In this document: positions 1 to 64,000 of the stretch, piece by piece | How the letters are laid out: every line of letters starts with the position of its first letter | Numbering within the stretch: position 1 is the first letter of the stretch | DNA from: Candidatus Eiseniibacteriota bacterium | GTDB lineage: Bacteria > Eisenbacteria > RBG-16-71-46 > CAZAMP01 | DNA: 64,000 bases | Assembly (NCBI GenBank): GCA_965224245.1 | Contig: CBDCYW010000010.1 | Coordinates: 1 to 64,000 of the forward strand | Reading direction: 5' to 3' | The notes under the pieces: model-generated | What the model was told of the DNA's origin: nothing | Seen by the model: only the letters and a program-made list of their open reading frames with translations | The model's database searches: none | Position numbers and translations under genes: made by a program

Positions 1-243
1 ACCAGGCACACTCCGGCGGAGCTAACGAAACTGAACTGTCTGGGGATGGCCTGGAGACCTGCACGGCGGGGCTCATCGGAGGCTCTTCACGAACCTCGAC
101 ATCGAACGGAGTATAGCGTCGATCTCGCCATCCGTCAGCCGCCTTTTGTACCGGCGCTCGAACACCTTGCGGGTCTTTCGTTTCAGCTCATCGGACCACA
201 TCGCCTAACGGTCTCCTCCATATAATAGAAGGAGGTGTTAGGC

Positions 244-408
244 ATGAGGCTCAAGACCAAGATCAAACGGAAGCTCAGACGCACACCAAGAGAGGCAGTG
301 TGGTTCGACCGCAAGTACGGCCTCAAACTCGAACGCGGCTGGGCGGACCCACTGTACTGGCTTGGCGAGGCCTTTGGATGGGGGCGCCCTCCTAGGCGCA
401 AGCCCTAG
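244..408 (+). CDS. Small basic hypothetical protein (54 aa)
   Basis: Strong RBS AAGGAGGT (~229-236) before ATG 244; open to TAG 408; below the ORF-track cutoff. Confidence 0.5.
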   Translation: MRLKTKIKRKLRRTPREAVWFDRKYGLKLERGWADPLYWLGEAFGWGRPPRRKP

Positions 409-589
409 GGATCGGTATCCCCTTTCAGGCCCCCATCACGAGTGTCGTTACGCATTCCCTTCCGACTTGTCCACATTTGACAGGCTTCCGCCAGTGTGTC
501 ATCGTGACTACCGCCGTTGGGGATATGCGTTTTAATAAGAATGGGCGGTTCCTCCCAACGGTGACCGCCCTTTCGATATCTAAGGAGCT

Positions 590-1166
590 ATGCAACACCC
601 AATCGAGGTTCGTGACCTCCGATCAAAACAACGGTTCTGTATCGACGACGCGTTCATCGACTCCGGCTATCAGCCGTTTGTGCGGCATCTATGCCAGCGG
701 CGTCTACATGGCGCTCTGCCGGCATGCGAACACGGAACAAAAGAGCTGGCCATCCATCGAGCTGATAGCCGAGGAGCTTGGGATTGGCAGAGAAAACCGT
801 CAGGCGCGCTCTCAAAGTACTGAAAGCCCATAGGCTAGTGAGCGTCGAGCAGGAAAAAGAGTGAGAAACACCGATGGCTCCGCAACACATATACGCTTCT
901 TGACAAGCGTTCGTGGCTGAAGAACCCACCGGTCACTCCGACCGCTGGCGAGATGACTGAGTTCTCAGCCAAGATTCCACCGGTCTCTACAGACCGCTGG
1001 AGCCACCGGTCTCTCAGAGCGTCATCTGCCACCGGTCGCAGGAGGCCAAAAACCACAGGTATGCGGGACCGCTTAAGGGTTCACAGGAGAAGGATTCACA
1101 TCGAAGGAGAGTTGAGGCGCTGAGAAAACTCAGAAATGAGCTCATCTCGAAGAAGATCATCGCCTG
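590..1166 (+). pseudogene. HTH (HTH_36-like) phage/plasmid replication initiator, frameshifted in this sequence
   Basis: RBS AAGGAG then ATG 590. MQHPIEVRDLR..FCIDDAFIDSGY continues in other frames as CGIYASGVYMALCRHAN..SWPSIELIAEELGI..TVRRALKVL, an HTH_36-like signature. At least 3 single-base shifts; end coordinate approximate. Confidence 0.6.
926..1061 (+). repeat. CCACCGGTC direct repeats (iteron-like)
   Basis: Exact copies at 926, 977, 1003 and 1029; degenerate CCACAGGTA at 1053. Confidence 0.7.
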
Positions 1167-1521
1167 ACGGACACGGTCAGGCTAAAGCAAGAGCGACTCA
1201 CGTCTCATAGCGCGGGAACGGCTCGCGCGCGACTCCGGTTGAGCGTATCTCCAGCGTACTAACCCAGGCGGATATATCCCGCCGTACGCCTTCTGGAGCT
1301 ACGCTAACAGTCCCTGACGGCACCTCTGCCCTGCGTTCACACGCAAGCCCTCGAAAGACCCCATCCCCTTACGGGTCTGCTCACGGGCGAAACGCCTGCT
1401 CTTCCGAGGGCTTGCCTGCCTCGCACCTTCAACAACACATAGCGGACCGTCTAACAGACGTCCCTATGTGTAGAAGGATGCGGGCGCACGCCGTTCCCGC
1501 GCAAAACAACAGGAGGCAACC

Positions 1522-1677
1522 ATGGACGAGCAGGCTATCACTCTACTTGAGGAGATCTTCACAGAGCTCCGGCGTCTTAACGACAAACTGTCCATTCTCG
1601 TGAATGACCGAGATGGACTCCCGGCCAGCCTTGAAAAGATGGAGGGGTACCTCCACAAACTGTGGATGGCGACATGA
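1522..1677 (+). CDS. Small hypothetical protein (51 aa)
   Basis: RBS AGGAGG (~1511) before ATG 1522; stop overlaps the next start (ATGA). Confidence 0.6.
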   Translation: MDEQAITLLEEIFTELRRLNDKLSILVNDRDGLPASLEKMEGYLHKLWMAT

Positions 1678-1880
1678 GCACGTACTCAGCAATCGTGTAC
1701 TGCCGTTGGTGCTCAACGTCCCCACATCTCCGTGGTCGCGATAACGACGATCGGCCCTATGTATCTTCACGGCGGCCAAGCTACTACCGCTTTTTCACGG
1801 TCATGGTGCCAGTCGGTATGCGACCCAAAGACCTGCGGTGTCCCCGCTGCGGGAACTGGCATCTCAAAGAGAGAGGATGA
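1674..1880 (+). CDS. Small zinc-ribbon-like protein
   Basis: CRWC...CPRC pairs; translationally coupled to the upstream ORF. Confidence 0.55.
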   Translation: MSTYSAIVYCRWCSTSPHLRGRDNDDRPYVSSRRPSYYRFFTVMVPVGMRPKDLRCPRCGNWHLKERG

Positions 1881-1979
1881 ACATGAAACCCAGAAACGAA
1901 ACGATCGCAATGAACACGCTCTTGGCCATGCCCAAGGACAAGTTTGACAAGTTCATCCAAGCAGTAACCCTTCTACGCG

Positions 1980-2804
1980 ATGACCAACCGAAGACTGAGC
2001 GACCGCGAGGCGCATCTTCTCAACTTCCTGGTTGAAAAGGGAGACGGCCTCACAGACCTCTCGCTCGCCCACGCACTCCTGGCTCCACTCACGACTAAAC
2101 GGGGCCAGGCGGTGCGGGGGTTCGCCACCAACCCGCGCAACTCCTACGTCCGCCACATGCTCTACAAGCTGAGACGTGAAGGGTTCTTGTGGAAGCACGA
2201 GTACGCGGACGCCTACCTCATGTCCCGCAAGCTCGAACTGCTCATAGACGCTCCGAGGCTCAGATCGCTCACGCGTCGAAACCCCAACCGGGGCCACGTT
2301 GAGCATGATCTTCTGACTCTACATCTTCTCGTGGCCTTGGAGCGTGCCCTACGGCGCCGATCCACCTGGGATTACAAAGTACACTTGGACGGTGCTGAGC
2401 CGGTGATTCGAGGGAAACGAAAAGTGAAGCTCGACAAACTGGTGGAGATCTGGAGCACCAGCAGGACCAAGCGGTTCTACTACTTCGTCGAGACCGACCG
2501 CGCCACAGCCTCCTTACAGACTCATCTCCCCGGCCAGCGGAGCATCCAGCGAAAGGCTGAACTCTTCTACCAGGCGCTGAAGGACAAGGAGATTAAAGAG
2601 CAGTTCGGTGTACCCGGTGCAAGGCTGCTGTTCCTTGTGTCCAAGGAGAGGAAGGGGAGGCTGAGATCAATCGAGCGGATCATTCGGGGGTCCAAGAAGA
2701 TCCCGGACGATGCGGTCTCTGAGGTCTTCCGCTTCCACGCCCTGTCCCCGTCCGACCTTGAGGACGACACCCTCGTGCATAAACTCACAGACGCGCTACA
2801 ATAG
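1980..2804 (+). CDS. Replication-relaxation (Replic_Relax-like) family protein
   Basis: N-terminal LSDREAHLL wHTH-like start, HDLL motif and FVETDRAT (E-x-D) motif typical of the family. Confidence 0.6.
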   Translation: MTNRRLSDREAHLLNFLVEKGDGLTDLSLAHALLAPLTTKRGQAVRGFATNPRNSYVRHMLYKLRREGFLWKHEYADAYLMSRKLELLIDAPRLRSLTRRNPNRGHVEHDLLTLHLLVALERALRRRSTWDYKVHLDGAEPVIRGKRKVKLDKLVEIWSTSRTKRFYYFVETDRATASLQTHLPGQRSIQRKAELFYQALKDKEIKEQFGVPGARLLFLVSKERKGRLRSIERIIRGSKKIPDDAVSEVFRFHALSPSDLEDDTLVHKLTDALQ

Positions 2805-2971
2805 AAGTACCATCCGCCCCGGAACCCTCGGACTTCTCCTTTGGGGTTCACACTTCACAGCACGGCAAGGCTCGAAAGGTGTGAGTGGTTCTACCAGAGC
2901 CTGATGGGGAGAATACACCCAGGAGGGGAGTGCCGCTCGCTGGGCGTATTCGAGTGCGGGGCTTGCTCCCC

Positions 2972-3895
2972 TCACCCTGTGCTCACGGGACGGGTGGGGC
3001 CACGGGAACCTCCCCGCCCAACCTCTCGAACCTCTTCCATAGACGAGAATCTGGGAATCATCGCAAGTCGATCGTCTATGTAATCGTAGTGCTCTCTTCT
3101 TCTCAACTCTGACCACATCGCTGGTCTGAGCTGTCTTGTTAGTGACTCTTGGTCTGACCAACTCTCTAGTAGGCCTGAGCTGGACGAGGCTATGCAAAGT
3201 GAATAGTTGCCTTCCTTGTCTGGCTTGGGACCCTGTCCGGCGAGTTCCTTATTTTCAAACGTCCATTCCCATCCCCATTGGTGGCTCAGGACAAGCAAAA
3301 GTTCCATTGGTCCGAAAACCAAAGTCCATAGGACATCGGCAAGTACGCAGGCGGGCTTCCGATCGGACTTCCCGAGAACTGCCATACGTGTCCCCGGAAT
3401 CGAGCGCAGTTCTCTTCCCAGTGGGCGAAACACGTCGTTGTATTCATCGCGGATTTCTCGCCAGATGTTCTTGGGCGGCACCGCGGAGTAGTGAAGAAAG
3501 CGATCGACGAGAAATGCTCGTCGCGTGTCAAAAAAGAATGGCGTCACTCGCATTGCCATCTCGACGCTCGCTAGCGGGCCGTTGAACTGAGCTGGTGGTT
3601 GTCCAAGGAATTCAACAGCGAGCCTCTTCCCATCGACGTCTAGGATGTGTGTGACACGGCTGCGCGCGGCGGGTGCCCTGTACTTGTATTCGCCGTTACT
3701 CTCCTGTGGGAGGGTTGTGGGATCCAGGTAGATTAGATTTCCCTTACCTGCGACTAGTCCTCGATAGCTCTCCCAATCGGGATGCCACCCGTAATTGAAC
3801 AGCTTTCGGAACGCTCGTAAACCAATTCGCCCGATCAATTCCTGAACGTCCGCTCGAGCCTCCAGTGCCTGCAGTGCTTTGCTCTTCTTTTTCAT
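2972..3895 (-). CDS. Hypothetical protein (cargo, opposite strand)
   Basis: Long ORF; likely ATG at 3895 (MKKKSKALQ); no motif recognised. Confidence 0.6.
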   Translation of the reverse strand: MKKKSKALQALEARADVQELIGRIGLRAFRKLFNYGWHPDWESYRGLVAGKGNLIYLDPTTLPQESNGEYKYRAPAARSRVTHILDVDGKRLAVEFLGQPPAQFNGPLASVEMAMRVTPFFFDTRRAFLVDRFLHYSAVPPKNIWREIRDEYNDVFRPLGRELRSIPGTRMAVLGKSDRKPACVLADVLWTLVFGPMELLLVLSHQWGWEWTFENKELAGQGPKPDKEGNYSLCIASSSSGLLESWSDQESLTRQLRPAMWSELRRREHYDYIDDRLAMIPRFSSMEEVREVGRGGSRGPTRPVSTG

Positions 3896-4133
3896 GGTGC
3901 CTAATGACCTCCCGTTATGAGTGACGGGAAGACCCTCACCGTAAGGGTATCCCAATAGTAAGGCGCGCAGTTAGGCACTCTGGAGGTGATTTCATGTCTT
4001 GGCGATTCCGAGAAGCTCCAAAATGCACTGGTCGCAGACCCGGATGGCACCATCCGATCCACATGAAACGTCGTGGAACGTACAGGGGCAGAAGGCTTTA
4101 CGAGTGTCCCAGGTGCGGGAAGGTGAAGATCCG

Positions 4134-4349
4134 ATGAGCCGCCGCTTCATCGTCCAGCGATGCGGTTGTGCCCGAAGCACGCCCATGATGCGATTCATGG
4201 GCAAACGCGGCTGGTCCGGCCAGATTAGCCGCTATCAGTGCCCCCGGTGTGGCCGTATCCGCGACGTCGAGACCCGTAACTGCACCCGCCAGGCACCCCG
4301 TAAGGGCCTGATCGAAAAGGTCCTCGACGCTCTTCTGGGAGGCAACTGA
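4134..4349 (+). CDS. Small zinc-ribbon-like protein
   Basis: MSRRFIVQRCGC...YQCPRCGRIR; stop abuts the next start. Start position uncertain. Confidence 0.5.
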   Translation: MSRRFIVQRCGCARSTPMMRFMGKRGWSGQISRYQCPRCGRIRDVETRNCTRQAPRKGLIEKVLDALLGGN

Positions 4350-4696
4350 TGGACAAGTACCTCTCTCGCACGCTCAGCCTGGTTATGGGGCTGGTCGCCC
4401 TGCTTCTCATCACGGATGCTGGCCGCCCACTCCTGTACGACCTGTCGAACGAGATTATCCTTGGCCTCCGGTCGATAGGTATTCCGATCTACACCTTCGA
4501 TGCTCTTTGGACGTGTCTCGCCATCCTCTTCTTCCTCGGCGCGACCGTCCGTGTCTGGCACTGGAAAGATAGGAACAACAAATGGAAGGAGTCACAGCGG
4601 AGACGAGCAAGGCTCTTTTCTCGTGACCCTGCCGATGATGTTCCGATCCATACTGGCAAGCGGCGAGCCGATCCAGATCCGCCGCTCCGGCTATGA
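4349..4696 (+). CDS. Small membrane protein
   Basis: Two hydrophobic segments; RBS GGAGG; coupled to the VirD4-like gene. Confidence 0.65.
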   Translation: MDKYLSRTLSLVMGLVALLLITDAGRPLLYDLSNEIILGLRSIGIPIYTFDALWTCLAILFFLGATVRVWHWKDRNNKWKESQRRRARLFSRDPADDVPIHTGKRRADPDPPLRL

Positions 4697-6159
4697 ACTG
4701 GCGCATGAGCAACGACCGCAGGAAGGCCCGTGAGTGGCAGGCCCGGCTCGTAGACACTGGCGAGCTCGAAGCTTTCCAACAGCTCGCCTCAACGCAGGAG
4801 GACGACAATATTCTCCTGGCTCGTGGATACGGGCTCAAAGGTCCGTTCTGGGCGGGGCTGCCTCTCAACCAGCTACTTGCCTCACACGCCTGGGTTACTG
4901 GTGCGACTGGCCAGGGCAAGAGCTACTGGCTCATGTCGCAGGTGATCCAGGTGCTCAAGCGCCACCCTGACACACCCATCATTCTCAACGACATGAAGGG
5001 TGAAACAGCCCGTCTCATCATTGATCGCGTACTCCCGGCGATCGGCTATCCCCCTGAGCGGGTTCGCGTCATTCGTCCGTTCGGCAAAGACTACTTGCCG
5101 TGCCTGCGAGTGACTGCCGAGGAGCCTGGGGTCAGTAGGGAAGTGCAGAGTATGAACCTCGCCGCCACCCTTGCTGAGGCATTGGCCGAAGACATGGGTG
5201 CTAGGATGAACCGCGTATTTCTCCGTATGGCGACGCTGGCAATCGAACTCAATGAGCCACTTACCGTCGTCAAAGACTGGCTCGAGCATCCGCCCACGTT
5301 CGCTGCAGCCGGAGAGCGCTCGACTGATCCCTCACTTCGGGCCTACGCAATCACGCACTTCAAGAAGGAGAGCCAGAGTGCCATTCAGAGTCTGTTGGCC
5401 CGACTCGATACGTTCTTCCTGATGAAGTCCACCCAACAGATTCTGTCCGCACCATCGTGCGTGTCACTAAACGACGCACTTGAGTCCGGCATCAGCGTCT
5501 TGGATTTGGGCGAGCCACCAGCAGGCGCTGAAACTGTTTCTACGTTCTGGGCCGGCATTCTCTTGGGGCGTCTAACACGTGCCATCATGAATCGCCCTGT
5601 TGGTGGCCCCAAGTGCTGGGTGATTCTGGAGGAGTTTCAGGAAAGCCTGAGACGTCACCAGTCTAAGGCGTTCAGTCGTGTGCTGGCTCTTGCTCGTTTC
5701 AAGAATGTCAGCATGTGGTTCGTCAACCAGCAAGCGGCGCAGCTCTCTTCGGTTGACCCAACACTGGTTAAGCTCCTGCGCACGAACACCGGCCTTGAGG
5801 CACACTTCCGATCCAACTTGGAGGACGCCCGGGCGTTCGGTCATGCACTCGCCACCAATGGCAACGCACAAGAGCGGACCGAGATGGTCAACGCCATCAC
5901 ACGCCTGAAGCGACGTGAGTTCTACCTGTGGGTCAAGGAGCTTCCGTTCCGCGCTCAACTGGTCCGTTCGCCGCTCCTCGAGCTCGATGCACTCAAAGCC
6001 CGTGCTGAATCTGTTCCGTCTGACGTCCGAGAAGCGATCAGGCGCGGCACCGTGTCCGTCCCACCTGAGGAACTCGCTGAACCCGTCCCCTATGAACCTG
6101 TATCAGGTACTTCGATTCTCGAAGACTTCCTGGCACCAACCGGAGAGGAGTTGGGATGA
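4693..6159 (+). CDS. VirD4/TraD-like type IV coupling ATPase (HerA/FtsK superfamily)
   Basis: HAWVTGATGQGKS Walker A, DMKGE, VILEEFQ Walker B, ARFKNVSMWFVNQQ motif. Confidence 0.8.
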   Translation: MNWRMSNDRRKAREWQARLVDTGELEAFQQLASTQEDDNILLARGYGLKGPFWAGLPLNQLLASHAWVTGATGQGKSYWLMSQVIQVLKRHPDTPIILNDMKGETARLIIDRVLPAIGYPPERVRVIRPFGKDYLPCLRVTAEEPGVSREVQSMNLAATLAEALAEDMGARMNRVFLRMATLAIELNEPLTVVKDWLEHPPTFAAAGERSTDPSLRAYAITHFKKESQSAIQSLLARLDTFFLMKSTQQILSAPSCVSLNDALESGISVLDLGEPPAGAETVSTFWAGILLGRLTRAIMNRPVGGPKCWVILEEFQESLRRHQSKAFSRVLALARFKNVSMWFVNQQAAQLSSVDPTLVKLLRTNTGLEAHFRSNLEDARAFGHALATNGNAQERTEMVNAITRLKRREFYLWVKELPFRAQLVRSPLLELDALKARAESVPSDVREAIRRGTVSVPPEELAEPVPYEPVSGTSILEDFLAPTGEELG

Positions 6160-6492
6160 GTGTTCGATCTCACCTATTTCATCCGCTTTTCTGCACGCAT
6201 CATCGTCGGCGGTGTGCGCGCTACCGTCTGGGTCTTGGTGACCCTCTGGAAGGGTGCTGCTGCGATCCTTTCGGGTCTCCTGTTCCTGCCGCACATCCCT
6301 GCGTATTTCCGTGCCACTCGCCGCTGTGCTCGTGGGCACGCCGTTCCGCAGTACGGCGTGTTCGAGTGCCAAACGTGCCGGAGCTACCATGAAGGATGGG
6401 TCTTCGGAAAGTGCTCAGTCTGTGGTGAGACCGCAGGTTGGACGCCCTGTCCTGAGTGCGGTCTCCCCGTCAAGCACCCCCGCCGTTGGTAG
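6160..6492 (+). CDS. Membrane-anchored zinc-finger protein
   Basis: N-terminal hydrophobic helix, then CxxGH, CQTC, CSVC, CPECG. Confidence 0.65.
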   Translation: MFDLTYFIRFSARIIVGGVRATVWVLVTLWKGAAAILSGLLFLPHIPAYFRATRRCARGHAVPQYGVFECQTCRSYHEGWVFGKCSVCGETAGWTPCPECGLPVKHPRRW

Positions 6493-6519
6493 GGTCCCCA
6501 GAGACCGCCGCAACAAGGG

Positions 6520-7228
6520 AGTGCGGGTCCGGCTCACGGAACGTGACGAACGTCTCTTGAAGGCTCTCGCGCGGTTTCGGATCGCCCGCACCTCCGACCT
6601 TCTTCGTCTTGCATTCTACGATGTCCGGGCGGATACCGCGGCACGGAGGCTTCGTCGCTTGTTTGACGCGAAGTATCTCGACGTTCAATCCGGTGATCGA
6701 AGCCTCGAAAACGTGTACGCCCTAGGACCAGAGGGCCGTGCATTCGCACGAGGTTTGAATCTGAGCGCCCTGACACGCCCCAGGGGTCAGATTGATCACC
6801 ACCTGGCTACCGTACGCTCCTGGGTCAATCTCACGCGGATTGCCGATACAAGCCTGGAGGTGTTCCGGCCGGATTGGGAGATCCGTGCGTACTCACCGCA
6901 TGACTTCCTGATACCTGATGCCCTTGTTCAGTTGCGCCGTGACGATCGCACGTTGCGGTTCGCCCTGGAAGTCGACATGGGGACCGAGTCCATGCGAACT
7001 CTGAAGGCGAAGGTAGATCACTACTCACAACGCACCGACTTCTTCGGCTGGAAGGACTTCGGTGTCTGTTTCGTCCTCGGTGGCCACGGTCGTGGCCGTT
7101 TCAACGTTATCAAGAAGATGCTCGAAGAGCGCTGCGCGCGATGGCATCTGCTCTGGAGTGTAGACGACGAGCCTCCCCTTACCGCATCCCCTTGCCGCAA
7201 GGGTAGTGAATCAGCCGTAACTGCTTGA
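6520..7228 (+). CDS. Replication-relaxation (Replic_Relax) family relaxase-like protein
   Basis: RLTERDERLL, ARRLRRL, DHHLA, PDA and LEVDMGTES motifs. Start approximate; the ORF-track start at 6254 overlaps the upstream gene. Confidence 0.8.
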
Positions 7229-7432
7229 GTTCCAGAAGACTCCGTTTACTGCTCTGGGGTCTATTCATCCACAGGCAGCCGTTTGACAAATCTGGCCCAT
7301 ATGCTTCGCTGTCTACTACGTGGAGCTGGATGGACCAGCCCTGCGCGGAATCGCTCTTTCGAGCTCCTTAGACCCGGAGGCGGACTCTCACGAGTTCCGC
7401 CTCTTCTTTTCTCCGTGAAGGAGGTGCGCACC

Positions 7433-7660
7433 TTGTCAGATGAAAAGCCTCGCTCGTATCTGGCTGAAGTCAAAGGCGAGCTACGTGGAATCTTCGACGA
7501 AGCATTCAGCTTCGTGTGGAGTGAGGTCGAGAAGAGCCTCAAGCAGTCGTACCGAAATGGTTTCGCTGATGGACAGAAGTCGGGAGCGAAGACCGGCACC
7601 AAGTCCGCGCGTAGTGGACGCAACTGGAAAAGAGGTGAGTCGAGTGAAGACTCTGAATAA
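7433..7660 (+). CDS. Small hypothetical protein
   Basis: RBS AAGGAGG (~7418) before a GTG/TTG start; SEVEKSLKQSYRNG; overlaps ssb start. Confidence 0.55.
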   Translation: MSDEKPRSYLAEVKGELRGIFDEAFSFVWSEVEKSLKQSYRNGFADGQKSGAKTGTKSARSGRNWKRGESSEDSE

Positions 7661-8045
7661 GGCCCTCGTGATCGGTCACGTTGGTCAGGACCCTGTCCTA
7701 CGGGAAACCGGCGACGGCAAGACGTTCTTGCCTGTATCCGTCGCAACCCATGTTGTCGTGACGCCGAGCGAAGGTGAGAAGAAGCAGTACACCGAGTGGC
7801 ACAACGTCATGCTCTGGGAGCGCAACGCCGAGCTCGCAGCCGGCATGCTGAAGAAGGGTACGCAGGTGTTCATCGAAGGACGTCTGCAGACGTACAAGAA
7901 GCACGACGCGACCAACGGCATTGATCGCTACAACACAGTGATCGTGGGCCAGAACTTCATCGTGCTCTCCAAGAAGGACGAGACGGTCACACCGGAGGAT
8001 GTCGCCAGCGCTGCAGCCGCGACAGACGACGACCTGCCATTCTAG
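7644..8045 (+). CDS. ssb: Single-stranded DNA-binding protein
   Basis: LNKALVIGHVGQDP, TEWHNV, KKGTQVFIEGRLQT; acidic DDDLPF tail. Confidence 0.95.
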   Translation: MKTLNKALVIGHVGQDPVLRETGDGKTFLPVSVATHVVVTPSEGEKKQYTEWHNVMLWERNAELAAGMLKKGTQVFIEGRLQTYKKHDATNGIDRYNTVIVGQNFIVLSKKDETVTPEDVASAAAATDDDLPF

Positions 8046-8053
8046 GAGGCACC

Positions 8054-8476
8054 ATGTCGGACTACGTTGCCGACTCCTCGCCTCCACCGAAGAAATCCCG
8101 ATACACCAGAGTTAACGGACCGGCAGACGTGGCGCGCGTATGTGAACCCATGACGCGGTACCGTCAGGAGCACTTCCGAGCGCTCTTGCTGAACACCAAG
8201 AATGGTGTCCTTCGGAAGGTCACTATCAGCAAGGGTTCTTTGAACGCCTCTCTGGTCCACCCAAGGGACGTCTTCTACCCCGCCATCAAAGCCAACGCTG
8301 CATCGATCATCCTGGTGCACAACCACCCGTCCGGTGATCCGAGTCCTTCTCGTGAGGACATCGAGTTCACCCGCCGCATCGTCCAGTGCGGCGAGTTGCT
8401 GGGTATCCAGGTTCTCGATCACGTCATCGTTGGCAAAGACGGCCACTGCTCACTCAAGGAGCGAGGTGTCATATGA
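8054..8476 (+). CDS. radC: RadC-like JAB domain protein
   Basis: EHFRALLLN, VHPRDVF, HNHPSGDPSPSREDI, LDHVIVG. Confidence 0.95.
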   Translation: MSDYVADSSPPPKKSRYTRVNGPADVARVCEPMTRYRQEHFRALLLNTKNGVLRKVTISKGSLNASLVHPRDVFYPAIKANAASIILVHNHPSGDPSPSREDIEFTRRIVQCGELLGIQVLDHVIVGKDGHCSLKERGVI

Positions 8477-8479
8477 GAG

Positions 8480-8516
8480 AAAAGGTCCCAGAGTCTGCAA
8501 GGAACTGGGACCTTTT
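8480..8516. terminator. Bidirectional intrinsic terminator
   Basis: AAAAGGTCCCAG...CTGGGACCTTTT inverted repeat between convergent genes. Confidence 0.8.
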
Positions 8517-8522
8517 GCCCAG

Positions 8523-9458
8523 CTATGGAAGAGTGAAGTCATGAATCAGTCGATGCTGACCACTCGCCTCCTCGAATTCCCGTTGGATATCGTCGCGATC
8601 GTCCCGGCCAAGACGCGTCCAGGTCGTCTTGCTGAGAGGGTTGTTGTTCGTGTCGAATCCATTTCCCATCAGAATACCGACGAGATCACTTACAACATGC
8701 CTGTCATGGAACTCGTCCCAAACAAACACCTTCGCTTCGAGGCCCGCAGCAGTCAACGCAGGGGAAATGGTTTGGAACATCGCTTCAAGGTCCGCATTTG
8801 GTATGATTTCGGCTTGCGGGCCGGATCCACGTTTGCATCCTCGATGTATCTCAATCAGCGGGGCGACGGTTCGGTTGCCGGCTGCTGCGACCAACTGCCC
8901 AAACTGTCGATAGCCATGGCGTGTGGGATCGACGTGTGGGTCGATGAACATGATCGAGTTGGCGTGTCGTAGAACTAGAGTTAGCGCATCGACATAGTCG
9001 GACAGTGTGCGACGGATCCTCACGGAGGGGCTTCGCTGGGCCCACCATGGCGCTGACGCCAGTTTGTGAATGGGAGCCACGACGTCGTAGGACGCGTAGG
9101 CTTCGGCAATCGAGTCCGTAACCACAATGCCGGCCAACGGGTCCGCTGAATGAGTTGCCAGTGCTTCGTCGCACCAATCCGTGTCCGTATTGGGCTCTTT
9201 GTCAAGGGCGCGCTCGCGGCAGATCAGTCGTTTCTGTGTTGTGAGCTTCTTGACTAGCTCTTTGCCACGCGGATGCCAGCTTCGGTCGGCATCTGAAAAG
9301 ACTGTGCGCCAGTTGCCGTCGGACAGATCGGCCACAAGCCCATCCGTGAGTAGCGGATCCTTGATCATCTGAAGGTAAGACAGGCAGAGCTCTGGCGCGT
9401 CATAGGATGTTGAATCCAGGACGTCAGGCGTTAGGGCGTATTCCGCCAGAAGTGGCAT
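8523..9458 (-). CDS. Hypothetical protein with PLD-like (MIT_C-like) C-terminal motifs
   Basis: IMFIDPH and FHDRHVVSDLVGILMGNGFD resemble the DPY...HDR...G.G.D pattern; start overlaps the ATPase stop. Confidence 0.55.
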   Translation of the reverse strand: MPLLAEYALTPDVLDSTSYDAPELCLSYLQMIKDPLLTDGLVADLSDGNWRTVFSDADRSWHPRGKELVKKLTTQKRLICRERALDKEPNTDTDWCDEALATHSADPLAGIVVTDSIAEAYASYDVVAPIHKLASAPWWAQRSPSVRIRRTLSDYVDALTLVLRHANSIMFIDPHVDPTRHGYRQFGQLVAAAGNRTVAPLIEIHRGCKRGSGPQAEIIPNADLEAMFQTISPALTAAGLEAKVFVWDEFHDRHVVSDLVGILMGNGFDTNNNPLSKTTWTRLGRDDRDDIQREFEEASGQHRLIHDFTLP

Positions 9459-11098
9459 CAGAAAACCTCGCGAAGTCCTTCTTCGAAGAAACCACCGGGC
9501 CAGGCCTTCACCAGCTCGCCCCGCTCGTTCAGCGGCATCTGGCGAACGATGCTCTGCTTATCTCTGGGTTCCACGAATAGCACCATGACATCCTCAGGCG
9601 TAACAGGGCGTACACCGTCGGGCAAGCTGCCGTCGGCGGTCTCGCGCATCCGCCGCATGAGACGTAGAAGAAGATGCTCACTGTGCGTTTCAAGTAGAAA
9701 CGTATTCCCACGGCTACCTAGGGCCGATTCAATGAACACGTCCCCAAGTTCCGCTTGTAGCGCTGGGTGAAGGTGGATCTCAGGTTGTTCGATCGCGATA
9801 ATCTGCTCACTCATGCTGAAGGCATTAACAAGAACGGGAAGTGCCTGGCTCACTCCGATGCCCACGTCGCGATGGGTGACTATCGTCTGCGTGCGACGAT
9901 CCATCAGCACAAGCTCCGTGAACCGATCTACATCTGCTTCGCCAAGAATCGTCTTGAAGTTGTCGACCTCGGCGTCCACGTCCTTGATGTACGGGCGGAC
10001 GTTCATGTCCTCTGGGTTTTCTTGGTCCGGCTCGACATCTAGTCCGTCGTGTTCTGCGATCGCCTCGATCGCCTCGTGCAGCGGGCGGTCCAATTGGTCG
10101 AACGCAACGAGATCACGCACGATTACTTCATAGGGAGTACTGAGTCGCTCCGCGGACATGAGCCACGTGTTTACGGCCGACCTGACATCGGGCTCACGAC
10201 GTAGAACGTCCCAGGCATGGCCGCCGCCCGCATGCCAGTTGGGATCGTGATGCGCAGAAAACGCGAGATGCCGCGGTGGATAGGATCGTAATGGTCCAAG
10301 ATACCGGAAGCGACTAATGACTCCGTCAACGGCCGCGGACACACCGCTGATCAGCTCGCGCAACGTTCGCGGAAGAAACATGCGCACGGCCTCCGCGAGG
10401 TCCTTACCCCTATGACCTCTGCTGACGGGAAATAGCAGTGCTTGCGTTGTCTCCTGTTCCGAGGATGTCTGAGTGTCAAGCTGGGGCAAGAAGTTCCGTA
10501 GGTGAACCGACAGATCAGGTATGAGTCCATCAACAGCGTCGTCCATTCCAACGAAATCTTCTTCTCGTACTTCTTCGGTAGTAGTCGTGGACAGCACGAT
10601 CGCTTTGAGTACTTCACGGAAGACAGGATGCGTCTGATCGAGCCGGTCGATCCGAAGGCGGTTCTTTCCCCTAGCGCTCATGCTGAGCAGGGGCGCGCTA
10701 TCGGCGAGGAGCGAGCACGCGACTGCGCCGATACCGAGTCGCGAGTCTTCTCCTATGAAGTACTGCAGCGCCACGCTATTGGCTGGTGCAAGCAGATCGG
10801 AAACCCGCCCCGATAGGTCTGCAGTATCGAGTTCGATCGTCCATTCGACTCGCTGGCTTGCATCCCGGCGATGAACGTACTGACGAAAGCCTCCAAGATC
10901 AATAGACTCGCCACCAATCTCGGTGCGTTGCGTGTCGAGATCGCCGGTAGCAACGGCGTGGTGAGCGAGAGATAGGCTATGAATGATGCTGGACTTTCCT
11001 GCGCTATTTGGCCCGTAGACAAGGGTAAGCGGTCGAACGGGAATCTCTTGTGTCTCCGCGAAGGCCTTGAAGTTACCAATCTGCAGTGAACGAATCAT
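9458..11098 (-). CDS. ABC-type (AAA_15/AAA_21-like) ATPase with DUF3696-like C terminus
   Basis: GPNSAGKSS, VGIGVSQ signature, IEQPEIHLHP, ETHSEH; terminal WPGGFFEE. Confidence 0.85.
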   Translation of the reverse strand: MIRSLQIGNFKAFAETQEIPVRPLTLVYGPNSAGKSSIIHSLSLAHHAVATGDLDTQRTEIGGESIDLGGFRQYVHRRDASQRVEWTIELDTADLSGRVSDLLAPANSVALQYFIGEDSRLGIGAVACSLLADSAPLLSMSARGKNRLRIDRLDQTHPVFREVLKAIVLSTTTTEEVREEDFVGMDDAVDGLIPDLSVHLRNFLPQLDTQTSSEQETTQALLFPVSRGHRGKDLAEAVRMFLPRTLRELISGVSAAVDGVISRFRYLGPLRSYPPRHLAFSAHHDPNWHAGGGHAWDVLRREPDVRSAVNTWLMSAERLSTPYEVIVRDLVAFDQLDRPLHEAIEAIAEHDGLDVEPDQENPEDMNVRPYIKDVDAEVDNFKTILGEADVDRFTELVLMDRRTQTIVTHRDVGIGVSQALPVLVNAFSMSEQIIAIEQPEIHLHPALQAELGDVFIESALGSRGNTFLLETHSEHLLLRLMRRMRETADGSLPDGVRPVTPEDVMVLFVEPRDKQSIVRQMPLNERGELVKAWPGGFFEEGLREVF

Positions 11099-12393
11099 GA
11101 ATGCACCTCCCGGTCGGTGGCGTCGGAAAGCGCGCGTGCCTGCTCATTCATATCCTTTAGCACTTCCTTCATGTGCGCTTCACGCCAGGCGGCGGTCAGT
11201 TCGCCTGCGAACGCTCGGTGCAAGAGAACTGAAAAGAGTTCGGATAGGCGATCGGACGCTCCCTCCTTCTCGCTACGAATACTTTTGAAGTCGCTTAGCA
11301 CGTCGCAGAAACGCTGTTGGAGTTCACGTGGCGGCAGGGGCACAGGGATCTGGCGGAGCCCATCCGTGTTGATGTTGGATTGGCCGGCGGTGGTGCGAAT
11401 GTAGGGTGCCATCGACCTGCGTCCCATGGGCGTGTTGAGCAGGGCGGAGAGAAAACCGGGCTGTACCTCATTCGTGTCGACGCGCACGCGGATTAGGTAA
11501 GATGCAAACGAGTATTCGCGAGGCTCGCCAAAGACGGCACATCTTCCGACGTAATCTGGGTTCCCGTTCGTCCTAACGAAGAGCAGATCACCATGGATCA
11601 GTGAAAAGCGCTCCCGCTCCTTGCCTGACAGCTCGCAGTATTTGAGATCACTGGGGTCAATCTCCCCGCGAATAATGTTTGGGATCCTCAGCACAGGTGT
11701 TCCGACCATGTCTTCATGGCACCTCTTGGATGTGCCATAGCGCAGATTGATTGCCAATGTCCCCAATCGTGATGTCTCCCAGCCCATCGGATTCGTGGCA
11801 GGATCGCCAAACATTCTTGTGTACAAGGCAGTCGGAACACGGGCTGCCGTTGCACTAGCCGCAGCGCGTAGATTGCGCAGCTCGTCGGCCCGGTCAAGGA
11901 TCTCGACAATGCGGCGCTGTTCGGTGGGAGTGGGCAGAGGAATACGCTGTTTGAGATAGGCTCTGTATTCGAGATTCCTAATGCCGGTGGTTTGCTTCTG
12001 GTACTGAAGGGTCCTGCCTGTCACATGAAACCAATGGAGAAACCAGAATAGGAACCGAGGCTCACAGACCTTGGCATCAACTCGGAGCCGTTGACAAAAA
12101 TTGCTGAACGTGTGAGACCGATCATCCCCCGGGAAATAGCGAACTCGCCCAACGGGCTGACGAGGGCTGCCGCCCGAGCGTTCCAGTATGATGTCCCCTG
12201 GTTCCAGCAGTTTGGCATCGCGCTTGGATTCAGGAATAGACCGAAGTGCCAACTTTGAAAGATCCAACGTCACATCGTTGCGGAAGTTCGTTGAACGGAG
12301 AACATTGGTGCCTTTCTCCGTATCTTCTGGTCCCCAGACGCCAGGATCAGCCAACAGAAGCAGTGTGCTTAGTTGTGGGGAGGCCCAAGTCAT
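11095..12393 (-). CDS. hsdS: Type I restriction-modification specificity subunit
   Basis: Two TRDs with IPLPTPTEQRRIVEIL and VPLPPRELQQRF; MFGDPATNPMGW; LLHRAFAGEL. Confidence 0.95.
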   Translation of the reverse strand: MTWASPQLSTLLLLADPGVWGPEDTEKGTNVLRSTNFRNDVTLDLSKLALRSIPESKRDAKLLEPGDIILERSGGSPRQPVGRVRYFPGDDRSHTFSNFCQRLRVDAKVCEPRFLFWFLHWFHVTGRTLQYQKQTTGIRNLEYRAYLKQRIPLPTPTEQRRIVEILDRADELRNLRAAASATAARVPTALYTRMFGDPATNPMGWETSRLGTLAINLRYGTSKRCHEDMVGTPVLRIPNIIRGEIDPSDLKYCELSGKERERFSLIHGDLLFVRTNGNPDYVGRCAVFGEPREYSFASYLIRVRVDTNEVQPGFLSALLNTPMGRRSMAPYIRTTAGQSNINTDGLRQIPVPLPPRELQQRFCDVLSDFKSIRSEKEGASDRLSELFSVLLHRAFAGELTAAWREAHMKEVLKDMNEQARALSDATDREVHS

Positions 12394-14048
12394 CCCGTCG
12401 CCTCCACATCCTTCAGGAGCTTCGATAGCCGTTTCTGGATCGTGCTCTCCATTGCGAGCAGATCTCGGATTAAGTCGGTTGGATCGTCATCGGGCACATC
12501 TTGACCCACGCGAGGCCTGTAGGTGCCAGCGGAGAGATTGTAATCGTTGTTCGCTATGGTCTTGAGGTTGGCCCACCAGCCGGAGGGAGTATCGCTCCCT
12601 GGCTCAAGGACCGTGTTGGCCTCGACGCCCGGTGCCGCTTTGAAGCCAGAGCTCCTGTATGCGGACCACTGCTGCAGAAGGCGGGGGATGTCGTTGTGAT
12701 CCGGTGTCTCGGGCCGACCGCCGGCCTGAATCTTGTCTGGGTCGTAGCCGTCGTTTGTGACCCCATAGAACCACACTCTTGGCACCGACGGCCTCTTGCC
12801 CTCGTGCGGTCTCCGAAAAACAAGCACAGCAGTCTTGACGCCAGCGTAGGGTTTGAAAACACCGACAGGTAGAGATACAACCGCCAACAGCTCAAAGTCG
12901 TCGATGAGCTTGCGACGAAGCTCAACATGGCCTTTAGTTGAGCCGAACAACAATCCCTCTGGTACGACTACCGCGCACCGTCCGCCTGGAGCGAGAGCAC
13001 GCATCATCACGCCAAGGAATAGCAGCTCACTCTTCTTGGACCTAGTAGGGAGGTCCTGGCGGATAGACTCCTTTGGAAGCTGTCCTGCGAACGGAGGATT
13101 GGAAAGAATCACCTTATAGCGTCGATTGAGGTCATCTTCGGTTAGTCCTCCGATCTCAGAAAGAGTGTTTGCGCGCTTCAGGTTGGCATGGCGGATCCCG
13201 TGCAACACCAAGTTCATCATCGCAATGCGCATGAGCTGGCGCGACACGTCTGTGCCGTGGATCGAAGCTTCGAGAACACTCCAGTCTGGGATTCGCTCCC
13301 CGGCACCCTTGCTATAGGTCTGCAGGTTTGGAATGGCGAGTCTTGCCTCGTCAAGCGTCTCACCGCGCTTCTCAAGCCAGTCCTCGCCGTAGATTGGCAC
13401 GTGTTCAGGGCTCTCGCTGTACTTTGCCAGCATGTAGTCCACAGCATCGATCAGGAAGCCCCCAGTGCCACACGCAGGATCGTAGATGGTATCGCCGAGG
13501 TCCGGATCGACCATCTCCACCATGAACGCACGGATCTGACGTGGCGTTCTGAACTGACCATTCAACGCCGATTGACCTAGGTGCGTTAGCAAGTACTCGA
13601 AGACATCGCCCTTGACGTCCGGTCCGAGCTTCTTGAACTCGATGGTGTCGAGTTCGTCGATGACCTGCTTGAGAACCGCTGGATCGACAATCTCGAGAAC
13701 AGCTTCCCGAAAGTACTCAGCGACACGAGGCGCATCCTTGACGAGAGATGCCATGTACGCGAAGACCTCATCCCGCAAGAAGTCCCGCAGATCGTACCCA
13801 CTCTTATATTTCCATTTGGACCAACGATAGCGCGACGACTGCTTCGGAAACAGCAAACTCCCATTGCCGGCTGACGAGGTCTCGCCGACAAGCCGCCCAC
13901 GCAATTCTCGGTCTGACTCCTCTTCATCAAGCAGCTTCAAGAAGATGAGATATGAGATTTGCTCAATGTAGGTCACCGGATTAGTCACGCCGCCGGCCCA
14001 GAGAATATCCGTGATCCGCTTGAGTTTGCGCCGAATGTCGTGGTCCAT
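12390..14048 (-). CDS. hsdM: Type I RM m6A methyltransferase subunit
   Basis: GQFRTPR, DPACGTGGFL, NPPF catalytic motif; ATG at 14048. Confidence 0.95.
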   Translation of the reverse strand: MDHDIRRKLKRITDILWAGGVTNPVTYIEQISYLIFLKLLDEEESDRELRGRLVGETSSAGNGSLLFPKQSSRYRWSKWKYKSGYDLRDFLRDEVFAYMASLVKDAPRVAEYFREAVLEIVDPAVLKQVIDELDTIEFKKLGPDVKGDVFEYLLTHLGQSALNGQFRTPRQIRAFMVEMVDPDLGDTIYDPACGTGGFLIDAVDYMLAKYSESPEHVPIYGEDWLEKRGETLDEARLAIPNLQTYSKGAGERIPDWSVLEASIHGTDVSRQLMRIAMMNLVLHGIRHANLKRANTLSEIGGLTEDDLNRRYKVILSNPPFAGQLPKESIRQDLPTRSKKSELLFLGVMMRALAPGGRCAVVVPEGLLFGSTKGHVELRRKLIDDFELLAVVSLPVGVFKPYAGVKTAVLVFRRPHEGKRPSVPRVWFYGVTNDGYDPDKIQAGGRPETPDHNDIPRLLQQWSAYRSSGFKAAPGVEANTVLEPGSDTPSGWWANLKTIANNDYNLSAGTYRPRVGQDVPDDDPTDLIRDLLAMESTIQKRLSKLLKDVEATG

Positions 14049-14055
14049 GAGCGTC

Positions 14056-16320
14056 CTATCCTCGATATGTGGCGAAAACATTCTCGTTAAGGTCGTCGAC
14101 GATGCGCTTCAATCCGTCTTCCCCAAAAAGCTCGACGCCCAGGCCCGCTGCGTTAAGTATCGACAGAGGCGGTTTAAACAGATCGTCTACTGCAAGCTGC
14201 CCCCGTGCGATTCCTCGATTTTTCAGCAAGGCGAGATACTGGGCCTGCTCGGGTGTGAGCGAGCGCGTGACGAGCCAAGCGCGAAAGTTTTCGTCAAGCT
14301 GCTCCTCTCGGCTCTTCACCTTGATCAACCCGAGTGCCGCGCGGACAAAGTCGACCAGCGTGCCCCCTGGGTTGCGATAGGCTCGACGCAGGTTCTCCTC
14401 GTTGAAGTAGTGCTCGGGCTGATTAAGTCGACGTGCGAGATGGTCCTCTTCTTCGGGCGTGAGAGGTTCTTCAGCTTTGACCTTGCGCAGCGTAGGATCA
14501 TCGACCGCCTGACCCTGAATCGTCTTTTCCCAGTTCGTGACGTAGTCCCGCTTGTCTACTCTCTCACCATCAGGACCTACTTCGACGTAGGTGACTGCTT
14601 CGAGCCATTCGTCCTCGAGGCCGAGCTCGACGAGGTCACGAGGTGACGTTGGGGCTTTGGGCTTCGCGGTAGGCGCGTGGCCGCTTCCGGTCCCCGTGAA
14701 AATGTCGGTGTCGCTGTCGTTGAAATACTCGTGGTTCTTGAAGAAGTCGTATATGACGAACTTCTGCTTGTCGATGTGGGGGGCGGTGCGTGTTCCCCGC
14801 CCTCTCATCTGCTGGTACAGAATCGGACTTCGCACTCGACGAGCCATAACCAAGTGGAGTACTTCACGGCAATCGAAGCCGGTGTCCAGCATACCGACGC
14901 TTACGGCAACCTGCGGATACTTCTCCTGCTTGAAACGGCGGATGGCGTCATCAGCGTCCGGCACGTCACTCGTAATGACTTCGGCGTAGCGGCCCTTCTG
15001 CTCGGGGTGTAGTTCGTTGAGGTAACTCGCCAGCCGGGACGCGTGATGCTTGGTAATAGCAAAAACAATGGTCTTGCCAGGGGCTACGTCCTGCTTAGGC
15101 GCGAGTTCTAGGTAGTGTTCGTGCGCCAGACGATCGAACTCCTCCATCATCAGACGGTTCGTCTTCTCGTTCGTCCACTTGCGTTCGAACTCCGCAGGGT
15201 CGTAGTGCTCCTCCTCTACGTCAGCGCCCTCAGCGATGATCTCGGTGATGCCCGTGGCGAAACGATAGGGCGCGAGGTATCCCTCCTGGAACGCGTCATG
15301 GATCGGGTAGCTGAAGTCGGGCTGCCCATCCTTGCAGTGGTAGAACTCGAACGTGTTTCGTTCAATGTAGGCCGCAGGTGTAGCGGTGAGGCCGATGTGC
15401 AGGGCATCGAAGTGCGTCAACGCAACTTGCCACGCACCATAGATCGATCGATGAGACTCGTCTGCTATGACGACGTCGAAGTAGCCGCTTGTGTAGTCCT
15501 GGTAACGTCCGATCATTGTCTGGAGGAGGCAGACCGTGATCTGCTGCTCCTGTTTCTGCACACCAGGACGAAGCCAGTAGCTGGGATGGCTGGCGAGAAC
15601 GTCCTGGAGCGCGCCGACTGCCTGTTTGGCGAGCTGATCCCGATCAACGAGAAACAAAATCCGCTCGGCCCGGCCTGCTTCGATCAACCGCTTCAGATAG
15701 AGACAGATGAGATCCGTCTTTCCGGTCCCCGTGGGCAGCTCGATCAGGAAACGACGTTTGCCTAGCTCAACTGCCTGATCGAGGGCACGCATCGCGTCCT
15801 GCTGGTAGCTGCGGACTGTCCGGGTCTCACCCTGTCGAACGTAGTGCTCGGGGATCGCGATCTCCGCGAGCGCCCGTCGAGTGGCTCGCATCTCAACGAG
15901 ACGCTCGAGGTCTCGGCGCGAGAAGAACGAGTTGACGATGCGAGCATCGTCATTCTGGTAGTCCCAGAAGTAGATGAGTTCGCCGTTGGTGAGGAAGATG
16001 AACGGCGCATCAATCTGCTTTGCGTAGGGAAGTGCCTGCTGCTTGGCGATGTAGGGATGCGTGGCCTGACGCTTGGCTTCGATCACTGCGAGTGGGCGGC
16101 CGTCCTGCGAGTAGAGGACGTAATCGGCCCGTCCGCTAGTGTCCCGTGTAACGCCTTCATAGGCACCTTCGACTTCGGCAACCCGCTCTGCGCCAGCGTG
16201 TCGACGATGCACGACCACTTCGGTGCCAACCTGAGATTTGTCTGCAGGGTCCCAGCCGGCGGCACGCAGCGCGTCATCGATTACGATGCGCGCATCAGCT
16301 TCTGTTCTACCTTGTGTCAT
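14056..16320 (-). CDS. hsdR: Type I RM restriction subunit (EcoAI/EcoEI-like)
   Basis: RADY..VIEAKR nuclease motif, PTGTGKT, DESHR, LTATP, QMRGRGTR. Confidence 0.95.
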   Translation of the reverse strand: MTQGRTEADARIVIDDALRAAGWDPADKSQVGTEVVVHRRHAGAERVAEVEGAYEGVTRDTSGRADYVLYSQDGRPLAVIEAKRQATHPYIAKQQALPYAKQIDAPFIFLTNGELIYFWDYQNDDARIVNSFFSRRDLERLVEMRATRRALAEIAIPEHYVRQGETRTVRSYQQDAMRALDQAVELGKRRFLIELPTGTGKTDLICLYLKRLIEAGRAERILFLVDRDQLAKQAVGALQDVLASHPSYWLRPGVQKQEQQITVCLLQTMIGRYQDYTSGYFDVVIADESHRSIYGAWQVALTHFDALHIGLTATPAAYIERNTFEFYHCKDGQPDFSYPIHDAFQEGYLAPYRFATGITEIIAEGADVEEEHYDPAEFERKWTNEKTNRLMMEEFDRLAHEHYLELAPKQDVAPGKTIVFAITKHHASRLASYLNELHPEQKGRYAEVITSDVPDADDAIRRFKQEKYPQVAVSVGMLDTGFDCREVLHLVMARRVRSPILYQQMRGRGTRTAPHIDKQKFVIYDFFKNHEYFNDSDTDIFTGTGSGHAPTAKPKAPTSPRDLVELGLEDEWLEAVTYVEVGPDGERVDKRDYVTNWEKTIQGQAVDDPTLRKVKAEEPLTPEEEDHLARRLNQPEHYFNEENLRRAYRNPGGTLVDFVRAALGLIKVKSREEQLDENFRAWLVTRSLTPEQAQYLALLKNRGIARGQLAVDDLFKPPLSILNAAGLGVELFGEDGLKRIVDDLNENVFATYRG

Positions 16321-16344
16321 AGTGGAGTCTCCAAGTAGAACCCC

Positions 16345-17865
16345 TTACGCAGTTTTGGTGCCAGCTCGAATCCCATATTTCTTCATCCAATTTGTGAACG
16401 TCTGATAGCTTGCAAGGCCAACGAGTTCGGCGGCGCGAGTCTTGTTGCCTCCGGCCTCGTCGAGTGCCCTAGTCATGTAGTGACGAGCTACATCACTCAA
16501 GAGGTCAGGCAAGCTAAGCTCTTCTCCCAAAGGGCGATTGAGCACGTCGGTATCGCTCGACGTCGGGGGCGGCATCATCGCTTCACGGATGTCCTCGACC
16601 GTGAGCGTTTCGTCTTCAGACCAAATCGCAGCGCGTCGCAGCGTGTTCTGAAGCTCGCGAACATTCCCTGGCCAGGAGTAGTTGAGAAGAAGATTCTTTG
16701 CGCCCGCAGAAAGCTTCTTCTGTCTGTAGCCGGGTTCGCTGCTGCTCTCCTCATTCACCTGCTTCAGTATGTGGTCGACCAGCAGGCTGAGGTCGCCGGC
16801 GCGTTCGCGCACTGGCGGGACCTTGAGGACAGCGACGGCCAGCCTATAATATAGGTCCTCCCGAAAGCGCCCGGCGGAGACCTCATCGGTTAAAGTCCGG
16901 TTGGTAGCCGCGACGATGCGCACGTCCACTTTGATCGGTTGTGTTGACCCAAGGCGGACGATCTCGCCCTCCTGCAGCGCCCGCAGCAGTTTGACCTGCG
17001 CCGGCAAGGGCAGTTCTCCGATCTCATCCAGGAACAGAGACCCTTTATCCGCAGACTCGAAATAGCCTTTCCGTGCCTGGGTCGCGCCGGTAAATGCTCC
17101 ACGTTCGTGGCCAAAGAGTTGGGATTCGATGAGGTCCGCAGGGATGGCCCCGCAGTTCAGCGCCACGAACGGCTGCGCCGCACGGGTACTGGCCCGGTGG
17201 ATCGCTCTCGCAAAGAGTTCCTTCCCTGTACCGGATTCTCCCTCTATTAGAACGGGAACGTTGCGAGCTGCGACTCGCCGGCCACGGTCGATCACTCGGG
17301 ACATCGCACGGCTCCGGTGGACGATGTCATCGAACTCCGGTGCATCGGGGGGCTCGGCCCCGCTCAAGCGCCGGAGCTTCTCGTCCTGTTCTCTGAGTAG
17401 GTCGGGGATAAAGTCTGCTGAGATGTCGAATGGAACAGACGCCGTTCGAACGCCGTGCTCCCGTGAGGACTCGATCAGTTCCGCGGGGTATCGCGTCTTG
17501 GCCAGGATTACCCAGACGGCGGCCATGGCCGGGGTACCGGGGCTCAGGTGGAACACAAGCTCGGTGCTGTCCCGCTGGCCGTCGAGGGCAGCTTCACAGG
17601 ACCGGACGGCGGCCTCGTAGATCTCCCCGAAATTGGTAGGGCCGGACAGCTTCTCCTCGATGATCGTGACCTTCACCGTCGTGCGGGTCTCAAGCCACTC
17701 CAGATACGGCTTGACCCGAGTTGAAGGGTAGTCGGAGACGAGGTAGACCTCGTCGAAGCTCCGACCTTCGAGGGCCTGGGCTATGGGACCAATGCCAACC
17801 GTGTCCGTTTCCGTCGGCGCACGGAGGTCGGTGGCCCCGATCCAGCTCACGAGTACGGTCCTCAT
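16345..17865 (-). CDS. Sigma54-dependent activator (bEBP) with RtcR-like/CARF-like N-terminal domain and Fis-type HTH
   Basis: [14 protein letters not shown] and [10 protein letters not shown] domain; GESGTGKE, intact [22 protein letters not shown]-terminal [12 protein letters not shown]. Confidence 0.9.
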
Positions 17866-17977
17866 TCTCAAAGGGAATACAACGAATCGTGTGTAAAACA
17901 CAAGAACTTTTGTGGCACTACTCCCTTCGGGTCGCGCTAACACACTGCAATATAGTGAGATGCAAGATGCCACCATT

Positions 17978-17992
17978 TGGCACGATTGCTGC
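17978..17992 (+). promoter_or_regulatory. Sigma54 (-24/-12) promoter
   Basis: TGGCACGATTGCTGC: GG-N10-GC with a full TGGCACG -24 box, divergent from the bEBP gene. Confidence 0.75.
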
Positions 17993-18008
17993 GATATGAG
18001 TGGACATC

Positions 18009-19715
18009 ATGGCAACGAACCCTCAGAATCAGCTCAGGAGCCTCGTGGAAGTCTCGGAGGAAGCTGTCTCCGCCGAGATCTTGGATCCGAGACCAAACTC
18101 GATCTCGATGTTCGAGGACCTGACAGAGCCCCAACGCCAGCAGCTGGCGACCGACGCCTGGTCGATTGGGCTTCGAGCTCTGGCGAACGCACATGCCCAA
18201 GCGCAGGAAGCTCGTCTCCAGGACGTCGGAAAGACGCTCCTTGACGACGTCGACCGGCTGCTCAAGGGCCACGTCGATTCGCAGCAGCAGATCATCGCAA
18301 CGGTTCTGTCGAAGTACTTCGATCCCAACGACGGCCAGGTTGCTGAACGCTTGGGCGCGTTCATGAACGACGAAGGTGTGCTGGCCCGGTTGCTCGAGAA
18401 GTATCTCGGGGATGACGGGAGCGTTCTGGCTCAGACACTTGCTCGTCAGGTAGGGGAGCAAAGCGAGCTGTTCAAGAAGCTGAGTCCTACCGATAGCGAG
18501 GGGCTCGTGAAGATACTCGAAGCACAGTTTCGCAGCGTGCTGAATGACGGCCATGCCGAACTGCTTCGAGCACTCGACCCGCTGGCCGAGAATGGTGCGG
18601 TTGCCCGTTTTCTCAAGAGCCTTCGCGAGGACCTCGCGACTGCGGACGAGGACCGAGCCAAGCAACTGCAGAAGGCGTTGGCCGCCCTCGACGCCAACGA
18701 CGACAACTCCCTCATTAGTCGGATGATGAGGGAAACAGCGACGGCCAGGCAGTCAGTACTTGAAGCGGTGAACCCAGAGTCACCCGATTCGCCAATGGCA
18801 ATGATGAAGGCCTCACTCACGGAGCTACTGAAGGACTACGCCAAGACACAGCAGGAGGCGCTCGAACTCCAGCGGCAGCGCCAGGAGAAATTCGAAAGCG
18901 ATGTGCGCGAGGCTCTCGGTCGACTGGAAGGTCGGCGCGATGAGACAGCGGTCAGCCCACGGGGTGGATTAAATTTTCAAGACGCGGTCACCGCCTTCGT
19001 GTCGAACGCGGTTCAGGGCGCGCCATGCACGGTTGAAGACACTGGGAACACCACGGGCACACGGGCTCGATGCAAGGTCGGTGACTTGGTCGCACGATTT
19101 ACGGAAGAGAGCGCATTTGCCGGTCAGGGCGTCGTTTTCGAATCAAAACGAGATGCTTCATACACGACGCAGAAGGCACTCGAAGAGCTCGACGTCGCTC
19201 GCGCAAACCGAAACGCATCAGCCGGGGTGTTCGTCATGGCGAAATCACATGCGCCTGCCGGATTCCCTCTGTTCGCGAGGCACGGTCGTAACGTCATCGT
19301 CACGTGGGACGATCAGGATGCGACCACAGATCCATACCTGCATGCGGGCGTTCTCCTCGGTATCGCGCTCGTTACCAGGGCAAAGTCCGTCGGTGACGAG
19401 GGCGACCTGGAAGCGCTTCGAGACATCGAAGGCCGCATCGAATCCGAGCTGAGTCGCCTCGATAAGATGCGCAAGAGCAATGATTCGATCCGCAAGAACT
19501 CCGACACGATCGGCGAGGAGATCAGGAAGGCCGAGAATGCGCTCGACCTCCTCCTCCGGAAGGCAAAGAGCACGCTTACGGCCCTCAATGTGGAACTCAC
19601 GGAGGAAGCGGAAGAACGCGTGACGCCGATCTCATTCGACGAAGACGCGCTCGGTAATGTGCGTAACGCGACCGACGACTCGCCCCCAGCGACTGGGACG
19701 GATTTGACCGCGTGA
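18009..19715 (+). CDS. Coiled-coil protein with RmuC/DUF2130-like PD-(D/E)xK domain
   Basis: Long helical N-terminal part; G.NFQDAV...GDLV...VVFESKRD motif; C-terminal coiled coil. Start at 18000, 18009 or 18108. Confidence 0.7.
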   Translation: MATNPQNQLRSLVEVSEEAVSAEILDPRPNSISMFEDLTEPQRQQLATDAWSIGLRALANAHAQAQEARLQDVGKTLLDDVDRLLKGHVDSQQQIIATVLSKYFDPNDGQVAERLGAFMNDEGVLARLLEKYLGDDGSVLAQTLARQVGEQSELFKKLSPTDSEGLVKILEAQFRSVLNDGHAELLRALDPLAENGAVARFLKSLREDLATADEDRAKQLQKALAALDANDDNSLISRMMRETATARQSVLEAVNPESPDSPMAMMKASLTELLKDYAKTQQEALELQRQRQEKFESDVREALGRLEGRRDETAVSPRGGLNFQDAVTAFVSNAVQGAPCTVEDTGNTTGTRARCKVGDLVARFTEESAFAGQGVVFESKRDASYTTQKALEELDVARANRNASAGVFVMAKSHAPAGFPLFARHGRNVIVTWDDQDATTDPYLHAGVLLGIALVTRAKSVGDEGDLEALRDIEGRIESELSRLDKMRKSNDSIRKNSDTIGEEIRKAENALDLLLRKAKSTLTALNVELTEEAEERVTPISFDEDALGNVRNATDDSPPATGTDLTA

Positions 19716-19782
19716 GAGGGGCTGATACGCTGAGTGCAACGCCTGCAGACAGTGCGGGTTGTGGATGGGAGGTGAATCGTGC

Positions 19783-19977
19783 ATGACGGACATAGCCTTT
19801 GTTGCATACAGTGTTACAGAACATCGGGGTTGCACCAAGCTAGCGGAATCCCGCTGGGTGCGCGTGGGCGTCGCCTTCGAGGACGACGACTCCAGCCTTA
19901 CGCTCTATCTGGATGCGACGCCACTGTCAGGGAAACTTGTCTTGCGGCGGCCAGAGAAGGAAAAGGCACACATTTGA
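19783..19977 (+). CDS. Small conserved-looking beta-rich protein
   Basis: RBS GGAGG; WVRVGVAFEDDDSSLTLYLDATPLSGKLVLR resembles small mobile-element proteins. Confidence 0.6.
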   Translation: MTDIAFVAYSVTEHRGCTKLAESRWVRVGVAFEDDDSSLTLYLDATPLSGKLVLRRPEKEKAHI

Positions 19978-20063
19978 TCCTTCGTCTGTGAGAAGTGCGC
20001 TCCGCTAGGGAGTGGGCGGAGGTGGGCCAGGCTTTTTGGACCGAGATGAGACCAGGAGCGAGT

Positions 20064-21914
20064 ATGTGGCATGACAACGAAACAACCGTTGACCTACTAG
20101 GGTACGGTCGCTTTTCGAACGTTGTAGCGGACCTCGCTTTGGATGAACGCGTTCTTCCGGTGACCATTGGACTATTCGGGGATTGGGGAAGCGGAAAGTC
20201 AAGCGTGTTGGGCATGGCGGAGGAGAAACTCACAACGCAAGAGAAGGTCTTGACGCTCCGCTTCGACGGCTGGCTTTTCGAGGGTTACGACGATGCAAAA
20301 GCCGCCCTGATGACCACGATCATCGATAAGCTCCAATCTCATATCAGCGATAACAAGACGATAAGCGAGAAGGTCGGTCCACGGATAAAGTCACTACTCA
20401 AACGGATCGATTGGTTCCGGACAGCCGGACTCGCAGCGAAGGGCATCCTCACGCTCACATCTCCTGTCGGTGCTGCGCATCTTGCCACCGAGGGCGTCGT
20501 CAAGGGTATCACCACACTCGCGCAGACCGTTAAGGATCCCGACCAGCTGCAGCAGTCCCTCAAGGACATGCTGCTGAAGGAAGCCCCGGGCACTCGGGAG
20601 TTACACGAGAACATCAGCGCGTTTCGAGGCGACTTCCGCAAACTTCTTGAGGAAGCAGAACTCCGGGCACTGGTCGTCCTAATCGATGACTTGGACCGCT
20701 GTCTGCCGGAGTCAGTCGTGTCTACACTAGAGGCGATCAAGCTCTTTCTATCGGTTCCTGGCACGTCCTTTGTCGTTGCCGCCGACGAGAGAGTTGTGCG
20801 ACAAGCGGTGGGGCTACGGTACCCGCACCACGAGGGTGCGGAGTTTGATTTGCCACAGGAGTATCTCGATAAGCTAATTCAGATCCCGCTAGTCCTTCCA
20901 CGCCTGGATGATAGTGAAACGGAAACCTACACATATCTGTTGTTTGCGGAACGGGCGTTGTCGGCAGAGGACTTTGAGAAGGTACTGCGACTCGTTGGTG
21001 ATAAACGTGCGAAGGAGGCAGGGCGACCACCACTCAACTTCGGGATCATCAAAGAGCTGCTGGGCGAAGCGGCGAAGGAACTGGAAACCGACTTCTCGAT
21101 TGCTGCAGCCATCGCGCCCGTTCTCGTGCACAACGGGCATGGGAATCCCCGACTTGTGAAGCGCTTTTTGAATGCGTTGGCCCTGCGGAAACAGATCGGC
21201 GCGTCACAAGGGATGGAGTTGAAGGACGCGTTGCTTGCGAAGCTCTTAGTACTGGAGCGTTTTTATGATGACCAGTTCCAAGAACTTCATGCTTGGCAGG
21301 CTGAGCAGGGTGGGATGCCAGAGCAAGTCCAAAAGCTCGAGACGGCTGCTGTAGACGAGGATACGAACGCAGCCGAAGAGTTCCCGATTTGGCTCACGGA
21401 CGCCGCACTCAAACAGTGGCTGATGACAGAGCCCAAGCTGTCCGGAGAGAACCTGTCGTCCTATTTCACGCTGGCTCGGGAGAGCGTGAGCCTCACATCG
21501 GTTGGGGCGAGGCGTCTTTCATCTGAACAGCAGAGGCTGTTTAGCCTTCTGCAGTCGCGATCGAGAGCACAGAGACGTCAGGGGGTAGAGGCTGCGAAGT
21601 CCATGGATGTGGAGGAACTGGGCTCTGTCTACGATGCACTGTGGGCGAAGGTGAAGACAAACCCAGGCGGCGACGCGATTGACGGTATTTTGGACTTGGC
21701 GCTCACCAGCGAGCCTATGGCAAGGCGCGTACTGAAGAGCTTGAAGTCGCTTCCGGCTGCTTCAATCCCAGTTCGCATAATCCCGCGTTTTGCTCAGCTA
21801 GGCCAAACGCACATGTCTCTTAGCAATGATGTGAATGCACAGTTGCGAGATTGGTCTGGGTGTGCGACTCGGCGCGTGTCGACTGCGGCGACAAGAGTTC
21901 TGAATTCGGGTTAG
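20064..21914 (+). CDS. qatA: KAP-family P-loop NTPase, QatA-like
   Basis: MWHDNETTVDLLG, GDWGSGKSS, LIDDLDRCLP, YLDKLIQIP, GNPRLVKRFLN; gene context. Confidence 0.85.
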   Translation: MWHDNETTVDLLGYGRFSNVVADLALDERVLPVTIGLFGDWGSGKSSVLGMAEEKLTTQEKVLTLRFDGWLFEGYDDAKAALMTTIIDKLQSHISDNKTISEKVGPRIKSLLKRIDWFRTAGLAAKGILTLTSPVGAAHLATEGVVKGITTLAQTVKDPDQLQQSLKDMLLKEAPGTRELHENISAFRGDFRKLLEEAELRALVVLIDDLDRCLPESVVSTLEAIKLFLSVPGTSFVVAADERVVRQAVGLRYPHHEGAEFDLPQEYLDKLIQIPLVLPRLDDSETETYTYLLFAERALSAEDFEKVLRLVGDKRAKEAGRPPLNFGIIKELLGEAAKELETDFSIAAAIAPVLVHNGHGNPRLVKRFLNALALRKQIGASQGMELKDALLAKLLVLERFYDDQFQELHAWQAEQGGMPEQVQKLETAAVDEDTNAAEEFPIWLTDAALKQWLMTEPKLSGENLSSYFTLARESVSLTSVGARRLSSEQQRLFSLLQSRSRAQRRQGVEAAKSMDVEELGSVYDALWAKVKTNPGGDAIDGILDLALTSEPMARRVLKSLKSLPAASIPVRIIPRFAQLGQTHMSLSNDVNAQLRDWSGCATRRVSTAATRVLNSG

Positions 21915-21918
21915 AGCA

Positions 21919-22683
21919 ATGGGTACCTCTGCGTCACGATCAGGTAGCAACTCTTCAACGGGCGGTGCTTGGACCACAGCCAAGACACGTGCAAGCAGGT
22001 TTGCGGGTGGAACGGGATCCTCGGCCGCCGGTGTTGTCTCGGGTTATGCAGCTGCGCTTGCTGAATCCGGAGGTGCTTCTGGAGGAGCCGGTGGCACTGG
22101 GGGTGGTGTTGGCTCCAGCCGCGTGGCGACGGCCACACGCGTCGGGCAGGGGCTCGGCGCGTTCATGGGTGACGTCGGCTCCCGGGGGTTGGACGCTGCT
22201 CTACGTGAGCGCGGCCTTGAGCAGCTCATTGGCAAGAGCGCGGAAGAGGTACTGGCAGGAATAGCTGATCACATAGCCGGCAACGGAGGGCCGCTTGATG
22301 AAGCAATTGCGCGAGCCACGGTCGTCGAGGTTCTAACCGACATATTCGACGAGGAGCAAGACGAATACGACCAACTGCAGAAGCTTCTCGAAGACCGGCT
22401 GGACGGGGACGGATTCAAGGAGATTCTACGCCTGTTCTTGTCGAAATCGATCTTTGAGATGCTGCTAGCTGACATGGCTGATCGGTTCGAAGAGAACGGT
22501 GACAGCACGTCCGAAATACTGCGAAAGGAAAGACAGATCGAGCAGTTCATCGAAGCAATGGTGGAGTTCGATCTGGGTCAGGCGGATCCCCTGCGATTCG
22601 ATTGGGCCGGTGCCGAGGGGAAGGCGCTTGTTGAAAGGAACCTCGCAGCTGCGATCGAACAGTTGGAGGTTCTTGACGAGTGA
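21919..22683 (+). CDS. qatB: QatB-like protein
   Basis: N-terminal MGTS, Gly-rich linker, position between KAP NTPase and QueC-like gene. Confidence 0.8.
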   Translation: MGTSASRSGSNSSTGGAWTTAKTRASRFAGGTGSSAAGVVSGYAAALAESGGASGGAGGTGGGVGSSRVATATRVGQGLGAFMGDVGSRGLDAALRERGLEQLIGKSAEEVLAGIADHIAGNGGPLDEAIARATVVEVLTDIFDEEQDEYDQLQKLLEDRLDGDGFKEILRLFLSKSIFEMLLADMADRFEENGDSTSEILRKERQIEQFIEAMVEFDLGQADPLRFDWAGAEGKALVERNLAAAIEQLEVLDE

Positions 22684-23990
22684 GCAGTCTCTTCCTTAGA
22701 TCCAAAGTGCGCCAGCGGGTTCCGTCGTCGTTCTCCGACGGTCTCGTGTTTGGTCCAGTGCATGAGAAGGGAACGTGCGGCTTCTCTCACACACTGGATA
22801 AGCTCCTATGTAAGCCACGCGATCCATCAGATGGGGCTCAGGCATTTGCCTGTCTGGCTGCGGCTGCGTTCCTGGCAGACAAGAGCTTCTCTCGGTCCGA
22901 GGCTACGGATCGTTGGACGAGAGACATCAGAGTCAGCTTGCCAACGTCGACTCAGGACGCTTCTCTACTCGCTCCATTCGAGGAACTTCTGACGTTTCTC
23001 TCGGGTGACAGGTGGCAGCTTGAGGGACGGGATGAAAAGGCACGCATCGGCGCGCGGAGATTCTACAAGGACAAGTTCGTCCCGGATCGCATCAGCCTCT
23101 TCTCTGGCGGCACCGATAGTCTTGTAGGCGCGATCAATGCCCTTGAGGAGGAGCACAAGGTCCTGTTGGTGAGCCACTTTGAATCAGGGATAGACGCAGG
23201 TGTTCAGAATGGCCTGGTTCGGCAGCTCCAAAGACAGTATGGAGTCGAGCGGGTCCGGCATCGCTCCATTCAGCTTTGCGTTCCCAATGCCGTGGAGAAA
23301 TCATCGCGCAGCAGATCGCTTCTGTTTTTGGCATTGGGAATCAGCGCGGCATCGGTGTATGGAGATGATACGCCACTGCTGATCCCCGAAAATGGGTTCG
23401 TCGGCCTCAACCTGCCTCTCACCGGCGCGCGTCTCGGGAGCTATAGCACCCGAACAACGCACCCTGAGTTCGTGCGCGGCCTTCGGAGGGCGCTTGAGGG
23501 GCTGTCAGTCAAGAACCCCATCGTGAATCCGCTTCAGAGTCTGTCAAAGGGTCAATCGCTTTCTACATGCGCCAACAGGGAGCTCCTTGAGCGGCTTCTC
23601 CCGGAGACAGTCTCGTGTGCGAAGGGAAACCCGGGGCGATATCAGGGGCGAGACGAGAAGAACTGCGGCTACTGTTATCCATGCCTTATGCGACGAGCGG
23701 CGTTTCACTCATTGGGAGTGGACGTCGCGAAGCACTATCTCGAAGACGCAATTGGAGAGCCAAGAACCCTGGGAGAGGATGCGAGAGGAAGGGATACTCG
23801 AGCCCTGCTTCAAGCGGCCCGCTACTACGCTGGCAGCCGCCGGCGATTGCTGGCGGGCCTCTTGAAAACCGGGCCGATATCGGGAGCGGCATCTGTCGAA
23901 GAGTGCCTGGGCGTGGCTGCTGTCGGCTACGAGGAAGTCGCTGCGCTCGTCCGGGACAAGGGCTGCCGTACCGTGAAGCGATTTGCGTAG
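22680..23990 (+). CDS. qatC: QueC-like protein QatC
   Basis: SLFSGGTDS PP-loop, RSRSLLF, PENG, STRTTHP, CGYCYPCLMRR. Confidence 0.88.
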   Translation: MSSLFLRSKVRQRVPSSFSDGLVFGPVHEKGTCGFSHTLDKLLCKPRDPSDGAQAFACLAAAAFLADKSFSRSEATDRWTRDIRVSLPTSTQDASLLAPFEELLTFLSGDRWQLEGRDEKARIGARRFYKDKFVPDRISLFSGGTDSLVGAINALEEEHKVLLVSHFESGIDAGVQNGLVRQLQRQYGVERVRHRSIQLCVPNAVEKSSRSRSLLFLALGISAASVYGDDTPLLIPENGFVGLNLPLTGARLGSYSTRTTHPEFVRGLRRALEGLSVKNPIVNPLQSLSKGQSLSTCANRELLERLLPETVSCAKGNPGRYQGRDEKNCGYCYPCLMRRAAFHSLGVDVAKHYLEDAIGEPRTLGEDARGRDTRALLQAARYYAGSRRRLLAGLLKTGPISGAASVEECLGVAAVGYEEVAALVRDKGCRTVKRFA

Positions 23991-23993
23991 GAT

Positions 23994-24341
23994 GTGGTGA
24001 TCGTGAAGGCTTTGTCTATCAAGCAACCGTGGGCGAACATGATCGCCGCCGGCGAGAAGACGATAGAAACGAGAACCTGGCTCACTGACTATCGGGGCGA
24101 TCTTCTCATAGTCTCCTCCAAGTCCCCACCCATCCATCCAGCCGGGTTCGCATTGGCAATCGCTGAGCTCGTCGACTGTAGACCCATGACCCGCGGTGAC
24201 GAACGGGCCGCCTGCTGCGACCTCTATCCGAAAGCTCAAGCATGGGTGTTGTCCAACATCCGACGCATCCGTCCGTTCCCTGTGAAAGGTAAGCTGGGTA
24301 TCTACGATGTAGAGTGTTCCCCTGAAGTCGAGGGGGAATGA
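23994..24341 (+). CDS. ASCH domain protein
   Basis: ALSIKQPWA..I..GEKTIETRTW...YRGDLLI...PVKGKLG. Confidence 0.9.
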   Translation: MVIVKALSIKQPWANMIAAGEKTIETRTWLTDYRGDLLIVSSKSPPIHPAGFALAIAELVDCRPMTRGDERAACCDLYPKAQAWVLSNIRRIRPFPVKGKLGIYDVECSPEVEGE

Positions 24342-25527
24342 CTCAGCGCTCTTGTTCGGGATCCTGAGGCGAGGCATTGTCTAGCGCCTGGTAGATGGCG
24401 TCCTCCATCAGCGCGTTCGCATACTGTCGCGCCCACTGCAGCCACTGCCCCAGATCAGAGTTCAAGTCGGTTTCGTGCCGCTCGTTGTGGGCCCTCTGTT
24501 CAAGAGAAGCGAGAAACTCCAAGATCGTCGCGCCTTTCTTCCATGCGGCCACCCAGGCGTCCAACTTGGTTCGCCTTGCCGTCTCAAGTTCGCGTCGCTC
24601 GGTTTCCAGCTGACGTCGTCGCTGCTCTTCCTCCCACTCCCTTTTCCTTCGTTCCGTTTCGAGGTCTTGGACCCGTAGGCGCTCAGCCCCTCGGATCAGG
24701 GCTAGAACAAACGCGTTGAGACAATGCTCAACCCGCTGCCTCTTGCCATCACTCCAAGTGCTTCGTGTCTGGCCTGGGATATGGCTTCTAATCTTCAGCG
24801 CGAGCCGACCATTCGGGTCACGCTTGTACTCTGGTGGTGGCGTGTAGGTCCAAGAGTCAGAAGAGAACGAGGACCGGCGTCTTACAGGCTTCGGCTCCAG
24901 CTTGGTAACATCAACTCCTTCCTCGATTCCGAATGCAATGAAGGAACCAAGGATGTGAACGCCCGTTGTGCTTGGCTCTGTTTGCGCACTTCCCCGATAC
25001 AAATCATCCTTGCTCAGGACAGGATCCGTTACCTCGACCCGGAAGCCACGATGCTCCAGAGCCTTCAGCAGCGTGTCGGTCACCAGTAAAGCTCTTTCGA
25101 TGGTGTTTCGTGAGGCACGCACATCGAGGCATGCTTGTTTGAGGAAGATAGCGCTAGGGTTCTTTGAGTGCTTTCTGAGCGCACCGGCGCTCTTTCGAAC
25201 CCATCTGTGGGAGTTGACCAGAGTCTCGGGAACGGCGATCGCCATGCCCGGCTCGTCCTCCCTGGCCAACAGGGCCAGCGCTTCGTCCCCGGTTTCATAG
25301 TCATCGAGAGGATCGTGCCAGCGCGAAACAGTGTGCTCGGCTGGTTTGCCATCGGGGAGAGGCGGGAGCGCTTTCACTTTGACCGCCTTCCCGGCGGCTC
25401 GGCGTGCCCAGTATCCTCTTCCAGGACGGGGAATGCTCAGCTTCCGGCAGATCTTGGCCAGCGCCACATCCGAGATGCCGTGCTCCTTAGCCAACTCGCG
25501 GATTGGTGTTGCCCAGACTGTTCGTCG

Positions 25528-26586
25528 TCAGAGCCTTTGGGACACTTCGCGGCTCATCGCTATGGACACTTCCCTCACGTCGGCTGGCCGGATGACGTCC
25601 TTTCTCGTGACCGGCAAGCCTAGATTGTAGCGCCTTCTGCGCCGCAGGGTCTCTCGCTTCACGAGCGCCCTCGCCGAACGGATCTCACGCCCACGGCCCT
25701 CATACACGTCCGCCGGCGTGAGGTTGTCGAGCGCCTCGTGCACGCGCTCGTGGTTGTAGTGCTCGACGAACCGACCGATCTCCTCGGACAACTCCGCGGG
25801 CTGGTAGTAGTTGCGGAGCTTCACCACGTTCTTCATCGTGCGGTGGTACCGCTCGATCTTGCCCTGGGTCATCGGGTGATACGGTCGACCCCGCGTGTGC
25901 GGGATCTCCCGCTCCTGGAGGTACCCCCGGAGCTGTCCCGAGACGTAGCAGGCACCGTTGTCGGTGAGGAGCCGAGGCCGCTGTCGCACGTGAGGCCGGG
26001 TGACTCCGGTGCGGGCGATGGCCTGTTCGAGTACCCGCTCCACGTCATCGGTCGCCATCTTCTGACAGAGCAACCAGGCGATGATGAAGCGGCTGTAGTC
26101 GTCGAGCACCGTGGCCAGGTAGTACCAGCCCCAGGCCGTCACCCGGAGGTAGGTGAAGTCCGTCTGCCAGAGCTCGTGCACGCGTCGGGTGGGGTTCGGG
26201 AACTGCTCGAGCGCCGTCAGCACCATGAACGACGGGCTCGTCACCAGGTCCTGGGCCTTCAGGATGCGATACACGCTCGATTCCGAGATGTACGTCCCAT
26301 CCACGTCCGTGAGCCGCCAGGCGAGCTCCCGGGGCGAGAGATCGGGGTGATCGAGCGCCACCTCGACCACGTGCTGCCGCTCTTCGTCGGGGATGCGGTT
26401 CCAGAACCGACGAGCGGCCGGCTTGACGCCCTCCAGCGCCTCGAACCCACCCTCCTGATACAGCCGGTACCAGCGGTAGAACGTGCTCGGGGCCACCTCC
26501 AGCTCGCGCAGCGTCTGCCGGACACCGAGCTCGGAGCCCTCGACCAGTCGGATGATCTCGAGCTTCTCGGACGCCGTGTGCCTCAT
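25528..26586 (-). CDS. Transposase OrfB (rve DDE)
   Basis: WQTDFTY, LDDYSR, TDNG, GKIERYHRT. Confidence 0.92.
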   Translation of the reverse strand: MRHTASEKLEIIRLVEGSELGVRQTLRELEVAPSTFYRWYRLYQEGGFEALEGVKPAARRFWNRIPDEERQHVVEVALDHPDLSPRELAWRLTDVDGTYISESSVYRILKAQDLVTSPSFMVLTALEQFPNPTRRVHELWQTDFTYLRVTAWGWYYLATVLDDYSRFIIAWLLCQKMATDDVERVLEQAIARTGVTRPHVRQRPRLLTDNGACYVSGQLRGYLQEREIPHTRGRPYHPMTQGKIERYHRTMKNVVKLRNYYQPAELSEEIGRFVEHYNHERVHEALDNLTPADVYEGRGREIRSARALVKRETLRRRRRYNLGLPVTRKDVIRPADVREVSIAMSREVSQRL

Positions 26587-26945
26587 TGACCGTCCGACTC
26601 GTCGGCCAGATCGGCACTTTTTTTCAGAACCGCATTGCGCACCGACAGATCGGCAACCAGATCCCGGAGCTGCCGGTTCTCCTGGCGAAGCGCGATCACC
26701 TCCGAACTCGTCGCCTCCCGCTTCGTGTTCCCCTGCAGACGCCGCTTCCCGGCCTCCAGGAACTCCTTGCTCCAGTTGTAGTAGAGGTTCGGGCTGATCC
26801 CTTCACGACGGCACAGCTCCGCGATCGTCTCCTCACCCCGGAGACCTTCCAGAACGATCCGGATCTTCTCTTCCGATGAGAACTTACGGCGGGTCTTGCG
26901 GCGGATCTCACGAACCGCCGACTCCGGGCCAGTCTTCTTCGACAT
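26583..26945 (-). CDS. Transposase OrfA (HTH)
   Basis: RRKFSSEEKIRIVLEGLRGE..IAELCRREGI. Confidence 0.9.
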   Translation of the reverse strand: MSKKTGPESAVREIRRKTRRKFSSEEKIRIVLEGLRGEETIAELCRREGISPNLYYNWSKEFLEAGKRRLQGNTKREATSSEVIALRQENRQLRDLVADLSVRNAVLKKSADLADESDGQ

Positions 26946-27217
26946 CAGGTCCGCTCCTTGGATGACGATTCAAAGAATACATCCCAGAAGTGACCATTGC
27001 GATTAAGCTTGATTGTGTCCCATCAGCTCTGACGCCGAACAGCCCAGACCTGCTCGTACAGCTCCTGGCGACGATAGGTCTTGTTTTCCCATGGCATGTG
27101 AGAACACTAGGATCTAGGAGAGTGAACATCCAGCGAAACTACGCGACCAACCGCTCAAGCTGTTGAATCCTGGCCGCTTGCCGCTCTGTGAGAAGCGTAA
27201 GGGGATGAGTTCTAGTT

Positions 27218-27237
27218 GAGTCCTGTACGGGGAGCCA
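27218..27237 (+). other. tRNA 3' fragment (tRNA-Asn-like), putative attR of the left element
   Basis: GAGT-CCTGT-ACGGGGA-G-CCA reads as partial T-loop, T-stem 3' strand, acceptor strand, discriminator and CCA; there is no upstream tRNA body. Confidence 0.75.
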
Positions 27238-27243
27238 TGCCTT

Positions 27244-27269
27244 GGGGGCGTCTACGGGCGCCCCTTCTT
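27244..27269 (+). terminator. GC hairpin downstream of the tRNA fragment
   Basis: GGGGGCGTC-TAC-GGGCGCCCC followed by TTCTT. Confidence 0.6.
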
Positions 27270-27616
27270 GTGTACGCCCGGTCGGCCCTTCTCGTCGACA
27301 CCGATCCCGTATATCGCGTTGTGGCACAACGTTCTCCAGCGATTTCCAGGCGTCGAATTCTCAGCATTTCCGCGCGCCGGGGAGCCCGCGGACGAGGTTC
27401 GCAGACCGTCCGACGTGGGCGTCAACTCTCAGCATCTGCGAACCCGCAGCCTGCTTGTTTACAGCGCCGTCGTAACCCGTTGGTACGCCTCAGGCCGGAC
27501 TGCGGCTTTCCACGACTCGCGCGAAACGGCCGCCTGACCTAAACTCTCCGCCAATACAGACCGCGCACGTTATGGACGGGGTGCAACGCCCCGCGCCAGC
27601 CGCGAAAGGCGTCGCC

Positions 27617-30583
27617 ATGCATCGCGTCGCACAGGCATCGCTCGCGCTGCTTCTGCTACCTGCCTTCGCACTCGCCTCCGACGACGACATCCACTGGTTC
27701 GATGGCTTCGCGCCACCGCCCGCCGGTGAAGGACTCAACGACAAGGTCCTCGCGATGACCGAGTACGACGGGCAGCTCGTCGTGGGCGGCGACTTCACGA
27801 TGGCCGGCGATCTCGCGGTGAACTACTTGGCGCAATGGACGGGTAGCGACTGGCTGGCGCTCGGTACCAGTCCTGATGGCGTCGTGTCCGCGCTCGGGAC
27901 CTGGAACGGTCAACTCGTCGCAGGCGGTGCGTTCACGACCATTGGCGGAGTCTCGGCGGGCAACGTGGCCGCCTGGGATGGTGCGACATGGTCCGCGCTC
28001 GGTCTTGGCGTCGACGCGACCGTGAAGGCGATCGTCGAGTTCGAAGGCGACCTCATCATCGGCGGGCACTTCCTGAACGCTGGCGCAACACCAGCGAGCT
28101 ACATCGCGCGGTGGGATGGTGCGACCTGGAGCGAGATCGGCGGCGGTATGGACTCGCGCGTCGAGGCGCTCGCGGTCTACGACGGTGATCTCATAGCGGG
28201 CGGGCTGTTCGACATCGCTGGCGGCACTCTCGTCAATCACATCGCGCGATGGGACGGCGTCGCCTGGCAATCGATGGCGGGAGGCATGTCGGCGCGCGTG
28301 CGAGCACTGGCGGTCTGGTACGGGTCGCTGGCGGTTGGCGGCGGCTTCGAGATGGCCGGAGGGGCTCCAGCCTCACGGATTGCCCTCTGGGATGGCGCGG
28401 TCTGGTCGTCGCTCGGCGGGGGAGCGGACGACGAGGTGTTCGCGCTGGCGAGCTACAACGGATACCTGGTCGCTGGCGGTGCCTTCCAGGCTGTCGACGT
28501 GCCAGCAAGTCATGTCGGCGCCTGGAATGGTTCAGCTTGGAGGTCACTGGGAAGCGGCATAGATGACGATGCGCTCTCCATCTGTCTGGCTAGTGGCGAT
28601 CTGTTCATAGCGGGCGGGTTCAACCACGCTGGCGGCGTGCTTTCACAATCCATTGCAAGGTGGGCTCGTGCGACGGATGCCATTCATTATGTGCCGCAGG
28701 AGTTCGCGACGATACAGCGCGCAGTGGACGCGTCGCCCGGATGGTCCGAGCCGGGAAGCTACACGACTGTGATCCTCAGCCCAGGTGCTTATGCCGAGGA
28801 CGTTCAGATCGTCAGAAAGGACGTTCGACTGATTGGCGAGGCGATGGCGTCAACGACTGTCAGAAGCCTCTACTGGGAGGCGGGTGGTGAGTTCGGCGGC
28901 GCGCGTGACCTCACGGTCGAGACGAGTCTCATCACTAGCGGTATCTACCCCGTAGACCTCGGTCAGTTCGACGTAACCCGAGTCGCTGCCCCAGTGATTC
29001 ACGTCTCCGGGATCGGCGGGTTCTCGATCCACGACTGCGCCGCGATTGAGATCCGCGGCTACGGCGAGGACTACCTCTCCTTTCCCGACATAGGAGGCTG
29101 CACAGCAGAGACGATAGAGGCGTTCTCTGATGGGGGATGCAGCGTCGGAGGTTGTACCGCTGAGTCGATCACGGTTGATGCATGGGAACAGTACGCCAAT
29201 GCATCTGGAAACACGGTTCTCAGTGGGAATCTTGTGGTCGACGGCAATGAGGCTACCGCGTCCTACAACAGCGTGCTGCTTGGAAACCTATCTGTCGCCG
29301 CGACGTGCGACGCGTTCTGGGCTCGGGCGAAGGCCATCGGGAACACTGTGCTATCCGGAGAACTCTACGTTGGCTCAGATCACTGGCTCGAAGCTGTGGC
29401 CAACCAGGTCGCAGGTACGATCTCAGCAGGAGCACCAAACATCCGCTTGAGCCACAATCAAACAGAGGGACTTGCCGCATTGTTCTCAGCTCCCTACTGC
29501 GACTACGTCGTGCCGATTGGCTGCGTGATCGATAGCAACTTAGTCATCGGAGACGGAGGCATACGCATCAATGGGGCCTCGCTCGCGGATCTTGTTGTCG
29601 TCAAGTCGAATACGATTGTCGATGCGATGCGTGGCATTCAGCTCACAGAGCAGCCAATGCTCGAGCTTCAAATGGTGCGGAACGTCGTTACTTCTTGTGC
29701 TGTAGGCATATCGCTGCCATCACCCGGCCCGAGTACGGTCGTCCTCTCCTGCAACGATGTGTGGGATAGCTCTGAGGCGGCGTGGCAAGGCATCGAGGAC
29801 CCGACAGGCTTGGACGGAAACATCGCAGCAGATCCGCTCTTTTGCGCGGACGAAGTGTACTCGCTCGCGGAGAATTCCCCGTGCCTCCCCGGCAACCACC
29901 CCGACGGCTACGATTGCGGCCTCATCGGTGCCCTCGGTCAGGGCTGTGGCCCGGCGCTCGCGAACCTCGCCCCGGCCGGCTTCGTCTGCCTCCCAGACTC
30001 GGCCGCCGCGTGGGCCGACGACCCCGACAGCCTCCGCGTCGGCGCCATTGTCATCAACGACGGCAACCTGACCTCGGGCACGTTCGACGTTCGCATCGAG
30101 ATCGAGGGCTGCGTCGGCTTCTGGGGTGACACGCAGACGATAGGGCCGCTGAGCCCTGGAGAAGTCGATACGGTCTTCGCCGGGCCGTTTGCCGTCGAGC
30201 CTCATCAGTGCACGGCGTCGGTGTTCGTCGACTACAACGATGATGAGACCGAGTCGTCCGAGCTGGACAACGATGTGGTGGATGCGTCGGTGTGCACGGT
30301 GGTCGGCGTACCGGGAGGAGATCAGAATGCACCCACGGCTTGGACCGCGTGGCCCAATCCGGCCTTCTCCAGCGTCCGGTTCAACGGTCCCTTGCCGATT
30401 GTCGACATCTCGATCTTCGACGTACACGGCCGGCTCGTGCGTCACCTCACGCCTTCGGGGGCGGATCATGCAGTCTGGGACCGTACCACTGAGAGCGGGG
30501 GTACCACCGCCCCGGGCGTCTACTTTGCACGCATGAGACATGAGAGCGGGGAGACAACCCTCCGTGTCTTGATCGGCAGGTAG
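27617..30583 (+). CDS. Secreted multidomain protein: beta-propeller repeats, beta-helix, CARDB-like and C-terminal FlgD-Ig/T9SS-like domain
   Basis: Signal peptide; repeats of LxxGGxF..AG....IARWDG..W; TIQRAVD; AWPNP...IFDVHGRLVR...PGVYFAR. Confidence 0.85.
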   Translation: MHRVAQASLALLLLPAFALASDDDIHWFDGFAPPPAGEGLNDKVLAMTEYDGQLVVGGDFTMAGDLAVNYLAQWTGSDWLALGTSPDGVVSALGTWNGQLVAGGAFTTIGGVSAGNVAAWDGATWSALGLGVDATVKAIVEFEGDLIIGGHFLNAGATPASYIARWDGATWSEIGGGMDSRVEALAVYDGDLIAGGLFDIAGGTLVNHIARWDGVAWQSMAGGMSARVRALAVWYGSLAVGGGFEMAGGAPASRIALWDGAVWSSLGGGADDEVFALASYNGYLVAGGAFQAVDVPASHVGAWNGSAWRSLGSGIDDDALSICLASGDLFIAGGFNHAGGVLSQSIARWARATDAIHYVPQEFATIQRAVDASPGWSEPGSYTTVILSPGAYAEDVQIVRKDVRLIGEAMASTTVRSLYWEAGGEFGGARDLTVETSLITSGIYPVDLGQFDVTRVAAPVIHVSGIGGFSIHDCAAIEIRGYGEDYLSFPDIGGCTAETIEAFSDGGCSVGGCTAESITVDAWEQYANASGNTVLSGNLVVDGNEATASYNSVLLGNLSVAATCDAFWARAKAIGNTVLSGELYVGSDHWLEAVANQVAGTISAGAPNIRLSHNQTEGLAALFSAPYCDYVVPIGCVIDSNLVIGDGGIRINGASLADLVVVKSNTIVDAMRGIQLTEQPMLELQMVRNVVTSCAVGISLPSPGPSTVVLSCNDVWDSSEAAWQGIEDPTGLDGNIAADPLFCADEVYSLAENSPCLPGNHPDGYDCGLIGALGQGCGPALANLAPAGFVCLPDSAAAWADDPDSLRVGAIVINDGNLTSGTFDVRIEIEGCVGFWGDTQTIGPLSPGEVDTVFAGPFAVEPHQCTASVFVDYNDDETESSELDNDVVDASVCTVVGVPGGDQNAPTAWTAWPNPAFSSVRFNGPLPIVDISIFDVHGRLVRHLTPSGADHAVWDRTTESGGTTAPGVYFARMRHESGETTLRVLIGR

Positions 30584-30689
30584 CCGTGCATCATCGACGG
30601 CACGACGGGCATGCGCCATCGCTCTTCGCGGGCAAGGGCATGCCCGGTGCGTGGTCGGCTCCACTCAGTCACCGGAACGGAGGTTCCCG

Positions 30690-31391
30690 ATGAAACGCCT
30701 GCGCGTAGCTCTCATACTCTGTTGCCTCGGAACCTCCTCATCCGCCGCCGTGCTCGTCGATGGCGATGAAGACTGGCGAGGCCACTTTGCGCTGTCGCAG
30801 CCGGTCAATGGCAACGTCTATACCATCATCCAGTTCGACTCCGACCTGATCATCGGCGGCAGCTTCCGAATCGGTGGCGCGCCGATCGTGCGCTGGAACG
30901 GGACCGAGTGGGAGCCGATGGGGACAGGCTTCGGGTCCAGCTCCTCTGTCGTTCACGACGCGATTGTCTACGACGGTGACCTGGTCGTGACCGGCAATGT
31001 GGGGATTCTCCATCGGTGGGTTGACGACCACTGGGAGGTCTTCAACGGTGGCTTCGCCGGTGGCAGTGTGGGCCACGTCCTCCTTGAGCAGGACGGCAAT
31101 CTGTTCATCGGAGGTGAGTTTAGTGGGGTCAATGGAGTCAGTGCCAGCAGGGTCGCGTTCTGGGATGGAGCCGAATGGCACCCCATGGGCGCGGGTTTCA
31201 ACAACGAAGTGTCCGCGATGGCCATGCATGATGGGGTTCTTTACGCGGGTGGGAGCTTCAGCCAGAGCGGCACGACGCCGACGGAGCACATCGCTCGATG
31301 GAATGGCAGTAGCTGGGAGGATGTTGCCGGCGGGATGAACAACTGGGTTGGTGCGCTGATCACCTATGATTCGCTTCTGTTGGCTGGCGGG
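30690..31391 (+). pseudogene. Secreted beta-propeller protein truncated by IS
   Basis: RBS GGAGG, signal peptide and the same WDG repeats; reading frame runs into the IS end at 31392. Confidence 0.85.
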
Positions 31392-31832
31392 TGTTCGTCG
31401 TCAGAGCCTTTGGGACACTTCGCGGCTCATCGCTATGGACACGTCCCTCACGTCGGCTGGCCGGATGACGTCCTTTCTCGTGACCGGCAAGCCTGATTGT
31501 AGCGCCTCCTGCGTCGCAGGGTCTCTCGCTTCACGAGCGCCCTGGCTGAACGGATCTCACGCCCTCGGCCCTCGTACACGTCCGCCGGCGTGAGGTTGTC
31601 GAGCGCCTCGTGGACGCGCTCGTGGTTGTAGTGCTCGACGAACCGACCGATCTCCTCTGACAACTCCGCGGGCTGGTAGTAGTTGCGGAGCGTCACCACG
31701 TTCTTCATCGTGCGGTGGTACCGCTCGATCGTAAGCGGTCAGTCCTCGGAGCATTCCCGTGCCTCGAGATCTGAGATAGAACACAAGCGCGCCAACGACG
31801 GCGCGTGACTTCGTTCATCTCGATCGAAAGGC

Positions 31833-32132
31833 ATGACGATGACGACCCTCAACCCCGGCCGGGTCCGCCGCACCGAGACGCAGTGGCGTCAGATCTTGCG
31901 TCAGTACGAGCGCAGCGGCCTGAGCGCGGCCGCGTTCTGCCGCCGCCAGTCGCTCACACTGTCGAGCTTGCGTCGCTGGCAGAAGAAGCTCGGCGCCGAG
32001 AGCCCCTCGATCACTCCGCCCTCGGATGACACCCGGGAGTTCGTCGAGGTCGCGATGTCCGAGTCGCCGTCGGCGTTCTGGGCGATCGAGATCGAGATGC
32101 CCGATGGTCGCGTCCTCCGCATGCGCGGGTAG
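31833..32132 (+). CDS. tnpA: IS66 TnpA
   Basis: SGLSAAAFCRRQSL..SLRRWQKKL. Confidence 0.9.
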   Translation: MTMTTLNPGRVRRTETQWRQILRQYERSGLSAAAFCRRQSLTLSSLRRWQKKLGAESPSITPPSDDTREFVEVAMSESPSAFWAIEIEMPDGRVLRMRG

Positions 32133-32135
32133 TCG

Positions 32136-32462
32136 ATGTTCGCGCCGTCGGGCGTCCGTCGGATCCTCGCCTATCGCGAGCCGGTCGACATGCGAAAGAG
32201 CTTCGATGGGCTCGTCGCGATCGTGAAGAACGTGCTCGTCGAGGACCCGCTCTCGCACACTCTGTACATCTTCGTGAACCGACGCGGCAACTACCTGAAG
32301 CTGGTGTACTGGGATCGGACGGGCTTCTGCCTGTTCGCCAAGCGTCTCGAGCAGGGCCGGTTCGCGATCCCGGGCACCTCTCGCACCGAGGAGCTGAGCG
32401 AGCAGACGCTTCGGTTGGTGCTCGACGGAATCTCGCTTGGAAGGAGCACGCGCATACGGTAG
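32136..32462 (+). CDS. tnpB: IS66 TnpB accessory protein
   Basis: PVDMRKSFDGL, KLVYWDRTGF, KRLEQGRF. Confidence 0.95.
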   Translation: MFAPSGVRRILAYREPVDMRKSFDGLVAIVKNVLVEDPLSHTLYIFVNRRGNYLKLVYWDRTGFCLFAKRLEQGRFAIPGTSRTEELSEQTLRLVLDGISLGRSTRIR

Positions 32463-32471
32463 AAACGACCC

Positions 32472-34037
32472 ATGACGTACACCGAACGCGCGGCCGCGAT
32501 GAGCCGAGACGAGATGGCCGAGATCTTGATCAAGTACGACGAGATGGCGCGGCAGCTGGCGTTCTTCAAGAAGCAGCTCTTCGGTCCGAAGTCGGAACGT
32601 CGGGTCATTGATCCCTCAGGCGACCAGCTGTGGATCGGTGAGACCGAGGGTGCCGGTGAGCCCGATGCGCCGGCTCCGACGGTGACGGTCGCCGAGCACG
32701 AACGGCGGCGGCGTCCGCGCCGCGCGGTCGGCGGCGACGAGCCCGTTCGCTTCGATCCGTCGGTTCCCGTGGAGACGATCGAGGTCACCAACCTCGACGT
32801 TCCCGAGAGCGAGCGCGACCAGTACGTCGTTGTGAGCCGGAAGATCACCGAGCGGCTGGCGCAGCGCCCGGGTCCGTACGTGGTGCTTCGCTACGTGCGC
32901 ACGGTGCTCAAGCGCAAGTCCGACGGCATGTTCTCGTGTCCGCCGGCCCCGGAGTCGGTGCTCGAGAAGAGCATGGCCGACGTCAGCTTCCTGGCCGGGC
33001 TGGTGATCGACAAGCTGAGCTACCACCTTCCGCTCCATCGCCAGCATCAGCGTCTCGCCGCCGCCGGCGTTCGGATCGGACGCTCGACGCTGACCGGCTA
33101 CTTCCAGCGCGTCGCGGACCTTCTGGATCCGATCTACCACGCCCAGCTGGGCTCGATCCTCCACAGCAAGGTCCTGGCGATGGACGAGACGCCGATCAAG
33201 GCGGGCCCGAAGAAGAACAAGCCGCCGGGCACGCGCGGGGCGATGCACACGGGGTACTTCTGGCCGCTGTACGGCGATCACGACGAGGTGGCGTTCCCGT
33301 TCGCTGCGACGCGCGCGCACGCGGTGGTGGCCAAGACGCTCGGGGAGTACGCGGGCACGTTGCTGACCGACGGATACGAGGCGTACGAGAAGTACGCGGC
33401 CACGCTCGCGGGGGTCGTGCACGCGCAGTGCTGGGGCCACGTGCGCCGACACCTGGTGGCGGCCGAGTCGTCGGAGCCGGCGCTGGCGGCCGAGGCGCTG
33501 GATCGCATCGGCACGCTCTACGAACTCGAGGCGGAACATCGAACCGCCTCGATGACGCCCCAGGAGATCCTGGCGCATCGCCGCACGCACAGCCGCCCGG
33601 TGGTCGATGCGTTCTTCGCCTGGCTCGAACAGGTTCGCGTCGAGCATCTGCTCTTGCCGTCGAGCCCGTTCACCAAGGCGATCGACTACGCACTCGGGCG
33701 CGAGAAGGCGCTTCGTGTGTTCCTGGATGATCCGGCGGTCGCGCCGGACACCAACCACCTCGAGCGGGCGATCCGTCCCGTTGCCGTGGGACGACGGAAC
33801 TGGCTCTTCTGCTCGACCGAGGCCGGTGCGCATCAGCTCGGCGCTCTCCAGAGTCTCCTCGTCACGTGCCGACTGCACGGAGTCGATCCGTACACGTACC
33901 TCGTCGACGTGCTTCAGCGCGTGCACGTGCATCCGGCGAAGCGGGTGCACGAGCTGACGCCGCGGCGGTGGAAGGACCTGTTCGCCGACGACCCGATGCG
34001 ATCGGATCTCGATCGGGCGACGGCGCGGCCTTCCTGA
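32472..34037 (+). CDS. tnpC: IS66 transposase TnpC
   Basis: LFGPKSER, MDETP, TDGYEAY, CWGHVRR, ERAIRPVAVGRRNWLF. Confidence 0.95.
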   Translation: MTYTERAAAMSRDEMAEILIKYDEMARQLAFFKKQLFGPKSERRVIDPSGDQLWIGETEGAGEPDAPAPTVTVAEHERRRRPRRAVGGDEPVRFDPSVPVETIEVTNLDVPESERDQYVVVSRKITERLAQRPGPYVVLRYVRTVLKRKSDGMFSCPPAPESVLEKSMADVSFLAGLVIDKLSYHLPLHRQHQRLAAAGVRIGRSTLTGYFQRVADLLDPIYHAQLGSILHSKVLAMDETPIKAGPKKNKPPGTRGAMHTGYFWPLYGDHDEVAFPFAATRAHAVVAKTLGEYAGTLLTDGYEAYEKYAATLAGVVHAQCWGHVRRHLVAAESSEPALAAEALDRIGTLYELEAEHRTASMTPQEILAHRRTHSRPVVDAFFAWLEQVRVEHLLLPSSPFTKAIDYALGREKALRVFLDDPAVAPDTNHLERAIRPVAVGRRNWLFCSTEAGAHQLGALQSLLVTCRLHGVDPYTYLVDVLQRVHVHPAKRVHELTPRRWKDLFADDPMRSDLDRATARPS

Positions 34038-34830
34038 TCCTACCGGTTCTACATCATGCCGCGGTGAAGAGGGAATGCGCCGTTCGCTGACCGCTTACGC
34101 TCGATCTTGCCCTGCGTCATCGGGTGGTAGGGTCGACCCCGCGTGTGCGGGATCTCCCGCTCCTGGAGGTACTCCCGGAGCTGTCCCGAGACGTAGCAGG
34201 GACCGTTGTCGGTGAGGAGCCGCGGCCGCTGTCGCACGTGGGGCCGGGTGACCCCGGTGCGGGCGATGGCCTGCTCGAGCACCCGCTCCACGTCATCGGT
34301 CGCCATTTGCCGACAGAGCAGCCAGGCGATGATGAACCGGCTGTAGTCGTCGAGCACCGTGGCCAGGTAGTACCAGCCCCAGGCCGTCACCCGGAGGTAG
34401 GTGAAGTCCGTCTGCCAGAGCTCGTGCACACGCCGCGTCGGGTTCGGGAACGTCTCGTGCGCCGTCAGCACCATGAACGACGGGCTCGTCACCAGGTCCT
34501 GGGCCTTCAGGATGCGATACACGCTCGATTCCGAGATGTACGTCCCATCCACGTCCGTGAGCCGCCAGGCGAGCTCCCGGGGTGACAGATCGGGGTGTTC
34601 GAGCGCCACCTCGACCACGTGCTGCCGCTCTTCGTCGGGGATGCGGTTCCAGAACCGACGAGCCGCCGGCTTGACGCCCTCCAGCGCCTCGATCCCACCC
34701 TCCTGATACAGCCGGTACCAGCGGTAGAACGTGCTCGGGGCCACGTCCAGCTCTCGCAGCGTCTGCCGCACACCCAGCTCGGAGCCCTCGACCAGGCGGA
34801 TGATCTCGAGCTTCTCGGACGCCGTGTGCC

Positions 34831-35193
34831 TCATCCCACGTCCGACTCGTCGGATAGAGTCGCCCTTTTTTTCAGCATTGCATTGCGCACCGACAGATCT
34901 GCGACCACGTCCCGGAGCTGACGGATCTGCTCTCGAAGCTCCATCACCTCCGTGCTCGACGCCTCTCGCTTCGTGTTCCCCTGCAGACGCCGCTTCCCGG
35001 CCTCCAGGAACTCCTTGCTCCAGTTGTAGTAGAGGTTCGGGCTGATCCCTTCACGACGGCACAGCTCCGCGATCGTCTCCTCACCCCGGAGACCTTCCAG
35101 AACGATCCGGATCTTCTCTTCCGATGAGAACTTACGGCGGGTCTTGCGGCGGATCTCACGAACCGCCGACTCCGGGCCAGTCTTCTTCGACAT
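34831..35193 (-). CDS. Transposase OrfA (IS copy 2)
   Basis: Near-identical to 26583-26945. Confidence 0.9.
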   Translation of the reverse strand: MSKKTGPESAVREIRRKTRRKFSSEEKIRIVLEGLRGEETIAELCRREGISPNLYYNWSKEFLEAGKRRLQGNTKREASSTEVMELREQIRQLRDVVADLSVRNAMLKKRATLSDESDVG

Positions 35194-35597
35194 CAGGTCC
35201 GCTCCTTGGATGACGATTCAAAGAATACATCCCAGAAGTGACCATTGCGATTAAGCTTGATTGTGTCCCATCAGCTCTGACGCCGAACAGCGTCATGCGA
35301 AGAACGCCGTTGCGGGACGGTGTCGCATGAGATGTTCGTGTGGGTACGTCGATCAAATCAGACTGCCTTTACATGGCGGCGGTCGAGCCGTTCACCACCG
35401 TGACCGTCGCCGTCGCTCTCGCGAGTCAGTCGTGCGGAGGCGCATCGGTGTTCACCAGATCCTGCGGAAGATAGGCTCGCTCGGTAGCGATGGCAATGAT
35501 GCGTTTGCATCATTCGCGACCGCAACGCCGAGACGTGTAAGCGGTCAGCGAACGGCGCATTCCCTCTTCACCGCGGCATGATGTAGAACCGGTAGGA

Positions 35598-37163
35598 TCA
35601 GGAAGGCCGCGCCGTCGCCCGATCGAGATCCGATCGCATCGGGTCGTCGGCGAACAGGTCCTTCCACCGCCGCGGCGTCAGCTCGTGCACCCGCTTCGCC
35701 GGATGCACGTGCACGCGCTGAAGCACGTCGACGAGGTACGTGTACGGATCGACTCCGTGCAGTCGGCACGTGACGAGGAGACTCTGGAGAGCGCCGAGCT
35801 GATGCGCACCGGCCTCGGTCGAGCAGAAGAGCCAGTTCCGTCGTCCCACGGCAACGGGACGGATCGCCCGCTCGAGGTGGTTGGTGTCCGGCGCGACCGC
35901 CGGATCATCCAGGAACACACGAAGCGCCTTCTCGCGCCCGAGTGCGTAGTCGATCGCCTTGGTGAACGGGCTCGACGGCAAGAGCAGATGCTCGACGCGA
36001 ACCTGTTCGAGCCAGGCGAAGAACGCATCGACCACCGGGCGGCTGTGCGTGCGGCGATGCGCCAGGATCTCCTGGGGCGTCATCGAGGCGGTTCGATGTT
36101 CCGCCTCGAGTTCGTAGAGCGTGCCGATGCGATCCAGCGCCTCGGCCGCCAGCGCCGGCTCCGACGACTCGGCCGCCACCAGGTGTCGGCGCACGTGGCC
36201 CCAGCACTGCGCGTGCACGACCCCCGCGAGCGTGGCCGCGTACTTCTCGTACGCCTCGTATCCGTCGGTCAGCAACGTGCCCGCGTACTCCCCGAGCGTC
36301 TTGGCCACCACCGCGTGCGCGCGCGTCGCAGCGAACGGGAACGCCACCTCGTCGTGATCGCCGTACAGCGGCCAGAAGTACCCCGTGTGCATCGCCCCGC
36401 GCGTGCCCGGCGGCTTGTTCTTCTTCGGGCCCGCCTTGATCGGCGTCTCGTCCATCGCCAGGACCTTGCTGTGGAGGATCGAGCCCAGCTGGGCGTGGTA
36501 GATCGGATCCAGAAGGTCCGCGACGCGCTGGAAGTAGCCGGTCAGCGTCGAGCGTCCGATCCGAACGCCGGCGGCGGCGAGACGCTGATGCTGGCGATGG
36601 AGCGGAAGGTGGTAGCTCAGCTTGTCGATCACCAGCCCGGCCAGGAAGCTGACGTCGGCCATGCTCTTCTCGAGCACCGACTCCGGGGCCGGCGGACACG
36701 AGAACATGCCGTCGGACTTGCGCTTGAGCACCGTGCGCACGTAGCGAAGCACCACGTACGGACCCGGGCGCTGCGCCAGCCGCTCGGTGATCTTCCGGCT
36801 CACAACGACGTACTGGTCGCGCTCGCTCTCGGGAACGTCGAGGTTGGTGACCTCGATCGTCTCCACGGGAACCGACGGATCGAAGCGAACGGGCTCGTCG
36901 CCGCCGACCGCGCGGCGCGGACGCCGCCGCCGTTCGTGCTCGGCGACCGTCACCGTCGGAGCCGGCGCATCGGGCTCACCGGCACCCTCGGTCTCACCGA
37001 TCCACAGCTGGTCGCCTGAGGGATCAATGACCCGACGTTCCGACTTCGGACCGAAGAGCTGCTTCTTGAAGAACGCCAGCTGCCGCGCCATCTCGTCGTA
37101 CTTGATCAAGATCTCGGCCATCTCGTCTCGGCTCATCGCGGCCGCGCGTTCGGTGTACGTCAT
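35598..37163 (-). CDS. tnpC: IS66 transposase TnpC
   Basis: Identical protein to 32472-34037. Confidence 0.95.
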   Translation of the reverse strand: MTYTERAAAMSRDEMAEILIKYDEMARQLAFFKKQLFGPKSERRVIDPSGDQLWIGETEGAGEPDAPAPTVTVAEHERRRRPRRAVGGDEPVRFDPSVPVETIEVTNLDVPESERDQYVVVSRKITERLAQRPGPYVVLRYVRTVLKRKSDGMFSCPPAPESVLEKSMADVSFLAGLVIDKLSYHLPLHRQHQRLAAAGVRIGRSTLTGYFQRVADLLDPIYHAQLGSILHSKVLAMDETPIKAGPKKNKPPGTRGAMHTGYFWPLYGDHDEVAFPFAATRAHAVVAKTLGEYAGTLLTDGYEAYEKYAATLAGVVHAQCWGHVRRHLVAAESSEPALAAEALDRIGTLYELEAEHRTASMTPQEILAHRRTHSRPVVDAFFAWLEQVRVEHLLLPSSPFTKAIDYALGREKALRVFLDDPAVAPDTNHLERAIRPVAVGRRNWLFCSTEAGAHQLGALQSLLVTCRLHGVDPYTYLVDVLQRVHVHPAKRVHELTPRRWKDLFADDPMRSDLDRATARPS

Positions 37164-37172
37164 GGGTCGTTT

Positions 37173-37499
37173 CTACCGTATGCGCGTGCTCCTTCCAAGC
37201 GAGATTCCGTCGAGCACCAACCGAAGCGTCTGCTCGCTCAGCTCCTCGGTGCGAGAGGTGCCCGGGATCGCGAACCGGCCCTGCTCGAGACGCTTGGCGA
37301 ACAGGCAGAAGCCCGTCCGATCCCAGTACACCAGCTTCAGGTAGTTGCCGCGTCGGTTCACGAAGATGTACAGAGTGTGCGAGAGCGGGTCCTCGACGAG
37401 CACGTTCTTCACGATCGCGACGAGCCCATCGAAGCTCTTTCGCATGTCGACCGGCTCGCGATAGGCGAGGATCCGACGGACGCCCGACGGCGCGAACAT
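37173..37499 (-). CDS. tnpB: IS66 TnpB accessory protein
   Basis: Identical to 32136-32462. Confidence 0.95.
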   Translation of the reverse strand: MFAPSGVRRILAYREPVDMRKSFDGLVAIVKNVLVEDPLSHTLYIFVNRRGNYLKLVYWDRTGFCLFAKRLEQGRFAIPGTSRTEELSEQTLRLVLDGISLGRSTRIR

Positions 37500-37502
37500 C
37501 GA

Positions 37503-37802
37503 CTACCCGCGCATGCGGAGGACGCGACCATCGGGCATCTCGATCTCGATCGCCCAGAACGCCGACGGCGACTCGGACATCGCGACCTCGACGAACTCCC
37601 GGGTGTCATCCGAGGGCGGAGTGATCGAGGGGCTCTCGGCGCCGAGCTTCTTCTGCCAGCGACGCAAGCTCGACAGTGTGAGCGACTGGCGGCGGCAGAA
37701 CGCGGCCGCGCTCAGGCCGCTGCGCTCGTACTGACGCAAGATCTGACGCCACTGCGTCTCGGTGCGGCGGACCCGGCCGGGGTTGAGGGTCGTCATCGTC
37801 AT
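37503..37802 (-). CDS. tnpA: IS66 TnpA
   Basis: Identical to 31833-32132. Confidence 0.9.
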   Translation of the reverse strand: MTMTTLNPGRVRRTETQWRQILRQYERSGLSAAAFCRRQSLTLSSLRRWQKKLGAESPSITPPSDDTREFVEVAMSESPSAFWAIEIEMPDGRVLRMRG

Positions 37803-38225
37803 GCCTTTCGATCGAGATGAACGAAGTCACGCGCCGTCGTTGGCGCGCTTGTGTTCTATCTCAGATCTCGAGGCACGGGAATGCTCCGAGGACTGACCGC
37901 TTACGAGACGTGGCACGAATCGTAGGATCACATGACCGCAATCGTTGCGCCCGCGAGCTCTCTATCCAGCCGTGTCCGATCGAGTCATCGACGAACGTAT
38001 GGCGAGAGTGAGGCTTCAGAAGTGTAACTTTCGCGGGAAAGAGCCCCGTGGGTCAAGAATGTCGTGCGCCGTGAAATGGCGGCGACATCCAGCGGGTGAG
38101 ACTCCCGCCCGGCAACGGGTCGCTGCAGCCGGAAGCAGTCGAGCGGCGGCTCACGCTGCGTGCGATGTGCCGGGAGCTGGAGACGGAGTCAATCGACCAC
38201 CGCGCCAGCCCCCGATCCGACCCGG

Positions 38226-39320
38226 CTACCGAAAGCTTGTCTTGATCGATCCCCAGGACCGACGCTGGACAGGCACCGACGTGCAACCGACTCCGCAGCA
38301 GCCGATCAGAACGCCGCACGGATTGTGGTCAGGAAGACAAGCGGAGTCCTCCGAGACCTCGTAATCCCCGTCGGCGGTGGGTGCGTCCATGCAGCTCACT
38401 GGCTGACAGAATTCGGGGTCCGCACTGACGACGTTCAATAGCTCGATAGAGCCGCCCCCGTCCAGCCGACCTACGTCCACGATGGAACACTCGAACTCCG
38501 TGAGGAGAGTTCCAGAAAAGAACCCGTCGGGCCCAACGGGTGAGCAATTGCTCCAGAGCGCGGCGGCGCGAAAGGTAGTGCCGCTCGATGAATGGACTCC
38601 GCCACCTTCAGACTCGCCCCAGTTCCCGACAACCGTCGAGCGATCGATCAGTAGCGGGGCGGACGACTCGATGCCTCCACCGATCTGCGCACGATTGCCC
38701 GCGACTAGACAGTCGGACATCCAGATTCCTCCGGAGTCACTGATCCCGCCGCCCGCCCAAGCGCTGTTCGCAAGCACTTGGCACTCCATTACGATGGGGG
38801 CGTCGAATGTATCTGTCTTCCCGAGGACTCTTAGCCCACCCCCCGATCCCTCGGAATGATTGGCGACGATCCGACACCGAATGAGTTGCGGTGCGCTCCG
38901 AACGGTGAGAATGCCGCCGCCGCCCAGATCGTCGGTGACGTAGCCGTGGGTGATGGTGATCGACTCCAGGATCGAGAAGCCGCCCTCTTCACTTTGGAGG
39001 ATAAAGCCGCGGTGCGGCTCGGACTCGCTTCCACCACAGTCGATCACACAAGCCGACGCATCGCCGCTCGCGGAGTAAACGCGCACACCCTTTCCCAGGA
39101 AGTCGATGTCCCGATTGCCGGGACCACTAAAGGTCCCGTCACCAAGCTCGATCTCGTCGCCGTCGCTCGCCGCGACGATTGCATCAACAATAGTGGGGAC
39201 GTCGCCGCTACCGTCTGCCTCGACGCGGATTGTCGTCGCGCCTGTGCCTCCGTTGCAAACCAGCAATATCATGACCGCAAGGCCCATACGCGCCAAGTCG
39301 TCTCGAACCGATTGAATCAT
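38226..39320 (-). CDS. Secreted right-handed beta-helix protein
   Basis: Signal peptide, DGSGDVPTI, GG-rich NxA..GGG repeats, DPEFC, C-terminal SWGSIKTSFR. Confidence 0.85.
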   Translation of the reverse strand: MIQSVRDDLARMGLAVMILLVCNGGTGATTIRVEADGSGDVPTIVDAIVAASDGDEIELGDGTFSGPGNRDIDFLGKGVRVYSASGDASACVIDCGGSESEPHRGFILQSEEGGFSILESITITHGYVTDDLGGGGILTVRSAPQLIRCRIVANHSEGSGGGLRVLGKTDTFDAPIVMECQVLANSAWAGGGISDSGGIWMSDCLVAGNRAQIGGGIESSAPLLIDRSTVVGNWGESEGGGVHSSSGTTFRAAALWSNCSPVGPDGFFSGTLLTEFECSIVDVGRLDGGGSIELLNVVSADPEFCQPVSCMDAPTADGDYEVSEDSACLPDHNPCGVLIGCCGVGCTSVPVQRRSWGSIKTSFR

Positions 39321-40662
39321 GGTACTACCACGGTTCGAGCGACTAGAGAGCCAGCTGACGTCTCCAGCCTAACAAAGTACACGCCGGGAGACAGACGCGC
39401 GGCACCGTTTCGGCTTCTCCACGCAAACGAATGCCGCCCAGCTGGCAGGTCTCCATGAACTAGGTCACCGACCCTACGTCCGAGGACATCGTAGACGGTG
39501 AGCTGCACCAGGTCCGAGGAGCCTAGCTCGATTTGCGCGGAGAGTGGATCTTGGCTGACCGATGCAACGAATAGTGCCGGTGCGCCTTCGGAAACCTCGA
39601 TTGAGGGCGTTCCGATCAGCGATGGCCCGACAACAGTGTACGCGAAAACGACTTCGCTCGGATCGCAAGGTACCCAATCATGGGGCGGCGGGCCGATGGT
39701 GCAGTCTGAACCGGCGGGTGATACACGATAGACGTATGTTTCAAGGGTACATCCAGTTGTCGTGATTGATCCGGCAACTGGTTGGCACCAACCCATTCCC
39801 CAGTTCACGTAGTACGGAATCGTCAACCGACTGAAGGATGGTGGGATCTCCTCAAGCGCGTATCCGGTTGTGTTCACGCCGCGCCCCCACACGTGGGGAG
39901 GCACGGAGTAGGTCTTAGAGAACGTGACGTCCTTCGTCACGCGATGCCGCGTCGCGGAGTACACACCCTCGAAGTCGCCGGCGGCGAAGAGGATAGCCTC
40001 CAGGCAGTCACTCGAAGCTCCCTCGACTCCTCCTGGGCCTGCTGTCTCCTGCGCGAAACCAGGTTGCTCCAGCAGCGTTAGAGCGCGCCAGATGTTCAAT
40101 CTTCCGGTTCCGGTTTTGTCGTCCCACCCTTCCTCCTCGACATCGTCGGTGGACGACTTCAGAAGACCTTCGACATCGTCATTGTCCAGGTTGATCTCCA
40201 GCTCGGACGCGCGCGCCAGCAAGAGCGCTCCCGCTCCTGTCACCTGGGCGGTTGCGAACGACGTACCATTCTCGTATGCGTAGTCGCCCGGCGCCTCTGG
40301 TTTGCACAGGTAGACGTCCTTCGCGCCTGCAGCGAGGTCGACGTGCTGTCCCCTGGTAGCAGTAAACGCACCCTGTACCCAGCGGTCCTGCGCGTCCGTC
40401 CCTCCTACGGCGATGATTCCCTGCCCGAACGCAGCGGGGTATTGCACTGCCGTCGCATCCGGTACGCCATTCCCCATTGGAGCGTTGGCAGCCACATTGC
40501 TGACGTACACGTCGCGAAACGTAAGGCGAAGAAGAAACGAGAAGCGAGGCTGCGAGATCCCCTGCGTTATTCGCCAGCTTGTGTTGAGGATATCGATACC
40601 TGAACTCAGTGCATCGTAGATGACCTGAGATCGTTGTGGGTCACCCTCCTCGCCTGAGGTTC
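39317..40662 (-). pseudogene. S8 subtilisin-like peptidase, C-terminal part (N terminus lost at IS)
   Basis: QYPAA, GTSFATAQVTG catalytic Ser region, GWDDKTGTGRLN, C-terminal YDVLGRRV..PGVYFVRL; no Asp or His motifs. Confidence 0.85.
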
Positions 40663-41911
40663 TGGAGTTGACCCGCTTCCGTGGACGGTTTTCAACTAGG
40701 GATCGCCTCCCGGCTCTCCCGTTCGAAGCGTGACGGTGAGCGATACCCGAGCGCCGAGTGTCGACGATGTCGATTGTACCACCCCTCGATGAACTGGAAG
40801 AGCTCGCGGCGCGCATCGGTCCGGTTGCGGAAGGTCGTCCGCTCCAGGAGCTCACACTCCAGCGTGGCAAAGAAGCTCTCACACATGGCGTTGTCGTAGC
40901 AGTCCCCGACCGATCCCATCGACGGCCGAACGCCGGCCTCGCGGCACCGCCGCCCGAAGGCGTAGGACGTGTACTGACACCCCTGATCGGAGTGATGGAT
41001 CACGTTCTCTGGCCGCCGCCGGTGAAGCGCCATTTCGAGCGCCTCGAGCACGAGTTCGGTGCGGAGATGGTTAGCCATCGCCCAGCCCACGATCCGGCGA
41101 CTCCAGGCGTCGAGAACCACGGCCAGGAACAGGAAGCCGGCCCACGTGGGGATGTACGTGATGTCCGCCACCCAGAGCTCGTCCGGTCCGGTCGCCTCGA
41201 ACCTGCGCTGCACCAGATCGAGCGATGGCGACCCGTCGCCGCGCACCGTCGTCCGACGTCGTGCCCGCCGGCTCACGCCTCGCAGGCCCTTCACCAGCAT
41301 CAGTCGACGGATGCGCTTGCGGCCCACGGCACGACCATTGTCGGTGAGCTCGGCATGGATGCGGGGAACGCCGTAGGTTCCTTTCGACATCGTGTGAACG
41401 GCCTCGATCTCCGCCAGGAGTTCTTGATCTTCGAGCGACCGACGACTCGGCGACCGCTTCTTCCACGCGTAGTACCCGCTGGTGGAGACTTCCAGCACCC
41501 GACACATCGTGGCCACCGCATGATCGGCCCGGTTCGCCTTCACGAACGTGAACGCTTCGACGGGTTCGACTCGGTCTCCCGAGCGAACCAGGCCGCGGCT
41601 TTTTTTAGGATCTCTCGCTCTTCGCGAAGCTCACGGTTCTCGCGGCGCAAGCGAGAGAGCTCTTCGCGCTCCTCGGACGTCAGGCCGTCGTGGCGACGAC
41701 CCTCGTCGAGGTCGGCCTGCTTGGCCCAGTTCCGGATGGCCGCCGCGGAGGGCTCATACTCCTCCGCCAGCGACTCGGGACTCCGCCCCGATCGGACGAG
41801 TGCGACCATCTGCTCGCGGAACTCTGGCGGGTACGATCGACGGGATCTTGGCATCGGGACCTCCTGGCCACATTGTAGTGGTTCGGTGTCCACGAAACCG
41901 GGTCAACTCCA
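40663..41911 (-). mobile_element. IS3-family element (orfA 41540-41854, orfB 40692-41543)
   Basis: IRs TGGAGTTGACCCG / CGGGTCAACTCCA; A7G frameshift site at 41600-41606; WVADITY, HHSDQG, ESFFATLECE; no target duplication. Confidence 0.93.
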
Positions 41912-43895
41912 GACGGTGCATGATCCTGTTCTGAGGACACTTCTCAACTCGTGGGGGGTTCGGGCCTTCCAAGTGATCTGCCCGGAATGGCGAGGAATCG
42001 ACGAATCCGACATGTTCGATATTCAAGGTCGACCAATACTCGAGCCCCTCAAGGACTTCGAGAATGTCTATCTTCTCTACTTCGACGCTTCTCACACCGT
42101 AGACGAGGTAGTCGCCGATCTACGAACCCGGGACGACTATGTGATCTTCGCGCATCCGAACTACCGCGCTCGCGATACTGGGTGCCCGACAATCCCGGTC
42201 TCGATTGGGGAAACACTGTACCATCAAACGGCAACACACACTGGATCCTGGGGCATGAGCAACCCAGGCCTGTTCAGCGAGATTGTGGGCGCCGATTCGG
42301 TTCAAGCGCTCCTGGACACGGATATCAATCTGCAAGAGGCATGGAGTATCTACAACACAGCCACCAAGAAGGTCGCGGTACTGGATCGTGGCATTGACAT
42401 GTGTCATGAGGACCTTCCTGTGGACGCCGTTCTCTCGAAGTGCTTCAGCGGCAACTCCTGCTCGACCGACGAGACGGACCCTCAACGAGCCCATGGAACA
42501 GCAGTAGCGGGCATCATCGCTGCGATTGCAAACAACGGAGTGGGTGTTGCTGGCGTCCTCGGTCACCCGTCATCAGACGATGACCTCATTGTCTCGCTTC
42601 AGCTCAGGTCGGCGGACGGTTCAGGACAGACGGCTCATGCGGCAACCGCGATCAGCTACGCTGTTGGCACGGGTGTGATCCCTGTAACGAACATCAGCAT
42701 GACTTTCGCCGGGGTCCACGTTGACGCACTCAAGCTAGCAATGAAAAACGCGTTTCTCTCTGGAATGACTTTCGCGGTTTCCGGGGGGAACAGTTCGAGC
42801 GATGTGTCTCCGCAAGAGTGGGGGCGGTTTGGCATCGGAACGACCGGGATCAATACTGATGGGAGTGATCCAGGCTGGCGCGAGGGGCCCTGGATCGATG
42901 TGACTGCTCCGGGGCCCGCGGGAGCACCGTTGGGCGTTCAGCAGGGCGTGTACACCACTGCATGGGTCTCGTTCAACCAAGACTGCAAGCGCTATGGGTG
43001 GTTTCACGCCACCTCGTCCGCAGCTCCACACGTCGCCGGAATGGCGGCGCTCATACTGTCCCACGTTCCGATTGCAACGAACGAGGATCTCTTGGAGGTG
43101 ATTACTCGAACTGCCAGGGACCTCGGGCCAACGGGATATGACGAAACCTGGGGTCACGGCCTAGCTCGACTCGACAACGCTCTCTGCTTTGTGACGGAGC
43201 GAACGCTGGTCCATGGCGACGTGTCTGGGGCATACGACCAGCTGACGTTCGTTGAAGATCGCACCCAGACGTTTCTCAACCTGAAGGAGAGTTGGGGGGG
43301 AGAAGGCGACTACTGGGTGGATGTGTATAAGGCGACAAAGTCAGTTGGCTTTCCTAGCAACGTTGAGGATTGCCCAATCAATACTACCCAGGTTTGGGCG
43401 CGAGGTCGTCAATGTTCGGGCTGGCGAAACGAGTCTACGATCGACGTGGCCCTCGACACGACGTGGGGGGGAGTTGTGAATGAAACGATCACTCCCTTTG
43501 GCTGCGACATTTCGACATACTTCTATGAGGTGTTCGCGGACGAGAACGCATCCAGTTCCCTGGGGTGGTTCCCCTACGATCCCGATGATGGGTCGTCTCC
43601 TCCCCTGAGTTGGGGCTACACGTACCTCGTGCTGCCTTCCTGTCCGCAACGGATCGGAGGGAACGCGATCGAGAACCTTCAGGCTCCTACTGTCACAACG
43701 ATCGTGCAAGTCTATGACGTAGCTGGCCGCCGAGTCCGCGAGTGGGACATGGAGGGCCCAACGTCCGCAAGTTCCATCGAGTGGGATGGGCGGCTAGACA
43801 CCGGTCGCCTGGCACCGACTGGTGTATACTTCGTGCGAGCGCGGAACGCCGTAGGTGCAGCAGCAATGAGTCAGCGCGTGCTCGTGGTTCGATGA
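41912..43895 (+). CDS. S8 peptidase with C-terminal FlgD-Ig/T9SS-like domain, 5'-truncated by IS3
   Basis: VAVLDRGID, HGTAVAGII and ATSSAAPHVAG triad present; no signal peptide left of the IS boundary. Confidence 0.85.
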
Positions 43896-45589
43896 TCCTG
43901 GACTTCGCGAGGCCGTCGGGGATGCTAAGGATGTGTCAACTGAGACGTATGGTCTTCTGCTTGGGCTGCCTCTGTCCTGTCTCGACTGGGATCGCAGGTG
44001 TGTCGGACACCACGTGGTTTGGTGGATCGGACCCCAACACGGGCATTGCCGTACAAGGCGGCATCTGGGACTTCGAGGACTGCACGACACAAGGTTGGTC
44101 CAGCGTCGATCGAAGCGACGAGGGGCTCTTCGTGACGCACGTCACACCCGACTCGAACGCCGTGCATGGAGATGGTGACGTGACCGCCATCAATTCCTCT
44201 GGATCAATCTGGTTCGGTGCTCACGCAGACCGCGCAGAGGAAGAGTGTTGGCCAGGCGGTCAGGGCTACGACAACGCCTGGGTACAGGTCGTGCGCAAGA
44301 CGTTCTCATACGGCGGCAGCGGAGACGTCACGATCGAGTTCGACTACTTCGCCGACAGCTCGGCGGGGTTCGACTTCACGTACGTCTACGTCGCGACTGA
44401 TGACGTGACCATCGGTCCACTCAACCCGGGGGCGTGGGGCCCGGGGTATTCAGGTTCGGTTGGGTCGCCGGAGAGCCCAGCGCACGCTGTACTGGTGGCA
44501 AGCGAAGTTGACCTGGCGACAGTCGTGGACTCGTTCGACGTGGTGTTTCAGTTCGAGGCCAACGAGTCTGAGTCGGATGGCTGGGACGCGCTTGGGACCA
44601 CGATAGACACGATTGGCGGGTTCGGTCTCGACAACGTAGGGGTCGTCGGCAACTCGCTGGACGACTTCAGCGACTTCGAACCCGGCGCGATTGGAGGCGC
44701 TGAGCACGATGGCTGGCGCCTTTATGAGGCACCCCCCATTGGCAGTTTCGGAGACGTCGCTACGCTGGAGGACGTCGACACGAACCAGGAGGTGCCGGAG
44801 AGCTGCCCGGTCGTGGGCTGCGTGCTCCTCGCTTCGGATGCGCTCGGGGGTGGGGACCCCCATCCGTACTTGCAGCACGAAACTCTTCGGTCGAATGCCG
44901 TCCCTGCTGTGGAGATGATGGTCGACGCGGTCGTGCTCGAGTTCGATGCATGGCTGAACTGGCCCGACGGGATGGGTATCTTCTTCTATCTCGGCGTCGA
45001 GTACTACCCGTGGACTTGCCCGGAGAGCGGCGTCGTTGGCTGGTCCCCGATACCGACTCTGAGTGCCTCAGGCGTGGCTGCGCCGGCGATCTGCGCCAGC
45101 GATGCAGTCGTGGATGTGACCGGAGACTTGCCGCCGATCGCGCTCGTGGACTCGCTCCGGATCGGGATCATCATGCAGAGATCGTGTGATCCGTTTTCGC
45201 CAAGTTGTGCTCGGGACGCATTCAGTAACGCCCCGTCGCCATTCTTCGACAATCTTCGCGTTGGGTTCGTCCGATCGAGCGTTGGCGTTCCGGACCATTC
45301 ATGGCCAGGGCCGCGTCCATACGAAGTAGTCCCGTCGCACAATCCGATCAATACCGGGGTACTGTGCACGTTCTTCCTGCCGAACGCTGAGTCGGTGCAA
45401 TTGTCAGTGTATGACGTCTCGGGAAGACTGGTGCGCCTCTTGCGCGACGAGGATCTTCCGAGGGGTGAACACTCCACTGGCTGGAACGCAACCGATAGCG
45501 CGGAACGCCGGGTGGCTCCGGGAACGTACTTCCTTCGTCTGAAGACGCCCCACGCGTCGCACACTTCGCGCGTGATTGTGGCCCGTTGA
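43892..45589 (+). CDS. Secreted acidic protein with C-terminal FlgD-Ig/T9SS-like domain
   Basis: Signal-like N terminus; HNP...VYDVSGRLVR...WN......PGTYFLRL. Confidence 0.8.
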   Translation: MILDFARPSGMLRMCQLRRMVFCLGCLCPVSTGIAGVSDTTWFGGSDPNTGIAVQGGIWDFEDCTTQGWSSVDRSDEGLFVTHVTPDSNAVHGDGDVTAINSSGSIWFGAHADRAEEECWPGGQGYDNAWVQVVRKTFSYGGSGDVTIEFDYFADSSAGFDFTYVYVATDDVTIGPLNPGAWGPGYSGSVGSPESPAHAVLVASEVDLATVVDSFDVVFQFEANESESDGWDALGTTIDTIGGFGLDNVGVVGNSLDDFSDFEPGAIGGAEHDGWRLYEAPPIGSFGDVATLEDVDTNQEVPESCPVVGCVLLASDALGGGDPHPYLQHETLRSNAVPAVEMMVDAVVLEFDAWLNWPDGMGIFFYLGVEYYPWTCPESGVVGWSPIPTLSASGVAAPAICASDAVVDVTGDLPPIALVDSLRIGIIMQRSCDPFSPSCARDAFSNAPSPFFDNLRVGFVRSSVGVPDHSWPGPRPYEVVPSHNPINTGVLCTFFLPNAESVQLSVYDVSGRLVRLLRDEDLPRGEHSTGWNATDSAERRVAPGTYFLRLKTPHASHTSRVIVAR

Positions 45590-45602
45590 TTCTGATCGAA
45601 CG

Positions 45603-45628
45603 ACAAAACCCGGCGCAACCGCACCGGG
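45603..45628 (-). terminator. Hairpin/terminator, repeat copy C
   Basis: Minus strand CCCGG-TGCGGTTGCG-CCGGG-TTTT; homologues near 46963-46984 and 48291-48312. Confidence 0.7.
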
Positions 45629-45654
45629 CAAGCAGAACCGTCTGGGGCTGACGG

Positions 45655-45899
45655 CTAGCTCTTGAGCACCGCCCTCAACCGGTTCTGCAACGACCCCTGC
45701 TTGTTCCCGACCTCAGCCCTCGGCCCGATGTGCTTCTCGCAGTACTGCGCGGCCGATTTCCCGATCGACACCTTCAGCTTCTCGGTCGGGATCACCTCCT
45801 CGGTCTCCGGCCGGCCCTTGACGGTGACCCTGAGCCCCTTCGCGGTCTTGACGACGTCGAAGCTGACGCGCTCTGAGACGTGGCGCGGCGACCTCTGAC
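45655..45899 (-). pseudogene. Orphan 3' fragment (divergent) of the 48342-48943 gene
   Basis: VSERVSF..KGRPETEEV..GNKQGSLQNRLRAVLKS aligns with the full gene's C terminus; no start codon. Confidence 0.85.
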
Positions 45900-45905
45900 C
45901 ACGTA

Positions 45906-46889
45906 TCACGAAAGCTCGAACTCTCGAGCCAGCGCCGGGTTCGCCTTCTGCCAATCGGCGAAGAACTCCTCTAGCTCCAGTGCTTCGACGTACCGGCGAA
46001 GAAACTCGGGGACGATCTTGCCAAGCCTGGCTTCCTCGATGTCACGGATTCGGTACTGCGGGATCTTCAGTCGCCGCGAGAGGGTCCGCACGTCGAGACC
46101 GAGCTCTTCGCGGCGGCGGGTGATCTGTGTCGAGAGCGGCATGAAGCGAATGGTGCGCTCCGCATGCTGGGGCGATGGCGTGGCCGCGGGAAACGAGTCG
46201 GCGATCAGCCTTCGAAGCTCCTTGGCGAGCATGGCGACCACTTCATCGGAGACGATTTCACCAGGATCGATGCGCGCGGGAAGCTCGGGCTGATTGGCCG
46301 GACCACGCTCTGTCGGGGACGACGGACGAGGATGCGGCAACCCTTCGCCCTCCACGACGCGGGTGACGGGCCCATCGCAGCGCACGCAGCGCCCTTCGAG
46401 AACGAGGTCGCCGCCCATCATACGTCCGGACTCCAGCGCCATCGACGTTCCGGTCAGGCAGGACGAGCACCAGGCGTTGTTGAGAAGGCGAACGCGAAGC
46501 CCAGGATCGATGGCGTTCCAGATGGGACGTGCCGTCGTAGTGAAGCGAGGTCCGTCAACACCAGGCGAGCTGACAGGTTTCGTCTGACTCAGGTCCCAGG
46601 GAGTTCCTCGCCAGCCGTGGATCGTGCCCTCGTCGCCGCAATCGGGGCATCGCCAGGCGATCTCGTCGTGCCTCGACGAAATGACCGCTTCGATGATGCC
46701 ATTGCAGCGGCGACGGCGGGGACGGCGGCGGCATTGAGGTGGAATGCTGTGTCGGCCGGCGAGGACGGCACTGACGAAGGCGACGATCGAGCCCAGATGG
46801 TCGCGCAGCGCCCGGCCGGCACGACGCGGCGGGATGTGTCCATTCTCGTCGAGAAAGTGGGACATGTCCGTCACGGTGGGGGTCGGCAT
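45906..46889 (-). CDS. Cys-rich two-module protein with C-terminal XRE-like HTH
   Basis: ATG 46889; WRCPDCGDEG, WCSSC..CVRCDG; RREELGLDVRTLSRRLKI..IRDIEEA. Confidence 0.7.
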   Translation of the reverse strand: MPTPTVTDMSHFLDENGHIPPRRAGRALRDHLGSIVAFVSAVLAGRHSIPPQCRRRPRRRRCNGIIEAVISSRHDEIAWRCPDCGDEGTIHGWRGTPWDLSQTKPVSSPGVDGPRFTTTARPIWNAIDPGLRVRLLNNAWCSSCLTGTSMALESGRMMGGDLVLEGRCVRCDGPVTRVVEGEGLPHPRPSSPTERGPANQPELPARIDPGEIVSDEVVAMLAKELRRLIADSFPAATPSPQHAERTIRFMPLSTQITRRREELGLDVRTLSRRLKIPQYRIRDIEEARLGKIVPEFLRRYVEALELEEFFADWQKANPALAREFELS

Positions 46890-47011
46890 GGCCACGTCCC
46901 TCCCCGAGTTGCTAGACGCCGCTTGCCTCGACTGATGAGACAGGAACTTGTCACAACGAGACAACCCGGCGCAACCGCACCGGGTGAGCGAGGCGCCTGT
47001 GGCCGGAGCGG

Positions 47012-47277
47012 CTACCCCTTCATCACCGCCCTCAACCGGTTCGCCAGCGACCCCGCCTTGTTTCCGACGACCTCGCGCGGACCAAGGTGCCGATCGGTGT
47101 AGTCCAACGCCGCCTTGTTGATCGAGACCTTGATCAGCTCGGGGTTCAGCACCTCCTCGGTGTCCGGTCGACCCTTCACCGCGACCTTCACGCTCTTGCC
47201 GCTCTTCTCGACGAGGAACGTCACGCGCTCGGCGACGTACGTTGCGCGGCCGCCGGTGAACTCGCAGGGAACGCCGA
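47012..47277 (-). pseudogene. Orphan 3' fragment (close) of the 48342-48943 gene
   Basis: GVPCEFTGGRA..ERVTFLVEKSGK...NRLRAVMKG is nearly identical to the full gene's C terminus. Confidence 0.9.
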
Positions 47278-47405
47278 CGCAGCGCGGCATCGAGCTGGAT
47301 GAGAAGGCGAGGGGGCTGCTGAAGTACTACCATCGGTGGGCAGCGTGACGTCGTTCGGGTTTTCGGACAGCACGGGATCGACTCACGCTACTTTCTCGCT
47401 CTGGT

Positions 47406-48095
47406 CTACCGAACGCCGCCAACGTGAGCGGGGAGCGTCTCGACATCATGCCGGTACACCGATTTCAGCGTTGCCCAGGAGTGATTCGTGACTGGCACCG
47501 ATCCCGCTCCCCGAAGCTCGACCGCCAGATTCGCCGGCTCCTCGACACCGATCCACGGCGCGTCGTGAGCGGGGGTCCAATCGGCCGGGCCGAAGTAGTT
47601 CGAGCGGAGCACCGCGGGTAGATCAGGTCCGTCCGGCGCATCGGTGGATGTGGACCAGTACCACTCCGGTGGATAGCAGAATTGTGCTTGGATTGAGATC
47701 CAGTAGCGCTCACGCTCGACTAGTGATCCCGGATGGTCGTCCGCCGGGATCTCCACGCAGTACGACCATGGCGCACCGCCGCTCTCCTCGAAACCGGTGA
47801 AGAGCCCGTCGTAGAGCGTGTCGCCCGGAAGGCCGTCGGCGTCCTGGTAGATGCGGATGCGAAACGCATCGGGAGAGCTCGGCTCGAACAGCCCGAAGGT
47901 CCCCCACCACCGTACGGCGAGAAGGTCGCTTGTGTGTTGGAAGTCGTCGGCGACCTCCACGTGAACCCCATCGCAGGGTGGAACGGGCTCTTCCATCGCC
48001 AGCACGCCACCGGTGGGGTGAGGAGGCTGAGCAAACAGCACGGACCCCGGACACGCAACGGCGCCAAGAAGGAAGAGTGGCGAGATCAGGATCAC
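47406..48095 (-). CDS. Secreted protein with SWATLKSVYR tail motif
   Basis: Likely GTG start at 48095 with signal peptide; VADDF, RWWG, YWISIQA. Confidence 0.75.
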   Translation of the reverse strand: MILISPLFLLGAVACPGSVLFAQPPHPTGGVLAMEEPVPPCDGVHVEVADDFQHTSDLLAVRWWGTFGLFEPSSPDAFRIRIYQDADGLPGDTLYDGLFTGFEESGGAPWSYCVEIPADDHPGSLVERERYWISIQAQFCYPPEWYWSTSTDAPDGPDLPAVLRSNYFGPADWTPAHDAPWIGVEEPANLAVELRGAGSVPVTNHSWATLKSVYRHDVETLPAHVGGVR

Positions 48096-48341
48096 GATGA
48101 TGCCCTTCGTATCGACGGTCCGCTGTCGAAGCCGTGACGTTGTCCAGGGTAGCACATCGCGGATCTGCGAGCACCGACGCTGCGCACCCCAAGACCGTGG
48201 ACGAACTGTCGTCAAGACGGCGACTCGTAGCCAGCAACGAAGTGAGCATGTGCGCCTCCCGTCGTGCTTGAGAGCGAACCGCAACGAGAGAACCCGGCAC
48301 AACCGCACCGGGTGAATAAAGCGTCTCTGTGGCCGGCGCCG

Positions 48342-48943
48342 CTAGCCTCTCAGCACCGCCCGCAACCGATTCGCCAACGACCCCGACTTGTTTCCGATGA
48401 CCTCGCGCGGCCCCAGATGCCGATCGGTGTAGTCCAGCGCCGCCTTGTTGATCGAGACCTTGATCAAGTCGGGGTTCAGCGTCTCCTCGGTATCCGGCCT
48501 TCCCTTGATCGCGACCTTCACGCTCTTGCCGCTCTTCTCGACGAGGAACGTCACGCGCTCGGTGACGTCGGTGGCGCGGCCGCCGGTGAACTCGCAGGGG
48601 ACGCCGGCTTTCTTGCAGGCGTCGCGGTAGGGGCCGAGGACGTCGCGGAAGTGGGCCTTGGCGTCGTTGATGAGGGTGTTGGCCTCGCCGCGCAGCGTGG
48701 CGGCCTCGGCCTGCATCTCCCGGACGTTGCGCTCGGCGTCGACGACGGCGGTGCGGAGCGCGTCGAGGTCGGGGGCGGCCGTGTCGCGCGTCGTCGTGGG
48801 CGGTGTCGGTGTTTCGGTGGCTGGCGCGGCCTCGGGGGCCTTCTTGGCCCGTGCCTTCGACGTGCGGCCTGACGTTGCGCCGGTGCCGCCCTTGGTCGCC
48901 TTCGCCGCCGCCGTCTTCTTCGGAGCCTTCTTCTTCGTCGCCA
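48342..48943 (-). CDS. Lys/Ala-rich N terminus + coiled coil + conserved C domain protein (possible DNA-binding)
   Basis: RBS GAGGAGG; MATKKKAPKKTAAAKATK; heptad-like middle region. Confidence 0.8.
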
Positions 48944-49363
48944 TCTCGTCCTCCTCGGGCTGTGTGGCAGGCGCGGCGGAATGCGCGCCAGTGCGACACA
49001 TGCACGCTCGAGCCGGGCGAGGTCATCAAGTCATTTCAGTACAATAAGTTAGCGTGATCTGCGGGGCGGAGGAGCGAACATGCGGGGGAGCGTGGAGGGC
49101 ACAGGAAGCCCCCAGGGCTTCGGGGTCAGCCCGGGCCGCTGGGGGCCGAGTGAGACTCCCCTGCTGCGAAGGAGAGAGACGTCGCAGCGCAGCTTGGGCA
49201 CTGGGGAGCCCGGTCATCGTATCGGTTTTCGGTGCTGGTTGCCTGAGCGAGAGGATGAGGCTGCCGTGTCCTGGGAGCAGGCCAGCACAGGACTTGTTGT
49301 CGTTCCGCTTCCACGGACGGACGACGTATACTTGTCGACCCTACCGAACGTCGGAGGACCGGG

Positions 49364-49762
49364 ATGTCGAGTCGTATGCTTCTCGTGTCGGCGGCAATCC
49401 TCGCTGGTTGTTCATCCGACAAAGAAGTGACCTCTCCGGAAGACACGCCGAACGACCCTCCAAATCACCCACCCATCCTAGAAGCGCAGGCCGATACGAC
49501 CGGCGCCGTTGGGGACACCCTTCGACTCGTCGCGCGGGCCACGGACCCCGACGAACATGTGCTGACATACTCGTTGGTCGTCGAGATTTCCCTGGATGAG
49601 CTACACGAGGGATACGAGGCCAACGTTAGCCTGAACCGCGGCACAGGCGCCTTCTGGTTCGTCCCGTCCAACGAAGATCGACCATCTCGTGCCTTCGAGT
49701 TTCATGTGGACGACGGACACGGCGGAACGGACTGGGACGGGTTCACCGTGTCCACACCGTAG
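49364..49762 (+). CDS. Lipoprotein with cadherin/Ig-like domain
   Basis: Lipobox LAGC; NHPPIL, ATDPD..LTYSL, VDDGHGG. Confidence 0.8.
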   Translation: MSSRMLLVSAAILAGCSSDKEVTSPEDTPNDPPNHPPILEAQADTTGAVGDTLRLVARATDPDEHVLTYSLVVEISLDELHEGYEANVSLNRGTGAFWFVPSNEDRPSRAFEFHVDDGHGGTDWDGFTVSTP

Positions 49763-49863
49763 GCTGCGCGGCAGAAGTCGATGGCCGAGACAGCCCACCC
49801 AAGTTTCGAGTTGATATCCAACGTCGGTACGAGCCGTCATACCCAGGAAGGAGGACCCGCACC

Positions 49864-50454
49864 ATGCCGTACCGTGCCCCCGAGACCATGACCACCGCCG
49901 AGCAGCGCCGCCTCCTCGACGTCAGCGCCGAGAGCCCGAGGCCCCGCGATCACGTGATGATCTCGATGGCGCTCGGCACTGGGCTCCGCCTCGGCGAGTT
50001 GCTCGGCCTGGACGTCGGCGACGTGAGTCCCGACGGCGTCCGCGTCCGCACGCGCGTCAAGCTGCGTGTCGAAACGACGAAGGGCGCGCGAAAGGGCGAG
50101 GTGTTTCTGCCGGATCGGGTCGTCGAGAAGCTGACGCGGTTCCTGGCGTGGAAGTCCATGATGGGGGAGCCGCTCGATGCCGACGCGCCGCTGTTCATCT
50201 CGTCGTGGGGGAGGCGGCTGTCGGCGAGGCGGACGCAGATGATGTTTCGGCAATGGCAGGCGCGCGCGGGCTTCGACAGGTTCTACTGCTTTCACTCGAC
50301 CCGGCATGCCGCCATCACGAACGTCTACCGAGCGAGCCGCGATCTCTTCTTGGCGCAAAGGTTCGCACGACACGCGTCGCCTCTCACCACCATCATCTAC
50401 ACCTACGTGTCGGATGAGGAGATGGCGGAGAGGGTGAGGGGGTTGGCGTGCTGA
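49864..50454 (+). CDS. Tyrosine recombinase (catalytic domain only, 196 aa)
   Basis: TGLRLGELLGL, HSTRH, RHASPLTTIIYT; RBS AGGAGG. Confidence 0.92.
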   Translation: MPYRAPETMTTAEQRRLLDVSAESPRPRDHVMISMALGTGLRLGELLGLDVGDVSPDGVRVRTRVKLRVETTKGARKGEVFLPDRVVEKLTRFLAWKSMMGEPLDADAPLFISSWGRRLSARRTQMMFRQWQARAGFDRFYCFHSTRHAAITNVYRASRDLFLAQRFARHASPLTTIIYTYVSDEEMAERVRGLAC

Positions 50455-50694
50455 GTATCGGGAAGGACCGCTAGTCTTCGCCTCCGCCGTAGAGACCTCA
50501 GCGAGACCTGATGCCATAGAACGACTCTTCGCGTTTGCGCGCGATTTGTCCTTCATTCGGCGGCCGTGGCTTCTTGCGTCTCAGTCCCGTTGTCGTGTAC
50601 GGAGGGGCTCCAGCATCTGTCGGCCCAGTATCCTCAAAAGCGTCACGGATTAGGTTACACTTCTCAGATAGACCACCCATCAAGGAACAGTCCG

Positions 50695-53076
50695 ATGAGG
50701 ACCTCGTCACCGCGTGCAGCACGCATTCGCGCATTGCAACTCGCGACCCCAGTCACCCTGATCGCGATGCTCGCTCATGCCGGCGATGACGGTCGATGGT
50801 CGGACGCCTTCATCGCCCCGGGGACCGACAACGGCATCGCGCGGTGCATGGTCCGGTACAACGGAGACCTGGTAGTCGGCGGATGGCACCTACAAGCCGA
50901 CATCGGTCCCGATCTGGTGCTGCGTTTTCGAGATGGCAACTGGGAGCGGATGGGGGAAGGGATCGGGTACTACTCCGGATATGTGACCCCACCGAGTGTC
51001 TTCGATCTCGAGATCTTCCAGGGCGATCTCTACGCCAGCGGCCGCCTCGACTCGGCGGGCGTGCATCCGTCCTTCGGCATCGCGCGCTGGGACGGTAGTC
51101 AGTGGTGGCCACTCCCCGGAGATGAGTTTCGAGCCATCTACGCCATGGAGGAGTTCGAGGACCAGCTCGTCGTGACGGGTGAGATGTATCAGGTCGACGG
51201 CCTCGCTGTCGAACGTGTGGCTCGCTGGTCGGGCACCGAGTGGTCTCCCATGGGATCGCTCCTGGACTACGGTGCCTCGGACCTCATCGTCTACCAGGGT
51301 GAGCTCTACGCGGCCGGCCACTTTTGCTCCGACGAGTGGTGCGAAGACTCCCAGATCCTGAAGAGATGGTCCGGGACCGCGTGGGACTCGGTGGCCGCGG
51401 GTGACGGATGGGTCACTCGCATGACGGAGTTTCAGGGCGAGCTCGTCCTTGCCGGTGACATCCACGAGGTCGAAGGAGCGCCCGCCCAGAACATCGTCGC
51501 CTGGAATGGAACCTCATGGCGCACGCTCGGTGGCGGGCTCTCGCGCTCCGATGGTGACCACCCGGACGCGATGATGGGTCTCGCCAAGTTTGCGGGCGAC
51601 CTCATCGTGTCCGGTGATTTCGATCTCGCCGGCGGCGTGCCGGTCAGTGGGATCGCGCGATGGGACGGAGCCCAATGGACGCCCATCGAGCCCGGGATCG
51701 AGTCGGAGTGGGATCGGGCGGACTTCCTGCTGGCCGAACCGGACACGCTGTACGTGGGAGGCTCCTTCGGGGCTATCGGCGGTGTTGGAGCGTGGAACGT
51801 GGCCCGCTGGGATGGTCAGACGTTTCGTCCCTGGCGCACCGGCGAGGCCGTGAGCGGCAGCGTGGAGGCCCTGACTGTGTGGGGCGGCCACGTCGTGGCC
51901 GGCGGCTGGTTCGACGGGGCCGGAAGCGTCCCGTCGGGTGCCGTGATGATGCTGGACGGGGAGTCCTGGCGCGCGTTCGGGCACGACCAGCTCGTCGCCG
52001 TTCATGACTTCGAGTATCACGAGGGCCAGCTCGTGGCCGCCCAGGGGACCGGGTTCTTCGGGGTGACTCAGCATGTGATGGTGTTCGACGGCGCGGACTG
52101 GGTCCCGCTCGGTGATGGTGAGGGTTTCGGCGACGGAGAACCGCTCGTCCTGCTGTCGCTCGATGGCGTGCTCTACGCGGGCGGGTACTTCCAGACGGTC
52201 GATGACGTTCCGTTGCCATACCTGGCCCGATGGATCGATGGGTCGTGGAGTGGGTTCGGGGCGCCGTCGGACCCCGTGTTCGCCTTCGCCGGTGACACCG
52301 CGAACCTCTACGTGGGTGGCGAGTTCACGAGCGTGGACGGGATCCCCGCGAACAACGTGGCCCGGTGGAACGGCTCGTCGTGGTCATCGATGGGAGCCGG
52401 GACTCCGGGGCCTGTCTTCGCGCTGGCTATGCACGACGGTGACCTCCTAGCCGGCGGACGTGGGACCGGTGTCGGGTTTCTCCTACGCTGGAACGGTCTG
52501 GCCTGGGTGGACGTGGGCGCCAGCCCGGATTGGCATGTCTGTGAGATGGTTCCGCTGGGAACCGACCTGTACGTGGGTGGGGGGTTCACGACCATCGGTG
52601 GGATCACGGCGAACCACATCGCCCGCTGGGATGGATCCGTCTGGAGCACGTTCGGCAGCGGACTCAATGGCGCGGCCTGTGCGCTTCTTCCGCGCGGCGA
52701 TCTCTACGTCGGTGGCAACTTCACCATGGCGGGTGGCAAGGTATCGCTGAGGTTCGCGCGCTGGGATGCGGACATCGTCGCCACGCCCGACGTTCCGGTG
52801 CGAGGCGGATTGCGTGTGGACGCCGCGAGTCCGATGCCCGTCGATGGGGGCATCGTCATCCGAAGCGATCCACCGGGTGTGGTCTCCATGGCGGTCTTCG
52901 ACGTGGCGGGCCGGCAGCTCGGCTCGACGACCGCGAACGCCCGGCCAGAGGGTACCATCGTTTCGCTACGCTCACTTCTCCCGGCGACGCGAGTCAGCGG
53001 CCCCTGCGTCATCTTCCTTCGGGCCGCATCATCGCTCGCGGAGGTCGTGACACGACTCGTGGTGTGGCCCGAGTGA
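50695..53076 (+). CDS. Secreted beta-propeller repeat protein with degenerate C-terminal sorting-like domain
   Basis: Many LYVGGxF...IARWDG..W repeats; VFDVAGRQL near the C terminus. Confidence 0.85.
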   Translation: MRTSSPRAARIRALQLATPVTLIAMLAHAGDDGRWSDAFIAPGTDNGIARCMVRYNGDLVVGGWHLQADIGPDLVLRFRDGNWERMGEGIGYYSGYVTPPSVFDLEIFQGDLYASGRLDSAGVHPSFGIARWDGSQWWPLPGDEFRAIYAMEEFEDQLVVTGEMYQVDGLAVERVARWSGTEWSPMGSLLDYGASDLIVYQGELYAAGHFCSDEWCEDSQILKRWSGTAWDSVAAGDGWVTRMTEFQGELVLAGDIHEVEGAPAQNIVAWNGTSWRTLGGGLSRSDGDHPDAMMGLAKFAGDLIVSGDFDLAGGVPVSGIARWDGAQWTPIEPGIESEWDRADFLLAEPDTLYVGGSFGAIGGVGAWNVARWDGQTFRPWRTGEAVSGSVEALTVWGGHVVAGGWFDGAGSVPSGAVMMLDGESWRAFGHDQLVAVHDFEYHEGQLVAAQGTGFFGVTQHVMVFDGADWVPLGDGEGFGDGEPLVLLSLDGVLYAGGYFQTVDDVPLPYLARWIDGSWSGFGAPSDPVFAFAGDTANLYVGGEFTSVDGIPANNVARWNGSSWSSMGAGTPGPVFALAMHDGDLLAGGRGTGVGFLLRWNGLAWVDVGASPDWHVCEMVPLGTDLYVGGGFTTIGGITANHIARWDGSVWSTFGSGLNGAACALLPRGDLYVGGNFTMAGGKVSLRFARWDADIVATPDVPVRGGLRVDAASPMPVDGGIVIRSDPPGVVSMAVFDVAGRQLGSTTANARPEGTIVSLRSLLPATRVSGPCVIFLRAASSLAEVVTRLVVWPE

Positions 53077-53097
53077 GTCACGTAAGTGACGGTAGGG

Positions 53098-53427
53098 CTA
53101 GCCGAGCGCACCTCGCTGTTCATCCCACCGAACCGACCGCAACGCCTTCCGAAGCCGCCGCTCCCCAACCACGACCGTCCCATCGAGCAGCGTCACCTGG
53201 ATGTCCGGCGCCAGCCCCAGCAGCGCCGTGATCTGCGACACCCTCGCCCTCGACACGCCGGCGACCCGGGCGACCTCGGCGTAGGACTCGACGCGCCCGT
53301 CTCGCACCATCTCGTCGAGCACGAGCGCCAGCGCCATGAGCCGGGCTGATCGGGGCACGGTGGGGACCTCGGGCTCAGGGGAAGGGGCAGGTTCGGGGCG
53401 AAACGTGGCGCGGATGGTCACGCTCAT
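53098..53427 (-). CDS. Small HTH protein coupled to serine recombinase
   Basis: RLMALA, SYAEVARVAGVSRARVSQI..L..LAPDIQ. Confidence 0.85.
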   Translation of the reverse strand: MSVTIRATFRPEPAPSPEPEVPTVPRSARLMALALVLDEMVRDGRVESYAEVARVAGVSRARVSQITALLGLAPDIQVTLLDGTVVVGERRLRKALRSVRWDEQRGALG

Positions 53428-54953
53428 GGGTGACCTCCGGGCAGAAGCGCGGCCGCTCCCTCACGAAACGTGATCGCCACCTCGCCCGACGCCCCGTCGT
53501 AGTCGACACGCTCGACGAGCAACCCCAACGCCTCGGCCTTCTCACGCGCCGTCAGCCGCGCCCATAGCGCGCCGAACTCCGACAGGGCGTCCGAGACGCC
53601 CGTGCGGTTGATCGTGCGGCCACGCACGGCTGTGAGCGTTTCCTGGGCCACACGGCGGCGACGTTCGGTGGTCTTGGCGCGTCGCGTAATCTCGGTGATG
53701 CGATCGTCGTCGCCATCCTCACGAGCGCGGTTGAGTTCTCCTCGGAGCTGCTTGATCTCGGCGTCGAATAGGCGGAGATCGTTGCCGAGCTCCTTGACGC
53801 GGGCCTTCGCCTGGGCCTTCGCCGAGGCGACGGTGGCGGCGATCAGCTTCGGATCGTTGCCGATGCCCCGGATCTGGTCGATGACGAACGCTTCGATCTC
53901 CCCGGCGGCGACCGGCGCGGTGGGGCAGACCTGGGCGCCCTCCTTCTGGCGACGGGTGCAGGCGTAGTACTTGTAGCGGCGAGAGCCCCTCGTCGTCGCC
54001 GTGCGCGTCATCGCGGCGTCGCACGCCGCGCAGCGGAGCACGCCCGCCAGCATCGCCGTGCGCTTCGTCTTCGGGGCCGAGCCGTTGGTGACGCGGTTCC
54101 CGCGAAGGCACGCCTGGGCTGCCTCGAATGTGTCAACGTCGACGATCGCCTCGTGCTCGGCCTCGACCACCTCGTCGCCGCAGCGGATGCGACCCACGTA
54201 GAGCACGTTCGTCAGGAGCTTCTGGAGGGTCGACTTACCGAAGGCCGTGTCGCCGTGAGTCTTGCCCGCGGCCGACGTCCACCGCTTCGTCGTCCAGCCC
54301 CGGCGGCGCGCCTCGGCGACGGTGGCCGACAGCGATCGCGTCTCCAGGTAGGCGCGGAAGATCATGCGGACCCGTTCCGCCTCGCCCTCGTTGACCACGA
54401 GCCGGCCACCACCTTCGGCCACGTCGTACCCGAGCACCGGCACGCCTCCGGTCCACTGGCCTCGACGCCGCGCTGCCCGCATCTTGTCCCGCGTCCGCTC
54501 CCGGATCATCTCTCGCTCGAACTCCGCGAAGCTCATCAGCATGTTCAGCGTCAGCCGGCCCATCGACGACGACGTGTCGAGCTGTTGAGTGACCGACACG
54601 AGGCCCACCTCGTGCTTCTCCAGCGTCTGCATGATCCGCGCGAAGTCCAGCAGCGAGCGGGAGAGTCGGTCGACCTTGTACACGACGATCCGGTCGATCA
54701 GGCCCGCCTCGACGTCGCGCAGCAGCCGCTGGAACGCTGGACGCTCGGTTGTGCCACCTGAGAAACCGCCGTCGTCGTAGCGATCGGGAAGTGGCACCCA
54801 CCCGAGACCAGCCTGTGACCGGACGAATGACTCAGCCGACTCGCGCTGGGCGTCGAGGGTGTTGAACGCCTGATCCAGGCCCTCGTCGGTCGACTTCCGG
54901 GTGTAGATGGCGCAGCGCACCTCGGCGGTTGACGTGGTCGACAGGACGGCCAT
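53424..54953 (-). CDS. Large serine recombinase
   Basis: CAIYTRKST, YDDGGFSGGTTERPA, DRLSRS; recombinase domain and Zn ribbon (CAAC..YYAC). Confidence 0.95.
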   Translation of the reverse strand: MAVLSTTSTAEVRCAIYTRKSTDEGLDQAFNTLDAQRESAESFVRSQAGLGWVPLPDRYDDGGFSGGTTERPAFQRLLRDVEAGLIDRIVVYKVDRLSRSLLDFARIMQTLEKHEVGLVSVTQQLDTSSSMGRLTLNMLMSFAEFEREMIRERTRDKMRAARRRGQWTGGVPVLGYDVAEGGGRLVVNEGEAERVRMIFRAYLETRSLSATVAEARRRGWTTKRWTSAAGKTHGDTAFGKSTLQKLLTNVLYVGRIRCGDEVVEAEHEAIVDVDTFEAAQACLRGNRVTNGSAPKTKRTAMLAGVLRCAACDAAMTRTATTRGSRRYKYYACTRRQKEGAQVCPTAPVAAGEIEAFVIDQIRGIGNDPKLIAATVASAKAQAKARVKELGNDLRLFDAEIKQLRGELNRAREDGDDDRITEITRRAKTTERRRRVAQETLTAVRGRTINRTGVSDALSEFGALWARLTAREKAEALGLLVERVDYDGASGEVAITFREGAAALLPGGHP

Positions 54954-54955
54954 CG

Positions 54956-55450
54956 TCAGTCCCTCGCTCCCTTGAGCCAGAACACCTTGCCGTTCCAGGT
55001 CACGCCCGTCGCGGCCCGCGCCGCCCCGCTGAGCGAGCGGTACACGTCGCCGTCGAACTCGAAGCCGCCGTGTTCGAGGACCCGGCACTCCAGGACGCGG
55101 CCGCGGTACTCCCGGCGGAGCACCGTGCCGGCGGGCGGGAGGTTGAGATGGCGCGATTGCAGGCGATTGCGGACGCGAGGCGACGTGCGGGCGCCGGCCT
55201 CGGTGGCAGACGGCGGTCGCGTGCGCAAGAAGGCGAAGTCGGCCAGCTCCCGTGCCCGGGCCATCACGGCCTCAGGGTGACCGCTGAACCCCTCGGCGTC
55301 GGCCTGGAGCTTCCAGGCGATCCGCTTCACCAGGTGGGGCTTCGAATGCGAGCGCGTCTCCTCGCCCCACACCTCCCGGTAGCGCCGCTGGAGCTCGCGG
55401 ACCGTCATGGCGCGCAGCTTGTCGATCTCCACTTCGGTGTCGGGGCTCAC
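54956..55450 (-). CDS. DUF2924-like protein
   Basis: KRIAWKLQA, GTVLRREYRG, YRSLSGAARAATG..WNG..FW. Confidence 0.85.
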   Translation of the reverse strand: MSPDTEVEIDKLRAMTVRELQRRYREVWGEETRSHSKPHLVKRIAWKLQADAEGFSGHPEAVMARARELADFAFLRTRPPSATEAGARTSPRVRNRLQSRHLNLPPAGTVLRREYRGRVLECRVLEHGGFEFDGDVYRSLSGAARAATGVTWNGKVFWLKGARD

Positions 55451-55917
55451 GCGTTCGCCTCGTTGGCCGTTGCGCTCGACCGCCTGGACAACGAGTCGAG
55501 GATCTTTCGTGGAAGGTGGCCTCGAAAGAGCGTCCACGTATCGGCTGGGAGACGCACTAGCTTGACGTAGCGCACCGAGGACCCGTCACGGTTTGTGTGA
55601 ACTCGATCGAAGCGCTCAAGCTGGAGGAAGCGCCGCGACACGATCCGCCAGCGGTTGTCCACCATCGAACTGTCGCGGACCGCAAGTCCGCTGCGTCCAT
55701 CGGAGTACTTGTGGACCACGACATGAAGCATAGCTGCGCCATTGGTGTCCCATTCGGGAAACACAATGGTGTGGGGCATCCCAAGTTCAAGTCGGCTCGG
55801 GTTACGAATCGGTTCGAGTTGATCGGGCTGCATGAGTCGTTCCTCGCTCTCTTTGGGTACCTCTGATACAGGCTGCCACGGAACAGCTTCAGCTGCAGGA
55901 GCTTGGTCTACGGTCAT
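55447..55917 (-). CDS. Hypothetical protein
   Basis: RBS GAGGAGG; overlaps neighbours on both sides. Confidence 0.55.
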   Translation of the reverse strand: MTVDQAPAAEAVPWQPVSEVPKESEERLMQPDQLEPIRNPSRLELGMPHTIVFPEWDTNGAAMLHVVVHKYSDGRSGLAVRDSSMVDNRWRIVSRRFLQLERFDRVHTNRDGSSVRYVKLVRLPADTWTLFRGHLPRKILDSLSRRSSATANEANA

Positions 55918-56092
55918 GGTCCTCCTCGCTCAGGGTGTCAACCGTGGGGTTATGGACGCTCGCGTGGGCGGGGACATCAAGTGGTTCCTCTCGCTCGGGA
56001 GTGGGAGTCGGCCTAACGGACAAGATGAGCCGGAGATAGCCACGGGCTAGGAGACAAGCCAACGCTCTGAACTGGTCGGGGGACTCCATCAT
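55889..56092 (-). CDS. Small hypothetical protein
   Basis: LACLLARGYLRL motif, of the kind seen upstream of DUF2924 genes. Confidence 0.55.
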   Translation of the reverse strand: MMESPDQFRALACLLARGYLRLILSVRPTPTPEREEPLDVPAHASVHNPTVDTLSEEDHDRRPSSCS

Positions 56093-56247
56093 GATGATCC
56101 CGCCTCTCTCTTTTCAGCGGACCCATGAAAGGCCCGTGCAAGGCAGCTCAGTCATGTGTTTAAGTACGCGAGACGATGCGGCTGTGACGGAGTGAGCTTT
56201 CGGGGCGGATCGGGCCCGCTGGGGACTGAACGACCACTGGGAGGTAA

Positions 56248-57075
56248 GGTGACCGACGCGAGCAATGAAAGGGGAACGGACACTGAGCACGTTCTCGAGG
56301 CCAGCAGGAACCTGTTGGCGTCAATGGATGAGCTTCAGAGGCCGTATCTGGAGTTCCGCCAGACTCCAGAATTCCGGGACTGTCAGACGCAATTGCTGGA
56401 GTCCTCGCGACGGGTTCAGCTGTTCGCAGAGTCGATTGCGGCACCAATCACGGAATTGCAGCAGACGGTCCCCCTGTTTTCGATTCCAGGGGGAGAGGTT
56501 CTCTCGGAGGCGTGTCGCGCATTTTCAGAGCACTATGCCCCATTGGCAAGTGTCGCGTCGGACCTATGTGGTGCGAAGAACGCGTTTGAGGCTCCTCTTA
56601 CCCGGGTCAACCCCCTCCGTTTGAAGCGGCTTCCCGATCCCGATGACTTGTTGCTTCGGTCATCCAGCCCCGTTCACCCTCCGCCCATCCTCCCGGTCCA
56701 GGCCGAAGAGGACCATCGCGTCTCCGATCCCACTCCCAATCGAACTGACGACGCCATCATCCGTGGGAACGAACACTTGCTCACCAACGAACGACTCCCC
56801 GGCCTGATCCTCACCGCTGATTTCCGGGCCGCGTGGTGGGGAACGATGGCATTCTCTTTCCACACCGGGACAGGCTGCAATCTTGCAAGAGATCTGGGAC
56901 CGAAGTCAGTACGGACCGTGCGATATCAGCATCCACGCGGCCACCGAGTTCTCCGGCTTCAGGAGCAAGAAGGTCCTCTCAGGTCTTTCGGCGATCAGCA
57001 GCCTGGAAGTCCTTGATTGGCCCCGGCATCCGTCGCGGCACTGTGCGGTTCTTTCCTCGGCGTACCGACGCCTAG
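56248..57075 (+). pseudogene. Hypothetical regulator-like protein, two apparent +1 frameshifts
   Basis: Joining frames gives FSFTPGQAAILQEIW...SKKVSQVFRRSAAWKSLI..GTVRF; start uncertain. Confidence 0.5.
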
Positions 57076-57280
57076 CCCCCTTCATCCCCGCCTGCCTCGG
57101 ATCCCATTGTAAAGAATTTGCAGCCAATCCCCTGTCACAACGACGTTTAGCGGCGTCACCGATATGTCACCCGAGTTAGTCCCAGCCGTGCCCCGTCTGT
57201 CTCCCTCGGCATCGGACATTGCCCCAAGCAGGGGGCGCGACCGCGCTTCCCATCAACAGTCGATGTCCGGAGGTGAGGTC

Positions 57281-57601
57281 ATGAGACGACGGAAGAGCGA
57301 GCTGAGTCCGCCACGTCAGAGGCTCGTCGAGCTGATGCAGCGGATCAACTTTGGCCGGATCGAGGCACTCGAACTGCGTGATGGAGAGCCCGTGCTCGAT
57401 CCCTCCGCTCACATCGTCCGGTCGATCCGACTGGGGATCGCGACGACGACGTCGCGGCCGGAGTCAGGACTGCGCGACTTCGTGCTCAAGGATCGGGTCG
57501 TCGACCTGTTCGATCGGATTGATGAGGTCCACACCGGGCAGGTAGACCGGATCGACATCCAGGAGGGCTTACCGGTCCAGATCCAGCTTCGCGGTCTGTA
57601 G
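57281..57601 (+). CDS. Conserved phage/ICE hypothetical protein
   Basis: RBS GGAGG; LVELMQRINFGRIE.L..RDGEP..GLP. Confidence 0.75.
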   Translation: MRRRKSELSPPRQRLVELMQRINFGRIEALELRDGEPVLDPSAHIVRSIRLGIATTTSRPESGLRDFVLKDRVVDLFDRIDEVHTGQVDRIDIQEGLPVQIQLRGL

Positions 57602-57733
57602 ACGCTTCAATAACCTACTCGACGACGAACCTACCGAATACCGGCGGTCGTGGTGAGCACCGACAGCTCCTACGACCGCCTTCCCCCCCCATGCCGTCGC
57701 CGCTCGCCATGCCCCCCGGCTTCAGGGGGAAAG

Positions 57734-58376
57734 ATGGCTGACTCAAATGCAAATCGCGCACCCGACTCCGAAGTTGCACGGATTGTTCGCCGGACGGCGC
57801 GGCGACTTCGCCAGACCCGAGACTTCCGTCACGAGGAACTCCAGGAGCTGGAGCAGGAACTGTGGCAGCGCTTCTATCAAGCCAACAGCCGATTCGATGG
57901 CAGCCGCGCCTCATGGTCTCGTTTCGCGCGCATGATCCTGCGCTGCGCGGCGGTGTCGATCCTTCGTCACGCCCGGGCCCACCGGCGGGGATCGGCGGAG
58001 TGTGCTCTGTAGCCTGGACGCGGAGATCGGGGATGACACGTGGGAGGGCACTCCCACATCGATGGAGGAATACCTGGTCTCCGCGGGACTGCTGGAGGGC
58101 GGAGACGGAAGCGAATGGGCAGATCTCTCAATCGATCTGGGTCGGGCACTGGCGGGCGCTCCATCAGAACTGCAAGAGCTGGCGAGACTTCTTCCAGATC
58201 ACACACTGGTCGAAGCCGCACGCATCTTGGGTGTCCCACGTACGACCCTTCACGATCGTCGTCGCCGATTGGGGGAGTTCCTCGATCGGCGGGGTGTTGG
58301 GCCATCGGCCGACGTTTCACGTCGCGATCGCGTACCTAACGTGAAGAGAGCTGATGGAGCCGAGGAGGAAGAATGA
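57734..58376 (+). pseudogene. ECF-sigma-like protein, frameshifted at G run 57987-57990
   Basis: ELEQELW..FDGSRASWSRF region-2-like; EAARILGVPRTTL HTH. One fewer G joins the two ORFs. Confidence 0.7.
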
Positions 58377-58723
58377 GCGTACCAGCGTATCTCTACCGAT
58401 TCGAGGACTGGGTGGAGCGTCAGCATGTCGACGACTCGCTGTCGCTGGCCATCTTGGCCGCCGAAGGGATCCACGGTGAGAGCCGCGTGAGACTAGCCGA
58501 GGTGCCGACCCTCGACTGGACGACCCGAACCTGTTGGGTCGACGCCACGACACCCGTGGGGCGGACCATTGCTCGAGTCCTGACTTGTCTCCTCTCGCGC
58601 GAGTTTGGTGATCAGGGGTTCTGTGTCGAACGGAGCGCGACGAGAGCGGAGTGCTCAAGTGGTGAGGGGATGGGTTTCGCCTGGAGGCGGTCCAGCCGTT
58701 CTCAGCGAGGCCAGAAGGGATGA
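58373..58723 (+). CDS. Hypothetical protein
   Basis: LAILAAEGIHGESRVRL...REFG; coupled in the operon. Confidence 0.7.
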   Translation: MSVPAYLYRFEDWVERQHVDDSLSLAILAAEGIHGESRVRLAEVPTLDWTTRTCWVDATTPVGRTIARVLTCLLSREFGDQGFCVERSATRAECSSGEGMGFAWRRSSRSQRGQKG

Positions 58724-58726
58724 CCG

Positions 58727-59478
58727 ATGATCGTACTACCGACTGAGAAGACTGCGCCAACATCGGACCTATCGGGGGGTCTCAGCACTGATCTTCGGCC
58801 CCGGGAAGATTGGAAAGTCGACCTTCTGCTCGAGAGCGGACGAAGCTGTCTTCCTCGCCACCGAACCCGGACTCAATGCCCTCGAGACCTACCAGGTGCC
58901 CGTGACGTCCTGGAGGGAGCTCCTGGCGGCGTGTTCCCTGTTGGCGGAGGGCAAACATCCGTTCAAGACCGTCATCATCGATACGATCGACAACGCGTAC
59001 CGCATGTGTTCGGTCCACATCTGCGAGAAGCACCAGGTCGAGCATGAGTCCGACCTCAGCTACGGCAAGGGGGTTCTCGCTCGTGAATGGGGAGTTCCAC
59101 CGAGTGCTGACGCGGATGGCGTTTCTTCCCTATGGGCTCTACCTGGTGTCGCACTCGCAAGAGAAGGAGATCGCGACACGGACCGGTCGCCACTCCCGGA
59201 TCATCCCGACCCTGCCGGAGAAGGCTCACCAGATCGTGATCGGACTCGTGGATCTGATCCTCTTCTGCGACGTAGAGACGGTTACGGCCCCCGATGGGCA
59301 GACCCATTACCGGCGGGTCATCCGGACCAGGCCGAGCGCTCGATATGACGCCGGCGACCGCACCGGCCGTCTCCCCGAGACTCTCTCACTCGACTATGAC
59401 GTATTTGCAGCGGCGTTCCACCGAGGGGCGGACCCCGCGAGCGTCGTGGTGGGAACTCATGACCAACTCACAGATTGA
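58727..59478 (+). pseudogene. AAA_24/Sak4-like ATPase, frameshifted at two G runs
   Basis: GPGKIGKST, VIIDTID, LVSH; one extra G at 58774-58779 and at 59069-59073. Confidence 0.8.
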
Positions 59479-59502
59479 CGCGGACCGAAAGGATGGATCG
59501 CC

Positions 59503-59937
59503 ATGACCCAGAGCAATGTCGGCCGGCCGGATCTCTCGCGCTTCGATGGAGCCTATGCCGCCGCACCCACCGGAGATGAGGACATTCCCGATGGCAAGTA
59601 CCTCGCGAGGATCGAGAACGTGGAGCTGACGACATCGCGGGAGAAGCAGACGCCCATGCTCAAGTGGACGTTGGTCATCACCGGGCCCCAGTTCGTCGGA
59701 TGCAAGCTCTGGCGATACAACCTGCTCGCAACCGACGAGAACGCCGCGTGGCTGAAGAAGGATCTCCATCGGTGTGATGTCGATCTGGAGAAGCTTTCCG
59801 ATCTGCCGGACCACCTCCATCGGCTCCTGGATGTTGTCGTGGAGGTAACCAAGCGCACGAGAGGGGAGTTCACGAACGTGTACATCAACCGCCGCGTGAG
59901 TGCCGGGGGCGAGGCTGATGCCGGGATGCCGTTCTGA
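59503..59937 (+). CDS. DUF669-like (phage SSB-like) protein
   Basis: IPDGKY.ARIE, PMLKWTL, NVYIN; MPF tail. Confidence 0.75.
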   Translation: MTQSNVGRPDLSRFDGAYAAAPTGDEDIPDGKYLARIENVELTTSREKQTPMLKWTLVITGPQFVGCKLWRYNLLATDENAAWLKKDLHRCDVDLEKLSDLPDHLHRLLDVVVEVTKRTRGEFTNVYINRRVSAGGEADAGMPF

Positions 59938-60385
59938 TCACGGTCCGGTGATCGTCATCGATACGCGTGAACAGAAACCGTATGCCTTCGACCCAGATCG
60001 AGCGCCCACGCTCACTCGGATGCTGCCGGCCGGGGACTACTCCCTGGCCGGACTCGAGGAGGACGTCGCGATCGAGCGAAAGTCCCTCGATGATCTGGTG
60101 AACACGGTGATCTGGGAGTGGGACCGGTTCGAGAAGGAGCTCCTGGTGCTCGGCACCTACGACGCCGCCTGCATCGTCGTCGAGGGTGATCTCACCGACA
60201 TCCGGCAGGGTCGCTACCGGTCGGCCGCCCACCCCAATGCGGTGCTCGGTCGACTGCTCGCGATCCAGCTGCGCCATCGCATCCCGGTGCTGTTCGGCTC
60301 GAACCGGGACGCGGCCAGGTGGCTCGTTGAGACCTACCTCCGGCGGTATCACCGCGAGCGTGTGGCCGTGGAGGGAAGACGATGA
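59918..60385 (+). CDS. ERCC4-domain nuclease
   Basis: IDTREQ, GDYS, IERKSLDDL, VVEG. Confidence 0.9.
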   Translation: MPGCRSDHGPVIVIDTREQKPYAFDPDRAPTLTRMLPAGDYSLAGLEEDVAIERKSLDDLVNTVIWEWDRFEKELLVLGTYDAACIVVEGDLTDIRQGRYRSAAHPNAVLGRLLAIQLRHRIPVLFGSNRDAARWLVETYLRRYHRERVAVEGRR

Positions 60386-60882
60386 CTGAGAGCACGTGCA
60401 CCCATGCCCTGATGTGTGCGGACCGTGGATGGCGGATCTTTCCGCTGGCGCCGGGCACGAAGATACCGGTTCCGGGATGCCACTGGCCAGAAGAGGCAAC
60501 GCGGGATCCGGTGGTGATCGCCCGGTGGTGGGAGACCTCCACCCACCCCAACTACGGGGTGGTCACCGGGCAGATCAGCGGTATCTTCGTCGTGGACATC
60601 GACCGCCATGGGCAGGACGACGCGGAGTCAGGGGTAGCGGATGGCCTGGTCAGTCTCGGCCTCTTGGAGGCCGAGCATGGTGAGGTCCCGCCGACCTTGA
60701 CGGTGCGCACGCCCAGCGGTGGAGTGCATCTCTACTTCCAGTATCCCGAGGGCGGCGTGGCGAACTCGGTCGGGAAGATCGGTCTCAGCATCGATGTCCG
60801 TGGCGACGGGGGTTATGTCGTCGGTCCAGGATCGGTCGTGGGCAGCGTTCCATACGCCATCATTGATCGGTGGCGTGGATGA
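60382..60882 (+). CDS. Bifunctional DNA primase/polymerase (Prim-Pol) N domain
   Basis: GWRIFPL..GTKIP, VVDID, TPSGGVHLYF, IDVRGDGGYVVGPGS; probably one gene with the next ORF. Confidence 0.88.
   Translation: MTESTCTHALMCADRGWRIFPLAPGTKIPVPGCHWPEEATRDPVVIARWWETSTHPNYGVVTGQISGIFVVDIDRHGQDDAESGVADGLVSLGLLEAEHGEVPPTLTVRTPSGGVHLYFQYPEGGVANSVGKIGLSIDVRGDGGYVVGPGSVVGSVPYAIIDRWRG

Positions 60883-64000: not shown

Follow-up and report, generated by a model that had tools for sequence, protein, structure and literature searches.

A candidate sigma-54-dependent defence cassette joining a CARF-domain activator, a nuclease-fold protein and a Type I restriction-modification operon

Genes and proteins at the locus

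The locus lies in a 64,000-nt stretch of a Candidatus Eiseniibacteriota genome (hereafter the window; contig CBDCYW010000010.1 of assembly GCA_965224245.1) and comprises five genes: an activator, a divergently transcribed nuclease-like effector, hsdR, hsdM and hsdS. The activator gene occupies 16345–17865 on the minus strand and encodes a 506-aa sigma-54 enhancer-binding protein (bEBP) of CARF-AAA+(GAFTGA)-HTH_8 architecture, as judged from Pfam, PADLOC and an alignment of the CARF domain. Its longest ORF spans 16345–17976 on the same strand, and ATG 17865 (M38 of that ORF) is the most likely start, as the PADLOC match runs from residue 40 and homologues begin MR.VL..W.G.

The activator matches Pfam Sigma54_activat (PF00158; 1.6e-71) and HTH_8 (7.3e-06), its translation retains an intact ERGAFTGA in the sigma-54 interaction domain, and the C-terminal Fis-type HTH is accompanied by a predicted cognate enhancer upstream. 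The match to the PADLOC model RtcR_PspF2 (PDLC01995; 1.5e-204, 678.6 bits) is full-length, with residues 40–536 aligned on model positions 2–480 of 481, and so takes in the N-terminal CARF domain, whose motifs W.G.TD and LSPGTP.M are conserved in 21 aligned sequences; a PDB sequence search gave no match for this domain. Judged by its sequence, the activator is therefore a member of the described RtcR_PspF2 family, a name that reportedly originates in the CARF classification of Makarova and colleagues from 2020. It scores 348.6 bits with the NCBIfam RtcR equivalog (NF038308), for which the cut-off is 650, and neither rtcB nor rtcA was found beside it, the neighbours being a divergent gene without a family, the Hsd genes and Qat genes. 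The preliminary description of this DNA, which had placed a CARF/RtcR-like bEBP with an intact GAFTGA at the head of a Type I restriction-modification (R-M) operon, is upheld on both points.

The three Hsd genes follow on the activator's strand, with hsdR 24 nt past the activator. They are hsdR (14056–16320; 754 aa; Pfam ResIII, EcoEI_R_C and HSDR_N), which has its own nuclease motif, D66...E81-A-K83, hsdM (12390–14081; 563 aa; Pfam N6_Mtase at 1.2e-46 and HsdM_N, PADLOC MTase_I at 5.2e-135) and hsdS (11095–12393; 432 aa; Pfam Methylase_S, PADLOC Specificity_I at 1.1e-85). Two further minus-strand genes end the operon (8523–11098), encoding an AAA_15/DUF3696 ATPase (9458–11098) and a 311-aa protein (8523–9458). 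These probably belong to the cassette, as a variable part of it; a similar ATPase gene follows hsdS at one related locus (L151).

The effector gene lies on the plus strand at 18009–19715 and encodes 568 aa, in which an extended helical N-terminal part is followed by an Mrr-like PD-(D/E)xK domain and, at the C terminus, by a further long helix. The open frame extends back to GTG 18000 (571 aa) and the record's own protein starts at ATG 18009; residues are numbered here on the 571-aa version. The nuclease domain covers residues 318–468 (18951–19403), with E327, D362, E381 and K383, and the GD...VFESK motif noted previously in a divergent protein of about 570 aa corresponds to G361-D362 ... V379-F380-E381-S382-K383. 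Across 91 effector-family sequences G323, G361, D362, E381, K383, R404 and W436 are invariant, and the upstream acidic residue E327 is conserved in at least 90%, such that the sequence carries both the catalytic D...(D/E)-x-K and the additional acidic residue of PD-(D/E)xK enzymes. The model of the domain (pLDDT 94.2) has the restriction-endonuclease-like alpha-beta fold. Its ten best VIA matches are PD-(D/E)xK proteins or their kin, aligned over 101–131 residues at Z 8.0–8.7, values that are modest and, per the tool, may indicate no more than a shared arrangement; eight chains reach a Z of at least 8, namely McrC, PaqCI, Bax1 (two entries), three Can2 and Can1. McrC is also the best Foldseek match (E 2.8e-3, probability 1.00), with nothing reaching E 0.001. 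The nuclease fold for which a Foldseek comparison had been suggested is thus present, together with invariant catalytic residues.

The effector belongs to a widespread family without a name. All 609 homologues found are named 'hypothetical', and the family comprises 1204 representatives of 50%-identity clusters. The effector has no match in Pfam, PADLOC or NCBIfam, a PDB sequence search with its profile returned nothing, and in the Protein Atlas the whole protein matches 'hypothetical' clusters only, with no usable named match for residues 30–320. The nearest Pfam families by sequence are Mrr_cat (PF04471), matched by 26 of the 91 relatives at E ≤0.01, and DUF2130, matched by 7. The window's own effector does not match Mrr_cat at E ≤0.01, and three of 15 distant relatives score 21.1–22.1 bits against its gathering cut-off of 21 bits. 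None of the 91 members matches the Pfam RmuC family, and a PADLOC search of the effector at E up to 1 found no ShdA, the sole listing being a 13-bit LmuB. Identity across phyla is 59–69%, which is unusually high for a defence effector, and mean column identity over 24 sequences is 73%, with the helical N-terminal region strongly conserved. The full-length model is weak (mean pLDDT 65.4, poorly placed helices, a weak Foldseek list), and therefore no claim is made on coiled-coil geometry; no membrane helix is evident from the sequence. Complex prediction of the effector with the activator's CARF domain scored 0.00 against a mark of 0.32, which bears on binding neither way.

Conservation and spread of the gene set

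Conservation was assessed over 84 related loci, with each count given over the loci testable for that feature; as these loci are kin, the counts overstate the independent support. The effector and activator are divergent neighbours within 300 nt at 57 of 65 loci, and the activator is absent at seven of the 65 effector loci. The gene after the activator is hsdR at 45 of 50 loci and hsdM at three more, and the complete cassette was present in 7 of 14 genome stretches examined. Pairwise identities of effector and activator are strongly correlated (rho 0.91 over 45 loci; 0/999 permutations reach the observed value). Close activators without an effector also occur (L117/L151, L123 and L125).

The distribution is patchy (2/206 and 15/401 genomes), and a scan of genome contigs with a single protein as query gave only two loci. 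The GC content of the island is 56–60%, against 68.6% for the genome, and the genes neighbouring related loci include those of CBASS, Thoeris, Gabija, NACHT and AbiEii. The synteny that had been proposed as a check holds, and the unit resides in defence islands. In the window the defence neighbours are Qat genes: PADLOC matched QatA, QatB and QatC, the next ORF encodes an ASCH-domain protein, and no QatD was found among the window ORFs scanned. The preliminary description had considered the qat genes a possible part of the switched unit, but the genes downstream of the effector vary from locus to locus, and the Qat genes are no conserved part of the cassette. No effector relatives were found in viral contigs, and a plasmid search with the effector gave only four weak haloarchaeal matches (24–28% identity).

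Relatives of the activator also head other operons. At L147–L150, activators 59–64% identical to this one precede genes for BrnT-like, VWA, PP2C, kinase and UPF1-like helicase proteins, with a sigma-54 motif 26–34 nt past the activator stop codon. Operons of the CoCoNuT type are also headed by relatives of the activator.

Promoters and enhancer

A predicted sigma-54 -24/-12 promoter directed toward the effector (P1, TGGCACGATTGCTGC) lies at 17978–17992 on the plus strand, 16 nt before ATG 18009, as the preliminary description had proposed. In the window alone it is within chance, as five matches of this type with at most one mismatch were observed where 3.48 would be expected, and at least five arose in 27 of 100 shuffles; its significance comes from conservation across related loci. 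Of the 74 testable loci, 62 have a P1 that agrees with the consensus at 8 or more of its 11 positions, compared to 3.0% at random ATGs, and in 50 of those 62 it stands 13–14 nt from the ATG, which implies that the effector mRNA is leaderless. The -12 element ends in TGA, rather than the canonical GC, at 24 of the 62 sites.

A second predicted sigma-54 promoter (P2, TGGCACCAAAACTGC) is present at 16349–16363 on the minus strand, where it overlaps the final codons of the activator gene and precedes the hsdR ATG by 28 nt. It reaches at least 8 of 11 positions in 48 of 50 loci; 6.6% of random 54-nt windows, which are not P2's own window, score as high. P2 follows the activator stop codon immediately in 36 of these 48 loci, is spaced 13 nt from the hsdR ATG in 29 of 43, and ends in TGA at the -12 element in 25 of 48. 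Both promoters of the window carry GG-N10-GC (TGGCAC-N5-TTGC), each with one mismatch to the ten fixed positions of the searched pattern. The switch had been described as acting on the effector; the conservation of P1 agrees with this, but the account was incomplete in overlooking P2, and a conserved P2 at the activator stop codon suggests that restriction is gated too, and not the effector alone. A sigma-54 promoter followed by an ATG 13 nt on appears to be a recurrent design, implying leaderless sigma-54 transcripts. The idea that the P1 and P2 of one locus carry matched -24 variants was not borne out (P1/P2 were TGGAAC/TGGAAC at three loci, TGGCAC/TGGAAC at three and CGGCAC/TGGAAC at two).

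The predicted enhancer consists of two inverted repeats approximately 80–100 bp upstream of P1, with centres 21 bp apart. Site 1 (TACAACGAATCGTGTG; 17878–17893) is imperfect and lies 12 nt from the activator start codon, and site 2 (CACAAGAACTTTTGTG; 17899–17914) starts 79 nt before the TGG in P1. Each occurs once in the 6.94-Mb genome, and a site of this type is found at 39 of 56 loci against a background of 0.4%. The palindrome TGTGT-AAA-ACACA (17890–17902), previously put forward as a possible enhancer, does exist, and a predicted enhancer does lie about 80 bp upstream; its register was wrong, however, as it is the junction of the two repeats, made up of the right half of site 1 and the left half of site 2. 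No full site was found near P2, which would have to be activated from around 1.5 kb away unless the role of the enhancer is limited to P1 and autoregulation. A half-site (AACAAGAC) approximately 85 nt before P2, considered as a possible second enhancer, falls within the codons for the conserved G-N-K-T motif of the HTH, with no second half to pair with.

The genome has a single rpoN (220 bits). Among sequencing runs searched for this DNA, none listed was an RNA run, and the DNA runs contained small shares of its sequence words. No minus-strand gene, the activator included, was given a sigma-70-like promoter by a simple scan, which consequently settles little. No terminator was found 3′ of the effector by simple scan.

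Interpretation and relation to known systems

The reading towards which we lean, with slightly better than even confidence, is that of a horizontally spread, sigma-54-dependent defence cassette in which one activator governs both the nuclease and the Type I restriction genes. The activator would bind the two tandem inverted repeats beside its own start codon, and its CARF domain would, by analogy with RtcR, sense a ligand; the RNA end with a 2′,3′-cyclic phosphate proposed as the ligand of RtcR is offered only as an analogy. Once activated, it would remodel the RpoN-holoenzyme at P1 and P2, so that transcription from both would depend on RpoN in vivo. P1, directed away from the activator, would drive a mostly leaderless mRNA for the coiled-coil, Mrr-like PD-(D/E)xK nuclease, and P2, abutting the activator stop codon, would drive hsdR-hsdM-hsdS, such that the levels of the Type I enzyme and of the additional nuclease both rise on demand. 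The nuclease would most likely cut DNA alongside restriction or as a back-up, and the role of the whole would presumably be anti-phage.

Restriction-modification is usually regarded as constitutive, and the Type I system here has its own predicted enhancer-dependent promoter and a putative ligand sensor. The cassette may thus let bacteria keep their DNA defences low until they are needed, and if the signal were found it would reveal what a non-CRISPR CARF domain senses in infection. The effector family is large, unnamed and missing from the defence-gene catalogues searched, and the exact coordinates of promoters, enhancer and catalytic residues can now be used in experiments. A bolder version of this reading, which we consider improbable, is that the ligand-sensing activator and sigma-54 promoters 13 nt from their ATGs form an immunity channel that is proof against takeover, supplying a restriction enzyme and an abortive-type DNase, both translated from leaderless mRNAs. 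As neither sigma-70 promoters nor Shine-Dalgarno-led initiation would be required, such a route would avoid steps that phages commonly subvert; infection would be signalled to the CARF domain by RNA damage or by a nucleotide.

Alternatively, just as RtcR turns on RNA repair, the activator may sense damage, perhaps from self-restriction, with the nuclease processing or repairing broken DNA in a recombination role like that of RmuC or DUF2130 proteins and protecting a host whose Type I enzyme is inducible. Passages of PMC7790460 and PMC9650030 describe the targets of the closest characterised relative as repair enzymes, also divergently encoded, and the high conservation of the effector, the matches of some relatives to DUF2130 and the fact that HsdR already has a nuclease motif would all be in keeping with this. 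However, none of the 91 family members examined matches RmuC, and the cassette is patchy and lies in low-GC defence islands. The effector has been lost at L151 and persists as only a remnant at L123, with activator and R-M genes kept, and therefore is not strictly needed by the host. A damage response is an unlikely explanation.

We give similarly little credence to the possibility that the effector uses its long helices to bind the Hsd complex, where it adds or redirects cleavage, forming a five-part restriction enzyme rather than one of two parallel arms. This would account for the effector homologues that lack an activator and still adjoin Hsd-type genes (L008, L011 and L068), for the strongly conserved helical N-terminal region, and for the EcoEI_R_C domain found in 10 of 10 checked HsdR adjoining the activator, but not for the loci with activator and effector and no Hsd genes (L110 and L111), nor for the activator relatives that head other operons without an effector.

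Feedback of the PspA type, in which the coiled-coil effector made from the activator's sigma-54 promoter binds and silences the activator, seems more doubtful still. The divergent genes, the enhancer beside the activator start and the long helical region of the effector all resemble pspF-pspA, and RtcR is controlled by its own target proteins binding the CARF domain, according to part of PMC9650030; the D-ExK set invariant in 91 sequences nevertheless points to an enzyme, and the effector is 2.5 times as long as PspA. That the TGGCAC motifs do not function as promoters, with ordinary promoters in use and the activator acting elsewhere or vestigial, is very improbable, since despite the chance-level match in the single window and the many -12 elements without GC, two motifs hold fixed positions with fixed ATG spacing in 62/74 and 48/50 loci, the enhancer is unique to the locus in the genome, and like motifs occur after the stop codon where activator relatives head other operons.

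The favoured reading, of a defence cassette switched by one activator, has precedents in layout. In rtcR-rtcBA a CARF-bEBP is transcribed divergently from its sigma-54-driven target, and in pspF-pspA the gene for a coiled-coil protein is the divergent target of sigma-54, with the enhancer directly beside the activator gene. The cassette shares the first arrangement with rtcR-rtcBA, but its divergent gene encodes a nuclease fold rather than RtcB or RtcA, and a further promoter precedes an R-M operon; with pspF-pspABCDE it shares the divergent coiled-coil target and the enhancer at the activator, whereas PspF has no sensor domain and PspA is no nuclease. The RtcR regulator and its CARF domain are treated in parts of PMC7790460 and PMC9650030.

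Shield ShdA and RmuC-like coiled-coil nucleases occur in Type I R-M loci, according to a part of PMC11090510, and the effector resembles ShdA in combining a long coiled coil with a PD-(D/E)xK nuclease and in lying among Type I R-M genes; it differs in having no ShdA or RmuC match, its nearest Pfam families being those named above. Section 11 of the same paper (Bell et al., 2024) extends the R-M link through 'superoperons' of RtcR homologues with CoCoNuTs, where an RtcR homologue heads co-directional defence genes including Type I R-M, as here. No divergent gene was found mentioned in that section, whereas the cassette has one, and none of the CoCoNuT genes (McrB-like GTPase, McrC-like nuclease and CnuH helicase) was found among the window ORFs scanned.

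The preliminary description could match the locus to no named system. This requires qualification, as the activator family and its R-M link have already been described (PMC4012209; PMC11090510, in the sections cited here), but the nuclease partner is indeed unnamed, and neither it nor the promoter and enhancer layout was found in the literature searched, supplementary tables aside. RtcR-like CARF-AAA+-HTH activators linked to R-M were predicted by Makarova et al. (2014; PMC4012209, section 7) to activate downstream genes through sigma-54, with the CARF domain sensing an infection-derived ligand, and those activators are of the same protein family, with the same R-M association, as the one described here. 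No divergent partner, promoter or enhancer was found named in that section, whereas all three are located here, and the paper's Supplementary File 4 may list neighbours. The 2014 prediction thereby gains sequence-level backing and a concrete test locus.

Conservation of the activator, divergent effector and R-M genes

The arrangement of a sigma-54 activator, a divergent effector and restriction-modification (R-M) genes is a real and conserved feature. The activator gene most likely occupies 16345–17865 on the reverse strand and encodes 506 amino acids, a start at 17865 being favored because the PADLOC match begins at residue 40 and homologues begin MR.VL..W.G. The translated protein possesses Sigma54_activat (1.6e-71), AAA_lid_14 and HTH_8 domains (Pfam) and a GAFTGA motif, and is matched end to end by RtcR_PspF2--CARF_AAA_HTH (PADLOC, 1.5e-204). 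Against the NCBIfam model for true RtcR it scored 348.6 bits, under the cut-off of 650, and it is therefore regarded as a relative of RtcR rather than RtcR itself. The CARF domain of RtcR is reported to be inhibitory. The effector gene (18009–19715, forward strand, 568 aa) is divergent, with 143 bp between the two, and hsdR, hsdM and hsdS lie downstream of the activator, 24 nt from its stop codon; these R-M genes look intact. The operon ends with an AAA_15/DUF3696 ATPase, matching PDC-M55A, NsnB and HEC-03B in PADLOC, and a 311-aa protein of no known family (8523–11098, reverse strand). A similar ATPase was observed downstream of hsdS in the cassette of another genome (L151, 17658–19307).

Related loci were gathered from metagenomes (78), genome contigs (2) and genome stretches. 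Copies and identical contigs (L003, L004, L016, L019, L039, L084–L102), an rpoN locus (L083) and loci with an effector match below 45% identity (L063, L081, L082, L108, L112–L115) were excluded, and 84 loci, the window among them, were counted. Among the 65 in which the effector N-terminus is included along with 500 nt or more of upstream sequence, a divergent activator lies within 300 nt of the effector in 57; in one (L025) two small genes intervene and the distance is 1.56 kb, and in seven (L008, L010, L011, L021, L053, L067, L068) there is none, three of which (L008, L011, L068) still adjoin Hsd-type genes. Where the locus reaches past the activator stop codon, the next gene is hsdR in 45/50, hsdM in 3/50 and neither in 2/50. 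Of the 14 fetched genome stretches, 7 carry effector, activator, hsdR and hsdM together, in most cases accompanied by hsdS. Effector and activator identities correlate (rho 0.91, 45 loci, a value reached in 0/999 permutations), which is compatible with the cassette being inherited as one unit, although shared ancestry by itself also yields some correlation. The cassette is present twice in full in one genome (L105 and L109), with approximately 370 kb of a single contig between the copies.

The effector and its predicted nuclease domain

No Pfam, PADLOC or NCBIfam family matched the effector itself; PADLOC returned no Shield match, nor anything else of note. It is nevertheless part of a large unnamed protein family. 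One search found 609 homologues, and the 120 listed share 59–88% identity, are approximately 560 aa long and are 'hypothetical' where named. In a second search, 1204 representatives of 50%-identity clusters matched at E ≤ 0.001.

The full-length structural model was poor (pLDDT 65.4), with long helices at residues 43–316, a mixed alpha-beta domain at 326–461 and a long helix at 467–528. Residues 318–468 (numbered from the 571-aa form) modeled alone, using 91 sequences, gave a confident model (pLDDT 94.2). For this domain the VIA matches with Z of at least 8 were eight chains, uniformly nucleases of the PD-(D/E)xK superfamily: McrC, PaqCI, Bax1 (two entries), three Can2 and Can1 (Z 8.1–8.7, 118–131 residues aligned), a range in which the tool cautions that a match may reflect a common arrangement. 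The best Foldseek match was also McrC (E 2.8e-3), and Foldseek returned nothing at E 0.001 or better. Because the Z scores fall within the cautioned range, assignment of the fold needs three lines of evidence combined, namely the structural matches, the invariant residues and the Pfam matches in relatives, which together point to a PD-(D/E)xK fold for the modeled domain. G323, G361, D362, E381, K383, R404 and W436 are invariant in the 91 sequences, with E327 nearly so, and Mrr_cat matches 26/91 of these relatives, DUF2130 7/91 and RmuC none; the Mrr_cat cut-off is also passed by 3/15 distant relatives.

Five motifs fitting h-(D/S/N)-P-x-x-(D/E)-x-x-h (FDPNDGQV, LSPTDSEG, LDPLAENG, LDANDDNS, VNPESPDS) are spaced along the helical region at residues 106–273 (18315–18818) and form an internal repeat. 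In distant relatives the repeat motifs take the form SLDxxxSALxRL.

Promoters and putative enhancer sites

Taken alone, the promoter motif before the effector (P1, TGGCACGATTGCTGC, 17978–17992, forward strand) is unremarkable within the window. Across the 74 testable related loci, a motif with at least 8/11 consensus positions lies 8–23 nt upstream of the start codon in 62, with at least 9/11 in 50 and at least 10/11 in 15, vs. 3.0, 0.7, and 0.2%, respectively, for random ATGs of the same DNA. The motif is separated from the ATG by 13 nt in 29 loci and by 14 nt in another 21. The second motif (P2, 16349–16363, reverse strand) overlaps the final activator codons, with the hsdR ATG (16320) 28 nt downstream. 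In the 50 related loci it reaches at least 8 positions in 48 and at least 9 in 44; it begins at the base immediately past the activator stop codon in 36 loci, and is exactly 13 nt from the hsdR ATG in 29 of the 43 with a callable hsdR start. The -12 GC is replaced by GA in 24/62 P1 and 25/48 P2 sites, so that the -12 element is TGA and not TGC in about 40–50% of sites, the commonest P2 form being TTGA; both promoters of the window keep the GC. The genome contains a single copy of rpoN.

Transcription from sigma-54 promoters usually starts approximately 12 nt past the -12 element, and in most cassettes transcripts from P1 and P2 are therefore expected to begin 2–3 nt upstream of the ATG and would be leaderless. 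In the window the predicted leader would be approximately 5 nt at P1 and, at P2, approximately 17 nt including a GGAG.

Aligning the loci on P1 reveals a pair of inverted repeats of the type (T/C)ACAAG-N4-CTT(G/A)(T/C), spaced approximately 21 bp apart and adjoining the activator start codon, the P1-proximal repeat starting 76–82 nt upstream of the P1 TGG in most loci. This pattern fits 39/56 loci vs. 0.4% of random 62-nt stretches; a second pattern fits five, and neither fits 12, most of which carry the variant TAACGA.TCTTCTG...CAGAAGAG...TTAT alongside activators of approximately 50% identity. In the window the putative enhancer sites are at 17878–17893 and 17899–17914, each occurring once in the 6.94-Mb genome. 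The preliminary description had proposed a palindrome, TGTGT-AAA-ACACA (17890–17902), as a possible enhancer; conserved sites are indeed present there, but the palindrome is not a unit of its own, as it spans the junction of the two inverted repeats. At the level of this wiring, the mechanism of the cassette is well supported.

Genomic setting and relation to known systems

The genes downstream of the effector differ by locus, with Qat here and CBASS, Thoeris, Gabija, a NACHT protein or AbiEii elsewhere. QatA, QatB and QatC (19995–24341; PADLOC 3.4e-116, 1.8e-25 and 7.3e-88) are followed by a 115-aa ASCH-domain protein not recognizable as QatD, a 383-aa gene of no known family on the reverse strand, and an IS (rve transposase, 25528–26586; HTH_Tnp_1, 26583–26945). 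The 280-nt gap between effector and QatA contains a 64-aa ORF (19783–19977) matching no Pfam family, and a simple scan found no terminator in it. Another one-mismatch sigma-54-like motif, TGGCACGTCCTTTGT, without the GC, lies inside qatA (20759–20773) and is probably due to chance. Positions 1–26000, which contain Replic_Relax, SSB and the IS, have a GC content of 56–60% vs. 68.6% for the genome. Beside the cassette lie a weak HerA/DUF87-like match (4693–6159), Replic_Relax (6254–7228) and SSB (7440–8045), and the genes of 1–8100 together with the low GC content suggest an integrated mobile element.

The effector family is patchy, occurring in 2/206 genomes of the window's own phylum and 15/401 of the phylum of the related locus L001, in which the CARF domain of the activator occurs in 27/401. 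Close activators also exist without the effector: one (L117/L151) retains the enhancer and R-M genes, another (L123) has lost the effector and keeps only P1 and its first codons, and a third (L125) has neither. Activators 59–64% identical to that of the window (L147–L150) head other operons, with genes for BrnT-like DUF4258, VWA, PP2C, a kinase and a UPF1-like helicase, content that matches the description of CoCoNuT loci. These also have a sigma-54 motif 26–34 nt past the activator stop codon, and a promoter at the activator stop codon is therefore a trait of the family. In two of them (L147, L148), a P1-like promoter also precedes another, small divergent gene. Judged from gene content, the predicted nuclease is one of several cargoes of this activator family.

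RtcR-like CARF-NtrC-HTH proteins have been described, in section 7 of PMC4012209, as 'often associated with' R-M systems, with the prediction that CARF senses an infection-derived ligand and activates downstream genes through sigma-54. In section 11 of PMC11090510, RtcR homologues are placed at the head of superoperons that also include Type I R-M and CoCoNuTs. The passages considered from these two sections contain no mention of a divergent nuclease gene, promoter positions or enhancer sites, and the literature search found no further paper on the cassette. What the cassette described here responds to, its enzymatic activity and its biological role are inferred. An RtcR-like regulator of R-M loci is thus already known, and new within the literature searched are the predicted nuclease partner, the dual promoters, the putative enhancer and the apparently leaderless design.
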